NCBI GenBank assembly: GCA_032718475.1
Contig: JAUCBJ010007162.1
Coordinates: 1 to 64,000, forward strand
Direction: 5' to 3'
Length of the DNA stretch: 64,000 nucleotides
DNA from: Nemertoderma westbladi
Lineage: Eukaryota > Animalia > Xenacoelomorpha
Part shown: in pieces, positions 1-64,000 of the stretch
Position numbering within the stretch: the stretch's first letter is position 1
Layout of the letters: each line of letters begins with the position of its first letter
Notes under the pieces: generated by a model
Told to the model about the DNA's origin: nothing
Databases searched by the model: none
What the model saw: only the letters and a program-made list of their open reading frames with translations
Translations under genes and position numbers: made by a program

Positions 1-339
1 CCCCTAACCCCCCCCCCCCCTCCCCCCTCCCCTCCCCCTCCACCCACCCCTCATTACTTCTTTACATATATTCAGAATCATGCATTTTATCACCTTCTGG
101 GTGGTAGCTACTAGCAATGCTATTAGCTGCCATCCAGTCCATCATAGACATCTCTTACTCTCACCCTCTCACCCTCTCACTCTATGATTTCGGTTAAATC
201 TTTGGTATTGGGGTGCTTCGCAACACTTACGTATATTCTGTCTATATGGCAAATAAATTTCAAGTTCAAGTTCAAGCAATATATATATAATCAGTATGAG
301 TGTGTGAAGTTCATTGATGATGGGAGATTATGCGAACTA

Positions 340-1742
340 CTACTAGGATCGGCATGCTGCATTGCAGCTGCATTTTTAAGAATGCTGTGCCGGCTTGTCA
401 ACAAAATTGCACCGCCACAACTCCCTATCACCCATGACATTTGCTAGATCATCCGCATCTTTAAGGCCAGTGTCCTTTAAGATGCGTCTCAAGAAAGTCA
501 TGGGCTGTCCACCATGCTTATTCACTCCATGAGGCTGCCAAAGTACAAGATTATGCACTGGCTGGTCCTCACGGCGAAAGCAATGTCCATGCAAAGCGGA
601 GGCGATTTTGTTCTACTGTCAAGCTCGGGGGAACCAATGAGACACCTCCAATGTTATATAGTGTCTGGTTGGAGATGTGTGCATTGTACTTGACACAATG
701 AACCCGCCGTAGCATTCTTGTGAAGGTGCCATCCAGAGATTTGGTGTCCTCAGCAGTTACAGCCCAGCATGGACTCCCATAGAGGAGTACTGGAACTACT
801 GCTGCTCTAAATAATCGGACCTTAAGTTTCCGATTAATTCTCGGTGACTTCCAAATCCTGGAAAGCCTATTCAAGGCTGCCCATGCCTTTCCCTTACGTA
901 TTCGAAGGTCCTCACCTGACTTCCGGATCCATGATCCTAGGTAACAGAAGTCGTCCACATGCTCAAGCATACCATCCTTTGAGCTTATGCTCATCCGATC
1001 AGAGACTTGCTGAGGACTTTCAAAGTTAACTGTCAAAATTTTGGTCTTTCTGGAGTTAATAAAAAGACCAACACTAGAAGCAGCATATTCTAATGAGCTG
1101 AGGAACCGTTGGGCTCCCTCTAATGATTCTGAGAGTACTCCTAAGTCATCAGCAAAGTCTAGATCAGTTAGGTACTTGGCAGGATTTCCTCGACTTCTGG
1201 AGCCAGTTGGTGGAGTTATCATCACCCCATCATCATTATGATGATCTAAGGACATGCGTAGAACATAGTCAACCACAATAATGAACAAGAATGGTGCAAG
1301 TGTGTCTCCTTGGAGGACGCCCCATAACACTTCAAATGGTTCTGTGTCACCGTCAACAGTAGACACAAATGTTGTCGAACCATCGTATACTGATCTGATT
1401 GCTGCAATAATTTCATCAGGAATCCCATATAATGAAAGTATGCTGAACATACGTGAGCGAGAGACTGAATCAAAGGCCTTGAAGAAGTCAACAAAGATAA
1501 CAGCCAGATGCCTGTCTTTCTTTTTTGATAACTCTTCAATTATCCTTCTAAGTGCCAAAATGGGCTCCATGGTCCCACGACCTTTACGGAACCCATTCTG
1601 ATTTCCACGGAGCAGTCTCTCAATGGGATCCCTGATGCGATTTAATAGAATCCTATTGTATAGCTTTGCAGCAATCGAGATCAATGAGATTCCCCGAAAA
1701 GAACCATAGAGTGTTAGGTTGCCCTTCTTGGGAACTGGCACC
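340..1742 (-). mobile_element. 5'-truncated RTE-clade non-LTR retrotransposon, copy 1 (RT domain; +1 frameshift near 590)
   Basis: ORF 569..1741 has non-LTR RT motifs (QNGFRKGR, FVDFFKAFDSV, GVLQGDTLAP, FADD). The C-terminus continues in 376..594 (GHCFRR...LVLWQPHG). The 3' tail is (TAG)n. A 12-bp TSD TTATGCGAACTA lies at 328-339 and 1743-1754. Confidence 0.92.
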
Positions 1743-3059
1743 TTATGCGAACTAGTATTCCTGTATACAATGTTATTATCTTATACAACATGTAACCTAC
1801 ACGTACACACATGGTTACGGTTAGAACTCATCAATAGAAGCACAAAAAAATTAATAATAATAATAATAATAATGCATTCGCGCTCAGTAGTAACAAAACT
1901 TTATAAGTAGTAAGATGAACCCCTTTTCGGCGACAGTTGGACCTACTTCGCACCTTAGGTGTTAAGTAGGTCATTAATTAATTAAACAATTAATTAATTG
2001 GTCGATTAAACAATTAATTAATTGTTTAATCGATCGATTTGTATCAAATAATGTTGCCAAAGGCAATTTAATTTGACACAAATCAATCAGATAGGGGACG
2101 CGCGATGAATAGATTGTACTACAGTAGATAAAATATACAATACAATAGGCACTGTACAATACAATATACAGTACATTTGTATTATTTTTGTCGTACAATA
2201 GAATGATAGAATGAAATAAAAAGATGCGAGCGGGGCCCAAAACATAAATTACCCTCACACGAAAATAAAATGGGCCAGTTTGGCCCTGGCTCAGTCCCTC
2301 AATAATCTGAGGCTGTTTGGGCTCTTATTAGACGTAGCATGACTAACCCCATTGAATCCTATGTTGGGTTATACTGCATGTCAACGCGTAGGTGGGGACT
2401 GCCACGAATTTTAAATTATTTAATCCTCAACCATTTCTATACTAGATACTGTAGTTTTATGTACCATACGACCATTGTCAAATCGCCTGAGAAATTAAAA
2501 TAAACATCTGGTTTGCAATAGATTGCATTCTTTCACATTGTGTTGTGAAGCAGCCTTGCGCGCCTGACCGCACATAATTAAATAAGGCCCTCTTTTAATA
2601 CATAAGTTATATACAGTTTATCTTCAATTTATTGAATTTGTTTTTATTTACAATCCTAATTGTTCTACTGTATTATAATTTATGTTTTATTATAACAAGC
2701 TATATCCTGTTAATCTTTATTAATTTTATTTGTACTGAGTTTTTCGAGGGCGCTGTTTCCAATGGTCCTACTCTCAAAACGATCTAACCTACTGTATAAT
2801 TAATTACTTAAGTCTGCGAGGTATGCGTAAGTAACAAATCTCGTTTACCAGTTTTCCTCAAAAACTATGAAGCTATATTGCTTAAGAGTTATGAGGGGCG
2901 AGCCATGAGGCAAGATGTTTGAAACTTTTTTAGATATATTATTACTTAATTTTGACCCCCCAGTCGGTATCTATTACAATATATGCTATATCTTTTTGCG
3001 GAGTCACAGAGTAGTCTGAAGTTCCGAGTCTGCTGCTAGAGGGTGAAATGTCTCAAAGT

Positions 3060-3220
3060 GAAAACCATACAGTAGCTATGAATTGGTTACTAGGCAATAA
3101 TACTACATTTTGTATAGTTAGGCCTATTGCTGATCGAACGAAAACTGCCCTGGTCCATCATGTGAGGATCGAACCCACGACCTACTGGAGATGTGAATTC
3201 AAAGCAACCACTACACCAAC
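3060..3220 (-). mobile_element. tRNA-derived SINE head, interrupted by RTE copy 2
   Basis: Minus-strand A box TGGTGTAGTGG (3218-3208) and B box GGTTCGATCC (3175-3166), with no complete cloverleaf. The extent of the body is uncertain. Confidence 0.6.
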
Positions 3221-4757
3221 TACTAGGATCGGCATGCTGCATTGCAGCTGCATTTTTAAGAATGCTGTGCCGGCTTGTCAACAAAATTGCACTGCCACAA
3301 CTCCCTATCACCCATGACATTTGCTAGATCATCCGCATCTTTAAGGCCAGTGTCCTTTAAGATGCGTCTCAACAAAGTCATGGGCTGTCCACCATGCTTA
3401 TTCACTCCATGAGGCTGCCAAAGTACAAGATTATGCACTGGCTGGTCCTCACGGCGAAAGCAATGTCCTGCAAAGCGGAGGCGATTTTGTTCTAGTGTCA
3501 AGCTTGGGGGAACCAATGAGAAACCTCCAATGTTATATAGTGTCTGGTTGGAGATGTGTGCATTGTACTTGACACAATGAACCCGGCGTAGCATTCTTGT
3601 GAATGTGCCATCCAGAGATTTGGTGTCCTCAGCAGTTAGAGCCCAGCATGGACTCCCGTAGAGGAGTACTGGAACTACTGCTGCTCTAAATAATCGGACC
3701 TTAAGTTTCCGATTAATCCTAGGTGACTTCCAAATCCTGGAAAGCCTATTCAAGGCTGCCCATGCCTTTCCCTTACGTATTCGAAGGTCCTCACCTGACT
3801 TCCGGATCCATGATCCCAGGTAACAGAAGTCGTCCACATGCTCAAGCATACCATCCTTTGAGCTTATGCTCATCCGATCAGAGACTTGCTGAGGACTTTC
3901 AAAGTTAACTGTCTGAATTTTGGTCTTTCTGGAGTTAATAAAAAGACCAACACTAGAAGCAGCATGTTCTAATGAGCTGAGGAGCCGTTGGGCTCCCTCT
4001 AATGATTCTGAGAGTACTCCTAAGTCATCAGCAAAGTCTAGATCAGTTAGGTACTTGGCAGGATTTCCTCGACTTCTGGAGCCAGTAGGTGGAGTTATCA
4101 TCACCCCATCATCATTATGATGATCTAAGGACATGCGTAGAACATAGTCAACCACAATAATGAACAAGAATGGTGCAAGTGTGTCTCCTTGGGGGACGCC
4201 CCATAACACTTCGAATGGTTCTGTGTCACCGTCAACAGTAGACACAAATGTTGTCGAACCATCGTATACTGATCTGATTGCTGCAATAATTTCATCAGGA
4301 ATCCCATATAATGAAGGTATACTGAACATACGTGACCGAGAAACTGAATCAAAGGCCTTGAAGAAGTCAACAAAGATAACAGCCAGATGCCTGTCTTTCT
4401 TTTTTGATAATTCTTCAATTATCCTTCTAAGTGCCAAAATGGGCTCCATGGTCCCACGACCTTTACGGAACCCATTCTTATTTCCACGGAGCAGTCTCTC
4501 AATGGGATCCCTGATGCGATTTAATAGAATCCTATTGTATAGCTTTGCAGCAATCGAGATCAATGAGATTCCCCGAAAATAACCATAGAGTGTTAGGTTG
4601 CCCTTCTTGGGAACTGGCACCAACTTATTTGTTTTCATTTCTTGTGGGACTCTTGTTGTTCGGTACATGTCTACTATGATGGATAGAACAGTAACGTTCG
4701 AATTTGTTCGTTAACGTTCGAATTTGTAAGACTCTGATTTAAGAACTGAGGCACTCC
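3221..4757 (-). mobile_element. 5'-truncated RTE-clade non-LTR retrotransposon, copy 2 (open RT ORF 3256..4668)
   Basis: Near-identical to copy 1, with motifs GVPQGDTLAP, FADD and RLRFAGHCFRR and the same (TAG)n 3' end. RT-like sequence continues to ~4757, including a local ACAAATTCGAACGTTA duplication. No TSD found. Confidence 0.92.
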
Positions 4758-7700
4758 CCACAACCACAGCCACAGCCACAACCATAGCCACAGCCACAGC
4801 CACAGCCACAGCCACAGCCACAGCCACAGCCACAGCCACAGCCACAGCCACAGCCACAGCCACAGCCACAGCCACAGCCACAGCCACAGCCACAGCCACA
4901 GCCACAGCCACAGCCACAGCCACAGCCACAGCCACAGCCACAGCCACAGCCACAGCCACAGCCACAGCCACAGCCACAGCCACAGCCACAGCCACAGCCA
5001 CAGCCACAGCCACAGCCACAGCCACAGCCACAGCCACGGCCACAGCCACAGCCACAGCCACAGCCACAGCCACAGCCACAGCCACAGCCACAGCCACAGC
5101 CACAGCCACAGCCACAGCCACAGCCACAGCCATAGCCAAGCCACAGCCACAGCCACAGCCACAGCCACAGCCACAGCCACAGCCACAGCCACAGCCACAG
5201 CCACAGCCACAGCCACAGCCACAGCCACAGCCACAGCCACAGCCACAGCCACAGCCACAGCCACAGCCACAGCCACAGCCACAGCCACAGCCTCAACCTC
5301 AGCCTCAGCCTCAAGCCTCAGCCTCAGCCTCAGCCTCAGCCTCAGCCTCAGCCTCAGCCTCAGCCTCAGCCTCAGCCTCAGCCTCAGCCTCAGCCTCAGC
5401 CTCAGCCTCAGCCTCAGCCTCAGCCTCAGCCTCAGCCTCAGACTCAGCCTCAGCCTCAGCCTCAGCCTCAGCCTCAGCCTCAGCCTCAGCCACAGCCACA
5501 GCCACAGCCACAGCCACAGCCACAGCCACAGCCACAGCCACAGCCACAGCCACAGCCACAGCCACAGCCACAGCCTCAGCCTCAGCCTCAGCCACAGCCA
5601 CAGCCACAGCCACAGCCACAGCCACAGCCACAGCCACAGCCACAGCCACAGCCACAGCCACAGCCACAGCCTCAGCCTCAGCCTCAACCACAGCCACAGC
5701 CACAGCCACAGCCACAGCCACAGCCACAGCCACAGCCTCAGCCTCAGCCTCAGCCTCAGCCTCAGCCTCAGCCTCAGCCTCAGCCTCACCCTCAGCCTCA
5801 GCCTCAGCCTCAGCCTCAGCCTCAGCCTCAGCCTCAGCCTCAGCCTCAGCCTCAGCCTCAGCCTCAGCCTCAGCCTCAGCCTCAGCCACAGCCACAGCCA
5901 CAGCCACAGCCACAGCCACAGCCACAGCCACAGCCACAGCCACAGCCACAGCCACAGCCACAGCCACAGCCACAGCCACAGCCACAGCCACAGCCACAGC
6001 CACAGCCACAGCCACAGCCACAGCCACAGCCACAGCCACAGCCACAGCCACAGCCACAGCCACAGCCACAGCCACAGCCACAGCCACAGCCACAGCCACA
6101 GCCACAGCCACAGCCACAGCCACAGCCACAGCCACAGCCACAGCCACAGCCACAGCCACAGCCACAGCCACAGCCACAGCCACAGCCACAGCCACAGCCA
6201 CAGCCTCAGCCTCAGCCTCAGCCTCAACCTCAGCCTCAGCCTCAGCCTCAGCCTCAGCCTCAGCCTCAGCCTCAGCCTCAGCCTCAGCCTCAGCCTCAGC
6301 CTCAGCCTCAGCCTCAGCCTCAGCCTCAGCCTCAGCCTCAGCCTCAGCCTCAGCCTCAGCCTCAGCCTCAGCCTCAGCCTCAGCCTCAGCCTCAGCCTCA
6401 GCCTCAGCCTCAGCCTCAGCCTCAGCCTCAGCCTCAGCCTCAGCCTCAGCCTCAGCCTCAGCCTCAGCCTCAGCCTCAGCCTCAGCCTCAGCCTCAGCCT
6501 CAGCCTCAGCCTCAGCCTCAGCCTCAGCCTCAGCCTCAGCCTCAGCCTCAGCCTCAGCCTCAGCCTCAGCCTCAGCCTCAGCCTCAGCCTCAGCCTCAGC
6601 CTCAGCCTCAGCCTCAGCCTCAGCCTCAGCCTCAGCCTCAGCCTCAGCCTCAGCCTCAGCCTCAGCCTCAGCCTCAGCCTCAGCCTCAGCCTCAGCCTCA
6701 GCCTCAGCCTCAGCCTCAGCCTCAGCCTCAGCCTCAGCCTCAGCCTCAGCCTCAGCCTCAGCCTCAGCCTCAGCCTCAGCCTCAGCCTCAGCCTCAGCCT
6801 CAGCCTCAGCCTCAGCCTCAGCCTCAGCCTCAGCCTCAGCCTCAGCCTCAGCCTCAGCCTCAGCCTCAGCCTCAGCCTCAGCCTCAGCCTCAGCCTCAGC
6901 CTCAGCCTCAGCCTCAGCCTCAGCCTCAGCCTCAGCCTCAGCCTCAGCCTCAGCCTCAGCCTCAGCCTCAGCCTCAGCCTCAGCCTCAGCCTCAGCCTCA
7001 GCCTCAGCCTCAGCCTCAGCCTCAGCCTCAGCCTCAGCCTCAGCCTCAGCCTCAGCCTCAGCCTCAGCCTCAGCCTCAGCCTCAGCCTCAGCCTCAGCCT
7101 CAGCCTCAGCCTCAGCCTCAGCCTCAGCCTCAGCCTCAGCCTCAGCCTCAGCCTCAGCCTCAGCCTCAGCCTCAGCCTCAGCCTCAGCCTCAGCCTCAGC
7201 CTCAGCCTCAGCCTCAGCCTCAGCCTCAGCCTCAGCCTCAGCCTCAGCCTCAGCCTCAGCCTCAGCCTCAGCCTCAGCCTCAGCCTCAGCCTCAGCCTCA
7301 GCCTCAGCCTCAGCCTCAGCCTCAGCCTCAGCCTCAGCCTCAGCCTCAGCCTCAGCCTCAGCCTCAGCCTCAGCCTCAGCCTCAGCCTCAGCCTCAGCCT
7401 CAGCCTCAGCCTCAGCCTCAGCCTCAGCCTCAGCCTCAGCCTCAGCCTCAGCCTCAGCCTCAGCCTCAGCCTCAGCCTCAGCCTCAGCCTCAGCCTCAGC
7501 CTCAGCCTCAGCCTCAGCCTCAGCCTCAGCCTCAGCCTCAGCCTCAGCCTCAGCCTCAGCCTCAGCCTCAGCCTCAGCCTCAGCCTCAGCCTCAGCCTCA
7601 GCCTCAGCCTCAGCCTCAGCCTCAGCCTCAGCCTCAGCCTCAGCCTCAGCCTCAGCCTCAGCCTCAGCCTCAGCCTCAGCCTCAGCCTCAGCCTCAGCCT

Positions 7701-8597
7701 CAGCCTCAGCCTCAGCCTCAGCCTCAGCCTCAGCCTCAGCCTCAGCCTCAGCCTCAGCCTCAGCCTCAGCCTCACCCTCAGCCTCAGCCTCAGCCTCAGC
7801 CTCAGCCTCAGCCTCAGCCTCAGCCTCAGCCTCAGCCTCAGCCTCATCCTCAGCCTCAGCCTCATCCTCAGCCTCAGCCTCAGCCTCAGCCTCAGCCTCA
7901 GCCTCAGCCTCAGCCTCAGCCTCAGCCTCAGCCTCAGCCTCAGCCTCAGCCTCAGCCTCAGCCTCAGCCTCAGCCTCAGCCTCAGCCTCAGCCTCAGCCT
8001 CAGCCTCAGCCTCAGCCTCAGCCTCAGCCTCAGCCTCATCCTCAGCCTCAGCCTCATCCTCAGCCTCAGCCTCAGCCTCAGCCTCAGCCTCAGCCTCAGC
8101 CTCAGCCTCAGCCTCAGCCTCAGCCTCAGCCTCAGCCTCAGCCTCAGCCTCAGCCTCAGCCTCAGCCTCAGCCTCAGCCTCAGCCTCAGCCTCAGCCTCA
8201 GCCTCAGCCTCAGCCTCAGCCACAGCCTCAGCCTCAGCCTCAGCCTCAGCCTCAGCCTCAGCCTCAGCCTCAGCCTCAGCCTCATCCTCAGCCTCAGCCT
8301 CAACCTCAGCCTCAGCCTCAGCCTCAGCCTCAGCCTAGGCCTCAGCCTCAGCCTCAGCCTCAGCCACAGCTTCAGCCTCAGCCTCAGCCTCAGCCTCAGC
8401 CTCAGCCTCAGCCTCAGCCTCAGCCTCAGCCTCAGCCTCAGCCTCAGCCTCAACCTCAGCCTTAGCCTCAGCCTCAGCCTCAGCCTCAGCCTAGGCCTCA
8501 GCCTCAGCCTCAGCCTCAGCCACAGCCTCAGCCAAAGCCACAGCCTCAGCCTCAGCCACAGCCACAGCCTCAGCCACAGCCTCAGCCTCAGCCACAG
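4758..8597 (+). repeat. Hexanucleotide array (CAGCCA)n/(CAGCCT)n, ~3.8 kb, ~640 units
   Basis: Directly visible as alternating homogeneous blocks of CAGCCA and CAGCCT. It reads (Gln-Pro)n in the frame that continues into [16 protein letters not shown] of element A gag. Confidence 0.98.
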
Positions 8598-11500
8598 CGC
8601 CTGAGGGAAGACTCTCGAGAAATCATTGATTCTTTATTACAAAGAAATGATTCTCCATTACAAAGAACTGATGACTTAGAGAACAAATGGCATTAATGCA
8701 AGACCATATCACCCTAACAAATAAGAAAGTCGACTCCAAAGCAGCGTCGCAGGATGTGCATATTTTAAAATGCGCCTCTGATGTGAGCGGTATTCATGAC
8801 GAGAATACAGTACATCAGAACGACCGAAGCTCGTATCTAACCAACCTTTTATTAAATTCTTCGGCAGTCGAAACCGACCTCACCAGACATAATATGTCTG
8901 GTGAGGTCGGTTTCGACTGCCGAAGAATTTAATAAAAGGTTGGTTAGATACGAGCTTCGGTCGTTCTGATGTACTGTATTCTCGTCATGAATACCGCTCA
9001 CATCAGAGGCGCACTGTCGGGCTTCGTTTCTAGCCATATTATGGCTAGAAACGAAGCCCGACAGTGCGTCTCCTCAGCTCAAATTTTAAAGTTTGATGGC
9101 AACGAACTGAAATGGCTACCCTTTGCAGAGTTCTGCAAGGACAGTATTCTAGAATCGCCATTGAGTGAACGTGAGAAGCTTAGATATTTATTTAGTTGCC
9201 TGGAAGGACCCCCTAAACAGATGGCTGCAAAATATGTGGGCCATGTAGACGGCATCAACACTGTTTGGGATACTCTAAAGGAGCGGTATGGCAATGAAGA
9301 AAGCTTGGCACGCAACATGTATGACAGATTAATCTCTAAAAATAGATCCACTCAAAACGGGATCGTGGAGTTTAGAGATGAAGTAGAGGAAATTTGTCAC
9401 CAGCTTGATTGGCTAGGACCGAAAAAAGTGTACTATACAATCATGACAGTACAGTTTGTTTTCAGTGCGCTTCCAAAGGGCTCCACTGGGACCAGATGGG
9501 ATCGATACACTTACAATTACAAACTTAAACACAGATGTTTCCCTGATATGGACTCGTTTAGAGGTTTCTTGAAGGCCGAAACCTCCACGTATCTTATCAC
9601 AATGAACCAGGAAAAAAGCACCCATTCAGACACACAGACATTCAAACACTGATAAGACAGCAACCAAGAAGCGATACGCTTATGTTACCAACTATGAAGA
9701 GTGTCCCTGTGATCACTCTGGTTCCGACACAGAGGGATGTGAAAGCATATATTACGGTGAGGTGAACTCCAGAGGTGAAAATAAACACAGTGGCCAAGGC
9801 AAACCAAATAGGAGAACACCTCCTCCCAAGGCCAATAGCACCCCAAGAAAGCATATGAGGATAACCGTAAGGCGACCACGAAGACCTATAATATAATCAC
9901 AGCCGGCACCACCAAACTTAAGTGCCCCCTTTGTAAAATAGACGCACACCCACTTGGGAAATGCAACACCTTCTTAAAAAAGACACTAAAGGAGACGAAA
10001 GAAGGTTTTGGACTTGTCGACATGCTTCTTGTGTCTTAGACCGGAACATTTGCGACGTAAGTGTAGACTAATGAACGTAAAAACGTGTCCGGTGTGTCAG
10101 GGCTCCCATCACCCTTTGCTACACCTAGACCAGACCCCGAAGGAAGAGCTAGACCAACATGTACACTTCACCGATTGTGAGACAGACTCTTCCGATGAAG
10201 GACCGGATGCATTCTACCCTGGAGAGTTTACTGACGACAATGAATGCTGTAACCATGTCAGTGTGTATGAAGCCTTAACCTATGAGGAACCCGCATTGGA
10301 AGATTGTTTCAAATTGGAGAACAATCCCAGCACCCAGTCATTTCAGGATGTCAGAGTCAGAGAGTTTCCGGTTCTCCAAGTCCGGCTCCACATGGGAAGT
10401 AGTAGCGTTGTGGTAAATGCCTTAATGGACACCGGAAGTATGGGCACCTTTATAGACACAGAATTAGCAGAATCCTTGTTCACCAGGGAACAGGGCCACG
10501 CCATGAAATTGACATTATCTGGGATAATGAAATGTTGGCAATCCACAATTGAGACCAAGTATTATAAAGTATCACTGTCCACCCTGCAAGATACCAGTGG
10601 CCGGGACAGGGTCTCTAACATCAAGATGGTCGTCATCCGGAATTTTGCCAAAATTCAGGCTCAGTCCTACGACTGGGATGATGACGCCCTTGTACGTAAT
10701 CATAACATTCCCTGTTTCACCCCAGACTACCCAGGCGTACAGATGTTGATAGGCCAAAATGTACCCGAGGCCTTAGAAGTTCTGGAGAAACGACCCAGAC
10801 ATCCAGAACCAATGTCAGCCTACGCATGTCGGACGAGAGTGGGATGGTTCTGTACCGGGCCTTTCCGGAAAACTCTATTGGAGCAAAAGGGACTGACAAA
10901 TACAGACACCGTTACTTGTAATTTAGTGACCCACCTTTGCAATGAGACCATAGAGACAGAAGAGGACGTCTTGACTACCCCTGACCAAACAGACAGTGAT
11001 AGTGACGCACCCCTGTCCTCTGACCAAGACTGTTCCCTAACTAGGTCCAGTGAACCCGACATTGTACCTCCGATGACTAAGCTAGCATTAGATACATCAC
11101 CCGACTTACGACTGCATCGGACGGCTGATGACCATAGGGATGAATTTTCACCTCTGGTCATAAATAATATCAAATGGGATATTTACATAAACGACAACCC
11201 GATATCAGCCCTGATCGTAACAGAAGCCATCGACATTGTTCAAGGGACAGTAAACTGCCTGAAACTTGGAGGATTTTGCCTAACAAAATTCACGAGTAAT
11301 TCCCGTGAGTTTTTAAAGGCCATACCCCCCGCCGAGCGTGGCGATACCCAACTGGACTTGAGTAAGGACGGTCTACCAGAGACGAAGCCATTAAGTCTTC
11401 GTTGGCTTACAGAAAGTAACATTGTGGTATTTAAAGTGAAATTGAGAAAGGGCGGTACCCAAACCAAACATTGCCTAGGCATACTCAGCGCTTATTTCGA

Positions 11501-11798
11501 CCCCCTAGGATTCAGCAACCCAGTTATATTGTGGGCTCGAGACCTTGTTCCACGTATGTGGAAGGAGAATGATAGTAGAAACATGCGTCAGCGTGGATGG
11601 CCTGGTAAGATCAGAGTAGATCAGAGTAGTACTGAGGGAAAAAGGCAAGCTAAACTTCGTCCCCCAGAGACTCAACCGTCCTATAGGCCGCCTCTGCCTG
11701 CTAGAAATGGCACGCGAAGAATCTGGCAACTACCTCAAGCAGGAAGTCAAGCCGACAGACTTGACATATTTTTTTTTTTTTTATTAGTTTTGGATTGA
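8598..11798 (+). pseudogene. Element A: disrupted BEL/Pao gag-protease-(partial RT) polyprotein
   Basis: BEL/Pao Gag core (ILKFDGNELKWLPF...EKLRYLFSCLEGPP), CCHC knuckles (CFLCLRPEHLRRKC; CPVCQGSHHPLLH) and protease ALMDTGS. Only the RT end follows (YINDN in place of YVDD; GGFCLTKFTSNS; FDPLG). Several frameshifts; no integrase. Confidence 0.9.
8771..9068. repeat. Two abutting perfect inverted repeats (121-bp arms 8771-8891/8893-9013; 29-bp arms 9010-9038/9040-9068)
   Basis: Read directly. The same peptide appears in ORFs 8687..8932(+) and 8852..9037(-). Confidence 0.95.
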
Positions 11799-13150
11799 GT
11801 GCACTGCATATCACACTCAAGCGTGGGAACGGGTTATGTTGCGTCATTAACCACTGACCCCATACGTTTTTAAAAATATGCCATATGATTCAGCTTGACA
11901 GGCTAACATAATTTCTACTTACATCGCTTCCGTCCCCAGATAACAATAGGACTATGGGATGTTTCATGATAAACTGTTTTATACACAGTGCATGAAACTT
12001 GATCTCAGTTCTAGAACATTCTAGAATACTATTAAGAAAAGTGGGATGTTCATGATAAGTCATTATACACACGACGCATGAAACCTGAACCCAACTCTTG
12101 ACAACATGTTGTGATAAGTCATTATTAAACATGACGCGCAGCCAACCAAAACCCTTAATAATTGTATGATGACGGTGATAATACAATTGAATGTGGAATC
12201 CATATCCTTTATTTCGGTTAAACCAAACTCTGGGTAAATTCTGGAAACGGCCCGCCACTTCTTGTATAACCCAAGTACATAAGGGAGTAACAAATAAAAT
12301 TATAATAAACTACACTAGTCATGATAAGTCATTATTAAACATGACGCATAACAATAACAAACCTTGGTCTTGCTGTATTATGACGGCCCAATAACACTTG
12401 AATACAGAGTCTTAATTACTACTCCCGCTTCTTGTCAATCGCCAGAGTAAAGTAAGAGATGTCAATTATTCGTTGGCTTGAAACTTCAAGAACCAACATA
12501 GGTTGATATTGATTAATACAATATCCATTCATATAAATCCGTTCAAGTCACTGTAATAATAAGCATTACGGGAACAGTCACGGTCCACTTAGTGGCTTTA
12601 GAACTTTTTAACAAAGTTCTAGAATTTTATCGTATATTTTTCCTAAAATTAATACCTTTAAATTTATTTAATAAGTATCCATGGAAATTTTAAATATCAT
12701 CATTCGGGAAAAAGTAGGTTTTGTAACGGACATTTGTGCATGTTGTGAAATTGGGTGTGTTAGTTTGTGTGATAGTACAAATAACAGCTATTCTCTGTGT
12801 GTTTACTCTAGCGAACCGAGACCCTATTGCAGACTAATCAGTCGTACTATAACAGTCAATACAACCCCCGGCGGACAGCCGTTGGAGAGACCAGTCTCGA
12901 GCTTCCCCTATGTGTTAGCCGCTTGTCTTCCACCCGTTCTTCCACATCTGTTGGCTTGGGAGTAGACATAGTGGCGCTGACGTGGCCAGGGGCGGCATGG
13001 GTCCTTGTCGGGCTGGGGATGGAGGGCGGCTCAGCATCGCCGGCCCTAAACAAACTCAAGTTATCATAACAATTATATCGACTCATTGGTTTGCTTTGTT
13101 GAATTATTAATATATTTATACATTGTTGATAACAATTATGGATATTTCTA

Positions 13151-14822
13151 ATGACGACTCAATATATAATCTTGATACACAGCGATAACGACTCTCGGAG
13201 GAATATAACCGGAGTAGCAAAAACATTTATGGATAACCGTCGCCTCGTCCACTGGAACTTGGATGTAGCCCTCATTGAAGATGATTTCAGATATGTCGAA
13301 CAAACACAAATATACGTGACACGCCCAGTTATGAATTTATAAGAGTAGTGTGTGGAGAACCCGGTTCATTGGATACTTCATGGACACCAGTAGAACTGAC
13401 CACCGAAGTGGCTAATGCTGAATGGTTACATACAGTAAATGCTATTCACAGCTACGGTGTTATGATCTACGAAAATGAAGGCTCAATACCGGATCCTGAG
13501 CTCGGTTCAACTCGGTTGATTCATATCCGCGGCCTCATTGGAGCCACGCGCGTTTTTACGTGTACTTGTCACGGCACCAACAGCGTTTTCCCAGCCTTGA
13601 CCACCTATCAACGCCGTGCGAGACATCAACAATTTGTTAAAGCGGAGGCTTATGTCAATGACACGCACCGACACCCGGCCACGGGAATAGACGCAGCTTT
13701 ATTGACACAACCCGTACTGGACATTCTCTTAGACGAATCAGTTTATAAGCTCGGTTAAGCCATATATCGAGATTTGACAGACGATTTCCCTATCGCCCAT
13801 GATATACCATATCCCTTTGTTGACACCCAAGTCATCCTTCCTTGGGCGCAACCCCGTGGCTTCTTCCGGGATATGTATCGATGGAACACTAATGATACGT
13901 ATAGCAGAGTTGACCATACATCCTCTTGCCACATTGCGTTTCAAGAGTATGGTTGGACTTGGAACTTTAAGGAAACCGATCGCAAGACGTATTCCAAAGT
14001 TTATGGTGATTCATATTCGCCTTATTACTTTCAAGGACCACTCACCGCCCCTGGCGCTGTATATAGCTTTATGAGTGTCCCCTTGCGCCCCTCGCTAGCA
14101 ATGTACCTCATATTCGAGAACCAAGCATTATTAAGATGGCTTGCAGATGTCTGTAGCTGCGTGCTGAGACGCACCCATTGCTGTTGGGAACCCAACTCGC
14201 CAAACTCGATGAACTTGGTAAATTCCTGAACTTCAAATGCTTTTGGCGTTTCTTAACCCCCTTCGCCAACATTGACAGTCAGTTCCGTGTGAAATCACTG
14301 TCTCAGCAAGAGCTACATCGCTCCGCAGCGGATGAGCTAGCCAGCGGTGGCTTTGCTATATTCCGAGACGTATGTATTTCCAATCTCCATCAATCAGTGA
14401 TCGAGAAACCCATTATCAAACCTGGTTTCTCGGTTGGACAAATACAGACTGACGTTATGGACGCCCCCGACCAATAGGAGGAACCAATCCACCTAGAAGC
14501 GACCTCAGTAGCCGCCTCTGTCATGCTTATCCGATTTGGTGTCGTAATCCAAACCATCGCCTCCGGACCAGTGCAGGCTGCTGTGTGGAAGCGCTTAGCT
14601 GTTCCTCTGGTATTAGAGATCCGTCAACTGGCTGTCGACTCGGGCGCAACGAGACCCATTGAGTTCCTATCCTTGCCTAGTACCTCCACCGGGACATATG
14701 GCAACTGTCCGACTTCACTGACACCAGACACGGTAGATATCCACCCTGGTCCCAACGAGATGCTTTCAAGCAATGACGAGATGTTACCCAGGCCTCAAAT
14801 GCCTGCGAGGAAGAGGAAATGA
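13151..14822 (+). pseudogene. Element A accessory ORF (~550 codons, disrupted), homologous to the element B 650-aa ORF
   Basis: Consecutive ORFs 13151..13342, 13348..13758, 13774..14229, 14178..14477 and 14523..14822 are joined by two in-frame stops and two frameshifts. Motif blocks align with ORF 16249..18201. It ends in basic PARKRK. Confidence 0.7.
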
Positions 14823-14955
14823 CTATTTATGCGAAGTACACCTAATGCATACCAAGCGGAAGCGATAATATAAGATTACTACCAGTTAGCCTGTCAATCT
14901 TTATAAAATCACTGTACTCGTTCGTCAACCGTTAAGTATGTTATAAAACTATCAT

Positions 14956-16222
14956 TGTTCGCGCTTTCGAAGACCTTTAGCAGTTTAACCTGCCAAAATT
15001 TATATGTCTTTTCGTTAATTAAAACCACTTTAGCATACGACAATAATTTATGCTAATACGCAAAACATTAGCCGAAGTCAGCCCATGCGCGATCATTCAC
15101 CCGATGGATCTACACCCGGGAGACTGAATTCGGATGCTTGAATTGTATTATTACAGTGTAAGGTTGCAGTGTATACCTAATGTATTATTCGATAGATCGT
15201 TAATAATTAATCTCTGACAGATATTATTGGCTTTCGGGAAATATTAACAGTTCCTTTAGGACGTGGCGCTTTATCTATTTAAACAGAACTAAGACTTATA
15301 CTAAACGCAACGATACTGCTTATGATTAAAGTATAAAACGTATTCTTTAGGAAATACTTTGTTACCAATCACAATCATACACACTATTCTGCCGACAGTC
15401 AGTACATTTGATCACACATAAAGAGAGCAGTAATTGACTCACGTAGGGTCTGCTAAATAACATTGGATTCAATACACACCACATTAATATAAATCGCAAT
15501 TGTTATATATAGCCGGTCTCTCTAACCTGTAGTGTTATCAAGAAAATTGGGAATTGGGTGATTTATCCGTATTATCCAAATAGCAATATTTCCATCAACA
15601 AATATTTACAATTAATAACTGACGGTAAAATAACAGTACAAACAATATGATTAATGAGTTAGGTTAGATGATTGATTTAAGTCAGATTTGATGAGTATGT
15701 TAATTAAGATTGATCAATTAGGTAACAGTTTATACTTTCGATAATTCAAGCAGTTTACGGTACAGCAGTATCTATCCAAAAATGCCGGTGTTTCTGGCTT
15801 AGACAGCAATAACAACAAAGTAACAAGAAAAAACAGTAAGACTGAACACTCTCCTTATGATCGGCAGAAAAGCTACACGTCGACAGGAAAAACCGCCCTG
15901 ATTGGCCCAAGCCAAACAAAGAACCACGCGTCCAATGGCTGTTTCCATGTCAGCAACCAGCTGCTAGATGTCGTAATATGAATCATCACGGCTAAGCTGT
16001 GAAAGGTGGTTGGTGCATTACAAGTTTTTTTGTCTTACCATGTCCGCTAAAACACGTATATAGCAGAATGATTTTTATGTCCGTTAAAACACCTGTAAAG
16101 GTACCTTGCGGGCGAGGGGAATATATATACAGTTAGAAAACCCTTTTTAGAGTATTCCAGCGCCTGGGGGGGAACTGGCCAGCATAGGCAAACGTATCAG
16201 TTATCCCACAAAAGCTTTTACA
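14956..16222 (-). repeat. Element B 3' LTR
   Basis: Direct repeat of 26700-27966; plus strand reads TGTTCGCG...TTTTACA. Confidence 0.97.
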
Positions 16223-16248
16223 CCGCTCCCAGAAAATGGGATTTAAGT

Positions 16249-18201
16249 CTATAAAATATACAAAATCACAGTTTCTAAAATATAAAAATACTCTAAACAG
16301 TTAGTCTTTCTTGCGCGGACGGCGTTTACGCAGTTTTTTAAAGCTAGCAAGAGTCCTTTTCTCTTTGGGGCGAGCCACTTTACGAGGAGGGCTATAACTC
16401 CTGGGTGAAGGGTGCAATATGATTGCATCAGAAGGTATGGGATTGCGATCTGTATATCCGGTTTTACCATATAATATTGAGTCAGATTAACATAATAAGA
16501 GTGATCTTTAATTCCATAAAAAGAGTTCTGTAAAGGTCTAGCGCGTATGTTGACCTCGTGTACCATACGACGGACAAGATCCGCTCGATTGTCCGGAGGT
16601 TCAACGAGTATACCGTCAACTCGAGCGGCCTCGATTGGCGGACGCTGTAACATAGGAGCGTCAGCGATAAGATTTTGCGATCTTATGCTGATATCAACCG
16701 GTTGGGGTTGTATCTTTGCGAAAAGTTTATCTCCGAAATGCGGAACCATCGAGGGATGACGGACGGTTTTAGAGTAGAGATCGGTTATGAGTATCTGAGT
16801 TTCGGGTTGGGCTAAAGCGGCTTCTTCCCTCTCATCCATTTCCGTATGCCTCTCCTCCAGTTGATTCTCCTCCGCTTGTTTCTGCAAGCGTTCTTCCAGA
16901 AACTCCTGTAGAGAATACGTACGTCCAAGCTCGATGTCCTCTTCGAGGTTTTGGATTTCTCTATCAAACTGCGGCAAGGCTAGCTCTTTTACCGATTGGA
17001 CCTGCTGCTGTAATTTACGTTTCTCTAGAAAATCCTGGGTTCCCTTTCCGATTTTCTGTCGGATGGCGTCTAGAGCGTTTCTAATGACACTCTCCTCGAC
17101 TTCCGTGGCAGGTTGTATCGGCGTTAATCCTGGCCGGTTGTAAGGATTAAAAGGCGAGGTTAGATGTCCGCGTCCCAATCCGGTTAAATAGGATGGTCGA
17201 ATATCTAACGAACCTACCGCCGGAGCACCACCGATTAGCTGCTCGGGTAACACCAAATCCTTGAACAGTGAGTATAATTCGGGAGGATCTGTGATACTGT
17301 TAGGATCAAGAGTTTGAGGTCTCACGGGGAAATGGGGAGGTCTGACCGAGTATTCCGGAACTCTGATCATGGGTTTATTTAGCGATCGTTTTAAACGGGC
17401 GATCGCAGGGGATACGTCGAACAGGTTTCGCTCGAAACTCCCGTAAGTATAACGCGTAAAACTGTGTTTAGCACAACGTCTCCGCGGATGTTTATGTCTT
17501 TCCGTTTGCTGGTTAGGTCTAGGACATGAGTCACAATAATACCAAAGACGTACGTCCTGCAGAGGAAACGCGGGTGATCGTTCTCCAGTTTTGCAATACT
17601 CTTCCATTTGTTCAAAACTGTCCGGGACAACAGGTAGTGGACGATCTGCGGTAAGATACATCATGGTGAAATAGAGTCGTTTGAGTTCTACCATGGGATC
17701 GTGATGGATACCTTGAGGATATCGAGTCTCTAAGTTCTGTTGACTGGCAATATTGAGATAGGTTTCCCGCAAAAATTCCACGTAGTCGTTGAAGTTGATA
17801 CGCTTATCGGGTTCTTCAACGTTTTCTCTGTCGAGTAGGTTGCGGATAGAGTTCTCGTGTTCTATTCTCAGTTTATCATTACGATTCCTCTGAGTATGAT
17901 ATTGGAATAAAACCATTTCTCTTTCGGTTTCTACATCATCGGTATCATGTAAATCGGTAGGATGACCGGTAGTTAAGAAGTCCATATACGTACCATTACG
18001 ATTCGTATAGCGAGCGGTGAATTTTCTATAGTCCGCTTCGCGCGTAAGTTGTTCCTGGGACATCGGCGGTTCGATATAACGACCATCGTCCTCCGTAATA
18101 GTCGGATCAGCTTCACAGCGTATCAAGCTATCCACAAACGCTTGTAAAGGTAGAGTATATCGTTCTCTAATACCAAGGTCATCTTCGATCAATTCCGTCA
18201 T
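16249..18201 (-). CDS. Element B accessory protein (650 aa, unknown function) in the env position
   Basis: Uninterrupted 1953-bp ORF on the gag strand, ending 26 bp before the 3' LTR. No signal peptide or clear TM segment seen. It has a Cys/His cluster (CDSC...HKH...CAKH), a Pro-rich middle and a Glu/Gln-rich coiled-coil-like stretch. Confidence 0.85.
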   Translation of the reverse strand: MTELIEDDLGIRERYTLPLQAFVDSLIRCEADPTITEDDGRYIEPPMSQEQLTREADYRKFTARYTNRNGTYMDFLTTGHPTDLHDTDDVETEREMVLFQYHTQRNRNDKLRIEHENSIRNLLDRENVEEPDKRINFNDYVEFLRETYLNIASQQNLETRYPQGIHHDPMVELKRLYFTMMYLTADRPLPVVPDSFEQMEEYCKTGERSPAFPLQDVRLWYYCDSCPRPNQQTERHKHPRRRCAKHSFTRYTYGSFERNLFDVSPAIARLKRSLNKPMIRVPEYSVRPPHFPVRPQTLDPNSITDPPELYSLFKDLVLPEQLIGGAPAVGSLDIRPSYLTGLGRGHLTSPFNPYNRPGLTPIQPATEVEESVIRNALDAIRQKIGKGTQDFLEKRKLQQQVQSVKELALPQFDREIQNLEEDIELGRTYSLQEFLEERLQKQAEENQLEERHTEMDEREEAALAQPETQILITDLYSKTVRHPSMVPHFGDKLFAKIQPQPVDISIRSQNLIADAPMLQRPPIEAARVDGILVEPPDNRADLVRRMVHEVNIRARPLQNSFYGIKDHSYYVNLTQYYMVKPDIQIAIPYLLMQSYCTLHPGVIALLVKWLAPKRKGLLLALKNCVNAVRARKTNCLEYFYILETVILYIL

Positions 18202-19661
18202 ATCCGCTATCTGAGTTTATTAATATCAATATAAGTTAATATTTTAGGCAAGCGGGCGTCGCTTCCTACTATGCTTTTTGCCCCCGGACAGTGGGTTTCT
18301 CAGCGCCGATGTACCGCTGTCGCAGTGTTTACGCCAACATGTAGCACAGCACGACAACGATAACCGGCACAAGTCCCACCACTGTCCGTCCCAAAGGCTT
18401 GAATCCACTTGAGGTTATCTCGGTAGAGTTAGGGCTATTTTACAATTGCGATTAGCTACTGTAAACACACTTTAGTAGTAACATTCACCTATAAACGCAC
18501 AAATTCCATACAATCATTACTTACTGCACACATGCATACCATTTGTCCGTTAGTCAGTGTCTTCCAGAATGTCACGTTATTACTATGTATCCTTGGATAC
18601 TAATAGTGCGCTATGTATACTCTTATGCTACGCAATGGGGCAAGCTTTTTATTGTTCTTTTAACTTGCTTCTAATTCTAGCGTGGGTGTTGCCATGGTGA
18701 CATTATGGAAAACTAGCGGTAGAATTAGGGCAATCCTCATGCATACAGATCTGGGATGTTATTTAATAGTAATTCTTTAATTGTCAATATCCTCTTTATG
18801 CATGATTTTATAAATTTTATCGGCTATTGACTATATGTTGGAGATTCTCACACTCTAGCACACTCAATATGAATCTCCGCTCCCATGATCTATTAATTAC
18901 TGGAATTTTGGGAATGTTATAAATTGCACAAAATGACAATTTATGAAATTCATTCGAATATGAATTTAAATTTATTCCCGTGAATTTTATTATTTGATAT
19001 TAAATTGACATAAATTTTATTCCAGAGCATATCTGGGAACTCAGGATCCTTAATTCTGTAAAAGTTGTCTTTTAAGAATATCGGTAGGTGCCACGATATC
19101 TTAATCGACTAGAATTACAGATGGTCAAAAGTTTAACAGATTTATTTGCGATTTACGCTACTGTTAGAGGGACATCACGCTACTATATGTATTATTTGTT
19201 ATAAGGTAGAAGAGCAATATCGCACGAAGCAATGTCAGTGTGAAGAGGCAAGTCGTTTCCAAGGTCTACCCAGAGCTTGGTTTAGCCGAGACACGAGGAT
19301 CTGAACTTTGCATTCCTAATACTCTGCCTATCAATAATACTTAAATATAGTAGTGGCTTTATTGTACTTTAAGAAGTACGGACATTTCATCTTACTATAG
19401 TCTCGCATTTATAATATAATACGGACAGTAAGGAAAGAGAAAATAATTACTTCTTGCCGTCGCACTAAATATATATTATAAGTAATTATGTACGTAATAA
19501 ACACTAATATATTGCACTAATTTACTAAATATTCTAAACTAACATTCTACTAAATAAAATTAAAGAAAACGATTATAATAAAATTACATAATAATACATA
19601 CATAAATATAAAATAAAAACAAATATAAAATGATATAGTCACACGCCCACTCCATATGTTA

Positions 19662-22600
19662 TTACGTTATGGAGTCCCTAGATATTTGTCGGATTAGGGA
19701 AGTGGTCGTAGGAAGAGTATCTTGCCTTCCATAGTTTCCGGACAGTTTTCGGTCTCTTTCCAGTAAACATAAACGACTAGCTGGGCGATTGAGTGGTTGT
19801 GTTAGTTTCTCCGCTCCCTTGGCCTGTCTACTCTCCGCCGTGGTAAGATGAGGAGGCCATTCTTCTTCTTCTTTACTTAAGAAGTCGGATCCACCTAACC
19901 AGCCTGGAGTATCTATCAGTTCTTGAGGAGTTGCTCCTCTGGAAGCGATGTCGGCTGGATTAATCGTCCCAAGGCAATGTCTCCATTGATCTACATTGGA
20001 GTTAATATCGTCATTATCTGAGGAGTATGGTGTTCCCTCAGTTGGGTCGTCCACATCACTGCTCTCCACTTCCCCCTTTACTTGGTATACCTGTTGTTGA
20101 GGTAATCTCTCTTTGAGAGTTCTACGGGAAGGGCCAGTGAAGTACCAACCTACTCTAGTTCTTACCGCATAGGTTTGTAGTGGCTGTGGTTGAGCAGGCC
20201 GTTTCTCTAATGGCTCGAGCGCCTCATGCGCGTTTTGGCCGATGAGGATTTGCACTCCAGGATAATCGGTTTGGAATCGAGGTATCTCAAGATGTTGGAT
20301 GCTCTCGTCCTCGTCCCAGTTATAAGGTGCTACTTGGGTAGTAGCGAAGTTCTTTATTGCTACCATTTTTACTGACCTTATACTTTGTTCTCCTAATTTA
20401 TCCTGTGGGGTGGACAACGCACCTATATAGTAATCTGCCGTTAGGGTAGATTTCCAAACCTGTATAATTCCTGACATATTCAATTTAGTCCGGAACTTGG
20501 GTTGTCCAGCAAAGATATCTTCGGCTAGTTCTTGATCGATGAATGTTCCTGTGCTGCCGGAGTCAAGTAGGGCGTTCACTATGTAACTCTTGTTGAGACC
20601 ATGAACTCTCACTTGCACTACAGGAAATTCTCTTATTCCTATGTTGGAAGTTGGAACTTTCCAAGATGGTTGTTTGTCAAAAGGAGTTGGAGTAAACTCG
20701 TCAGTGTCCTTTTCATCCGTAAGTGCTCGATACACTGTGGTATTTATTAGATAACAGGATTCGTTGGCATCGGAGAATTCGTCTGTATAGAATCCTTCCC
20801 ACTCAGAACCTTGGTCAGTGTCGTTCACATCACTGAATTGGACATGTAGTTCGGGCTCACTTACCTGACTCGGGTTGTCTCGTTCGAACTCACTGTGTAA
20901 CAAGATGTGATGTTTCGCGCCACACTTTGCACACTTTACGTCGGAGTAACAGGTTCGCCGTTGGTGTCCTGATCTGAGGCAATTATAGCATAACCGCTTA
21001 TTCCACAGGACTGTACGTCTGTCTACAGGGGATTTCTTTAGAAATTCAGCACACGCACTCAAACGGTGGGGCCTGTCGCACAGCGCACATTTTGGTTTGA
21101 TGTTACTCACCTTAACTTGGTTAACGTTATGCACTCTCGTTCTTTCTTCGGGCTTTCTTCCGTGAATTCTCTTAGGAGACGTAGGAGGAGTTGTTGTTAC
21201 CTGTTCTCTCCTGTCACTGGTTCGAGACTTGTATTTACTTACGTCTTTATAGGTCTTGTTGTCATAGTAAGATTTTGCTGTGTCTTTCCCGCTGTCCTCT
21301 TCTTGAGAAGCTTGGCTCTCGCCGTCGTCAGTATAACACACTGGTATTATCCTTCTCCTAGAATCGGGTTTCTCACTTACCTTATTTTCCGATGTTTTCT
21401 CTCTGGCCTGCCTTATGAGTTGTAATTTTACTTCACTATCTAAGAAAGACATGAGATCAGCCATGGTAGGACTTCGTCGTTGTTGTTCATTCATGTACAA
21501 CACTTTCTTGTCCCAGCGTGTACATACTCCACCCTTTGGTAAAGTAGAGACTACGGCTCCAATAACCATGGAACTCTGGTATTCGTGCGACTTACCTAAC
21601 CAGTCCAGTTGTCTACAGATCTCTTGTATTTCATCGGAAAATTCTATAATCCCACTACTAAGGAAGTGTCGGGGGGCTACTAACTTTGTATACAAATACT
21701 TAGCTATGTTATCCTTGTTACCATACCTGATGTTTAATGTATCCCAAACTTGTCTTAATCCATCTGGATGTCCAATAAACTTTAACGCCATTAACTTGGG
21801 AGGTCCTTCCAAGCACTTGATGAGGAATCTAAGTTTCTCTCCGTTAGATAGTACAGAGTTCTGTATGCTATCTTTGTAATATTCGTTGAAAGGTAACCAT
21901 TTCATCTCATCTCCATTGAATTTGATGATCTCTCCCACTTTGACCGCTTGGCGGGCTTCGGTTCTAGCCATCTGACGCGTAAAGCTTTCTTGGGCCATCG
22001 TGTTATTTAATATCGAATTATCGGTATACAAATTTCTCGGATCATTATCAGGTCTATAGGGAATATCATTAATAACAGGTCTATAATCACCCTTAATAGG
22101 GTTTGCTATAGGAGTTTCAACTTCACTAGCAGTATATATGCGTGTAGGCTCCACACCTTGCGCATGTGATACTTCAGACCTAACGGGTTGACTCAATGTT
22201 ACCAGGGGCATTGGTATGCCTTTTTGTATATTGACTAATTTGTCGCGTTCTAGCGCGATACTTTGCTGCACTTCTTGCAACTCTGCTCTACTTTCCCTCA
22301 CCGTTCCCTTAAGTTGGTGGACAGTCTCCTGCATCTGTCCTAGCAGAAGATTCATCCCCCGCCGTCCCTCTTCCACCCACTCAACCGCTGAAGCGGGAGT
22401 CGCCAACATAGTAGCGGGCTGACGCGGGACGACGGGAGACAAATTATTGATTTCTCTCTCTGCTATCTGGACAGGGGTGTTTGCATGGGCTGTTCCACCG
22501 GGTACAGGCAGTGTAGTGCTATGTAAAGGGAATTTAGAGTTAAGCTCTGGAAGTGTAGGGGTCTCTAGCACAGAAGTGACTTTGGGAATTACAGGCCTAA

Positions 22601-24332
22601 TTATTTCAGGTTCATCGACTATAGTAGGGAGTCTTTTGACCTGGATAAATTGTTCTATAGGTTCTGCCCTACCTAAATCTGTGCTAGTTAGCTGTCTTTT
22701 AACAGCTGGGGGCAAATCAGGCAATTTACGACGGTAATATGTTTTTCTACGCCTACTTAGATGAGATCTATCTCCTCCGCCTTCAGGGTCTGTAGTATCG
22801 CCTTCCTCCGATGATGTGTACCCTTGGCGCTTGGGAGTAGATTTTCTCATCATCTGCATCTGATTAGCAGTATACTGTTTATTTATACTGTCTTGTGTCT
22901 CTTGCAGATTTTCCAACTCCAGTTGGGTAGTCTGCTCAGATGCTCTCCTTTCTACTTCTGCCACTGCCTTCGCTGCCTTTCTTTCGGCTTCTGCTTCTTT
23001 TCTTTTGGCTTCTGCTTCTTTTCTTTCTGCTTCTGCTTCCGCTGCTCTTGCCTTTCTTTCGGCTTCTGCTTCCTTTCTTTCGGCTTCTGCATCCTTTCTT
23101 TCGGCTTCTGCATCTGCCATAACCGCCGCCATATCCGCCGCCTTTTGTTCCTCTATCCTTCTTTTCTTTATTTGTTCTTCTCGGACTCTAGTGAGGCGGA
23201 GTTTTTCATCACATTCAGCTTGGTTTGCAGCTAACATTTCGGCATCGATTGAGTCTAACACAAGCTTGGTTCCTTCACTATTAGGGGAAAGTCCATGTAG
23301 CCGTCTCCTCAACTCTTCGTCTCCTAGGAATCGCTGATAGTCTGACAAATAAATGTCGATAGCGTCTCTAGTTCGCGGTTTCTCGGCGGCCTCTTCGCTT
23401 TCCTCTTGAGCAAGGGTGACATCAGTTTGTTCGGAGACATCAGTCGGTTCCTCATAGATTGATCTCTCAGCCAGCTGGGATTTCCACGGGGCTGTTTCCT
23501 GTACTTTGAGATCTACTCGATGTAGCCAAGTTTTGACAGCAACCTGCAGCGACGTGTCCTGTCTTCTTTTGGAAGTTTCCTCAAAGGCTGAGAGGATTAG
23601 TCGAATGCGTAGGGTTCTTTCGCGTATTTGATATAGCAGTTCTTCCTGCTCTTGAGGTCCGTGAGGTTGTCGAAACAGTTGTTCCTCCAATCGCTCCAAG
23701 GATCCGAAGAATCCCTGCACATATCCTGCTGCCGACCTCTTCCAAACAGCTGGATCCATTGTATCTTTTGCCACTCCCATCCTGTGTATATCTTCCCAAG
23801 TAGCCTCGGACATATCAAACGGAAGTCCGAGTCCGGGAAAGTTCCATTGTGATTCAACAATAGATCTCAATTCTTCCCTGGCGTATCCCGCGTAATTATC
23901 TTGGGTCGATTGCTTATTCTTCGTCCAGTCGGTTTGATGTTCTTCCACCGCAATGAGTATAGTAGTCAGCACTGCAGCAGGAAGAGTAAGAAGGGGGTCC
24001 GAGTAGACTGTATCAGCCATCTGCACTCCATGTTCGGGAGTCAACTCTACAGTGTCCGAACTGCTGGAGCTATCAGGTCTCTGGGAAGTAGGTTCTTGAC
24101 CAAGATGTTGCTGCGATAGGACAGCTGCCTCTTGGTCCCGTTTTACCTGTGCCTGAGTGCCTATGATGGACCTATGGTGGACTAGCCTAGGGTCTGATAC
24201 TACTGGAGGGATGACCTTTTTTACAGTAGGAGGTGAGCCGAACTTCTCTATTATTCGCTCCACTCTCCTATCTGAATCACAGATAGTGGTCTCGATCAGA
24301 CTGTCCGACAGGTTTTGCTGAGTGTCAGACAT
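19662..24332 (-). CDS. gag: Element B Gag-aspartic protease polyprotein (1556 aa), lacking RT, most of RNase H, and integrase
   Basis: Coiled coil with AEAERKE repeats, BEL/Pao Gag core (IIKFNGDEMKWLPF...EKLRFLIKCLEGPP), three knuckles (CALCDRPHRLSAC, CYNCLRSGHQRRTC, CAKCGAKHHILLH) and protease ALLDSGS. It then goes straight to the BEL RNase H-end signature WRHCLGTINPADIASRG...WP. Confidence 0.95.
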   Translation of the reverse strand: MSDTQQNLSDSLIETTICDSDRRVERIIEKFGSPPTVKKVIPPVVSDPRLVHHRSIIGTQAQVKRDQEAAVLSQQHLGQEPTSQRPDSSSSSDTVELTPEHGVQMADTVYSDPLLTLPAAVLTTILIAVEEHQTDWTKNKQSTQDNYAGYAREELRSIVESQWNFPGLGLPFDMSEATWEDIHRMGVAKDTMDPAVWKRSAAGYVQGFFGSLERLEEQLFRQPHGPQEQEELLYQIRERTLRIRLILSAFEETSKRRQDTSLQVAVKTWLHRVDLKVQETAPWKSQLAERSIYEEPTDVSEQTDVTLAQEESEEAAEKPRTRDAIDIYLSDYQRFLGDEELRRRLHGLSPNSEGTKLVLDSIDAEMLAANQAECDEKLRLTRVREEQIKKRRIEEQKAADMAAVMADAEAERKDAEAERKEAEAERKARAAEAEAERKEAEAKRKEAEAERKAAKAVAEVERRASEQTTQLELENLQETQDSINKQYTANQMQMMRKSTPKRQGYTSSEEGDTTDPEGGGDRSHLSRRRKTYYRRKLPDLPPAVKRQLTSTDLGRAEPIEQFIQVKRLPTIVDEPEIIRPVIPKVTSVLETPTLPELNSKFPLHSTTLPVPGGTAHANTPVQIAEREINNLSPVVPRQPATMLATPASAVEWVEEGRRGMNLLLGQMQETVHQLKGTVRESRAELQEVQQSIALERDKLVNIQKGIPMPLVTLSQPVRSEVSHAQGVEPTRIYTASEVETPIANPIKGDYRPVINDIPYRPDNDPRNLYTDNSILNNTMAQESFTRQMARTEARQAVKVGEIIKFNGDEMKWLPFNEYYKDSIQNSVLSNGEKLRFLIKCLEGPPKLMALKFIGHPDGLRQVWDTLNIRYGNKDNIAKYLYTKLVAPRHFLSSGIIEFSDEIQEICRQLDWLGKSHEYQSSMVIGAVVSTLPKGGVCTRWDKKVLYMNEQQRRSPTMADLMSFLDSEVKLQLIRQAREKTSENKVSEKPDSRRRIIPVCYTDDGESQASQEEDSGKDTAKSYYDNKTYKDVSKYKSRTSDRREQVTTTPPTSPKRIHGRKPEERTRVHNVNQVKVSNIKPKCALCDRPHRLSACAEFLKKSPVDRRTVLWNKRLCYNCLRSGHQRRTCYSDVKCAKCGAKHHILLHSEFERDNPSQVSEPELHVQFSDVNDTDQGSEWEGFYTDEFSDANESCYLINTTVYRALTDEKDTDEFTPTPFDKQPSWKVPTSNIGIREFPVVQVRVHGLNKSYIVNALLDSGSTGTFIDQELAEDIFAGQPKFRTKLNMSGIIQVWKSTLTADYYIGALSTPQDKLGEQSIRSVKMVAIKNFATTQVAPYNWDEDESIQHLEIPRFQTDYPGVQILIGQNAHEALEPLEKRPAQPQPLQTYAVRTRVGWYFTGPSRRTLKERLPQQQVYQVKGEVESSDVDDPTEGTPYSSDNDDINSNVDQWRHCLGTINPADIASRGATPQELIDTPGWLGGSDFLSKEEEEWPPHLTTAESRQAKGAEKLTQPLNRPASRLCLLERDRKLSGNYGRQDTLPTTTSLIRQISRDSIT

Positions 24333-25691
24333 GTTTAGTTATACAGTTGAATGTCTACTACTATAGTTTCAGTTAAAGCAAGTCTAGTAATTCAGTATGA
24401 CCGCAAGCCTAGCGATTTATTACCGGTACCGTTACTCAGTGGAACGTGATATATATACAATATATTAGAATACCGGTATGCTTATAATATATAAGTATTA
24501 TTACAGACTAGATTTGTCACAGAGTACCGGTATATAATTTTAGCACAAATATATATATATATAGTAGGCCTATAATGAATACCGGTATACAGCTTACACT
24601 TATAGTATATAAGTATAATTCTGGACTAGAATTAATTACAGAGTACCGGTATGATTTCAGCTCAAATTTATAGAAATAAATATAATAAGCCTATGGTAAG
24701 TACCGGTATGTCAATTATTTTTAGAATAATTGAATTTCTGAATATTTTGGGGTTACTTCGTTACTTTAACTTACTTTATTACCGTTATTTAAGCAGTAGT
24801 CCAACTGACAGTGAGACCTAGTCGTTGTATGGCAGGCCTACTGTTTATAAATCGTTTGAGTTGATTTATAATAGATATATACCCGTTTAAAAGGGTTTTT
24901 GACAATGTTTGAAATAAATGTTATTATTTCTGGGGAAGTCACTACACAGAAGCTGAACGCTTCTCAGTGAAGTGCTATTTATTTGACACTAAAACTGATA
25001 ATTCTAATTTACCTAAGTTACTTAATACTACGAATTACTTACGATACGGGTGAGATTAATTCTCTAATTAAACACAACAAAATATTACGTACGAAATTTT
25101 TAGGGTAATTTTACAGGAAGTCTACAAACCAGTCCAACAAAGGGTTAGATTTCTGGCTATTACAAAGGACAGAGTACTACGGTGTTTAAATAATAAGTAG
25201 TAGTAAATATATTGTACTGTCCAGATAGGAAAATACCACCGCCTGACGACCTATAACCGTATCGCTATAGGTACTACGTTATGTATCACGGATTGTTCCT
25301 ATCCAGAAGTTAATAGAGCTAACGAATGTGCCTATCAACCACTTTACAATACAAAAATACTGCCTACACTAATTACTTCGGAAGGCACTGTACTCTAAAC
25401 CCTAAATTAGGTACAAGTACCGGTATAACAAATAATCAGTAGTTAAATATACTTGAACAGTTAAAAGAACCACGGCATCTGCTGGAGTGACCGAAGCACA
25501 AAGTCGTCAGTCTTTACCTACGCCAAGCAGCCCTGATGTAGTACCGGGGTTAGTTTAACTATAACGGTATGTATAACAAGCACAATTACTGTAGGAATAA
25601 ACTTGGGGACATGAATGTTGCGAATAATCGCATAAACTCTGAATAATAAATATTACGCTACCCGTACAGAATACTCAAACAAATACAAACC

Positions 25692-26213
25692 AAACGCTGG
25701 CAGACTACTATCAAGCCTAAACAAACTACTGTATGTGCAGATTCTGAAACTGTTAGTTAGTATGCGTGCTAACACGGTAGTACGACTTACTCTTTAAGAG
25801 GGGATTGACCTTACAGTGTTGACTGCCCCAACTTACTAACGGCACTTGATCAGACCAACTCTACACACGCAGCAATCCCTTCAGACCTAAAAATAGCTAG
25901 ACAACAATCCAGCCTACAAATATTTGAGTAATAACTATTACGGTACCTGAACAGACCACACAAACAAACACAGGCCAAAACACTGGCAGACTACGATCAA
26001 GCCTAAATAAACTACGGTATATGCAGACTCTGAAACTGTTAGTTAGTATGCGTGCTAACACGGTAGTACGACTTACTCTTTAAGAGGGGATTGACCTTAC
26101 AGTGTTGACTGCCCCAACTTACTAACGGCACTTTATCAGACAAACTCTACACACGCCGTAATCTCTCCAAACCCAACCACAGTCAGACAGCAGCTCAGCC
26201 TACAATTATCTGA
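25692..26213. repeat. ~286-bp-period direct duplication in the element B leader
   Basis: Block CTGGCAGACTAC...CAGCCTACAA is present twice, with a near-identical core. Confidence 0.9.
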
Positions 26214-26495
26214 ACAATCTGAGCAGGGTCACACGCCTTCTGCTCAATATTAGCCTACTAGTAAATAAAACTGACAGAAATAGACCTAAGTAAAATCTCA
26301 ATAAAAACCAGGCGTCCCCGATTTAATATCGAGACCTACCGGTATACAATAATCAAAATCGAATAATACTAATGTACTTGTACAGCAGTACCGGTACCGG
26401 TGATGACAGTTAGGCCTACTGACCTACAGAAGCACCGGTTCAGTTTTACCAGTCACTACGGTATTTTGCAACCTTATTGCCTACTGCAATAAGAT

Positions 26496-26699
26496 TGTAA
26501 ACCGTTACTGTTCTCCAGAACAGTATTAAACTGTATTTAATGCTTACACTTGCAACCTTATTGCCTACTGCAATAAGATTAATTATAAACTGTTACTGTT
26601 CGACAGAACAGTTAATAATTGATATAAACTGTTACTGTTCGTCAGAACAGTATTAAACTGTAGTTAATGCTTACACTGCAATACAATATAAACTGTTAC
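26496..26699 (-). promoter_or_regulatory. Element B PBS-position region: four copies of GAACA-GTAACAGTTTATA plus short hairpins; no TGG-type tRNA PBS
   Basis: 13-mer at 26687-26699, 26623-26635 and 26584-26596, with a variant at 26496-26508. Its complement lies in the LTRs at 27466-27478 and 15722-15734. Confidence 0.8.
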
Positions 26700-27966
26700 T
26701 GTTCGCGCTTTCGAAGACCTTTAGCAGTTTAACCTGCCAAAATTTATATGTCTTTTCGTTAATTAAAACCACTTTAGCATACGACAATAATTTATGCTAA
26801 TACGCAAAACATTAGCCGAAGTCAGCCCATGCGCGATCATTCACCCGATGGATCTACACCTGGGAGACTGAATTCGGATGCTTGAATTGTATTATTACAG
26901 TGTAAGGTTGCAGTGTATACCTAATGTATTATTCGATAGATCGTTAATAATTAATCTCTGACAGATATTATTGGCTTTCGGGAAATATTAACAGTTCCTT
27001 TAGGACGTGGCGCTTTATCTATTTAAACAGAACTAAGACTTATACTAAACGCAACGATACTGCTTATGATTAAAGTATAAAACGTATTCTTTAGGAAATA
27101 CTTTGTTACCAATCACAATCATACACACTATTCTGCCGACAGTCAGTACATTTGATCACACATAAAGAGAGCAGTAATTGACTCACGTAGGGTCTGCTAA
27201 ATAACATTGGATTCAATACACACCACATTAATATAAATCGCAATTGTTATATATAGCCGGTCTCTCTAACCTGTAGTGTTATCAAGAAAATTGGGAATTG
27301 GGTGATTTATCCGTATTATCCAAATAGCAATATTTCCATCAACAAATATTTACAATTAATAACTGACGGTAAAATAACAGTACAAACAATATGATTAATG
27401 AGTTAGGTTAGATGATTGATTTAAGTCAGATTTGATGAGTATGTTAATTAAGATTGATCAATTAGGTAACAGTTTATACTTTCGATAATTCAAGCAGTTT
27501 ACGGTACAGCAGTATCTATCCAAAAATGCCGGTGTTTCTGGCTTAGACAGCAATAACAACAAAGTAACAAGAAAAAACAGTAAGACTGAACACTCTCCTT
27601 ATGATCGGCAGAAAAGCTACACGTCGACAGGAAAAACCGCCCTGATTGGCCCAAGCCAAACAAAGAACCATGCGTCCAATGGCTGTTTCCATGTCAGCAA
27701 CCAGCTGCTAGATGTCGTAATATGAATCATCACGGCTAAGCTGTGAAAGGTGGTTGGTGCATTACAAGTTTTTTTGTCTTACCATGTCCGCTAAAACACG
27801 TATATAGCAGAATGATTTTTATGTCCGTTAAAACACCTGTAAAGGTACCTTGCGGGCGAGGGGAATATATATACAGTTAGAAAACCCTTTTTAGAGTATT
27901 CCAGCGCCTGGGGGGGAACTGGCCAGCATAGGCAAACGTATCAGTTATCCCACAAAAGCTTTTACA
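26700..27966 (-). repeat. Element B 5' LTR
   Basis: Direct repeat of 14956-16222; contains a minus-strand GCCAATCAG (CCAAT box) near 27642-27650. Confidence 0.97.
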
Positions 27967-28806
27967 ATCATATTTGTAAATAACGAGCAATGTGTATTTC
28001 TTATTATGAGAGTGAAATTCGATATATTAGTCGAATTTGTGTATTTTATATTTGAAGGATAATATGACTCAATATTTACCTACTTACATCGATTAATTTA
28101 CCTACCTACCATATTTGTAAATATATTAAACTCTAATATTGTTTGAAAGGTCGTTTAATACTTATTTAGTCTTACCAGAAGTGACTCAACAAACTTTATT
28201 ACTTTATATGAGGAAGTTGATCTACCCTTAATTAATTTCGTTTAATTTTAGTTAGAATGTTTAACGCATTTAATTGTATGTAGCGAGTATTTGATATCGA
28301 AGTCACCTTTGATTGTTGAAAGATTGTATATACTCTTTTCCATGCAACTTTCCGAAAAAACTCAATATTGTGTTACTCATAGAACGATTGTTGAACTTGT
28401 ACGTAATTTTAGGGAACGATTTTGCTGCACACACTAACTGCATATCGAAATCTTATATTTTTATCAGAGAATCATTCAATTTCAGTGCGTATGATAATTA
28501 TGCCTAACTCATGTTGTATACCACCGTGAACCTTGTTTTTATATGTTGCCTAGCAGCAGTTGTGGTAGTGCCGAACTCTCATTGGTAACTACCGGTGCAG
28601 GTATTCTTGCGTCCTGTTGGCCATTCTATTTTTGCTGTATCGCTTGTTTATATAGTCGATGTTCATCCCATTACTCTCAGGCATAACCTAACATCATATT
28701 AGCCTGTTGCGAGTCATGTAACTTGCAGGACTCATGATATTTCACCTTGCTGCATGCATTTTAACATCTTGCTGTATTACATTATTAAATATTATTGCTT
28801 TACTAT

Positions 28807-29108
28807 TGTTGATAAATATACAAGACAAGAGAACAAACAAACTCGATTTCCACACGGTTAGTGCTGACTGCGCCCTGTCTGTAATAGATTCGGTTCATTT
28901 TAGTGCGAGTGTGTGCGTCCATACTACTGCAATATTATTCCCCAACTAGTAACCATCATCTATTTACACTATGTATGCAGCACGAGTGAACTGTGCGCTT
29001 ACCACGCACTAAGTCCAACATAGTGTCCTACCTGTAATATATGTAAGTCACACGTACATTTACTCACCAACAACACAATATAACAGAACGGTTTACACGT
29101 AACTGTCA
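28807..29108 (-). repeat. Possible 3' LTR of the Gypsy remnant
   Basis: TG...CA bounded segment preceded on the minus strand by purine tract AAGGGAGGAAAG. No partner LTR was found. Confidence 0.35.
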
Positions 29109-29212
29109 CTTTCCTCCCTTGAAGCAGTTTATAAGCACCGAAGCTATATACTTACAGTGATTGATTGTACACTCAGTTCAGATATATATATTAGATAATA
29201 TATACATATACT

Positions 29213-29328
29213 TTCGTGAGTGTTCCTGCTATGCGGCAGGTACCCCAAGGCACTTGATTATGCTCATAAGAGTTACAGACAGACTCGTAGCAGCGAACAT
29301 GGGTTAGCCTCCCGTAAAAGCCTTGACA
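29213..29328 (+). repeat. ~115-bp interspersed repeat (second copy inverted at 45419-45534)
   Basis: TTCGTGAGT...CCTGCTATGCGGCAGGTA...GTAAAAGCCTTGACA matches the reverse complement of 45419-45534. Confidence 0.75.
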
Positions 29329-30530
29329 AAATGCATGGGGACACCAAAACTTGTAACGTCCCATTTGTGCATAGCAGTAGAGGCGGCATGGGTGAACTCC
29401 AATATTTGTAGACTTTGGACCAACTGGTGTAGCCATCCACGACGGAGTGGAAGTTGTTACCATCAGTGCGAAGAGATCTCCGGATGGCCGTGTGGCCTCA
29501 CGGTTGCATAGCTCAGGGTCCTTTGCGAGACTGGGGCATTTAATGAGGCAAGGCTCACATAACTTGACATTGGTCTGAACATCATTTGTCAGCCTGGGCC
29601 AGAACGTAGTGTCTTCTCGACTCCCTGGTGTGCATCATGACTACTACTAGTAGTAGTAGTAGTAGTACTACAATCCATTGTCCTTAGAGGATGAGGTCAC
29701 GGTTGGAGGAAAGTTCATTGTGTAGCGACCAAATGGGTTGGACACCCGAAAGTTGGAGAGATCCCAGTGGAAATCCAGAGCAAATGGCACCAAGGAGGTC
29801 GACGTAATTGGAGTGGAATAGAGAGCCCGAATGGAATAGATCGGGGTTGTCTCCATCCGGAATGAGTTCATCCCCCACAATCGTTGCAGCCACCTGTGGC
29901 ATCAAGGCACACTCATAGTGGCCCATGTCATTGACGAGATCATCCTTGGATGGATCATCAACAGGGGAATGGGATAGGGCCTCAGGAATCCTATGATTCT
30001 TCCCTTGCCTCCAGATTGTAGTAAACACAAATGAGGAAGTTTCAACTTGAGTTGTTAGATCTGCGAATTATCATTGGCATCCAACATGTGGTGGTCGAGG
30101 ATGGCTACCAGGGGGCTGGTGGTCTATCACCATTGTGAAATCTGGGAATCCCAAAAGGTAGAGATGGCTCATGTGGGCAACAGTGAGGTGCTCCAGCTCC
30201 ACCATCGCATAGCATGACTCGGTTTCTGAAACAAAATAAGAGCCACATTTTCCCAACATACAGTTGGTCCCATGCCGCTGGAGTAGCACTTATTCCAACC
30301 CATATTTCCTGGGGGCTGCAGTCATGAGCTTGGTGTCGAGCTCCAGATCAAACGAAGCAAGAATGGGTGGGAAAATGTGTGTGTGTTTGGTCGCCTTGAA
30401 TGCCCCTTGTGGTTAGAGTTATGGTCATAACTCGTATGGATTTTTGGAATGGAGGAGGGGTTGGAGTGGGGGACATAGTAGGTGAGATATCTGTCAAGAA
30501 TGGGATGAATTGCTCGACCATCCCAACAAT
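29329..30530 (-). pseudogene. Degraded Ty3/Gypsy pol remnant (RNase H to integrase)
   Basis: Fragments LLQRHG...FVSETESCYAMVELE...HLYLLGFPDFTMVIDHQP and FTTIWRQGKNHRIPEALS are Gypsy RNase H motifs. Many stops and frameshifts. Confidence 0.75.
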
Positions 30531-32018
30531 GTTACACCTTAGGTTTTACTTTCCAACTCTATCTGGAATGTTTTACTGACGTTCTGCTTACCTATACAGT
30601 ATGGAATGCATACTGTATGCATACTTACAGTATGGAATACATCATGAAATTTATTACCCATTTCACTGTTCTGTTCACCCCAGTCACTTGTCTGTCACTT
30701 GTCTCTCACACTCGCATTTCTTTCTCTCACATTAGGCTTCTCTTTTACATTCGAGATATATTTCACTCGGCCTCCCTTATATTAAGTTTTTTGAGCTCGC
30801 TTAGGATCTCAGATCTCAGCCTCCTCCACGTTTGCTTTTTCCATCTTGCGCCTACGATTTTCTATGACCCTTCTTGCTTTTGATCATGTAGCAGATCTTA
30901 TAGAGTTGGTGCTATGCATGCCCCTGGCCTGTCTTAATCCTGTCCCTTCCCCAATTTGCTAAGGTTCTTTTGCACTCACTATGTATGACCCTACAATAAC
31001 ATCACACATAATTAAATTCATATTACAAAGGCTTATTATTCCTGCCACCTGGTTAACGGCTAGTTACAGGGCTCTGTCACCCTTTCCTAGGTTATGCAAA
31101 TGTTCAAAGTACATGTATATAGTATCTATGTATATCGACACATATAGAGTATCTAATATTAGAGCTTTTATTTTACCCATTTCCTGTATTCGCCCATGGT
31201 GCGTCGCAGTCCATTTGGTGCAGGTGTGGCATTTTATCGGGTGTGCCTGGCCTGATATTCGCACTTTGTTCCCTGTTGATCGTTTGGTGCAGGATGTTCA
31301 TGTCTTCCTGGTTCGCCCCACATTGTTCCAGTATTGTCGCCTCCAGTTCTGACGTTGTGTTTCCTATAATAGAAGCGGTAGGTAGGCATAACAACCAGTG
31401 TTTTCATCCAGTATCCCACCTCGGATCTTTATTCGTTTGCATCTCTCATGCTTCCGACGAGGGAGCTGCTATGTGTAACAACTAGGGAGTTCATTTGAAG
31501 TCATCGCGGATTTCTTTCACCAAGAGTTTATAAATTTTCACTGTAAGTTATTACTTAACTCACCCGAGTTATTACTTTGCATAATACTGTTCTTTTGCGA
31601 CATAGTTTGTACTGGGCTGGAATTCCTTAGTTATTACTGTCAGGGGATCTAGGTTGGTCGACTTGTTGCGACTTGATTGGGCCTAGATACAAAGCGAGTT
31701 TGTTCTTAGCCTGTAGGTTTAAAGAAGAAAGGGGTTCTACTAGTTCTGGATAAAAACTCAGCCAGTTTCGTCTTTAACTTCTACGTATATTGTTAATAAA
31801 CAGTATTATAGTAAATATATCACATACAAATAACTAGCTAAATGTCTCCATGCCTGGCTTGTGTGGGAGTGAGACTGTGGTACCTATAATACTATAATTC
31901 AGTCTTTGTTCGTAATAACTATGGGTTTTACTGCAGAAACTACAGTCTAACAAGTGATTTACAATATCTAATGTATTTTACTATAATATATGTTTTCTAT
32001 CAGGACCTCTGTAGTTAG

Positions 32019-32492
32019 TGTATGCTATACCGGGCATAATCCGGGGTCTTTTCCCCTAATTTGGAATCTTATCCAACGGAGCGTTGCAAATAACTTGAGT
32101 TTATAAAAGGACAGTATAATAATAATATATAATAATATATAACTTGCAACAGCTCGTGAATTTAATGGCTCCTTAGGGGAGACCATTAGTTTTAGTAACA
32201 AAGTAATACAACTGCACAACTTCTATGAATAAAACCAATGAATGTTTAATATATATGAAGTATTATGCTACCAATATTAGCCCAGTAAGAATACTTAATC
32301 CCCAATATCCAATAGGAGGTCGTTTTCTTGTCCCCAGCTTACATTAATGGTTGATGCACCAGTACTGCCTGGTAGAAGGGGATAATTGGTGTTTCAAAAC
32401 AGCTGATGAGTAGGTAACAATACAGATTGGGTTTGGCATTTTCCTATAATAGGGGTTAGATGAATTGAATGTATTTTATGGAACCGAATACA
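32019..32492 (-). repeat. Element C 3' LTR
   Basis: Direct repeat of 42016-42480. Confidence 0.95.
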
Positions 32493-33284
32493 GTCCCCTA
32501 ATTTTTTGTGGTCAAGGACAAACAAAAAATTACCCAAATAAAAATAAGAACAACATGATAGAAATATACAAATTACGAAAAACTTGAAAATAATTGTGAA
32601 GGCACTTGAAGCGTACATAATATTTACTTACTGTCAAAATCGGATTCAATATAAACAAATATACTTGAAGCGTACAAACGCTACAATATCACTCTGCTAT
32701 AATATCGTATACGTAAACAGGCTTGATATATAGAATTGTACATACAATCAAATACTTCCAAAGCACTAATTAAATTTATAATCGCAATTAGTATAAATGA
32801 CCTCCTTCAACTCAAACAACAAGAATATCTAAAAACACTTTTATTTTCAATGGTGAAACATAATTAATCAATAACCATTTGGTTTAGACATACACCAGAT
32901 GACTAGGTGTTACGAAAAAAGTATGTTATATTACAGTATATAAACTGCACCAGAAATTACCTAAAGCTAGGGAGTATAATATTGGTTGTCAATTGCAAAT
33001 TTTCAACGCATAGTAATTTTGCTCAGAAAAACAAACAAGTGTTATGAATATATTATTTAATTAAATATTTAGTTATTATATTCTTATTTTATTGGAATGG
33101 AATGGAATGGGACGAACGTCTTCTTTGAGAATCAGTAGTTCTACTTACCTTTATTGATACATTCGAAACGCGAAGAACTGTCTGTGTTACAATTATGATA
33201 CTTACAGTACCACAGGAGATTTCGACGATCTTTAACAATAGCAACCATGAACCGTAACATTATTATAATTTGTTAATTACCTCA

Positions 33285-36200
33285 GTCAGAGTCAGAGTCA
33301 GAGTCAGAGTCAGAGTCAGAGTCAGAGTCAGAGTCAGAGTCAGAGTCAGAGTCAGAGTCAGAGTCAGAGTCAGAGTCAGAGTCAGAGTCAGAGTCAGAGT
33401 CAGAGTCAGAGTCAGAGTCAGAGTCAGAGTCAGAGTCAGAGTCAGAGTCAGAGTCAGAGTCAGAGTCAGAGTCAGAGTCAGAGTCAGAGTCAGAGTCAGA
33501 GTCAGAGTCAGAGTCAGAGTCAGAGTCAGAGTCAGAGTCAGAGTCAGAGTCAGAGTCAGAGTCAGAGTCAGAGTCAGAGTCAGAGTCAGAGTCAGAGTCA
33601 GAGTCAGAGTCAGAGTCAGAGTCAGAGTCAGAGTCAGAGTCAGAGTCAGAGTCAGAGTCAGAGTCAGAGTCAGAGTCAGAGTCAGAGTCAGAGTCAGAGT
33701 CAGAGTCAGAGTCAGAGTCAGAGTCAGAGTCAGAGTCAGAGTCAGAGTCAGAGTCAGAGTCAGAGTCAGAGTCAGAGTCAGAGTCAGAGTCAGAGTCAGA
33801 GTCAGAGTCAGAGTCAGAGTCAGAGTCAGAGTCAGAGTCAGAGTCAGAGTCAGAGTCAGAGTCAGAGTCAGAGTCAGAGTCAGAGTCAGAGTCAGAGTCA
33901 GAGTCAGAGTCAGAGTCAGAGTCAGAGTCAGAGTCAGAGTCAGAGTCAGAGTCAGAGTCAGAGTCAGAGTCAGAGTCAGAGTCAGAGTCAGAGTCAGAGT
34001 CAGAGTCAGAGTCAGAGTCAGAGTCAGAGTCAGAGTCAGAGTCAGAGTCAGAGTCAGAGTCAGAGTCAGAGTCAGAGTCAGAGTCAGAGTCAGAGTCAGA
34101 GTCAGAGTCAGAGTCAGAGTCAGAGTCAGAGTCAGAGTCAGAGTCGGAGTCGGAGTCGGAGTCGGAGTCGGAGTCGGAGTCGGAGTCGGAGTCGGAGTCG
34201 GAGTCGGAGTCGGAGTCGGAGTCGGAGTCGGAGTCGGAGTCGGAGTCGGAGTCGGAGTCGGAGTCGGAGTCGGAGTCGGAGTCGGAGTCGGAGTCGGAGT
34301 CGGAGTCGGAGTCGGAGTCGGAGTCGGAGTCGGAGTCGGAGTCGGAGTCGGAGTCGGAGTCAGAGTCAGAGTCAGAGTCAGAGTCAGAGTCAGAGTCAGA
34401 GTCAGAGTCAGAGTCAGAGTCAGAGTCAGAGTCAGAGTCAGAGTCAGAGTCAGAGTCAGAGTCAGAGTCAGAGTCAGAGTCAGAGTCGGAGTCGGAGTCG
34501 GAGTCGGAGTCGGAGTCGGAGTCGGAGTCGGAGTCGGAGTCGGAGTCGGAGTCGGAGTCGGAGTCGGAGTCGGAGTCGGAGTCGGAGTCGGAGTCGGAGT
34601 CGGAGTCGGAGTCGGAGTCGGAGTCGGAGTCGGAGTCGGAGTCGGAGTCGGAGTCGGAGTCGGAGTCGGAGTCGGAGTCGGAGTCGGAGTCGGAGTCGGA
34701 GTCGGAGTCGGAGTCGGAGTCGGAGTCGGAGTCGGAGTCGGAGTCGGAGTCGGAGTCGGAGTCGGAGTCGGAGTCGGAGTCGGAGTCGGAGTCGGAGTCG
34801 GAGTCGGAGTCGGAGTCGGAGTCGGAGTCGGAGTCGGAGTCGGAGTCGGAGTCGGAGTCGGAGTCGGAGTCGGAGTCGGAGTCGGAGTCGGAGTCGGAGT
34901 CGGAGTCGGAGTCGGAGTCGGAGTCGGAGTCGGAGTCGGAGTCGGAGTCGGAGTCGGAGTCGGAGTCGGAGTCGGAGTCGGAGTCGGAGTCGGAGTCGGA
35001 GTCGGAGTCGGAGTCGGAGTCGGAGTCGGAGTCGGAGTCGGAGTCGGAGTCGGAGTCGGAGTCGGAGTCGGAGTCGGAGTCGGAGTCGGAGTCGGAGTCG
35101 GAGTCGGAGTCGGAGTCGGAGTCGGAGTCGGAGTCGGAGTCGGAGTCGGAGTCGGAGTCGGAGTCGGAGTCGGAGTCGGAGTCGGAGTCGGAGTCGGAGT
35201 CGGAGTCGGAGTCGGAGTCGGAGTCGGAGTCGGAGTCGGAGTCGGAGTCGGAGTCGGAGTCGGAGTCGGAGTCGGAGTCGGAGTCGGAGTCGGAGTCGGA
35301 GTCGGAGTCGGAGTCGGAGTCGGAGTCGGAGTCGGAGTCGGAGTCGGAGTCGGAGTCGGAGTCGGAGTCGGAGTCGGAGTCGGAGTCGGAGTCGGAGTCG
35401 GAGTCGGAGTCGGAGTCGGAGTCGGAGTCGGAGTCGGAGTCGGAGTCGGAGTCGGAGTCGGAGTCGGAGTCGGAGTCGGAGTCGGAGTCGGAGTCGGAGT
35501 CGGAGTCGGAGTCGGAGTCGGAGTCGGAGTCGGAGTCGGAGTCAGGAGTCAGAGTCAGAGTCAGAGTCAGAGTCAGAGTCAGAGTCAGAGTCAGAGTCAG
35601 AGTCAGAGTCAGAGTCAGAGTCAGAGTCAGAGTCAGAGTCAGAGTCAGAGTCAGAGTCAGAGTCAGAGTCAGAGTCAGAGTCAGAGTCAGAGTCAGAGTC
35701 AGAGTCAGAGTCAGAGTCAGAGTCAGAGTCAGAGTCAGAGTCAGAGTCAGAGTCAGAGTCAGAGTCAGAGTCAGAGTCAGAGTCAGAGTCAGAGTCAGAG
35801 TCAGAGTCAGAGTCAGAGTCAGAGTCAGAGTCAGAGTCAGAGTCAGAGTCAGAGTCAGAGTCAGAGTCAGAGTCAGAGTCAGAGTCAGAGTCAGAGTCAG
35901 AGTCAGAGTCAGAGTCAGAGTCAGAGTCAGAGTCAGAGTCAGAGTCAGGGTCAGGGTCAGGGTCAGGGTCAGGGTCAGGGTCAGGGTCAGGGTCAGGGTC
36001 AGGGTCAGGGTCAGGGTCAGGGTCAGGGTCAGGGTCAGGGTCAGGGTCAGGGTCAGGGTCAGGGTCAGGGTCAGGGTCAGGGTCAGGGTCAGGGTCAGGG
36101 TCAGGGTCAGGGTCAGGGTCAGGGTCAGGGTCAGGGTCAGGGTCAGGGTCAGGGTCAGGGTCAGGGTCAGGGTCAGGGTCAGGGTCAGGGTCAGGGTCAG

Positions 36201-37744
36201 GGTCAGGGTCAGGGTCAGGGTCAGGGTCAGGGTCAGGGTCAGGGTCAGGGTCAGGGTCAGGGTCAGGGTCAGGGTCAGGGTCAGGGTCAGGGTCAGGGTC
36301 AGGGTCAGGGTCAGGGTCAGGGTCAGGGTCAGGGTCAGGGTCAGGGTCAGGGTCAGGGTCAGGGTCAGGGTCAGGGTCAGGGTCAGGGTCAGGGTCAGGG
36401 TCAGGGTCAGGGTCAGGGTCAGGGTCAGGGTCAGGGTCAGGGTCAGGGTCAGGGTCAGGGTCAGGGTCAGGGTCAGGGTCAGGGTCAGGGTCAGGGTCAG
36501 GGTCAGGGTCAGGGTCAGGGTCAGGGTCAGGGTCAGGGTCAGGGTCAGGGTCAGGGTCAGGGTCAGGGTCAGGGTCAGGGTCAGGGTCAGGGTCAGGGTC
36601 AGGGTCAGGGTCAGGGTCAGGGTCAGGGTCAGGGTCAGGGTCAGGGTCAGGGTCAGGGTCAGGGTCAGGGTCAGGGTCAGGGTCAGGGTCAGGGTCAGGG
36701 TCAGGGTCAGGGTCAGGGTCAGGGTCAGGGTCAGGGTCAGGGTCAGGGTCAGGGTCAGGGTCAGGGTCAGGGTCAGGGTCAGGGTCAGGGTCAGGGTCAG
36801 GGTCAGGGTCAGGGTCAGGGTCAGGGTCAGGGTCAGGGTCAGGGTCAGGGTCAGGGTCAGGGTCAGGGTCAGGGTCAGGGTCAGGGTCAGGGTCAGGGTC
36901 AGGGTCAGGGTCAGAGTCAGAGTCAGAGTCAGAGTCAGAGTCAGAGTCAGGGTCAGGGTCAGGGTCAGGGTCAGGGTCAGGGTCAGGGTCAGGGTCAGGG
37001 TCAGGGTCAGGGTCAGGGTCAGGGTCAGGGTCAGGGTCAGGGTCAGGGTCAGGGTCAGGGTCAGGGTCAGGGTCAGGGTCAGGGTCAGGGTCAGGGTCAG
37101 GGTCAGGGTCAGGGTCAGGGTCAGGGTCAGGGTCAGGGTCAGGGTCAGGGTCAGGGTCAGGGTCAGGGTCAGGGTCAGGGTCAGGGTCAGGGTCAGGGTC
37201 AGGGTCAGGGTCAGGGTCAGGGTCAGGGTCAGGGTCAGGGTCAGGGTCAGGGTCAGGGTCAGGGTCAGGGTCAGGGTCAGGGTCAGGGTCAGGGTCAGGG
37301 TCAGGGTCAGGGTCAGGGTCAGGGTCAGGGTCAGGGTCAGGGTCAGGGTCAGGGTCAGGGTCAGGGTCAGGGTCAGGGTCAGGGTCAGGGTCAGGGTCAG
37401 GGTCAGGGTCAGGGTCAGGGTCAGGGTCAGGGTCAGGGTCAGGGTCAGGGTCAGGGTCAGGGTCAGGGTCAGGGTCAGGGTCAGGGTCAGGGTCAGGGTC
37501 AGGGTCAGGGTCAGGGTCAGGGTCAGGGTCAGGGTCAGGGTCAGGGTCAGGGTCAGGGTCAGGGTCAGGGTCAGAGTCAGGGTCAGAGTCAGAGTCAGGG
37601 TCAGGGTCAGGGTCAGGGTCAGGGTCAGAGTCAGAGTCAGGGTCAGGGTCAGGGTCAGGGTCAGGGTCAGGGTCAGGGTCAGGGTCAGGGTTAGGGTCAG
37701 GGTCAGGGTCAGGGTCAGGGTCAGGGTCAGGGTCAGGGTCAGGG
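33285..37744 (+). repeat. Hexanucleotide array (GTCAGA)n/(GTCGGA)n/(GTCAGG)n, ~4.5 kb, ~740 units
   Basis: Directly visible blocks. On the minus strand it reads (Asp-Pro)n then (Asp-Ser)n, continuing from ...[13 protein letters not shown]. One 1-bp insertion near 35545 and one TTAGGG at 37691. Confidence 0.98.
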
Positions 37745-40700
37745 ACATCATCAGGCCCATTGGGTTGAGAATCTCGGGGGTTATAAGGATCCCGATAAGG
37801 ACGACCATTGTTGCCTGAGTTACGGTCCCCATCTGGGTCTCTATCTGGATATTCAGGTCGTCTCCCCGTCATGCCTGAATTTAATGGCACCTGTAGGGCC
37901 ACGGCCACCAAACCCATAGTTATTTGAGGATTCCCGTTCTGATGGATTCACTAAGGGCTGAGTATCTGCCCATTGGTGAGTGCTGTGTCGTTCGGCGTAA
38001 AATGACCCCCTTCGTGGTCCACGTGACACTTGGAATGCTTCAGTGTGTATAGGCTGGTTTCTATGCCGGGATTCAATGGGTGGGTTGAGTATATTGGAAT
38101 AGTCGATTTTTCTATATGCTCCAGCCACACATGACTGGTTTCGCAACGGTGTCTGTGCAATAGAAAACCGCGGGGTTGTTGTGCCTGCTTTAGAAACAAT
38201 CCGCTCCCTTACTTTATCAATTTTTTGGGTCCCAGTAGCAAAATCAGTACGAGTCTGGGTTTCCATGATTGGGGTACTCGCATGCTGCACCAGATGTTCG
38301 ACAGCTGTGTTGATACTAGTTAGAACTTCAGTTAGTTGTTGATGTGTCACTGGACGATCTTCAGGGATCGACGGCATAGCATTATTTTCAAAACCGCTGG
38401 TCTTAAAATTACCCCCACCCTTTTTAAAAATTCTTGTATTTTTTGGTTGAGAATGGCACGGATGGAGAGATTCCATCTCATCCGACCACTCCTCCTCAGA
38501 GTCAGTAGCTAATTTATTAAACCTCCTGCTGGAAGTAGGACATTTTGTACTGGCCAATGGTTCTATATGACAATGAGTGTATTTATTCGCTATTTGATGT
38601 AAATTCACCGTGGGCGGGATATCTACAGTAGGGGAAATAACTACTGTAGAAGGAATATCTACCGTAGGGCGATTATCTACAGTAGAAGAAACATTTACAG
38701 TAGTTGGAATATGTACTGTAGAAGGAATATCTACAATAGATAGGATATCCACAGTAGAAGGAATACGTACTGTCGATGGAATATCTACAGTAGAAGGAAT
38801 ACCTACAGTAGAAGGAATACGTACTGTAGATGGAATATCTACAGTAGAAGGAATATCTACAGTAGAAGGAATACGTACTGTAGATGGAATATCTGCAGTG
38901 GAAGGAATATCTACAGTAGAAGGAATACGTACTGTAGATGGAATATCTACAGTGGAAGGAATACCTACAGTAGAAGGAATACGTACTGTAGATGGAATAT
39001 CTACAGTAGAAGGAATATCTACAGTAGAAGGAATACGTACTGTAGATGGAATATCTGCAGTGGAAGGAATATCTACAGTAGAAGGAATACGTACTGTAGA
39101 TGGAATATCTACAGTGGAAGGAATATCTACAGAAGACGGAATACGTACTGTAGATGGAATATCTACAGTGGAAGGAATATCTACAGTAGAAGGAATACGT
39201 ACTGTAGATGGAATATCTACAGTGGAAGGAATATCTACAGAAGAAGGAATACGTACTGTAGATGGAATATCTACAGTGGAAGGAATATCCACAGTAGAAG
39301 GAATACGTACTGTAGATGGAATATCTACAGTGGAAGGAATATCTACAGTAGAAGGAATACGTACTGTAGATGGAATATCTACAGTAGAAGGAATATCTAC
39401 AGTAGAAGGAATATCTACTGTAGGTGGGATATCATAGTCTAATAAAGTGTTAGAACTCTGTCTAGAGTTATTCAGAATACGGCTGTCAGGATACAGAATT
39501 TCACAATTTGTGGATAATTCCACCAATGACATTGGTGGTGCCTCCAGGTCTACAATGGCATCTGTTTCCAAGGCGTTATTGCACACTGGTTTCCAGACGC
39601 TGCCTGTAGTCATCGTGTTGACTCCGGTAACGTGCATGTTGCAAATCAATTTCTTCTTTACGTCTGTTTGCTCGTTCCGATATTTCAGCTTTCTTCAAAA
39701 GCTCCCTCTCGACTCGTTCCACCTCTTCCTTCCTTTGCCGAGCCCGCCGCTCAATTTCTCTTATCTTCTGCTTAGCTTGCCATACTCTTTGCTGCTCGTC
39801 TTCCTCTGCCTCATGCAGAGTCTGTCGTTCAGCTTCCTTTCGGCGTTCGATCTCCCTTCTCTTCTGCTTAGCTAGCCATACTCTTTGCTGCTCGTCTTCC
39901 TCTGCATCATGCAAAGCTTGGCGTTCAGCTTCCTTGGCATGCTCGATACGATCAGCCGCCTGGGAAACCAGAAGCTCATTCTCCAGTTGTCTGTTTTCTC
40001 TCTCTGCAGAATGTAACAGGCGCAAAGCCTCCTCAGCTTGTCGATTTGCCAATATCGATATATTTCCCTCTGCTACCCTTCTAAGTCTAGCTGATTTTGT
40101 GGAACTAGTCCTAGAAATATTAGATGTTACAGCTGACAGTCTACCAATACTACCGCCCCCCTCTGGTTCAATTTCCGTTCGGTGTAGTCTGGACCTCTGA
40201 GTAATTAAATTTGGAGACAGTAAGTCTGAGGTCGTGTCGTGCTGTCGTGTTACTGGATTTATATGAGTAGGACGAGGAATGGAAGAGAAAGGCATTGGAA
40301 ATTTATCCCATGTTAATGATTGTGCCGGACTATGGATTACCATAGCTGTTCCTGTACTCACCTCCGACACCTCAACTACAGGATCTACATGGTGTGAACT
40401 GACCCAGTTTACTAACTTTTGATACCTACCACGACAACTTACGTGTTTCGAATAAGCTTGTTGGAATTCGTTAGCATTTCCTCCTTCAGTCTCATAATAA
40501 AGCGACTGCTTCCGATATTGTTTTAGAACCTGGTCCCATCTGGTATTCATTCTATCCAGCTTTCTAAGAAATTCTTCACCGCACTCACCTGGATTAGTTG
40601 TTCTTCTTCGCTGCTCCAATTCCAATATATCGACATTCATGTTGTGATAAAGTTGTCCCAGACTACGGTTGATAGCCGCAATGTCGACGGTGTTCGTAGC

Positions 40701-40994
40701 TGATCTAGGATGGTTTGAGAGTCGAGACGGACGAGTTCTTTCAGTATTGAGACCGTCCCCGGGCCCGGCAGCAGCGGTTTGGCGTAGCGATTCCCGGTTA
40801 GAACTCGGCTCACGAATAAGAGTTTCATTGAGAGATATTAAGCTCCCTCCGATCGATATATTGTCATCGCTTGGTATGTTGGGCACATTTCTTGACTCCT
40901 CCATTTCCCTTTGTGGGCTTAAAGGAAGATTCATGATAGGCTGACCATCCGTAGAAGGGATGGCATCTAGTCTAGGGGGTGTATGATTTGACAT
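37745..40994 (-). pseudogene. Element C gag-like ORF (N-terminal, coiled-coil and linker part), two frameshifts
   Basis: Overlapping ORFs 39576..40994, 37853..39649 and 35542..37917. A Ser/Arg-rich SNISRTSSTKSARLRR segment followed by a coiled coil resembles BEL/Pao Gag N-termini and element B's layout. No capsid core, knuckle or pol motifs seen, so the family assignment is an inference. Confidence 0.65.
38610..39430 (-). repeat. In-frame 18-bp minisatellite (PSTVDI/PSTVRI) with 54-bp higher-order period
   Basis: About 45 units visible in ORF 37853..39649. Confidence 0.95.
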
Positions 40995-41930
40995 TATTTT
41001 ATTGAAATTATATTTCTTTACTTAGTTTGACTTAGTTATTTAAAATTGGTTCACTTTAATGTTTCTCTAATTTAAATTTAAAATTAAATTTAAATTATAT
41101 TCCGTGGTATCTAAAATGTATAAAATTAACACTGCAATTGGCAACCTGTAGAACAAATGAATACCTACAGTAAATAAAGGAAAAATAACCTGTAGTATTA
41201 AAATATAATTAACTTATAAATCGAGATGACACCAAGGTAGTAGTCATCAAACCAAACCAGTCTAGATTTGGCTCTATGGGGCGCTATACGCGGATATTTA
41301 AAACTATGGATCACTATTTATACGTTACTTATTAGCTTCAGTGGTGCCTTCACTAATATGTTAAGTGATATAAATCAAATTATAACCTAAAAAAAATAGA
41401 AATAAATTATAATACGAGGTTCAAACCTGACCCCGGTCCCAAAATACACCTGGTTTGTAATGGAGACACTTTACAAACCAGGGGTGAACGTAGAAGTACC
41501 TTCTCACCCTCCGGCGTCGCGTGGCGATAAATCTTCTTGCAAACTCAAACCTGGCCCAAGAGAGAGTCCCTGCCCTACCAAGTCATCGGTCCCCGAGACC
41601 GATTCATGTTCAAATAGAGCCCACCGACAAAGAAGGAAAAGGTAAGACTAAACGTTGAGAGTCAGGAAAGCATAGAAAAATATAACCTACAGTTGTAATA
41701 ATTGCACCACAATTAAAACAGAAAGTTATACTTATCGTTAGTTTTCCTTCGCCTCCGATAGAAGATGAGAGTTTGAAAACTTGAGAGTTTGAGAACTTGA
41801 GAAACTTGAGAACCTTATGAACTTCAGAGAATTTGGAGACTTTTGAGAGCGTGCGACACTTGAGAATTTGTTAACTTCAGAGAACTTTGAAAACTTAGAG
41901 AACTTCAGATTGTGAGAAACTTGAGAACTG

Positions 41931-42015
41931 TTAAATTCACTGTTCCAGTAGCCCATTAAATTCACTGTTCCAGTAGACCATTAAATTCACTGTTCCAGTA
42001 GACCATTAAATTCAC
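41931..42015 (-). promoter_or_regulatory. Element C PBS-position region: 25-bp tandem repeat carrying ACA-GTGAATTTAATGG
   Basis: 13-mer at 42003-42015, 41978-41990 and 41953-41965, partial at 41931-41940. Its complement lies in the LTRs at 42143-42155 and 32156-32168. Confidence 0.8.
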
Positions 42016-42480
42016 TGTATGCTATACCGGGCATAATCCGGGGTCTTTTCCCCTAATTTGGAATCTTATCCAACGGAGCGTTGCAAATAACTTGAGTTTA
42101 TAAAAGGACAGTATAATAATAATATATAACTTGAAACAGCTCGTGAATTTAATGGCTCCTTAGGGGAGACCATTAGTTTTAGTAACAAAGTAATAAAACT
42201 GCACAACTTCTATCTATGAATAAAACCAATGAATGTTTAATATATATGAAGTATTATGCTACCAATATTAGCCCAGTAAGAATACTTAATCCCCAATATC
42301 CAATAGGAGGTCGTTTCCTTGTCCCCAGCTTACATTAATGGTTGATGCACCAGTACTGCCTGGTAGAAGGGGATAATTGGTGTTTCAAAACAGCTGATGA
42401 GTAGGTAACAATACAGATTGGGTTTGGCATTTTCCTATAGGGGTTAGATGAATTGAATGTATTTTATGGAACCGAATACA
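42016..42480 (-). repeat. Element C 5' LTR
   Basis: Direct repeat of 32019-32492. Confidence 0.95.
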
Positions 42481-44381
42481 GTTAGGGTAGTATATGTACC
42501 AATAGTTCTAGGCTCTGATAGGTTGTTATTATTAGTTACAAATATTATCAGTAGCAGTAACAATATATGACTAAGTGGTGTTTGAGTAATCTATTACATG
42601 CATTGTATTCACTCCAAGAAGATTCTAGCACAATTATATTAGTGGTTCGTCTATAGCGATTAAACCCTGTACAACTTTATGCACAATGGATAAACAATAT
42701 AACACAGTTGTGTATATCAATGGCATAGCTTGAGCAACATGTTGTTGTGACTGTTTGTCTGCAAGGCCTTAATTGCTATCTTTCCTTTAATATGTAGCAG
42801 TCCCTGTATTGGTGTATGATAGTAACTGCCGAGAAAATGGCTGATGGCTAATAAGGTGGTATAATGAATTCTGTGATGGTGAAGTGCATATAAGGATAAT
42901 CCCATAAAAGGAATCCCACCAATGTCACCACTAGACAAAGTTGCTTTATAAAAATAATGATAATAATCAGAAAGCTGTATAAGAAAATCAATCACAGAAA
43001 GGAGTAAGTTTTTTATGTTCTCAACAACCTTGAGAGATTGTTGCGTTTAGCGTTGATCGCGAATTGCACACAAAGATATATTTTGCCGCAAAAGCTTTTA
43101 CATAACCAGCTTATTTAGGGATATCTTCATAAATTCACTGCGATATATGTATTGAAATGTGCCTCATTTGTAGAATTTTCGAAATTCAATTTACAACCTC
43201 ACAGCTTGCATCATCATATAGCTTTCCTCACGAAGACGCTTTGCATCATTGATTAATTACAAGGGATTAACACTGAACTACAATTGCGTATAAAGAGTAT
43301 ATGCAAGATAGGAGGAACATTACATTGTGTTACTTACTCGGACAGGATTATACAATATTATCACATCACAGCGTGTCACCGTTGGTATGTATTAGACATT
43401 ATATCCTTTGTTATATGGTTCATTCCATACTAAAATTGTACTGCGAAACATCACGCAGTTTACAAATAATATATTGTTACAGGTTTGCATTAATTTACCG
43501 CAGTAATAATCACATATTTATAAAAGTTACAATTTTATTTTATACCATGCCAGAAGCATGCTCATCAACTGTTTCAGCAATCTGACCGTAACAGGAATAC
43601 CGGTAAGAGTTGGTCACGGTACTGATTCCAGAGGTCCATAGGAGTATAATATGCATATATACAGTATATAAATGGTTTATATTTTAACTTACACTATCAA
43701 CATACTTCATTTGCAAATGAAATGAGTTGTGATTCTGGCTTCACAAAAATCCTAATCACATCCGCCGAAGGGCAAGAGTTAAGCGAAAAAGAGAGTTGGT
43801 GCAGGTTGAGCTTTTTACAAGTATAGTTTGATTTGATTCCATTTAGACCCACTTTATTGTGTTGTGGGGCTCTGAGCTACGGAGATAATGAGCAAGGAAG
43901 CTGGGTTTATTGATTTAGATTATAGATTTGGTCATTTACCAAGATTTCCTAGGTCGTCTTCATTGTCTGCTGCTATCACAGTATGACAGGTTCACAAAGA
44001 TCAAATTGGGTCTAATTTTGACTTAGAGAATTGTGAGGGCAGTAAGGGCAATCTTAGCCACAGGAAACCAACCACTTTGATCAATTTTTTATCAACTTTG
44101 ATTACTTTGTCTTTTTCACATTTCTTTGCAGCATTCGAAATTCCCATTGTCCACAGTCATATTTCAGTTGCAACAGTAGCTTATTCATCAACCATATATT
44201 AATCTTTGCAGCTGGATGGAACCATGTTAATAGGAAGCTCACGGATAAGAGGTTCTGAAGAAGTGCTGACGTCAGATTGCTTCCTCCAAATGACACATCT
44301 TTCTAATTGGTCTTTTGTAGATACCAACAAAAGTTTTGACTTCAGTGGATCGAACCAATCCAGATTTATCTGGGAACGTCT

Positions 44382-45418
44382 TTATGAATTTAGTTGTAGA
44401 ACATCTTCATGAAGAAGGACAACATCATCGACCTGGAGATTTACACGTTTTTGATGCCACTTGCGACGAATCTGGAGCGTGCTGATGTACTTCCTGAGCC
44501 ACTTGTTCCAGACGTCGTTCGATATAAGTCGCGCCTGCCTCCAGCTCGTAGGTGTCACTGTCGTCAAATGGTCCGGGAGGGTAATTATAGGAGGGACATT
44601 GGATAAGTAAGTTATTGGGTGTTAAGATGTTGTTACAGTTACAGTACAGATGGGCCTGCTATTTACAATAGATTCAGCCTCAGCTAAAGTAGTTAAAAGT
44701 ACATCATCTGTAACTGGGGCATCTTGCAGTAGGCCGTACAGAATTTATTTAGTAATTTTAACTAATCTCTCAAAAACTCCACCCATATGAGGTGCCCCTG
44801 CTGGAGGAATATAACACCATGTTACTCCTATAATGGTTTTAAATCTAAAATGAATTTTTCAGACCAGAGCTCAATGTTTTGTTTCATTTTTGAGTCGACA
44901 CCAACAAAGTTGGATCCATTATCAGACAATATATCCTTAGGAGTACCTCGACGTGCAATATGACACCTGAGTGGGTTGATGAAGGCATCTTCTGATGCAT
45001 CACCAGCAATATCTAAAGATATACAGCGTGAGAGTATAAACATGTATAAAGAATGCCATAACGCTTCATAGTAGAAGTACTACGATTTTTTCGATACTTG
45101 ACTTGTAAAGGGTTAAACATGTCTACTACAGAGTAAGTAAATGGGGGAACATATGGAGTGAGACGAGACTTAGGTAAAGGTGCCATGAGCTGTTCCATCC
45201 TACGAGCAGTCGAGCATGTTTCTTACGACAAAGAAAACATTTACAGAACGGGATAATGACTGGAGTCCGATTATCCAGCATTTTTCATGAATTATGATGG
45301 TGACCTGGTCACGTCCAGCTTGGCCAGATTTTACTTGAGTGCTCCAAACCAATATTTTTGCAAGGGGGTGTGAATTCGAAAGAATGATTGCATAGGCAGC
45401 ATCAAATGAAACTGGCGC
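44382..45418 (-). pseudogene. BEL/Pao integrase remnant
   Basis: Fragments QLMAPLPKSRLTPYVPPFTY..VD, HIARRGTPKDILSDNGSNFVG and WNKWLRKYISTLQIRRKW...LQVDDVVLL are the BEL/Pao integrase core and C-terminal domain. Frameshifted. Confidence 0.9.
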
Positions 45419-46848
45419 TGTCAAGGCTTTTACAGGTGGCTAACCCTACATCAGCCAAAGGAGTTCGTTTGTAGCCCTTGTGAGTACTATCAAATGCCTT
45501 GGGATACCTGCCGCATAGCAGGAGTACTCACGAATGTTTGTATATTTATATATTATCTAATATATATATCTGGTCTGGACGTATGATTAATTACTTCAAG
45601 TGTAAGCGTGACTTATTTATATAGCAAGTAGGACGCTATATTGAATCTAGTGCGTGGTAAGCACACAGTTCACTCGTACTGAACACATTATAGTATTAAT
45701 AAATTATAGTTACAAGTTGGGGAATAATATTGCAGTATTACGGATGCCTACACTCGCACTAAATGAACCGAATCTATTACAGACAGGTCACAGTAAGCAC
45801 TCACTGGGTGGAAGGCAAAATGGTATGATCCTTGGTCTTGTATCTTCATAAACAACATAGACAAATAATATACACAAATAATATAAACAGGAAGTTACAC
45901 GTTCGTGGGGCCTTCGCGCAGGACGAGGCTCAGTTATCAGATACAGATTAAAATTGAGCGATAGGCTATAATTTACTATACCATACTCAGGTGTTGAAAT
46001 TACGCCAAGCGCGCCAGCATGGTAGAATACGGGCTGATGGGCGTCAGTATTACAGCCGCCAAATGAAGGTTTTACCGGCAAAGCCTCATAAAATAATCAA
46101 AAACGGCCCTTAACGCATTCCAAATCTTTATCCGGGACATAGGGAATGTGTTCATTGTCTTTGAGGATGCTCAAGATAATTACTCAGACCATGTCTCTGT
46201 GGTGTCATCATTTAAAGCTTATTTGATCCTGATCCCCCTGTACACAAAAAGCAACATTCCCATTATTCTATAAAGATACTGAGACAGGCTCGATGCTGGA
46301 GTATTAGTTACTGAAACGATTTAAACAGTGTTTAAAGATTCTGTCAACTCAGAAATATCAAAGATATCACCTACGTGATCTGGCAACTTACAAGAGAGAG
46401 AAATGAACCTTGATCATCTCAATATGTTTGATTATGAGACAATCCAGCAGTATCGAATGCAGCCAGGAAATAAATCCCTACCATTAAGTGAATAAAGCCT
46501 TCAGAGAATGTAAAATGGTCTTTCACCATAGTGTCAAGGTCACAACTCTGGTGCAAGCATGGAAGATAATTGGAAAATGAGTTAGTAGCTATGAGTACTA
46601 GGTGGAAGGAAGAACCACATTTCCACTGTCCGAGTTCGCTCGCCCTAGTAGTAAATTTCTATATATGCTTTCTATATGTAATAATATTGCTTCAATAACA
46701 TTCATTATATATATATATATATATATATTATATATTATTGAACAAATTCATAGTTAACTAATCCATAGATTCTTAGAACTGTTATATAACTGTATTGGAA
46801 CTGATAAATAACTTTAGTTTCAATATTTTGGTTAAAAGTGGTGATATA

Positions 46849-47478
46849 ATGCAATTAATTGCAACAGCATTTCTTCCTTTTCTCATACGAATTACTTACA
46901 GCAATGATTGTCTAAATTCCTTTAACTGGGCAGTATCTTCGGCCAACAAAGACCTACAAGACAGATACGTACGTATAGTGGCAAGGTATATAGAAGTCAA
47001 TAATGCCGAATATTCGTATTATACGGAGAGGTATGGAATTTCAACGGATTGCGCTGTTTGTAGCGACTTGAGATACCAAGTAAGGGGTTACTCAGATAGG
47101 AATGATGCGATTTCTCTGGAAATTGTGCTCAAGAAATGCCATGGGGATTTGGTAGATTGCCTAGCCATGGACGAGTACGCGTGTGAATCCTTTCGCACAT
47201 ACATGCTTCCAGCCGCCAAGTCAGAGGAAATTGAAAAGGACATCGTTTTCTTTGGGCTGGCAGTGAGAAGGGCAGTGGTGAGTGAGCTCAGAGATTTATA
47301 CGAGGCGTGTCAGCAGAATTGCTGCAATAGAACATGTTCGGAACCAGAATGGGAGTTCGACGTCATGAAGACAACAACTACTACAGTGGCCACTCCCTCT
47401 GTTGTTTCAGAAAGCGGTTCCGATGATGTCACAGCCATGGTATGGTTGATTGGGCTTCTTGCGTTGGTTCTAGTTTAA
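46849..47478 (+). CDS. Single-exon Cys-rich secreted protein, probably GPI- or membrane-anchored (209 aa, family unknown)
   Basis: ATG at 46849, hydrophobic N-terminus MQLIATAFLPFLIRITYS, 10 Cys, Thr/Ser stalk (KTTTTTVATPS) and hydrophobic C-terminus (MVWLIGLLALVLV). AATAAA at 47533-47538. Confidence 0.75.
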   Translation: MQLIATAFLPFLIRITYSNDCLNSFNWAVSSANKDLQDRYVRIVARYIEVNNAEYSYYTERYGISTDCAVCSDLRYQVRGYSDRNDAISLEIVLKKCHGDLVDCLAMDEYACESFRTYMLPAAKSEEIEKDIVFFGLAVRRAVVSELRDLYEACQQNCCNRTCSEPEWEFDVMKTTTTTVATPSVVSESGSDDVTAMVWLIGLLALVLV

Positions 47479-48598
47479 GAAGCACTCCGTGAAATATCAA
47501 ATTCCTACATCCATCGGTAGAAAGTGAAACTAAATAAAGTATCACTGGTGGAGGTTATATTGTTATCCAAAAGATTGCAGGCCCGGTGCACAACCAACTG
47601 ACCTACTTAGACACAAATGTCAATAAATGACATTTATATTTGATAGTTGTTGCCTCAAATTGGAAGGATTTCTTAACAATAAGTACATTAAAAATTATTA
47701 TAATGAAGTTAAGTTCCGAATAACATTGTAACAGGATCGATCAATTTTATTATCAAAATATAATGAACTGTTGGAATGTTTCTTTCATACAATAATACTC
47801 ATATTCTGTGTACCGCTGATTTCTCTGATTATGCCCTATACAGTATTTCTGTTTATTTTAGAATCTTTTTCTCATTATCACAAACAAGTATAATGGAATT
47901 TAAATTATCTAAATATAGTTTATATTTATTATATATGTTCCTAATATATATTAGTATATTTCATTACGGTTGGTAGAAATGCTGTACAGTAGCGTCCATA
48001 GATCACATCATATGAGTTAAACTGAACTGACTTGCATCATTGGCCCCTACTGATATTCAGTACTGTACTGGTGCTGCTACAGCTATGCTACACTGCACAC
48101 GGTAGCTAATCGTACTTCTCAGTACCGGTATGTTAAAGATACAGTATACAGTACCGGTACTGTACAAGAAGTTTTATTTAATTTAAATTTTGAATTGAAA
48201 TATATTTGTTAATTATATCTGTAACTTTTGAATAGGTGCGCGGTTGATATTTATGTATATTATCTATAATTAATTAACCTTGTTAGTAAATAATCACACT
48301 GGAGGTAGTTGGTTGTAAATGTAAAATGTTATCGCAAATTTTGTCGCAATCGTAATATAGACTTGTTTATTGTTTTGATTAGAACACTCATCTACTTTAC
48401 TGTAACCTCCTGATTTTGATAAAGAACAAAATGACAAATTCTAGGCGCACACCAAACGTGAGGCGGATCTATTTGATTTTAAATAAACATATTAACCAAC
48501 TATATGAAAGTTTGAGATGTCAGTTATATTCAATGAAAAATTCTGGGTTGGAGCAAGTTAAATATTATTATTAATCGATTTCAAATATAAATATATTT

Positions 48599-48880
48599 CG
48601 GTAGCTCAGCGCTATCATTATCAATAAAGTACTGATTCTATTATGAAGTTCTTATATTATAAGTTCTCTATTATAAAGAATTGACTACCGTAACGTATGA
48701 CTTGATAATTGCACAAAAAACATAATAAAATTGTGTAATTGTTTTTGTTTTTTGGTTACAAAAATTGATTCTGTTTTTTGTGCATTTTTCAACAGATATC
48801 AAGTCGTACGTTACAGTAGTCAATTCTGCAATTTATATTAGAAGAAGTACTTTATTGATAATGATAGCCCTGAACTAACG
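48599..48880. mobile_element. Fold-back MITE-like element
   Basis: Inverted arms GCTATCATTATCAATAAAGTACT / AGTACTTTATTGATAATGATAGC and GAATTGACTAC..TAACGTA.GACTTGATA / TATCAAGTC.TACGTTA..GTAGTCAATTC. Confidence 0.7.
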
Positions 48881-49437
48881 TAATATGCCTACTGTAGTAG
48901 AAATTAGACTAAAACAGAAGAATTTGATTAAAATTGGCGGGAAATTCAAATTTAATTTTTCCCATGAAATCATCCTAAGAACTAACTAATAAATATGTCT
49001 AATTTTAAGGCATATATATCACTCCCCATATAGGTTTGTGTGAGCTAATGCGGGATTATTTCCTTGGAAAAGACATACATCCGTTACTGTTGTGTCCTGA
49101 TTTATTCATATAACATTATTAAATTTATTAACAAATAATTATTGATTGTTAATTATTGTGCCTCGCTCTTTTTTGCTTGTTTATATCTCTATATATGAGA
49201 TCTTACAATATTTATAATAAGAATTCGTTCAATATATTATATTATATTCATTAAAATTGATAATTTGTATTTATCTTACGGTAAATTTCTCTAATCCACC
49301 GCACATCCCGATATGACTTAGTTAACGAACGAGCGCAGCGATCAAGGTCAATACGATGGATAGAATAATAAATGCATCGCTCATTATAGCTGTAACGTCT
49401 TTATAAATAATTGATAAACCTTAGAATGAAACTGAGA

Positions 49438-49600
49438 GGACGGGGTAGCTCAGTGGTTGAGCGTTGGGCTTTCAATCGATTGGTTGTAGGTTCAAGCCTC
49501 CCCAAGTTCCTCTCAACCTTTTATCCACTGGAGTCGATTCAATGAGTACCAGTTAAGTTACTGGGAGCAAAACAAGGGATAGGAGTAGAGCAAACAACTA
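49438..49600 (+). mobile_element. tRNA-derived SINE with Deu/Nin-like central domain
   Basis: A box TAGCTCAGTGG and B box GGTTCAAGCC, then CTCAACCTTTTATCC...GTCGAT..AATGAGTACCAG. This resembles the conserved Deu/Nin SINE core, recalled from memory and not searched. Confidence 0.7.
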
Positions 49601-51020
49601 GTCTGCAAACGCTAAAACTTCTGACTGTGTGAATTAAATGTTTTAATTTTAACTTTTCTACTTTCACGCGGTTACACTTCATAATTATACATTTTTAGAA
49701 ATTCCACAAATTAATTCCATTAATAAAAGTTCCATTAGCAGTATTTCATTCGGACATTCTACTTTGTAATAAAACTGAATTGCATACTTTGTCGTAATGT
49801 ACTTAACAGCGTTATGAAACTTGTTTAATTATTTACACTTCACTCACTATGTTCGTTTGTGTAAAAAAAACCACTTGAATCTGCACAATGTAAAATCTCT
49901 GTGTATCAAATCAAAATACACTGTTAATAAACGAAAAAAATGCAGACATGTCATATAACTGCCCTGAAACAAATACGGTTTATTGTAAAATTTTCGACCA
50001 ACAACAATAAATTGTATGTTTCGAAACAATCCAGTTCACACAAAAACTATTCCTTAACAAAAATGCATCCTGAATTAAAATTAATGTTGTTACCCTACAT
50101 TGAGTGGATTGAGAGTGGGCAGGAACAAAGACAATTTATCAGGCTTCTGTGAAGGGAAGGAGTTCCCGTGTGTGTGTGTGTATCAACCAGGTGAAGGGGC
50201 CTCAGACACCCCGCTGGGTGGGCACCCGACCTACCTTTGGGTGTCACTGGTGGCTGTACAGTGTACACAGATAGTGAGGCACCCTTTCTAACCGTAACTG
50301 TCTGTGTATGGAGTGATACTGTCAGACACCCTGCTGATTTCTGGACATCCCTTGAAGACGATGGTCCATTTACTGCGTGGGAAAACATTCTAATCTTATT
50401 TTTATAGCCGCGGCTTCTTGATTTCAAGCACTTATGTAACACTCATTATGAGAACTACATGCTGACATGGAATATATATAGATAATAGCCGTATAATGTA
50501 GGCCTATATATACAAAGGGTGTTAGAAAATCGATCTTTCTCCAAACAAATTGCATGTTTCTAAAAAGTACTATATTGTACTCTCATTCTTATTTACTATT
50601 GCTTTCAATTTTACTACAGAATCAAAGAAACGGCTTGACTTCGAGACACAAATAGGAACAGCTTCTGGTTGCTAACTGGTGAACAGTATTGCAGAATACT
50701 GAATTACATGTTGATTTCAATGCTTTCCCGACTTTTAAGTGTTGTCTTTCCGGCAAGACGAAGTTTTCCTGCGACTTGCCGTCGATATGCGCAGCCGAAC
50801 ATATGGCAGAAATACTTTTCGGACAGTGATCTACGGTTATTCACAATGTTTGTGGCCATTTTAACTGTGGTATACCGTTTTTTATCACTGTGGCTGAGTG
50901 TTGTAACAATTTTTTGGTGTCAGAAATTCCACTTATCCATGTGAACCTGGCATGGGGAAGTATATATATAGTGAGGTAGATCGTGAGTGTATGTATTAAA
51001 CAGTGATAAGCACGATGAAC

Positions 51021-51354
51021 TGGACCTCTGACAATTCGCCCTTAGCGGCAGACAGAGGAACTGTAAAACTCTGTCTGTGTGTAGAATTGATATATAAGCA
51101 ATGCTGGTAGGTTACTACTACCAAATTTCAGATGAATCTGATGGTTAGTTCTATAATTACAGGTAATTTTGCTTTTCTGTCAATTCGCCCCTTAGCGCCA
51201 GACAGAGGAACTATAGAAGTCTCTCTGTATGCAGAATTTCTAAACTTTTTATAGACTACATGTGTACCAAGTTTGGTTCCATTTCATTCGTGATTGACCG
51301 ACTTATTAGTATTCAAACATTCTAGCCACAAACCCAGGCACCCACAAACAAAAC

Positions 51355-51398
<44 letters not shown>

Positions 51399-51420
51399 AA
51401 ACAAACTAATAATAGCTGCA
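51021..51420 (+). mobile_element. Probable Helentron/Helitron-associated non-autonomous element (HINE/DINE-like)
   Basis: ~150-bp internal tandem duplication (CAATTCGCCC..TTAGCG.CAGACAGAGGAACT at ~51032 and ~51181; ACCAAATTTCA / ACCAAGTTTGG), followed by an (AACT)n microsatellite at ~51355-51405. Confidence 0.5.
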
Positions 51421-51540
51421 GGAACGCGAGCAGAGCTCCAGTCATAGTTGCTAATTACATGGAGAATTTCGTGGAAAATTGCTTTCAGTGAAATCAACAT
51501 CCCTGGACAAAAAGAGATCGAGAATAATGAAATACAACTC

Positions 51541-52051
51541 GTACATACGACTTACATTACTTCGCCCGCGTCCAACCTTAGCCCTGGGGAAATCTTCGCC
51601 CGCACTCAATCTTCACCCGCGAGCAACTTTTCCCAATTATTAACCATTTAAGTTAACAATTGAGGGAAAGGAGCAGGTTAGAGAAACGGCTTTTTCTAAC
51701 CAAAACAATAAACGATGTTGTTACCAATTGAGGGAAAGGAGCAGGTTAGAGAGACGGCTTTTTCTAACCAAAACAATAAACGATGTTGCTACCAATTGAG
51801 GGAAAGGAGCAGGTTAGAGAGACGGCTTTTCAAACCATAACAATAAACGATGTTGTTACCAATTGAGAGAAAGGAGCAAGTTAACAGATACGGCTTTTTC
51901 TAACCAAAAAACAATAATTGTTTATTGGGAAGGTTGCTCGCGGGCGAAGAATGCCTGCGGGTGAAGGTATCCGCCGGGCGATAGTTGCTCATTTTGAGAG
52001 CGAAGGTTGCTCTCGGGCGAAGCTTTCTAGCGGGCGAAGTTTGCTGCGTAC
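51541..52051. mobile_element. MITE-like element with CTTCGCCCGC-rich inverted ends and an internal 68-bp tandem repeat (~4 copies, 51657-51920)
   Basis: Left arm repeats CTTCGCCCGC/GAGCAAC and right arm repeats GTTGCTC/GCGGGCGAAG. Unit CAATTGAGGGAAAGGAGCAGG... recurs every 68 bp. Confidence 0.7.
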
Positions 52052-53105
52052 AGTACTATCTTTTAAACATGCGTAACGATTAGTTTACCTGCACTGAATA
52101 CGGTACCTCTTACCTTTAATTCTGGAATAACCTGTGACCACAAACTATTATATGGATCTTATTACAGAATGTTTATTGTTTTTATTGACGAATTTTATTG
52201 TGCAATTCCATGAATTTTATTTAACATAATATGCAACATGTTTTTTTTATCTGTTAATATAATTGTCGGCTCAACTCACAGACCCGATGAAATGAAATGA
52301 AATATATAACCGGCATTAATGGAATTCAATCTGACCTTTCTAAGTTAATAGATGCAGGGTGCAGGCCTATAGAATAATGTTAAACATATTGTATATAATT
52401 TTAGTATTTATAGGTGCAATACAAGCGTTATTAACAATATGGTGGTGCTGGAATTTGGAATTGATGAAAATTCTGCTGCTGAATCTAAAATAACAGTCTC
52501 AATTTCATGGACTTCACAATAGTCACTACTATTGCATTTTAAAAATATTTACGTGAGATTTTATGGTTAATGAATGAGTTAATTAAAGCTACACCTGCTA
52601 TTCTCTGGTATCTTGCATATTGTATAGGCACCGGTACCGGTATAATGAGAGTGACCAGCCGAATTAACTGAATAACAAACATCCCTAGAGGGAAGTAGAT
52701 GTTGGTTGCTCTACCAGCCGGAGGCGTTTTTTAGACGGCAAATTGGTGTTATTTATTTGGCCTTTTGGTTTGGGTTTATATACATACACCATGACCCGTA
52801 GTAATATTTTATCATTTTCGGATGACACGGACCCCCCCCCCCCCCCCCAGATTTTTCTACAAATATTTATCATATTGCTTGAAATTTGAAACACAACTTG
52901 TCAACTAGTTCCACTCACCGTCGTTGACCCCAGGAAGCGGGAATTTTCTATGTTGCATTTAACTTTTTTATAAGCGTTTTGAAAAAGTGTTTTTTTTTGC
53001 GAAATCGCAACCTCCGTATCGTGGCCATTCTTCACATTAGTCGTAATTTTTTTAATATCATTAAAAAGCTTGCGTTGCAAGGATTCCAAATATGTAACAT
53101 AACTA

Positions 53106-53423
53106 CAGTCCCAATCCCAATAAACATTAACTTGGTCGTTTTGGCGGCCAAAATAACCAAAATCACCAAAAAAATTTAGTGTATTCCTATGGGCTACTTG
53201 GTCGTTTTGGCGAAGCGATTTAACTCGAATCAGCTCAATCCAGACAGTCTGTCTCCTTGGCCATCCATTTGGTGGATCTGACTAAATGTCGGCTCGCTTT
53301 CATTTTTATTATTGACAGATTGCCTCAGAAGTTCCTTTCATGAATGCCGCAATTTATATTTGGCCATTTTGGTCGTTTTGGCCGCTAAAATGACCAAGTT
53401 AATGTTTATTGGGATTGGGACTG
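53106..53423. mobile_element. Nested MITE with ~60-bp TIRs
   Basis: CAGTCCCAATCCCAATAAACATTAACTTGGTC... / ...GACCAAGTTAATGTTTATTGGGATTGGGACTG. Confidence 0.8.
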
Positions 53424-53429
53424 AATGTA

Positions 53430-54210
53430 TATATATATTGAGTAGCTATTCATACTTAGACAAAATGTTCCAGAACTTTGCGTATTTATCAAATAGAATA
53501 ATTAAATGGCAATATTCTAAGAAAAAATATCCCCTATGGTTCTTTATGCATTCTCATCGTATTCAAGATATCTCAAACTTCAACACCTAAAAGAACTTGA
53601 TAAAATAAAATCAACATGTGTTAAACGTGTTCTAGGGCTACACAAGTCTGCGTCATCAACGCTCGCACTACACATAATAGGTAGAAATACGATGGTTGAC
53701 GACATTCTAGAACGCTCCCCTCAAACCATTTTACAACCAGAAATTCTAGAACAGTATCGGGCCTTTCGAAACAAAAGAAATACTCATTTTGAATCGCAGG
53801 GATACGCCAATGGCCCGGCGTTCACCTCAACTACTTGGCGAGCGCCAGGCCAAAAATACCGTCACGTAATAACCCGCGCCACCTGTCATGGATTTCACAA
53901 TAAATTGTGTGAAAATAAAACACCTTTCCATACGCTCACAACAGACTGCACCTGTCGGTTTTGCGGAGGGTGCTGCAGCGACCGATTACATGTTTTCAGC
54001 TGTCAATCATCCCCAACTGCGGCCAAACTAGCAACTGGCTAAATTAACGGTTTTTAAAATAATGTATTATAATATTAATATTTAGTTAAATTAAAAAATA
54101 CACTTTTACTGTGCTATATTTTAATGTATATAATATAAATTATTAATATACTTTCCTTTTACCCCTTTTGGGGGTGTTGATTCTTAAAAAAAAATTAAAT
54201 AGAATAAATG
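53430..54210 (+). mobile_element. 3' end of a non-LTR retrotransposon ORF2 with terminal Cys/His knuckle
   Basis: ORF 53536..54042 reads LDKIKSTCVKRVLGL...RHVITRATCHGFH...CTCRFCGGCCSDRLHVFSC, followed by an AT-rich UTR and AATAAA near 54203. Clade not determined. Confidence 0.6.
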
Positions 54211-54583
54211 GTCTTCAGCGAACAATAATTCTTACAATATTTGAACGCCTATATCGCAGCTGTTTCTCAACGAAGTTCAGGTATTGTTACATATTTCGAA
54301 TACTTGAAACGCAAGCTTTCAAATGATATGAACATATTACGACTAATGTGAAGAATGGCCACGATACGGAGGGTGCGATTTCGCAAAAGAAACTTTTTTA
54401 AAACGCTTATACAAAATTTAAAGGCAAAATCGAAAATTCCGGCTTCATGGAGTCATCGTCTGTGAGGGAAACAAATTGGGGGGGGGGGGGGGGGGGGGGG
54501 GGGTGTAGTGTCATCAGAAAATGACACTAATAATTACGAGTCATGGTGAATACGAGCACGATGACTCATATTATTAATATCTA

Positions 54584-55440
54584 CACCATCTCCCTTAATA
54601 CAACAACCATTTTTAGGGGGTCGGAGCCCCCCCCCCCCTAATTTTTATCAATTTCCAATAAAATGCTACGAAATTTGGTATTATAGTTCGACAACTTTTC
54701 TTACTGCTGGCCTGGCCAGATTTTTTAATTTATGAGCTATTTCGGTACACCAAACTGTTAAGATACGACTTTTTAGCAATATTTAACCATCTCTGTTGTC
54801 TATATTTTTAATCTTTTGAATGCAATATGAGAACCGCCTTCATCTGCAGATTCCGAATCTGAAAACCGCTTAAAATTTTATAAAAAATACAAAAGTTATT
54901 ATCGAAATACTAAGGTGTACATTTTGAGACATTAATCGCTTTAATTCTATTGTTTTATTTACTCAATTCTAGAAGATGGAGAGTTTTAAAGTTAAAGTTT
55001 TAAAGTCAACTAAGTTAATTATTTAATATTCAAGCATAAAGACAAAAAACCTTCGAATTATAGCGATGATCCTAAAATTTACACCTTAGTATTTTGATAT
55101 CTTTGGCATTTTTTTATGAAACTTTAAACGGTTTTCAGATTAGGAATCTGCAGTTGAAGGCGGTTCTCTCATAATATCTAGATTACATTCAAAAGATTAA
55201 AAATAAAGCCAACAGAGATTGTTAAATATTGTTAAAAAGGTGTATTTTAACGGCTTGTTGTATCGAAAAGCTCATAAATTAAAAAATCCGGCAAGGCCAG
55301 CAGTAAGAAAAATTGCCGAACTACCATCATACCAAATTTCGTAGCATATGATAGAAATGTGAAAACAACTAGGAGGGGGGGGGGGGGGGGGGGGGGGCTC
55401 CGACCCCCTAAAATTGGTTGTTGTATTAAGGGAGATGGTG
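54584..55440. mobile_element. Fold-back MITE (CACCATCTCCC...GGGAGATGGTG), ~340-bp arms, TA TSD (Tc1/mariner-like)
   Basis: Perfect terminal inverted repeat and long diverged arms, flanked by TA on both sides (54582-83, 55441-42). Confidence 0.85.
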
Positions 55441-56650
55441 TAATAATATATGTAAGTATATATGAATAAAGTGAATCTTTCAGAACAGTATTCTATTGGT
55501 ATCAAATATTATCGATTAAACTACATACAACTTCTTTGCAACTTCTTCATAAACTTCATGAACGTACCGCCAAGGTCATGTTACCATGTCAATGAACTCT
55601 ATAAGCGCATTCGATGTCTTCTATAACTTTTGCCCATATGAAGAATACCATAGGTTTTCACTTTTTGGTCTGAATTTATTTATATATTAGGATATTGTAA
55701 TTTTTTAATTTATCTTTATTAAGTGTTTTATACGCTTATTTCTGTCTTATAACCTGTACATATACTAATTCGTTTATTATCGTTTTGGTTAGATTCAGTT
55801 CTTCTGTAACCTGGGTTTTCAGTGAAAGTCTGGTATTCTTCACATCAGGGTAAACTGCAAAATGAAAATATAACAGCAGAATTTCTAGTACTTCACATAA
55901 GGCGAAAACTTTAGTTGACCTTCCAGACTAAGAGAACTCCCAGAGGTGATTGACACGACAGTTTTTTCATTCTAAGTACGACTCAGTGGCCTACCATAAA
56001 AACAGTAATGAAAAATACTTTATTCGAGAATGAAATATTACTGTTGTATGTTTTAGGATTGTAGAACAGTATACCATTACCGATACTCGATAAAGTATAT
56101 TAAGAATGTAAAGGAATACGGTACGAGAAATCAGAACAAATTGCTAAATTCGCCAACAATCAACAAGAAAAATAATCTCACGTATATAAAACTAGATAAA
56201 GTCATGAAATATAATAGTTCAAGTTGGAATCTTTGAAAATCAACAGTTTATTTAAATGTTATTCTATACCACAGTGCAGAGGCGAGAGTCGGGCTCTTTG
56301 AGGAGTTGAGTAAGGGAAGTTGAGTGAGGTTGGGGGGGGGGGGGGATATATTTTTTTAAAAAAGTAGGCCAAATTTTGGAAAGAAAATGTGAAGGAAGTA
56401 TAATATATTGCATTTTAGAGTTTGTTATTCAATGAGTTTCCTTAATATTTTCCTGGGGTTTGCATACCTTGACATAATTTACCCGATATACCTGTGTATT
56501 ATACAATCATACCTGTACAAAGCCATAAATTTACTCAAATTCCAATTCACAAAACTGTCTTCAAACTCGATTTAAAAGGATCAAATTCCGGGAGCGCAAC
56601 CATCTAATCTTCTATTGTTCAAACACATTACAGAATCAGCCTAACCTCTG

Positions 56651-56835
56651 TCCAATGAAAACCATTCTGATACTGCCTCCTTACTGCGTAAACCAATCAG
56701 AACGCTTGGTCGACATAAGAACGAATATACAAAGGATGTATTCTAAGAAGCTTTATTATTTAAGCGAACCAACGCAAAATCTACCTAACATTTACAATAC
56801 CTTGTGATTTAATATTAATCAACACTATAAGTAGC
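56651..56835 (+). promoter_or_regulatory. Putative POU4 proximal promoter (two CCAAT boxes, TATA-like site)
   Basis: CCAAT at 56652, AACCAATCAG at 56691-56700 and TATAAG at 56826, 80-250 bp upstream of the ATG. Confidence 0.4.
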
Positions 56836-56905
56836 AAATTAATTTTAAAGTTTGATTGAATTTCTATTTTGCTATTTGCATTCGAAACGAAAGAGCAAAG
56901 TAACA

Positions 56906-57121
56906 ATGTACGGTCCACCTATGGGTTCTATGATTAACAGTAGTCAGCCACACCATCTGGCTGCAATGAACCACCACCATCACCACAATACGTTCGGTGT
57001 GCCACACACAAAGTACCCCGGTCATAGTATGCACCGGTCACCGCCAGACTCTCTCCGCCGACACTTTACGTCGTCGCCACCAGTCAGAATGTCTGATAGT
57101 AGCTACACATACAGACACACG
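56906..57121 (+). CDS. POU4: POU class IV transcription factor, coding exon 1
   Basis: 72 codons MYGPPMGSMINSSQP...KYPGHSMH...LRRH, similar to POU4 N-termini. Phase-0 donor ACG|GTTAGT joins in frame to GNIF. Confidence 0.8.
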
Positions 57122-58484
57122 GTTAGTACATCGAATTTTATTTGAGTATAATTTTAATTCTACTGTTTAAATATACTTTTAGTAGAATTTTAATTTCAAA
57201 CCTACCCCGATATTATATATGCCTAATATATAATTTAATTATAATTATTGCTTTATTTTATATATGTTAAAAAAGTATGCCACTCGAATTGGTTTAGTAT
57301 AAATATAACTAAAGGTTATTATCTTAAAAGGGCGCCTATACACATCAATAGTGTTCTGCCTGTGATCGGTTCAAGTTCTGATACTTAAGTAATAGTACAC
57401 ACTGGCAGAAGTATAAAATATGTACAATAAGCAATAGTAATGCCTTCAAACTATTGTATCGGAATTAACGAAAATATATCATTATTTATTATTTGATGAA
57501 AAAGTTTCCAGTTCCCATATTATGAATAATGTTGTTATTTCGATGAGTGTAATTAATTACTTTCAACATGTTTGGTAAATTATCACTTATTAGAGTTTTG
57601 ACTCGCGTGGGTGTTTTGCACTATCGAATTATAAAATAAGGGATATATAAGGGACTATAACATACTATTATTTTTATTACTTGGTACTTTCATAAAGAAT
57701 TTTAATATGAATAGTATATTTTACTTTCTCTACTCAACACACAAAATCATATATAATTTAATAAAATATATCACACTACCAGCTACCTCCTGAAACATTA
57801 GCTGACTACCATAAGTAGGTCTATCAAACATACCAAATTACTTTTGGTAGTAACATATGGCAGACAAGTCTTGCTCGATGTTTAAATTTTGGGCGGAGGT
57901 GAAAAACAATAGAGGTACTAAAAGTTTCATTTACTGAACTTCCAAAGTTTTATGCAGAACTGCAAAATGTTTGCAAAACTTGAGAAAATCATTTAAATAT
58001 ATTAAACGTGACAAATAATTTACAAAAAATTTATATAATTTCAATTAATATAGATTAAAATTACAAACGGACGTTAAAAACGATAAGTTAATTAGTGATA
58101 AATATCTATATGTTTCTAAAATAATAAGTAAATATTAATTTATATATTTTATTTTATTTATATAACAAAATATTACGCAATATATACCGGTACAAAGATT
58201 GATTTAGATTGTAATATAAATACCTAATATATGATATTAATTAACATTTCACTATGAAATAAATATAATTTCATACTTACCGCGATATAATATAATATTT
58301 AATCATAATTTTTTTTATTTTCTAAATTATATTTCACGAGATCTGATGTAGTAAATATAAACAGGTTAAGAAATATATATAATAGAAAATAATAATAGTA
58401 AATATATACAGGTTATATCAAAAATCTTATGGCCTACTTTATTAATTACATTGCCTCTGTAATCTATTTATATTCTTCTTACAG

Positions 58485-58710
58485 GGGAATATATTTTCCG
58501 GTTTTGATGACAACTTTCTAGCACGAGCCGAAGCATTGGCTGCTGTTGATGCCTGCGCGAAAATACAGTCAGGCAATGCGGCACAGCTGGGCGCCACAAT
58601 AAAGGACGACCCAGGGGCCATGATAATGGCAAACAAATACACCGGGTCTGGGAGGTACAGCCAGGAGCAAGGGATGATGGGTCTAACTAGTCCAGAACAC
58701 ACACAGTTCG
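58485..58710 (+). CDS. POU4: POU class IV transcription factor, exon 2 (POU-IV box)
   Basis: Acceptor TTCTTACAG|. GNIFSGFDDNFLARAEALAAVD is the class IV upstream homology motif. Donor G|GTGAGT, phase 1. Confidence 0.93.
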
Positions 58711-61700
58711 GTGAGTGTCTAATACAGAACACACACAGTTCGGTGAGTGTCTATTACAGAACACATACAGTTCGGTGAGTGTCTAATACAGAACACACAC
58801 AGTTCGGTGAGTGTCTATTACAGAACACATACAGTTCGGTGAGTGTCTAATACAGAACACACACAGTTCGGTGAGTGTCTAATACAGAACACACACAGTT
58901 CGGTGAGTGTCCTAATACAGAACACACACAGTTCGGTGAGTGTCTAATACAGAACACACACAGTTCGGTGAGTTTCTAATACAGAACACACACAGTTCGG
59001 TGAGTGTCCTAATACAGAACACACACAGTTCGGTGAGTGTCTAATACAGAACACACACAGTTCGGTGAGTGTCTAATACAGAACACATACACAGTTCGGT
59101 GAGTGTCTAATATAGAACACACACAGTTCGGTGAGTATCTAACACAGAACACACACAGTTCGGTGAGTGTCGAATACAGAACACACACAGTTCGGTCAGT
59201 GTCTAATACAGAACACATACAGTTCGGTGAGTGTCCTAATACAGAACACACACAGTTCGGTGAGTGTCTAATACAGAACACACACAGTTCGGTGAGTGTC
59301 TAATACAGAACACAGACAGTTCGGTGAGTGTCTAATGCAGAACACACACAGTTCGGTGAGTGTCTAATACAGAACACACACAGTTCGGTGAGTCTCTAAT
59401 ACAGAACACATACAGTTCGGTGAGTGTCTAATACAGAACACACACAGTTCGGTGAGTGTCTAATACAGAACACACACAGTTCGGTGAGTGTCTAATACAG
59501 AACACACACAGTTCGGTGAGTGTCTAATACAGAACACACACAGTTCGGTGAGTATCCTAATACAGAACACACACAGTTCGGTGAGTGTCTAATACAGAAC
59601 ACACACAGTTCGGTGAGTGTCTAATACAGAACACACACAGTTCGGTGAGTGTCTAATACAGAACACACACAGTACGGTGAGTGTCTAATACAGAACACAC
59701 ACAGTTCGGTGAGTGTCTAATACAGAACACACACAGTTCGGTGAGTGTCTAATACAGAACACACACAGTTCGGTGAGTGTCTAATACAGAACATACACAG
59801 TTCGGTAAGTGTCTAAATAAGAACACACACAGTTCGGTGAGTGTCTAATACAGAACACACACAGTTCGGTGAGTGTCTAATACAGAACACACACAGTTCG
59901 GTGAGTGTCTAATACAGAACACACACAGTTCGGTGAGTATCTAATACAGAACACACACAGTTCGGTGAGTATCTAATACAGAACACACACAGTTCGGTGA
60001 GTATCTAATACAGAACACACACAGTTCTGTGAGTGTCTAATATAGAACACACACACTTCGGTGAGTATCTAATATAGAACACACACAGTTCGGTGAGTAT
60101 CTAATACAGAACACACACAGTTCGGTGAGTGTCTAATACAGAACACACACAGTTCGGTGAGTGTCTAATACAGAACACACACAGTTCGGTGAGTGTCTAA
60201 TACAGAACACACACAGTTCGGTGAGTGTCTAATACAGAACACACACAGTTCGGTGAGTGTCTAATACAGAACACACACAGTTCGGTGAGTCTCTAATACA
60301 GAACACACACAGTTCGGTGAGTGTCTAATACAGAACACACACAGTACGGTGAGTGTCAAATACAGAACACACACAGTTCGGTGAGTGTCTAATACAGAAC
60401 ACACACAGTTCGATGAGTGTCTAATACAGAACACATACACAGTTCGGTGAGTGTCTAATACAGAACACACACAGTTCGCTGAGTGTCTAATACAGAACAT
60501 ACACAGTTCGGTAAGTGTCTAAATAATAACACACACAGTTCGGTGGGTGTCTAATACAGAACACACACAGTTCGGTGGGTGTCTAATACAGAACACACAC
60601 AGTTCGGTGAGTGTCTAATACAGAACACACACAGTTCGGTGGGTGTCTAATACAGAACACACACAGTTCGGTGGGTATCTAATACAGAACACACACAGTT
60701 CGGTGAGTGTCTAATACAGAAAACACACAGTTCGGTGAGTGTCTAATACAGAACACACACAGTTCGGTGAGTCTCTAATACAGAACACACACAGTTCGGT
60801 GAGTGTCTAATACAGAACACACACAGTTCGTTGGGTGTCTAATACAGAACACACACAGTTCGGTGGGTGTCTAATACAGAACACACACAGTTCGGTGAGT
60901 GTCTAATACAGAACACACACAGTTCGGTGAGTGTCTAATACAGAACACACACAGTTCGGTGAGTCTCTAATACAGAACACACACAGTTCGGTGAGTGTCT
61001 AATACAGAACACGTACATAGTTCGGTGAGTGTCTAATACAGAACACACACAGTTCGGTGAGTGTCTAACTAAGAACACACACAGTTCGGTGAGTGTCTAA
61101 TACAGAACACACACAGTTCCGTGAGTGTCTAATACAGAACACACACAGTTCGGTGAGTGTCTAACTAAGAACACACACAGTTCGGTGAGTGTCTAATACA
61201 GAACACACACAGTTCGGTAAGTGTCTAATACAGAACACACACAGTTCGGTGAGTGTCTATTACAGAACACACACAGTTCGGTGAGTGTCTAATACAGAAC
61301 ACACACAGTTCGGTGAGTGTCTAATACAGAACACACACAGTTCGGTGAGTGTCTAATACAGAACACACACAGTTCGGTGAGTGTCTATTACAGAACACAT
61401 ACAGTTCGGTGAGTGTCTAATACAGAACACACACAGTTCGGTGAGTGTCTATTACAGAACACATACAGTTCGGTGAGTGTCTAATACAGAACACACACAG
61501 TTCGGTGAGTGTCTAATACAGAACACACACAGTTCGGTGAGTGTCCTAATACAGAACACACACAGTTCGGTGAGTGTCTAATACAGAACACACACAGTTC
61601 GGTGAGTGTCTAATACAGAACACACACAGTTCGGTGAGTGTCCTAATACAGAACACACACAGTTCGGTGAGTGTCTATACAGAACACACACAGTTCGGCG

Positions 61701-62650
61701 AGTGTCTAATACAGAACACACACAGTTCGATGAGTGTCTAACTAAGAGCACACACAGTTCGGTGAGTGTCTAATACAGAACACACACAGTTCGGTGAGTG
61801 TCTAATACAGAACACATACACAGTTCGGTGAGTGTCTAATACAAAACACACAGAGTTCGGTGAGTGTCTAACTAAGAACACACACAGTTCGGTGAGTGTC
61901 TATCTAAGAACACACACAGTTCGGTGAGTGTCTAATACAGAACACATACGCAGTTTGGTGAGTGTCTAATACAGAACACACACAGTTCGGTGAGTGTCTA
62001 ATACAGAACACACACAGTTCGGTGAGTGTCTAATACAGAACACATACACAGTTCGGTGAGTATCTAATACAGAACACACACAGTTCGGTGAGTGTCTAAT
62101 ACAGAACACATACACAGTTCGGTGAGTATCTAATACAGAACACACACAGTTCGGTGAGTGTCTAATACAGGAACACACACAGTTCGGTGAGTGTCTAATA
62201 CAGAACACACACAGTTCGGTGAGTGTCTAACTAAGAACACACACAGTTCGGTGAGTGTCTAATACAGAACATATACGCAGTTTGGTGAGTGTCTAATACA
62301 GAACACACACAGTTCGGTGAGTGTCTAATACAGAACACACACAGTTCGGTGAGTGTCTAATACAGAACACATACACAGTTCGGTGAGTATCTAATACAGA
62401 ACACACACAGTTCGGTGAGTGTCTAATACAGGAACACACACAGTTCGGTGAGTGTCTAATACAGAACACACACAGTTCGGTGAGTGTCTAACTAAGAACA
62501 CACACAGTTCGGTGAGTGTCTAATACAGAACACACACAGTTCGGTGAGTGTCTAATACAGAACACACACAGTTCGGTAAGTGTCTAATACATAACACATA
62601 TACACAGTTAGGTGAGTGTCTAACTAAGAACACACCGAGTTTGGTGAGTT
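58693..62650 (+). repeat. 32-bp minisatellite (CAGAACACACACAGTTCGGTGAGTGTCTAATA), ~120-125 copies, filling POU4 intron 2
   Basis: Directly visible. The first copy overlaps the end of exon 2 and its splice donor. Confidence 0.98.
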
Positions 62651-62686
62651 TCTTTCTATAAAGAACTGTAATTATATTTGTTTCAG

Positions 62687-62743
62687 GTTTCGGCAGACCG
62701 GGTTTTGATTTCGCGTATGGTATGGAAGCTGCATCACATTTCT
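62687..62743 (+). CDS. POU4: POU class IV transcription factor, exon 3 (57 nt, phase 1-1)
   Basis: TTTGTTTCAG| GFGRPGFDFAYGMEAASHF |GTGAGT keeps the frame between exons 2 and 4. Confidence 0.7.
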
Positions 62744-63269
62744 GTGAGTAATTTATATAACAAATTTTTTTTAATTTTTGAAGAATATCGTATTTTTAAT
62801 CGACTAGATAACATCGAGGTTCCTTCCACCTTGGAGTGCGTGGTTTAATCCGGTTTCTTGAGTGCGAGCCCTGCAACTACAATAGTATTAGGGAAGTTTT
62901 AATTTCTTTGGGCTTTAAATTGGCTAAGTATAGCACAAATTAGGAAAGATGTAACTGGGGGTTGAACCAGCGCAATATAATTCCTTTCCTTGCTCATTTG
63001 GACCACTCCTACCGGATATCATACCGGTATCTGCCTTGCATCCTTTATTTGATCTAAATGAGTACCATATTTCTCTCCGGGGAGTATAGTTCTGGGGGGA
63101 CCTGCTCTTGAAATTGGTCGAAATCTATCTATCTGCGTAATCCTTGGCCAAAAGACGAAAAAAAACTGGCGAAAAAAAGCGTTTACTTTTTTTTTTACTT
63201 TCGTTTACTTTTTTTTAAACGACTGGAGATGTTGCGCTTTATCATTATTGCCATCTATCATATTTCCAG

Positions 63270-63504
63270 CATCCCACCCAATGCCTCACCATCCAGCATC
63301 CTTACACCACACTGTTGTCGGGTCCCTCCCGAGCATCCAACACTGTCCGGACTTGGATACGGACCCGAGGGAGTTAGAGAAGTTTTCGGAACATTTCAAA
63401 CAAAGAAGAATAAAGTTGGGTGTCACACAGAGCGATGTTGGGAGAGCCCTGGCTAACCTAAAGATACCGGGGGTAGGCTCCCTCAGCCAGAGTACTATAT
63501 GCAG
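63270..63504 (+). CDS. POU4: POU class IV transcription factor, exon 4 (POU-specific domain)
   Basis: [50 protein letters not shown] contains the class IV-diagnostic [16 protein letters not shown]. Acceptor TTTCCAG|, donor AG|GTGAGA. Confidence 0.97.
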
Positions 63505-63964
63505 GTGAGAGACAATATTTGTATTGCTGTATTGTTTTTCTCTGAAATATGACAGGTTTTCCAAATTTCTTCAAAAGGAGTCAAATGGCGCAAAATGACC
63601 GCAAACACAAAATATATTTTAGTGGGTTTGAAAACTTTTAAAACTTTAATTAAAACATTTCATTTCATTTAATCACCATAGGGCAGAAATAACTCCAGAA
63701 AGATAGTCTATAATTCCTAAATTTACATAATACATACTCACACCAAACTGAAGGTCAACAGTTCGATCCCAAGTGGACGCCAATTCCGACTTTGCCAATT
63801 AATTGACAATTATCATCAATGACAATTAATTATATTCGCATAATGAAACCGCTCATTCAGCCAAAATACTAATAATTATATACAAGTAGATAACCATATG
63901 GTAAAGTTTAGTAAATCTACAAGTCTGCCCTTCTTTAAAGAAAAAATATTAACATTTATTTTAG

Positions 63965-64000
63965 ATTTGAAAGTCTGACTCTGTCGCACAATAACATGGT
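63965..64000 (+). CDS. POU4: POU class IV transcription factor, exon 5 (partial, runs off the window)
   Basis: TTTTTAG| (R)FESLTLSHNNMV is the exact continuation of the POU4 POU-specific domain. Confidence 0.95.

Follow-up and report, generated by a model that had tools for sequence, protein, structure and literature searches.

Element B, a BEL/Pao derivative in the genome of Nemertoderma westbladi, carries in its env position an intact gene, ORF2, that appears to be under coding constraint and is likely homologous to a decayed frame in a second element, A. As a tentative explanation, it is proposed here that the product of ORF2 is an intracellular, oligomeric accessory protein that binds nucleic acids and is expressed from a subgenomic RNA. 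Both elements lie in a window of 64,000 nucleotides (contig JAUCBJ010007162.1, positions 1 to 64,000), which is the whole stretch of DNA analyzed. The initial annotation of this region described an old, conserved cargo gene shared by two divergent elements that had lost reverse transcriptase (RT) and integrase; the observation was partly confirmed and the interpretation partly supported.

Structure and priming of element B

Element B occupies positions 14956-27966 on the minus strand and is a young BEL/Pao insertion. Its TG...CA long terminal repeats (5' LTR, 1267 bp, 26700..27966; 3' LTR, 14956..16222, with a short purine tract just before it; both on the minus strand) differ at 2 sites and are flanked by the 5-bp target-site duplication ATCAT (14951-14955 and 27967-27971), as is typical of BEL/Pao elements. 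The polyprotein (1556 aa, 19662..24332, minus strand), which matches positions 104-617 and 1159-1219 of a 1734-position profile, contains in order a long N-terminal extension, a BEL-type Gag (DUF1759 and zinc knuckles), a protease, and a short in-frame post-RNase H motif. Thus, B retains Gag, protease, and ORF2 and is without RT, RNase H, and integrase, of which a profile search recovered a remnant only, so that the element is not autonomous; the sole integrase match within the window was a separate fragment at 44281-45418. No match to the gag-protease region of B was found in metagenome and viral contigs.

A tRNA-type primer binding site (TGG) was sought at the 5' LTR junction and was not found. 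At the primer-site position (26497..26699, minus strand), the complement of a 13-mer lies directly after the LTR, and the same region contains this complement three more times, twice exactly and once as a variant. The 13-mer itself, a candidate self-primer, is located at LTR position 489 of the 5' LTR (27466..27478, minus strand), with a copy in the 3' LTR (15722-15734). Complementarity of at least 13 nt between the primer site and the element's own LTR was reached in 5 of 20,000 Markov simulations. Such a primer site, as in Tf1-type elements, is a candidate signature of self-priming. Alternatively, an internal tRNA fragment may serve as the primer, and the 13-mer, which starts with TATAAA, could be a TATA box. 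A primer built by splicing was also considered and rejected, as any of 28 upstream GT donors would add at most 2 Watson-Crick pairs to the 13 nt already paired.

Features, database searches and coding constraint of ORF2

The intact 650-aa frame initially annotated between gag-pro and the 3' LTR of B was borne out (16249..18201, minus strand); it ends 27 nt from the 3' LTR, in the env position. It consists of an acidic helical N-terminal part (residues 1-220), a zinc-knuckle-like motif, a Pro-rich linker, E/Q-rich helices (366-465), and a C-terminal part (561-650) that is 50% hydrophobic and has an apolar tail at its end. The motif, W-x2-C-x2-C-x3-N...C-x2-H around an Arg/His-rich stretch (residues 220-246; 17464..17544, minus strand), has no Pfam match and corresponds to the Cys/His cluster noticed earlier (C223, C226, C243, and H246). 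The acceptor-like site reported upstream of the ATG at 18201 was also found, as a CAG 9 nt upstream that ends a GC-rich island (18211..18460, minus strand), and one diverged contig ends its match at 18210, the first base past the AG of this site. A hydrophobic short frame upstream of ORF2 was examined as a possible transmembrane (TM) exon and rejected, given that it has no start codon and has a common one-base indel.

ORF2 of B did not match any known protein family in the collections searched. No Pfam family was detected at E<=1, and no catalytic domain (GDSL, DEDDy, or dUTPase) was identified; no match was found in PHROGs, in metagenome and viral contigs, or in a 5.8-billion protein set (lengths 30-356 and 357-1138), and the best values were 0.76 and 0.81 against Atlas, E 0.2 against PDB sequences, and E 11 against an F-env-bearing BEL protein. 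The lone match among 1.84 billion representatives (E 3.3e-5, 44 residues) was to a 5185-aa protein with 15 such stretches and was dismissed as repeat-driven. For the pieces of the A frame, the best E values against Pfam, PDB sequences, and PHROGs were 0.12, 0.52, and 0.032, respectively. The match to a known Env or captured host gene that would have spoken against the initial interpretation was therefore not found for B in these databases. Neither a signal peptide (judged by eye) nor a C-terminal TM helix was evident in B, whose maximum 19-residue hydropathy is 1.33, and only 2 N-glycosylation sequons are present. The earlier statement that neither frame has a signal peptide or TM helix thus holds for B but is less sure for A, because one 19-residue window in the uncertain part of the A frame reaches 1.76. 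Judged by these sequence comparisons, ORF2 of B is not a known Env, in agreement with the earlier view that it is not a typical one. In the suggested structural check, single-sequence AlphaFold models of B and A had pLDDT values of 39 and 29, with a helical N-terminal half in B and many strands in the middle part of A, and Foldseek returned no match at E<=0.001 for the low-confidence B model.

The frame in B is very probably a real gene under constraint. Among the best-supported substitutions in the B family (the 40 best supported of 1961, possibly derived from few haplotypes), 10 of the 19 listed in ORF2 were synonymous compared with an expected fraction of 0.29 (p 0.025), as were 5 of the 11 listed in gag-protease. 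Among 32 listed contig pieces, 14 covered ORF2, with 563 substitutions and 2 gap letters, 15 covered gag-protease, with 412 substitutions and 10 gap letters, and 3 covered the spacer, with 40 substitutions and 23 gap letters. Moreover, in contigs approximately 84-87% identical to B, stretches of 700-800 nt of ORF2 are preserved, and the gap letters in them number 0-2. The A family likewise shows coding constraint: among its 40 best-supported substitutions of 539, possibly also from few haplotypes, 6 of 7 polymorphic sites were synonymous, as against none of the 9 sites found almost exclusively in the copy studied here (Fisher p 0.0009, with the 80% split between the two classes chosen post hoc, after the substitutions had been seen). 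If the gene acts in trans, selection on a non-autonomous copy would be weak, and the constraint may therefore come from an autonomous parent.

Relationship to the decayed frame of element A

Element A contains a 5'-truncated gag-protease region and the end of RT/connection (8771..11798, plus strand), 45-48% identical to B; integrase is absent, and the LTRs of A were not located. A broken frame does lie downstream (13151..14822, plus strand; start and end uncertain) and is disrupted near 13300, again near 14170, and by stop codons at 13756 and 14475, but the "~550 codons" initially assigned to it and its C-terminus are not established because one other A copy contains 677 extra letters near 14530. 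Codons 1 to ~23 are also doubtful, since the majority letters of other copies give a stop at codon 23, barring an unlisted indel. The spacing of about 1.4 kb between the polyprotein stop and the frame was reproduced in both elements (1352 nt in A and 1460 nt in B).

The frames of A and B are probably homologous, on thin support from alignment. The N-terminal block, for which 15 of 41 identical residues had been noted, was recovered with 15 identities in 43 columns (13172..13300, plus strand, matching B residues 4-44), and its score of 55 was equalled in 3 of 500 full, 6 of 500 window, and 0 of 2000 N-terminal shuffles. One diverged A-family contig aligned solely to the 3' part of this block (13221-13301). 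When A was started at 13220, the local score was matched in 38 of 1000 shuffles. The second-best segment (14205..14339, plus strand, B residues 128-173; E 0.19) overlaps 14236-14296, a block retained in another diverged A-family contig, so that the top two segments coincide with 2 of the 3 blocks retained in diverged A-family contigs. The other two blocks proposed earlier were at chance level: one scored 11 with 3 of 17 residues identical, a score reached by 1084 of 341,187 A/B 17-mer pairs, and the best 7-mer score of the other, 19, was reached by 60 of 353,007 pairs. In the recommended shuffle test, block 1 and a collinear chain of segments were significant, the latter with a jump cost of 25 (0 of 150 shuffles), one of the two settings used, but shuffled sequences often scored as well as the global alignment (260 of 500). 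Without block 1, the chain was not significant (12 of 150 shuffles at cost 25 and 113 of 150 at cost 15), and alignments under BLOSUM45 settings were mostly not significant; the N-terminal block is the only one significant alone.

Outside the frames, a 48-nt spacer element (19242..19289, minus strand, in B; 12214..12261, plus strand, in A) is 79% identical between the two elements (E 2.8e-7; score reached in 0 of 300 simulations) and is similarly spaced from the pol stop in both, which supports positional homology of the frames. Its resemblance by eye to an integrase tail was not upheld (small-profile iE 0.21 for A, nothing for B), and no Rfam match was found at this block. Two further features did not correspond. 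No recognizable counterpart of the zinc-knuckle-like motif of B was found in A, and the shared basic nuclear localization signal proposed earlier is doubtful: no alignment pairs PKRK of B (residues 612-615 of 650) with PARKRK of A, whose codons form a purine tract followed by TG, possibly the polypurine tract. The notion of a conserved cargo gene stands insofar as the gene is constrained, non-Env, and probably homologous, but not as to full-length homology or retention since an old shared loss. The pol deletions differ between A and B, and the two elements may each descend separately from an autonomous, ORF2-bearing parent.

Possible functions and comparison with known systems

The function of ORF2 in B is read from motifs by eye, in a protein for which the searches returned no homologue or family and the modeling no usable structure, and a nucleic-acid-binding accessory protein is the best guess, offered with reserve. 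B would make its own particles and rely on an autonomous relative for RT and integrase, and ORF2 would be translated from an RNA that enters at the CAG before its ATG, either through splicing or through an internal start. The zinc-knuckle/Arg-rich motif is predicted to bind RNA or DNA of the element, and oligomerization is predicted for the E/Q-rich helices. Like retroviral accessory factors, the protein might help the element to make more RNA, to export it, or to evade silencing, with the 48-nt spacer element as a candidate cis site. A bolder extension, which is rather improbable as a whole, posits a new class of accessory protein in an old BEL/Pao lineage, whose RT-less and integrase-less derivatives would outnumber their helpers by combining their own Gag/protease particle, priming by their own RNA, and ORF2, which acts on the conserved cis site to recruit helper enzymes or lift silencing.

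Several other explanations were weighed. In one, ORF2 would replace Env in a non-canonical way: as a structural protein associated with particles or membranes and anchored through its hydrophobic C-terminal part, it would carry particles through a cell or from one cell to another. The env position, the probable acceptor, the apolar tail of B, the hydropathy window of A, and the Env-free cell-to-cell spread described for Drosophila MDG1-group elements (10.1101/2025.03.14.642691) agree with this role, which is nevertheless unlikely considering the hydropathy and few sequons of B, its lack of signal peptide and Env-family match, and the short sORF2 proteins with a clear TM helix described for the MDG1 group in the same source. 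That A and B hold different captured genes, sharing the first ~45 codons or nothing, in a common cargo slot of one lineage would fit the chance-level blocks, the global alignment, the differing predicted secondary structures and Cys motifs, and the exchange of unrelated ORF3s at the env slot of rotifer LTR elements (PMC5408684). The chain test, the position of the two best segments on blocks conserved within the A family, and the shared spacer element argue against such separate captures, which are likewise considered improbable.

It is somewhat less probable that ORF2 served an autonomous parent and is a passenger in B, its intactness reflecting youth and inheritance rather than present use. 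The near-identical LTRs of B, the decay of the A copy, and diverged contigs that could come from either autonomous or deleted elements are compatible with a passenger, but the nearly gap-free ORF2 of the 84-87% identical contigs and its retention in B despite the loss of most of pol are not readily explained in this way. Finally, GDSL esterase and DEDDy exonuclease ORF3s of rotifer elements (PMC5408684) offer a precedent for a captured host gene or enzyme, diverged past recognition, whose catalytic activity benefits host or element; in view of the empty searches, this origin is very improbable for ORF2.

B and its ORF2 may be compared with several known systems. Tf1/Tj1 elements are self-priming, with a primer site that adjoins the 5' LTR and is complementary to the element's own LTR (PMC4600332, PMC6317226), and B resembles them in this pairing; however, the groups named in these sources are gypsy (Tf1/Sushi, Tcn1) and copia (TAR, Houba, Osr-1), not BEL/Pao, and a literature search judged by titles and the beginnings of abstracts returned no paper on BEL/Pao self-priming. 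The primer site of B would allow tRNA-free priming to be tested in a BEL/Pao element.

With regard to the gene itself, env-bearing BEL/Pao elements, such as Drosophila roo (F-type) and mosquito BEL with a Chuviridae/gB-like glycoprotein (PMC13524379), are likewise built on a BEL/Pao backbone with an additional sense frame that follows pol and precedes the 3' LTR, but ORF2 has no Env family match or clear TM helix, and A and B are without RT and integrase. In bdelloid rotifers, too, the LTR elements of an animal carry something other than Env in the env slot, but these ORF3s are described as recognizable enzymes in elements with gag and pol (PMC5408684), whereas ORF2 matched nothing in the searches above. 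Gene23 of maize Grande, a nuclear protein with a proposed accessory role (reviewed in PMC7264820), is a conserved orphan frame between pol and the 3' LTR; it belongs to a plant element, is antisense with its own promoter, and is compared with ORF2 here by position and description. MDG1-group sORF2 is a non-Env accessory gene of an animal LTR element, but encodes a short TM protein in gypsy-type elements (10.1101/2025.03.14.642691), unlike the 650-aa ORF2. A search on the same basis returned no paper on a non-Env BEL/Pao frame, and the family may be present in Repbase-type annotations. In the literature examined, the extra genes of BEL/Pao elements are captured viral envelopes, and ORF2 would be a large non-Env gene under constraint. 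The persistence of such a gene in a high-copy element that has shed three enzymes may imply a function prized above autonomy, and B, whose gene is intact, young, and multi-copy, lends itself to direct tests of self-regulation or silencing evasion by animal LTR elements.

Organization of the two elements and their surroundings

The young BEL/Pao derivative in the window (element B, 14956-27966, minus strand) is bounded by two TG...CA LTRs of 1267 bp (26700-27966 and 14956-16222). There are 2 mismatches between these LTRs, and the 5-bp duplication ATCAT flanks the element on both sides. Its insertion point lies ~130 bp downstream of the env-position ORF (13151-14822) of a decayed derivative on the plus strand (element A, gag-protease from 8771), and A-type sequence is joined to the sequence after 27971 at loose ends of public-run contigs. 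The A sequence at the insertion site (14941-14955) is similar to B's own LTR/primer-site junction, so that the LTR match seems ~10 nt longer. As initially annotated, B carries an intact 650-aa ORF (ORF2, 16249-18201), beside a 1556-aa polyprotein. At its N terminus, the B Gag is extended by ~780 residues (21990-24332) that include Ala/Glu/Arg/Lys-rich repeats, whose number differs among copies.

BEL/Pao elements are known from metazoan genomes (PMC3118150), which points to an animal as the host. Against the BEL polyprotein profile (1734 positions), B matched at 104-617 and 1159-1219 and A at 118-639 and 854-1006; therefore, both retain Gag and protease, differ in their RT/RNase H deletions, and lack integrase. 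The two are 48% identical in the Gag region (94/196) and 45% in the protease region (148/327), and the best database relative across most of Gag-protease is 25% identical. A further BEL/Pao sequence, the third in the window, is a decayed fragment at 44281-45418 that includes an integrase region, and tblastn with B ORF2 as query found no ORF2-like sequence downstream of it.

No TGG primer site follows the 5' LTR of B. The 13 nt at this place are a perfect complement of LTR positions 489-501 (27466-27478), a length of at least 13 nt being reached in 5 of 20000 simulations; the site occurs four times in the B leader (26497-26699), and no upstream donors lengthening the pairing were found. B thereby resembles the Tf1/Tj1, Tcn1, and TAR groups, for which a self-priming signature is described (PMC4600332, PMC6317226); in B the signature was recognized post hoc. 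The 13-mer begins with TATAAA, so its location may be outside the transcript.

Several other features were recorded. The start of A (8771-9013) forms a perfect 121-nt fold-back at the 5' truncation, adjoining a 3.9-kb hexamer repeat, with a second hairpin nearby (9006-9072). A reverse-transcriptase fragment with DUF6451, which probably belongs to the non-LTR class, is present twice as a 1.4-kb duplication (339-1742 and 3219-4621; 98% identity). Two overlapping minus-strand ORFs of 594 and 472 aa (37853-40994), one with 54-nt Pro-rich tandem repeats, adjoin a second hexamer array and had no convincing Pfam match, and tandem repeats with a unit of ~32 nt fill 4 kb at 58687-62653.

Selective constraint on the env-position ORFs

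Copy variation was assessed by comparing four public runs, each consisting of contigs, with B. In run X1, 66,042 contigs matched 8.2 kb of B versus 1,356 matching 2.5 kb of A, which suggests a large B family, the figure being contigs rather than copies. Among the 40 of 1961 B substitutions listed (tool-picked, non-independent rows), 10/19 in ORF2 were synonymous against 0.29 expected (p 0.025), as were 5/11 in gag-protease, and 10 were non-coding. Among the 32 contig pieces listed, those in ORF2 (14) contained 563 substitutions and 2 gap letters, those in gag-protease (15) 412 and 10, and those in the spacer after the polyprotein stop (3) 40 and 23. Thus, ORF2 is about as constrained as gag-protease.

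For the A family, 40 of 539 substitutions were listed and 16 used, after dropping 14 rows upstream, 6 with uncertain frame, and 4 adjoining an indel. Sites varying among other copies were synonymous in 6/7 cases and those nearly private to A in 0/9 (Fisher p 0.0009; the cut-off was set after the rows were seen), so the family gene was under purifying selection and the A copy is decaying. The proposed decayed gene in the env position of A was upheld, with less certain ends: its start is doubtful because the majority letters of other copies give a stop at codon 23 in the same frame, and near 14530 one A-family contig carries an additional 677 letters. The family protein may therefore exceed A's length, which makes the end at the C-terminal NLS-like motif PARKRK uncertain; this motif is encoded by a purine tract with TG directly after it.

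Probable homology between the two ORFs

The initial annotation had aligned the ORFs by eye in three collinear blocks. When a pairwise alignment with shuffle tests was run, block 1 proved real (score 55, attained by 3/500 full and 0/2000 N-terminal shuffles) and the global alignment did not succeed against shuffles; blocks 2 and 3 scored at chance level. With A taken from 13220 only, the local score was 45, attained by 38/1000 shuffles. A chain aligner permitting long jumps gave a score of 88 at jump cost 25 (0/150 in each of two shuffles); at cost 15 the score was attained by 3/150 and 11/150 shuffles, and at cost 25 with block 1 removed by 12/150. Two diverged A-family contigs match A only at 13221-13301, 13801-13868, and 14236-14296, the first and last overlapping the two best A/B segments. 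Moreover, a 48-nt element ~400 nt past the pol stop is common to both spacers (A, 12214-12261; B, 19242-19289; 79% identity, E 2.8e-7; 0/300 simulations). Both the overlap and the shared element favor homology, which is probable, though not necessarily over the full length; that A and B carry two unrelated cargos, as blocks 2 and 3 would allow, is unlikely. The 48-nt element can fold into a stem-loop in B, and its translation is loosely like an integrase tail.

Predicted role of ORF2 and comparison with known elements

The element architecture and the coding constraint are established. B ORF2 had no match in Pfam, PHROGs, PDB sequences, a 5.8-billion protein set, or Atlas, nor among metagenome and viral contigs; the single match among 1.84 billion representatives is confined to a small segment of a large, repeat-containing protein and was rejected. 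Single-sequence structure models of the ORFs were too poor for use. Judged by composition, the N-terminal region of ORF2 is acidic and helical and the C-terminal region apolar; between them lie a W-x2-C-x2-C-x3-N...C-x2-H motif enclosing an Arg/His-rich stretch, a linker rich in Pro, and long helices rich in E/Q. We take the motif to be reminiscent of RanBP2-type RNA-binding zinc fingers. A GC-rich island lies upstream of both ORFs, and in one diverged DNA contig the match to B ends exactly at the base following the CAG acceptor-like site, which hints weakly at the edge of an exon.

Tentatively, ORF2 is predicted from these features to be an oligomeric nucleic-acid-binding accessory factor that would help the element to be expressed, to be exported, or to evade silencing; B would package itself with borrowed RT and integrase, and a subgenomic RNA would supply the ORF2 protein. 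A membrane or particle protein, for which the apolar C-terminal part might speak, seems improbable, and the view that ORF2 is not a typical Env agreed with its lack of recognizable Env character. Inherited baggage is somewhat less probable still, and a hidden enzyme is very unlikely.

Among the papers listed in the literature searches, judged by title and the opening of the abstract, none gave an account of this gene. ORF2 is a real orphan accessory gene with a predicted role, and non-Env cargo in its slot is already known. In the available parts of the sources, the extra genes of BEL/Pao elements are F- or gB-type envelopes (PMC13524379), whereas B has no recognizable Env, and sORF2 offers a cell-to-cell precedent (10.1101/2025.03.14.642691). 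LTR elements of rotifers (PMC5408684) and plants (PMC7264820), as far as these sources describe them, likewise carry non-Env cargo in the env slot.

Follow-up and report, generated by a model that had tools for sequence, protein, structure and literature searches.

Element B, an LTR retrotransposon on the minus strand of a 64,000-nucleotide stretch of Nemertoderma westbladi DNA (hereafter the window), carries directly beside its 5' LTR a 13-nt sequence complementary to a segment of its own LTR. As judged from the sequences compared, this complementarity is real, lies well beyond chance and is part of a broad pattern. We consider it very likely that B self-primes in some form, and our analysis favors one version as the probable one, in which B primes minus-strand DNA with its own LTR segment, in cis and cut by reverse transcriptase (RT), and not with a tRNA.

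Results

Architecture of element B

The two LTRs of B are two substitutions apart. The DUF1759 domain in its Gag reaches a Pfam E-value of 3.5e-12, and its aspartic protease is recognizable by an LLDSGS motif, with a Pfam score under the cut-off. The best protein matches of this Gag-protease bear a Pao peptidase, and the C-terminal end of the long ORF is a 50-aa remnant of the region that follows Pao RNase H, aligning at 46% with residues 1462-1511 of a full-length BEL/Pao protein (P0004). Domain and protein comparison of the ORF translations detected no RT, RNase H core or integrase in B; the second ORF, which is found in contigs from all four runs described below, has no Pfam or Atlas match. 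Judged by these domains, B is a BEL/Pao-derived, non-autonomous LTR retrotransposon, and since it lacks RT and integrase it could be moved only by the enzymes of a partner. A preliminary description of this DNA held that B had replicated recently. The near-identity of the LTRs and the intact target site duplication (TSD) agree with this, and B is a young element; lacking RT and integrase, a deficit overlooked in that description, it cannot have replicated by itself.

Family B is very abundant. Its contigs number 98,015 (run X1), 24,674, 1,175 and 704 in four runs from four studies, and together they span all 30 bins of the element. Neither protein collection contained a close relative of the Gag-protease, the best match among 1.84 billion representative proteins having 28% identity (E 2e-34). 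In the 2.4-kb leader, a 288-bp tandem duplication, 87% identical, occupies positions 25640-26213, and the contigs listed include some with one unit more or one fewer.

Table 1. Positions of elements B and C and their parts in the window
Feature	Position	Strand	Remarks
Element B	27966-14956	-	13,011 bp (13.0 kb); LTR pair and TSD
TSD of B	27967..27971	-	ATGAT, 5 bp; partner 14955-14951
5' LTR of B	26700..27966	-	1267 nt, TG..CA; PPT-LTR joint also present in contigs
Candidate donor-like site in LTR of B	27777..27791	-	GGACATG/GTAAGA (at 27782); GGAC context as before LTR introns of several relatives
LTR segment of B, predicted self-primer	27466..27478	-	TATAAACTGTTAC; LTR position 489-501
Predicted primer-binding site of B	26687..26699	-	GTAACAGTTTATA; flush with 5' LTR
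Extra copy 2 of B	26623..26651	-	exact 13-mer 26635-26623; ACTGTTC-N4-GAACAGT hairpin burying CA/G
Extra copy 3 of B	26584..26612	-	exact 13-mer 26596-26584; with hairpin
Extra copy 4 of B	26496..26524	-	13-mer 26508-26496, 2 mismatches; with hairpin
Long ORF of B	19662..24332	-	ATG 24332; Gag and aspartic protease; DUF1759, three Cys-His zinc-knuckle motifs
Second ORF of B	16249..18216	-	655 codons stop to stop
Polypurine tract (PPT) of B	16223..16230	-	GGGAGCGG; joint with LTR also in contigs
3' LTR of B	14956..16222	-	1267 nt; contains 13-mer at 15734-15722
5' LTR of C	42016..42480	-	465 nt
LTR segment of C	42143..42155	-	CCATTAAATTCAC; complementary to own flush site
Flush site and 25-nt tandem repeats of C	41929..42015	-	site GTGAATTTAATGG, 42015-42003; two more exact copies, one partial
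3' LTR of C	32492-32019	-	TSD of C CTAAC, 5 bp

Complementarity between B and its own LTR

The 5' LTR of B ends in GCGCGAACA, and GTAACAGTTTATA begins at 26699 with zero gap; no TGG occurs in the first 8 nt past the LTR. The exact complement of GTAACAGTTTATA is present in both LTRs, 766 nt upstream of the LTR end (Table 1). Watson-Crick matching starts at offset 0 from the LTR edge, cannot be continued into the LTR and comprises 13 pairs; a G-U and an A-U pair lengthen the flush duplex to 15 bp, with a predicted energy of -18.0 kcal/mol including flanks. Across the ~10,450 internal positions of B, no 13-nt sequences other than the flush copy and exact copies 2 and 3 are complementary to the LTR. 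Of 20,000 trials with Markov-resampled LTRs, 3 produced a flush 13-mer and 10 produced one at offsets 0-5. The earlier account had described a 13-mer complementary to its own LTR in place of a tRNA-type site, with identity stopping after base 13, and had seen the LTR-end junction recur three times downstream, twice exactly and once as a variant; all of this holds at every coordinate, hairpins included, each extra copy being preceded by ACTGTTC-N4-GAACA.

Within the family, three contig variants swap the sequence directly 3' of the LTR 13-mer, several lack ~108 nt of the downstream repeats while retaining a copy at the junction with the LTR end, and the flush site is changed in a few contigs of low depth. 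No compensatory change between the two 13-mers was seen in these contigs. Neither 13-mer varies at the 40 variant sites listed of 90, but as 40 sites would miss them by chance at about even odds, we do not count this as evidence.

The same layout in element C

A second element of the window, C, has its site at offset 0 from the 5' LTR and an exact 13-mer complement in its own LTR (Table 1), an arrangement that resampling yielded in 0 of 20,000 trials. The LTR sequences of B and C have nothing in common and their 13-mers differ, yet the layout is the same. The Gag-like ORFs of C are without a domain match, no BEL/Pao domain was detected in its protein and no pol was found; its first ORF has no Pfam or Atlas match and no significant match to the ORF of B. 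The PPTs of both elements look like those of distant BEL/Pao relatives. The Gag-like ORFs of C continue into a CCTGAC/TCTGAC microsatellite of 4.5 kb. At 43102-43089 (minus strand), 620 nt upstream of C, the initial 14 nt of the B LTR reappear and may mark where an older, related LTR began before C interrupted it. This candidate outer LTR gave no flush complement.

Own-LTR pairing across BEL/Pao loci

To fetch distant BEL/Pao loci from metagenome contigs we used an alignment of four full-length protein matches, and we analyzed the best 80 of 524 loci; no relatives were found among viral contigs. At 10 of these 80 loci both LTR copies independently set the right end of the LTR, and with L007 dropped as a duplicate of L006, nine remained. 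TGG is absent from the 8 nt that follow the LTR at all nine of these distant autonomous loci, and at eight of them 11-15 nt pair with the locus's own LTR, spanning a GT[AG]..YAG intron of 78-305 nt. In L048, the ninth, the 3' LTR copy examined shows TG where the AG acceptor should be; a pairing of 11 nt is seen in its sister L051. When the nine loci from the best 80 of 524 were combined with B and C in a matrix, the own-LTR score was 11-15 in 10 of 11 elements, and the cross pairs reached a maximum of 11, in 3 of 110. With offsets 0-6 left free, the paired site starts with GT in seven of the eight relatives and with AGT in one; B and C do likewise. Covariation of the post-LTR and LTR-internal 13-mers had been put forward as the check on the self-priming proposal, and C and eight of the nine relatives do pair with their own LTRs in different letters.

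A wider scan, in which a GT start was required, covered 67 of the best 80 of 524 loci, the other 13 having no upstream DNA; because GT was required, primer ends in AC are there by construction. An own-LTR match was obtained at 37 of the 67 loci, compared with 1, 1 and 2 of 67 in three deranged controls. With L067 grouped with L062, these 37 represent 25 families whose RT identity falls as low as 46%; 18 families have the intron form and 7 the contiguous form only. The remaining 30 loci of the 67 lack a strict match and are mostly short of LTR sequence, with a few one-mismatch candidates; none has a tRNA-type site at a fixed LTR end. In the comparisons that follow, the 25 families from the best 80 of 524 loci make up 26 rows, L054 and L065 both being listed. 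Extra primer-site copies are present in both B and C but in 0 of these 26 rows, and the distance from primer to site is 766 nt in B, versus 69-251 nt in relatives from the same 80 loci where it was measurable.

The claim that the lineage self-primes thus gains partial support from the covariation of C and the relatives and from the 37 of 67 matches against 1-2 of 67 in controls (best 80 of 524 loci). The Gag-protease of B forms a long branch (3.47) outside all loci sampled from the best 80 of 524, so any shared ancestry of the trait with these relatives is presumed.

Spliced and contiguous complements

For most relatives (18 of 25 families, best 80 of 524 loci), the complement is the exon-exon junction of an intron within the LTR. 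In L003 the 5' LTR piece (1-214) lacks exactly the 117-nt intron of its 3' LTR (6760-7265), with 213 of 214 columns identical, a difference that may reflect an assembly mix of two copies. In L065 both LTRs lack exactly the 168-nt GT..AG intron of the family-mate L054. The exon-exon junction in these intron-less LTRs is the complement of the primer site, which suggests that splicing of the LTR intron is real, at least at times. One whole sub-clade of the relatives (best 80 of 524 loci) is contiguous.

The complement is contiguous in the LTRs of B and C, neither of which has the intron-split form. Candidate donor-like sites are present in the LTR of B (Table 1) and in C at 42333, and we infer that the contiguous state of both arose by intron loss. 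A spliced primer for B was tried and rejected, the best match being contiguous and the AG ahead of it lacking a pyrimidine tract. Also rejected was the post-LTR GT as a splice donor: the sites of the relatives share GT without the donor consensus. Among the joints listed for contigs of run X5, which is putatively RNA, there was no splice joint, and positions 27439-27489 were uncovered.

Other features of the window

Element A (~4690-14950, plus strand), a broken gag-pro-RT remnant of BEL/Pao type, was the insertion target of B. A candidate LTR end of A at 4690, GAACA followed by GTAACGTTCGAAT, is partly repeated and adjoins a LINE fragment; it was set aside, having no partner LTR and no complement. 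A includes a 3.9-kb hexamer microsatellite (4726-8600) and a broken stretch near 13140-14900 that by eye resembles the second ORF of B. Its gag contains a perfect 121-nt inverted repeat with a 1-nt spacer (8771-9013), either a fold-back duplication or an assembly artefact, and a nested 67-nt palindrome at 9006-9072. Elsewhere lie two 5'-truncated copies of one LINE reverse-transcriptase stretch (569-1780 and 3256-4710, minus strand) and nested imperfect inverted repeats resembling MITEs (52800-55450 and 48590-48890). Exons read by eye at ~56900-64000 (plus strand) belong to what we take to be a POU class IV homeobox gene, one intron of which holds a long 28-bp minisatellite.

Discussion

How B may prime

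In the mechanism that we favor, the 13-base LTR segment of B would lie in the transcribed R region, a placement drawn from Tf1/Tf2, and would anneal to the site flush with the LTR. Because B encodes neither RT nor integrase, the machinery for priming has to be provided in trans; RT/RNase H from an autonomous relative would cut directly 3' of the duplex (after ..AC), as in Tf1, strong-stop synthesis would begin at the LTR edge, and the remainder of R would be used for strand transfer. A position in R fits the relatives, of which 23 of 26 rows carry AATAAA or ATTAAA farther downstream than the primer end and none carries either within the duplex (best 80 of 524 loci), a pattern that does not fit poly(A) masking. 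The contiguous segment of B may have arisen by reverse copying of a spliced RNA into DNA. The additional copies downstream would be tandem duplications of the junction between LTR end and primer site. As the initiation end of these extra copies in B is predicted to be buried in hairpins, they may tether the primer or act as decoys, and would not initiate.

Predicted folds differ between the two elements. Local folding of B in a 40-nt window leaves the flush CA/GT mostly open, less so in 100 nt, and buries CA/GT in the extra copies. When the leader was folded from the 13-mer through the repeats, however, the 13-mer had a pairing probability of 0.0 with the flush copy and of 0.05, 0.28 and 0.31 with copies 2-4, and the addition of at least 20 nt upstream brought it to ~0 for all copies. 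The modeled whole-leader fold of B therefore does not support cis pairing with the flush copy, while the C leader gives a pairing probability of 0.31-0.79 with its own; fold predictions beyond 1 kb are weak, and chaperoning by Gag could alter them. The 766-nt loop and the poor intramolecular fold of B could instead be explained if self-priming occurred in trans, with the primer being a separate short LTR transcript (from a poly(A) site in the 5' LTR, a solo LTR or a co-packaged second RNA) trimmed to ..AC. LTR transcripts could be plentiful in so abundant a family (98,015 contigs in run X1), and the persistence of intron-bearing LTRs in the relatives suggests that an unspliced template is needed beside the spliced primer. 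C, on the other hand, folds well in cis, and the precedent of Tf1/Tf2 is in cis (PMC5341516); we regard a trans primer as unlikely.

The duplex might also be regulatory, hiding a poly(A)-like hexamer in the 5' LTR (TATAAA in B, ATTAAA in C) while priming occurs by other means. Such a hexamer does lie inside the duplex of both elements, AATAAA and ATTAAA are wholly absent from the LTR of B, and in local folds the anti-hexamer end is predicted to be left free in extra copies 2 and 4. The relatives nevertheless have the hexamer within the duplex in 0 of 26 rows and a separate downstream signal in 23 (best 80 of 524 loci), so masking, which the preliminary description had offered as its alternative, does not serve as a general explanation. 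In addition, the pairing edge falls within 0-5 nt of the LTR end, the position required of a primer terminus, an alternative primer site is lacking, and the masking strand of B is transcribed 766 nt later. We think it improbable that masking replaces priming; given the hexamers in the B and C duplexes and the lack of a canonical one in B, it may be a second role in these two elements.

Alternatively, the duplex could form and DNA start, without a cut, from the 2'-OH of the conserved ..AC. Branch priming from a 2'-OH is the mode of retrons, and we know of no LTR element that uses it. The duplex ends in AC in B, in C and in the offset-free relatives, which would suit a sequence-specific start, but cleavage specificity or an initiation preference of RT accounts for AC equally well, and branch priming seems to us highly improbable. 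Least credible of all is a host tRNA half as primer: TATAAA-CT-GTT-AC does resemble part of an AT-rich tRNA-Asn(GUU), namely its 5' arm and loop after a cut within the anticodon loop, with the CT-GTT-AC pattern visible in B, and half-tRNA primers exist in copia lineages according to excerpts of PMC6317226, but this would leave the exact LTR copy in B, element C and the relatives unexplained, the segments of the relatives (best 80 of 524 loci) have no common anticodon pattern, there is no tRNA-like sequence in the window or the LTRs, and Rfam and ARAGORN found no piece of tRNA, 5S or snRNA in the LTRs.

If cis self-priming by a cut LTR segment is correct, a broad lineage in animals uses its own RNA as primer, self-priming extends to a third LTR superfamily, and the current description of Belpaoviridae, with host tRNA priming, stands in contrast to it. 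Such elements would be beyond the reach of control through tRNA supply or tRNA fragments, and annotation tools that depend on a tRNA site would overlook or mis-orient them. A splice-junction primer in the relatives would be a manner of primer making for which we found no description; the exactly intron-less LTR copies would be DNA-level proof that the junction forms, with the proviso that L003 may be an assembly mix. More tentatively, and as a possibility to which we give somewhat less than an even chance, a large aquatic Sinbad-like branch of BEL/Pao may have given up tRNA priming and made its primer by splicing an LTR intron, host splicing acting as a switch for reverse transcription; B and C would be intron-lost descendants whose hairpin-buried tandem decoy copies provide control. 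As B is non-autonomous and its family very abundant, ample native RNA and cDNA should exist in which to map the primer directly.

Relation to known elements

No published description of BEL/Pao self-priming or of a splice-made primer was found in a literature search conducted mostly at title and abstract level, with subscription papers and Repbase reports thinly covered. BEL/Pao self-priming is not shown in the accessible portions of PMC554778, PMC3118150 (with supplementary files S4 and S6), PMC3601003, PMC8220671 and PMC6934838, and the words PBS and tRNA are absent from the main texts of PMC3118150 (de la Chaux and Wagner 2011) and the Sinbad paper (PMC554778). The RT motif by which the relatives were retrieved is present in all four Sinbad-labelled families inspected in PMC3118150, but a Sinbad assignment resting on this 10-residue motif is a lead and not a placement, and B has no RT to place.

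The ICTV profile of Belpaoviridae gives an 18-nt site for host tRNA-Arg or -Gly (PMC8742986), and Achilles, in the relevant excerpt of PMC4580426, has a tRNA-Tyr site. B shares with this family its LTRs, PPT, DUF1759 and zinc-knuckle Gag, protease, Pao RNase H remnant and 5-bp TSD, but it lacks a TGG site, RT and integrase; since there is no TGG within the first 8 nt, we file it as BEL/Pao-derived and not as a typical semotivirus.

Self-priming has been reported for the Tf1/sushi and Tcn1 groups and for the TAR lineage of copia, as summarized in excerpts of PMC6317226. For the TAR lineage of plant Ty1/copia (Houba, Osr-1) it was predicted there from sequence complementarity alone, as it is for B; TAR differs in being copia and in plants, and those excerpts mention neither an LTR intron nor a repeated site. 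The closest parallel in layout is with Tf1/Tf2 (Schizosaccharomyces pombe), Tj1 (S. japonicus) and the Tf1/sushi and Tcn1 groups of Ty3/gypsy, which have no tRNA site and in which Tf1-type RT is described, in sections of PMC4600332 and PMC5341516, as freeing the self-primer by cutting. There, as in B, the sequence adjoining the 5' LTR is the complement of a short stretch within the LTR of the same element; across B, C and the relatives the two covary. B differs from Tf1/sushi in its BEL/Pao Gag, protease and RNase H remnant, with BEL/Pao domains only and no Ty3/gypsy chromovirus proteins. It also differs from Tf1 in that its segment lies 766 nt from the site, with a placement at the RNA 5' end that is only predicted, in having four copies of the site, and in that an LTR intron splits the segment in its relatives. 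On present sequence evidence, then, B departs from Belpaoviridae in the tRNA feature and is no Tf1/sushi element, yet it appears to work in the manner of Tf1 self-priming.

Follow-up and report, generated by a model that had tools for sequence, protein, structure and literature searches.

Element C lies on the minus strand of the window (the whole 64,000-nt stretch of DNA analyzed here) and has the makeup of a non-autonomous LTR retrotransposon, with two TG...CA LTRs, a target duplication and a PPT. Its main parts are as follows:

32019–42480, minus strand: element C, a non-autonomous LTR retrotransposon with a 5-bp target duplication, CTAAC (42481–42485 and 32014–32018)
42016–42480, minus strand: 5′ LTR of C, 465 nt, TGT...ACA
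32019–32492, minus strand: 3′ LTR of C, 474 nt, TGT...ACA
32493–32507, minus strand: purine-rich tract at the PPT position, before the 3′ LTR
35542–41021, minus strand: gag-like coding remnant with a 54-bp array (frames 41021–39576, 39694–37853 and 37947–35542)
33284–37742, strand not given: 6-bp tandem array, 743 copies

The two LTRs are 95.8% identical over 478 columns and differ mostly by small indels. No RT, RNase H or integrase was found in C, which is without pol, and its ORF1 had no match in Pfam, in a homologue search (264–842 aa only), in profile comparison, in the Atlas or in the neighboring element B. The 743-copy array prolongs the reading frame of C. From the architecture that C shares with B, and from its neighborhood, we consider it probable that C is a defective LTR retrotransposon of BEL/Pao origin.

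The original prediction held that the 5′ LTR of C is followed directly by a 13-mer whose exact complement lies inside both LTRs, and that this junction is reiterated in 25-bp units. All coordinates were confirmed, as were the three full 13-mers, the single partial one and the GAACA that precedes the downstream copies in both B and C:

42003–42015, minus strand: 13-nt stretch at the primer-binding position of C, offset 0 from the 5′ LTR, GT start
41931–42018, minus strand: 25-bp tandem units (further full 13-mers at 41978–41990 and 41953–41965; 10-nt partial copy at 41931–41940)
42143–42155, minus strand: complementary site in the 5′ LTR, the predicted self-primer, at position 326 of 465; ends in AC and holds ATTAAA
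32156–32168, minus strand: complementary site in the 3′ LTR, the exact complement of the 13-mer

The primer-binding position of C thus has a perfect 13-nt pairing partner within its own LTR. Allowing at most one mismatch, the 13-mer or its complement occurs six times, against 0.12 expected by chance. The match ends at the LTR edge and reaches neither the LTR end nor base 14, so the complement is not a copy of the junction. TRF reported a period of 25 and 3.5 copies for 41931–42018; a contig in run X4, which skips 50 nt of this array, was set aside as a possible assembly collapse. There is also a hint of a sibling LTR family, in which the block around the site is kept and ~106 nt upstream cannot be aligned.

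Element B, on the same strand, offers a second instance of this architecture:

14956–27966, minus strand: element B, with LTRs at 26700–27966 and 14956–16222 (1267 nt, 99.8% identical) and target duplication ATGAT
26687–26699, minus strand: 13-nt stretch at the primer-binding position of B, with further copies at 26623–26635 and 26584–26596
27466–27478, minus strand: complementary site in the 5′ LTR of B, at position 489 of 1267, with its 3′ LTR copy at 15722–15734
19662–24338, minus strand: ORF of B with BEL/Pao gag (DUF1759), zinc knuckles and protease; RT absent

BEL/Pao-type Gag/Pol homology is present in B: DUF1759 is recognized at E 3.5e-12, and PF05380 or PF18701 is present in 25 of the 26 homologues, the remaining one having PF03564 plus RT. 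B contains neither RT nor integrase, and both B and C are non-autonomous. The closest representatives of B are ~30% identical to it, and the lineage in the window is very divergent (~30% identity at best). Among viral contigs, relatives were found neither for the gag–protease of B nor for the BEL/Pao alignment described below. A second long ORF of B (16249–18216, 655 codons), before the 3′ LTR, has no Pfam match.

The LTRs of B and C had been described as unrelated, and indeed they have only 13–15-nt chance matches in common; each 13-mer matches the LTR of the other element over only 5–6 nt. Complementarity of this kind is rare in shuffled LTRs, a comparison that the original prediction itself proposed: in dinucleotide-shuffled LTRs the complement was present in 2 of 30,000 for C and 0 of 15,000 for B at offset 0, and in 10 of 30,000 and 20 of 15,000, respectively, at any offset from 0 to 10. 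The poly(A)-signal-like hexamer attributed to the LTR-side motif of both elements exists in C (ATTAAA); the site in B starts with TATAAA, which is neither AATAAA nor ATTAAA. Self-priming in B would need a 766-nt strong-stop product. Within B, a hairpin precedes each downstream copy of the stretch (26584–26660) and includes the GT of that copy (−9.3 kcal/mol for the first); in the folding model these hairpins would mask the GT of the downstream copies. The equivalent in C is weak (−2.5).

Elsewhere in the window, element A (8948–11798) retains BEL/Pao gag, protease and an RT remnant, is 46–48% identical to the B protein and has no LTR pair that we could find; in a quick tree it forms a long unplaced branch. 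A perfect inverted repeat, whose 121-bp arms are a single base apart (8771–9013), lies at the left edge of a BEL/Pao gag remnant and is either a fold-back event or an assembly artefact. A LINE RT fragment with DUF6451 is present twice in tandem (339–1742 and 3219–4621, 98% identical), and two arrays stand out, a 6-bp array of 639 copies (4767–8598) and a 32-bp satellite of 123 copies (58693–62653). Two neighboring ORFs, of 157 and 156 codons, lie in the same frame with a single stop between them (13285–14229) and have no Pfam match, and a degenerate region in which Gypsy-like integrase and RNase H motifs were recognized by eye (28768–30067) has an inverted relative at 45419–45894. ARAGORN found no tRNA in the window.

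We searched for relatives with a six-protein BEL/Pao alignment and obtained 79 metagenome loci, from the best 80 of 555 confirmed ones, a sample that leans to relatives of one query and is without a tRNA-primed control group. The 79 loci fall into 61 DNA clusters, and 37 of them contain a long direct repeat. As a test set we used 12 loci whose repeat marks the LTR's 3′ end (in L053 it runs to the contig end); three of these LTR ends were shifted by hand by 1–2 nt, and L014 (internal duplication) and L066 (the family of L053) were left out. The search covered offsets 0–8 and did not require a GT start. A perfect complement of 10–13 nt was present in the element's own LTR in 10 of the 12 loci. 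Control 40-mers from the same element matched at that length in 0 of 150 draws in nine loci and in 1 of 150 in the tenth. GT begins the stretch in eight of the ten positive loci; the exceptions are L004, whose match is longer by one base, and L064, which is an old copy without the G. Of the two misses, L056 turns positive after correction of its LTR end, and L062, as read by eye, has a 12-nt pairing that includes one G–U.

Blind scans, which required GT after an LTR-like end and a match of at least 10 nt, returned matches in 24 of 56 and 12 of 37 loci (34 of 60 overall), each of a length equaled by 0–2 of 20 shuffles. The other 26 of the 60 scanned loci gave no match of at least 10 nt; many contigs break inside the LTR. 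One locus (L003:1–15887) consists of tandem BEL/Pao copies with a period of 6138 and 100% identity, a tandem insertion or an assembly loop.

From these loci we assembled a table of 26 families, comprising 24 loci together with B and C. Cluster duplicates (L003, L015, L024, L057 and L066) and doubtful or far-placed loci (L016, L049, L050 and L065) were dropped, as were L064 and L062; the table is partly circular, because 14 of the 26 families were chosen by the match itself. The 26 families have 25 distinct stretches, 10–13 nt long and most commonly 11 nt (14 of 26). When each stretch was compared with the LTR region of every other family, only 16 of 650 cross-pairs matched, nearly all between families with a near-identical stretch. 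The covariation that had been noted between B and C, and taken to make chance unlikely, therefore extends far beyond them, with distant BEL/Pao families each carrying their own complement. The traits shared by B and C fared unevenly: the GT start recurs where it was not imposed, whereas the zero offset does not generalize, the stretch lying 0–4 nt from the LTR in most relatives. Reiteration had also been counted as evidence for the mechanism. Tandem copies of the stretch occur in B and C only and are absent from all 24 relatives, so they carry no such weight; the 25-bp copies of C are most likely slippage duplications peculiar to the B/C lineage.

In 20 of these 26 families there is a poly(A) hexamer downstream of the site, and in 2 of 26 the hexamer is part of the site itself; this places the site near the start of R and counts against poly(A) occlusion as a general purpose. 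A pyrimidine–purine step marks the 5′ edge of the site in 19 families, against 13 expected, a weak hint of a start site; a TATA-like motif at −40 to −20 is absent from all 26. Tf1-type self-priming is said to involve a U5-IR-like stem-loop before the PBS. No general U5 hairpin was found here, 13 of the 26 families falling below the shuffle mean (z of −0.76 for C and +0.56 for B), and the 26 families likewise yielded no general U5–leader stem.

In half of the ten positive loci, the complement exists only across a GT–AG junction, that is, after removal of a 71–164-nt intron within the LTR. Decoy junctions built from antisense splice signals gave matches of at most 8 nt. A match across a splice junction cannot stem from DNA inversion, which argues that the pairing is maintained on RNA. 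Two loci, L013 and L015, share 90% identity over 7.1 kb, and their sole difference at the site is an exact 168-nt intron (L013:7770–7960; L015:7106–7130); the intron is real, regardless of whether L015 is a copy that lacks it or its record was built from RNA. By this measure the table holds 18 split and 8 unsplit families, the unsplit call for L019 being uncertain because its contig may begin inside an intron. Split and unsplit families are interspersed on a quick tree (7 changes, no clustering relative to shuffles), from which no clade or ancestry should be read.

Element C is unsplit, and its 5′ LTR has three further features:

42156–42333, minus strand: predicted intron-like stretch, with the LTR's sole GTRAG donor at 42333 and AAG/GAG ending just before the site
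42335–42341, minus strand: 7-nt echo of the start of the site, one base ahead of the donor
42150–42175, minus strand: strongest hairpin in the LTR, −11.9 kcal/mol (0 of 2000 shuffles)

The donor lies 178 nt upstream of the complementary site. Splicing of an intron that ends immediately before the site may persist in C, or C may hold a relic of the split form; with such an intron, the site need not be the first bases of the RNA. The echo was found post hoc, arose in 110 of 200,000 random draws and is peculiar to C, none of the 8 other unsplit elements having it. Given upstream sequence, which the 3′ LTR copy in an RNA has, the hairpin is predicted to cover the first 6 nt of the site and could thereby stop that copy from competing. 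Folding with all copies present gives the first 13-mer only 13–20% of the pairing, which suggests that the tandem copies of C compete with it.

These observations lead us to propose that C probably primes its own reverse transcription without a tRNA, in a Tf1-like manner, and that many distant BEL/Pao elements likely start copying from a piece of their own RNA. The RNA would start at the site or upstream of it, and the site would fold onto the stretch after the 5′ LTR. With RNase H from an autonomous partner acting in trans, the RNA would then be cut after the conserved AC, and RT would extend the freed 3′ end into U5. During plus-strand synthesis the paired segment would be written back into the next primer-binding site, so that both sides stay matched while their letters drift. 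In many relatives, an LTR intron would have to be spliced to form the site; such an intron would be retained, since its end lies 5′ of the cut and its sequence is copied from the 3′ LTR. Both C and B have the unsplit form. The strict Tf1 version, in which the RNA begins with the site, is possible and to us slightly doubtful, judging from sequence: a first exon of 4–7 nt is unusual, and the primer may therefore not be the very first RNA bases, unlike in Tf1.

We lean, by a little, toward a broader history in which a large BEL/Pao branch exchanged its tRNA primer for a self-primer put together by the host spliceosome out of two exons within the LTR; splicing would thereby gate replication. The unsplit B, C and L015 would then have arisen by intron loss or a junction shift, and the LTR of C would keep a relic in its donor and in the echo of the primer's start.

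The original prediction had left both self-priming and poly(A) occlusion open, and our analysis favors the former. Under the latter, or a variant in which the pairing controls packaging or dimerization, the pairing would act as an RNA switch hiding the poly(A) signal of the 5′ LTR, and another RNA would prime. The site of C, which holds ATTAAA with no further AATAAA or ATTAAA downstream, would suit this account, as might the TATAAA that begins the site in B, which neither hexamer follows within 300 nt. The position of the hexamer across the 26 families speaks against it, and a switch requires neither a partner at 0–4 nt from the LTR, nor an AC end, nor a constant length of 10–13 nt; it would also leave the elements without any primer site. 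We regard it as unlikely. We give similarly little credence to a primer formed by a polyadenylated RNA 3′ end, or by a separate short LTR transcript acting in trans, in place of the 5′ end of the same molecule. Any RNA bearing the site could pair, and hexamer and site coincide in C; however, the hexamer follows the site in most families, a spliced 3′ LTR copy would lose the intron in every cycle, yet 18 of 26 families retain it, and the 3′ copy of the site in C lies, by prediction, half inside a hairpin. A short LTR transcript might still act in trans.

Priming of C by a host tRNA at an offset TGG start (42005), 10 nt past the LTR, with the complement as a by-product, appears very improbable. 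To our knowledge, the acceptor stem that this TGG needs is not in standard cytosolic tRNA sets. The ICTV does describe Belpaoviridae as tRNA-primed (PMC8742986), but B has no TGG at this position and none of the 12 relatives has one in the first 11 nt after the LTR. A TGG start at the LTR edge, as an 18-nt tRNA-Arg or tRNA-Gly PBS would need, was seen in neither B, C nor the 12 relatives, and the 13-nt complement would be left unexplained. Finally, C is full of repeat expansions and its LTR is AT-rich, circumstances in which chance or a one-off DNA inversion copying 13 bases might be suspected; the shuffles, the end of the match at the LTR edge, the matches across splice junctions and the family-specific covariation make this scarcely credible.

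Self-priming, which we prefer over these alternatives, departs from the account of the ICTV, where Belpaoviridae have an 18-nt PBS for host tRNA-Arg or tRNA-Gly and their replication is called poorly understood (PMC8742986). B resembles this family in its BEL/Pao gag and protease, its TG...CA LTRs, its PPT and its 5-bp target duplication; it differs in that no tRNA PBS is seen in B, C or the sampled relatives, and B and C have no RT or integrase. The main text of three BEL/Pao surveys contains no PBS, tRNA or priming terms (PMC3118150, PMC554778, PMC6238403), and the accessible portions of four further papers make no link between self-priming and BEL/Pao (PMC6934838, PMC3601003, PMC5443660, PMC3286476). 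A full-text literature search, with subscription papers, Repbase entries and supplements outside its scope, returned no report of BEL/Pao self-priming or of a splice-built primer. The mechanism proposed here is Tf1-like, and the elements stand outside the Tf1/sushi group: a PBS by the 5′ LTR complementary to the element's own LTR is present, and the Ty3/gypsy Pol and chromodomain integrase of that group are absent, B and the 79 loci being BEL/Pao and C being without pol. The C. elegans BEL element Cer7 has reportedly been proposed to encode its own tRNA-like primer, a different mechanism.

The closest parallels are Tf1 and Tf2 of S. pombe, Tj1, and the Tf1/sushi and Tcn1 chromoviruses of Ty3/gypsy, in which, according to the text available, a short PBS after the 5′ LTR is complementary to the element's own LTR and not to a tRNA (PMC7175516, PMC4600332, PMC6317226). 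In Tf1, the same partial record has the first 11 bases pairing with the PBS and RNase H cutting between bases 11 and 12 (PMC7175516); 11 nt is also the commonest length in our families. Part of another account describes the Tf1 primer sequence as copied into DNA at the cDNA end (PMC11042837), and copying of this type would keep both sides matched in BEL/Pao elements. Tf1 uses the first bases of its RNA, a position that the BEL/Pao site may share. The BEL/Pao elements differ from the Tf1 group in belonging to another superfamily, in often having the site split by a spliceosomal intron, in a site that always ends in AC in the unconstrained set and, for B and C, in a repeated PBS. In the TAR lineage of Ty1/copia (Houba, Osr-1), self-priming was predicted from the same kind of complementarity; those are plant copia elements, and an intron-split site is not mentioned in the portion available (PMC6317226).

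As far as the accessible text goes, self-priming has been shown for Tf1 (PMC7175516), whereas for related chromoviruses and a single lineage of plant copia elements it has been predicted (PMC6317226). If much of BEL/Pao self-primes as well, tRNA-free priming arose in a third LTR superfamily; silencing by tRNA fragments would then miss such elements, and they would be misjudged by annotation pipelines in which a tRNA PBS is required. Self-priming predicts a 10–13-nt element-derived RNA with an AC end on the first DNA product, and a splice-built primer, if real, would tie host splicing directly to retroelement replication.
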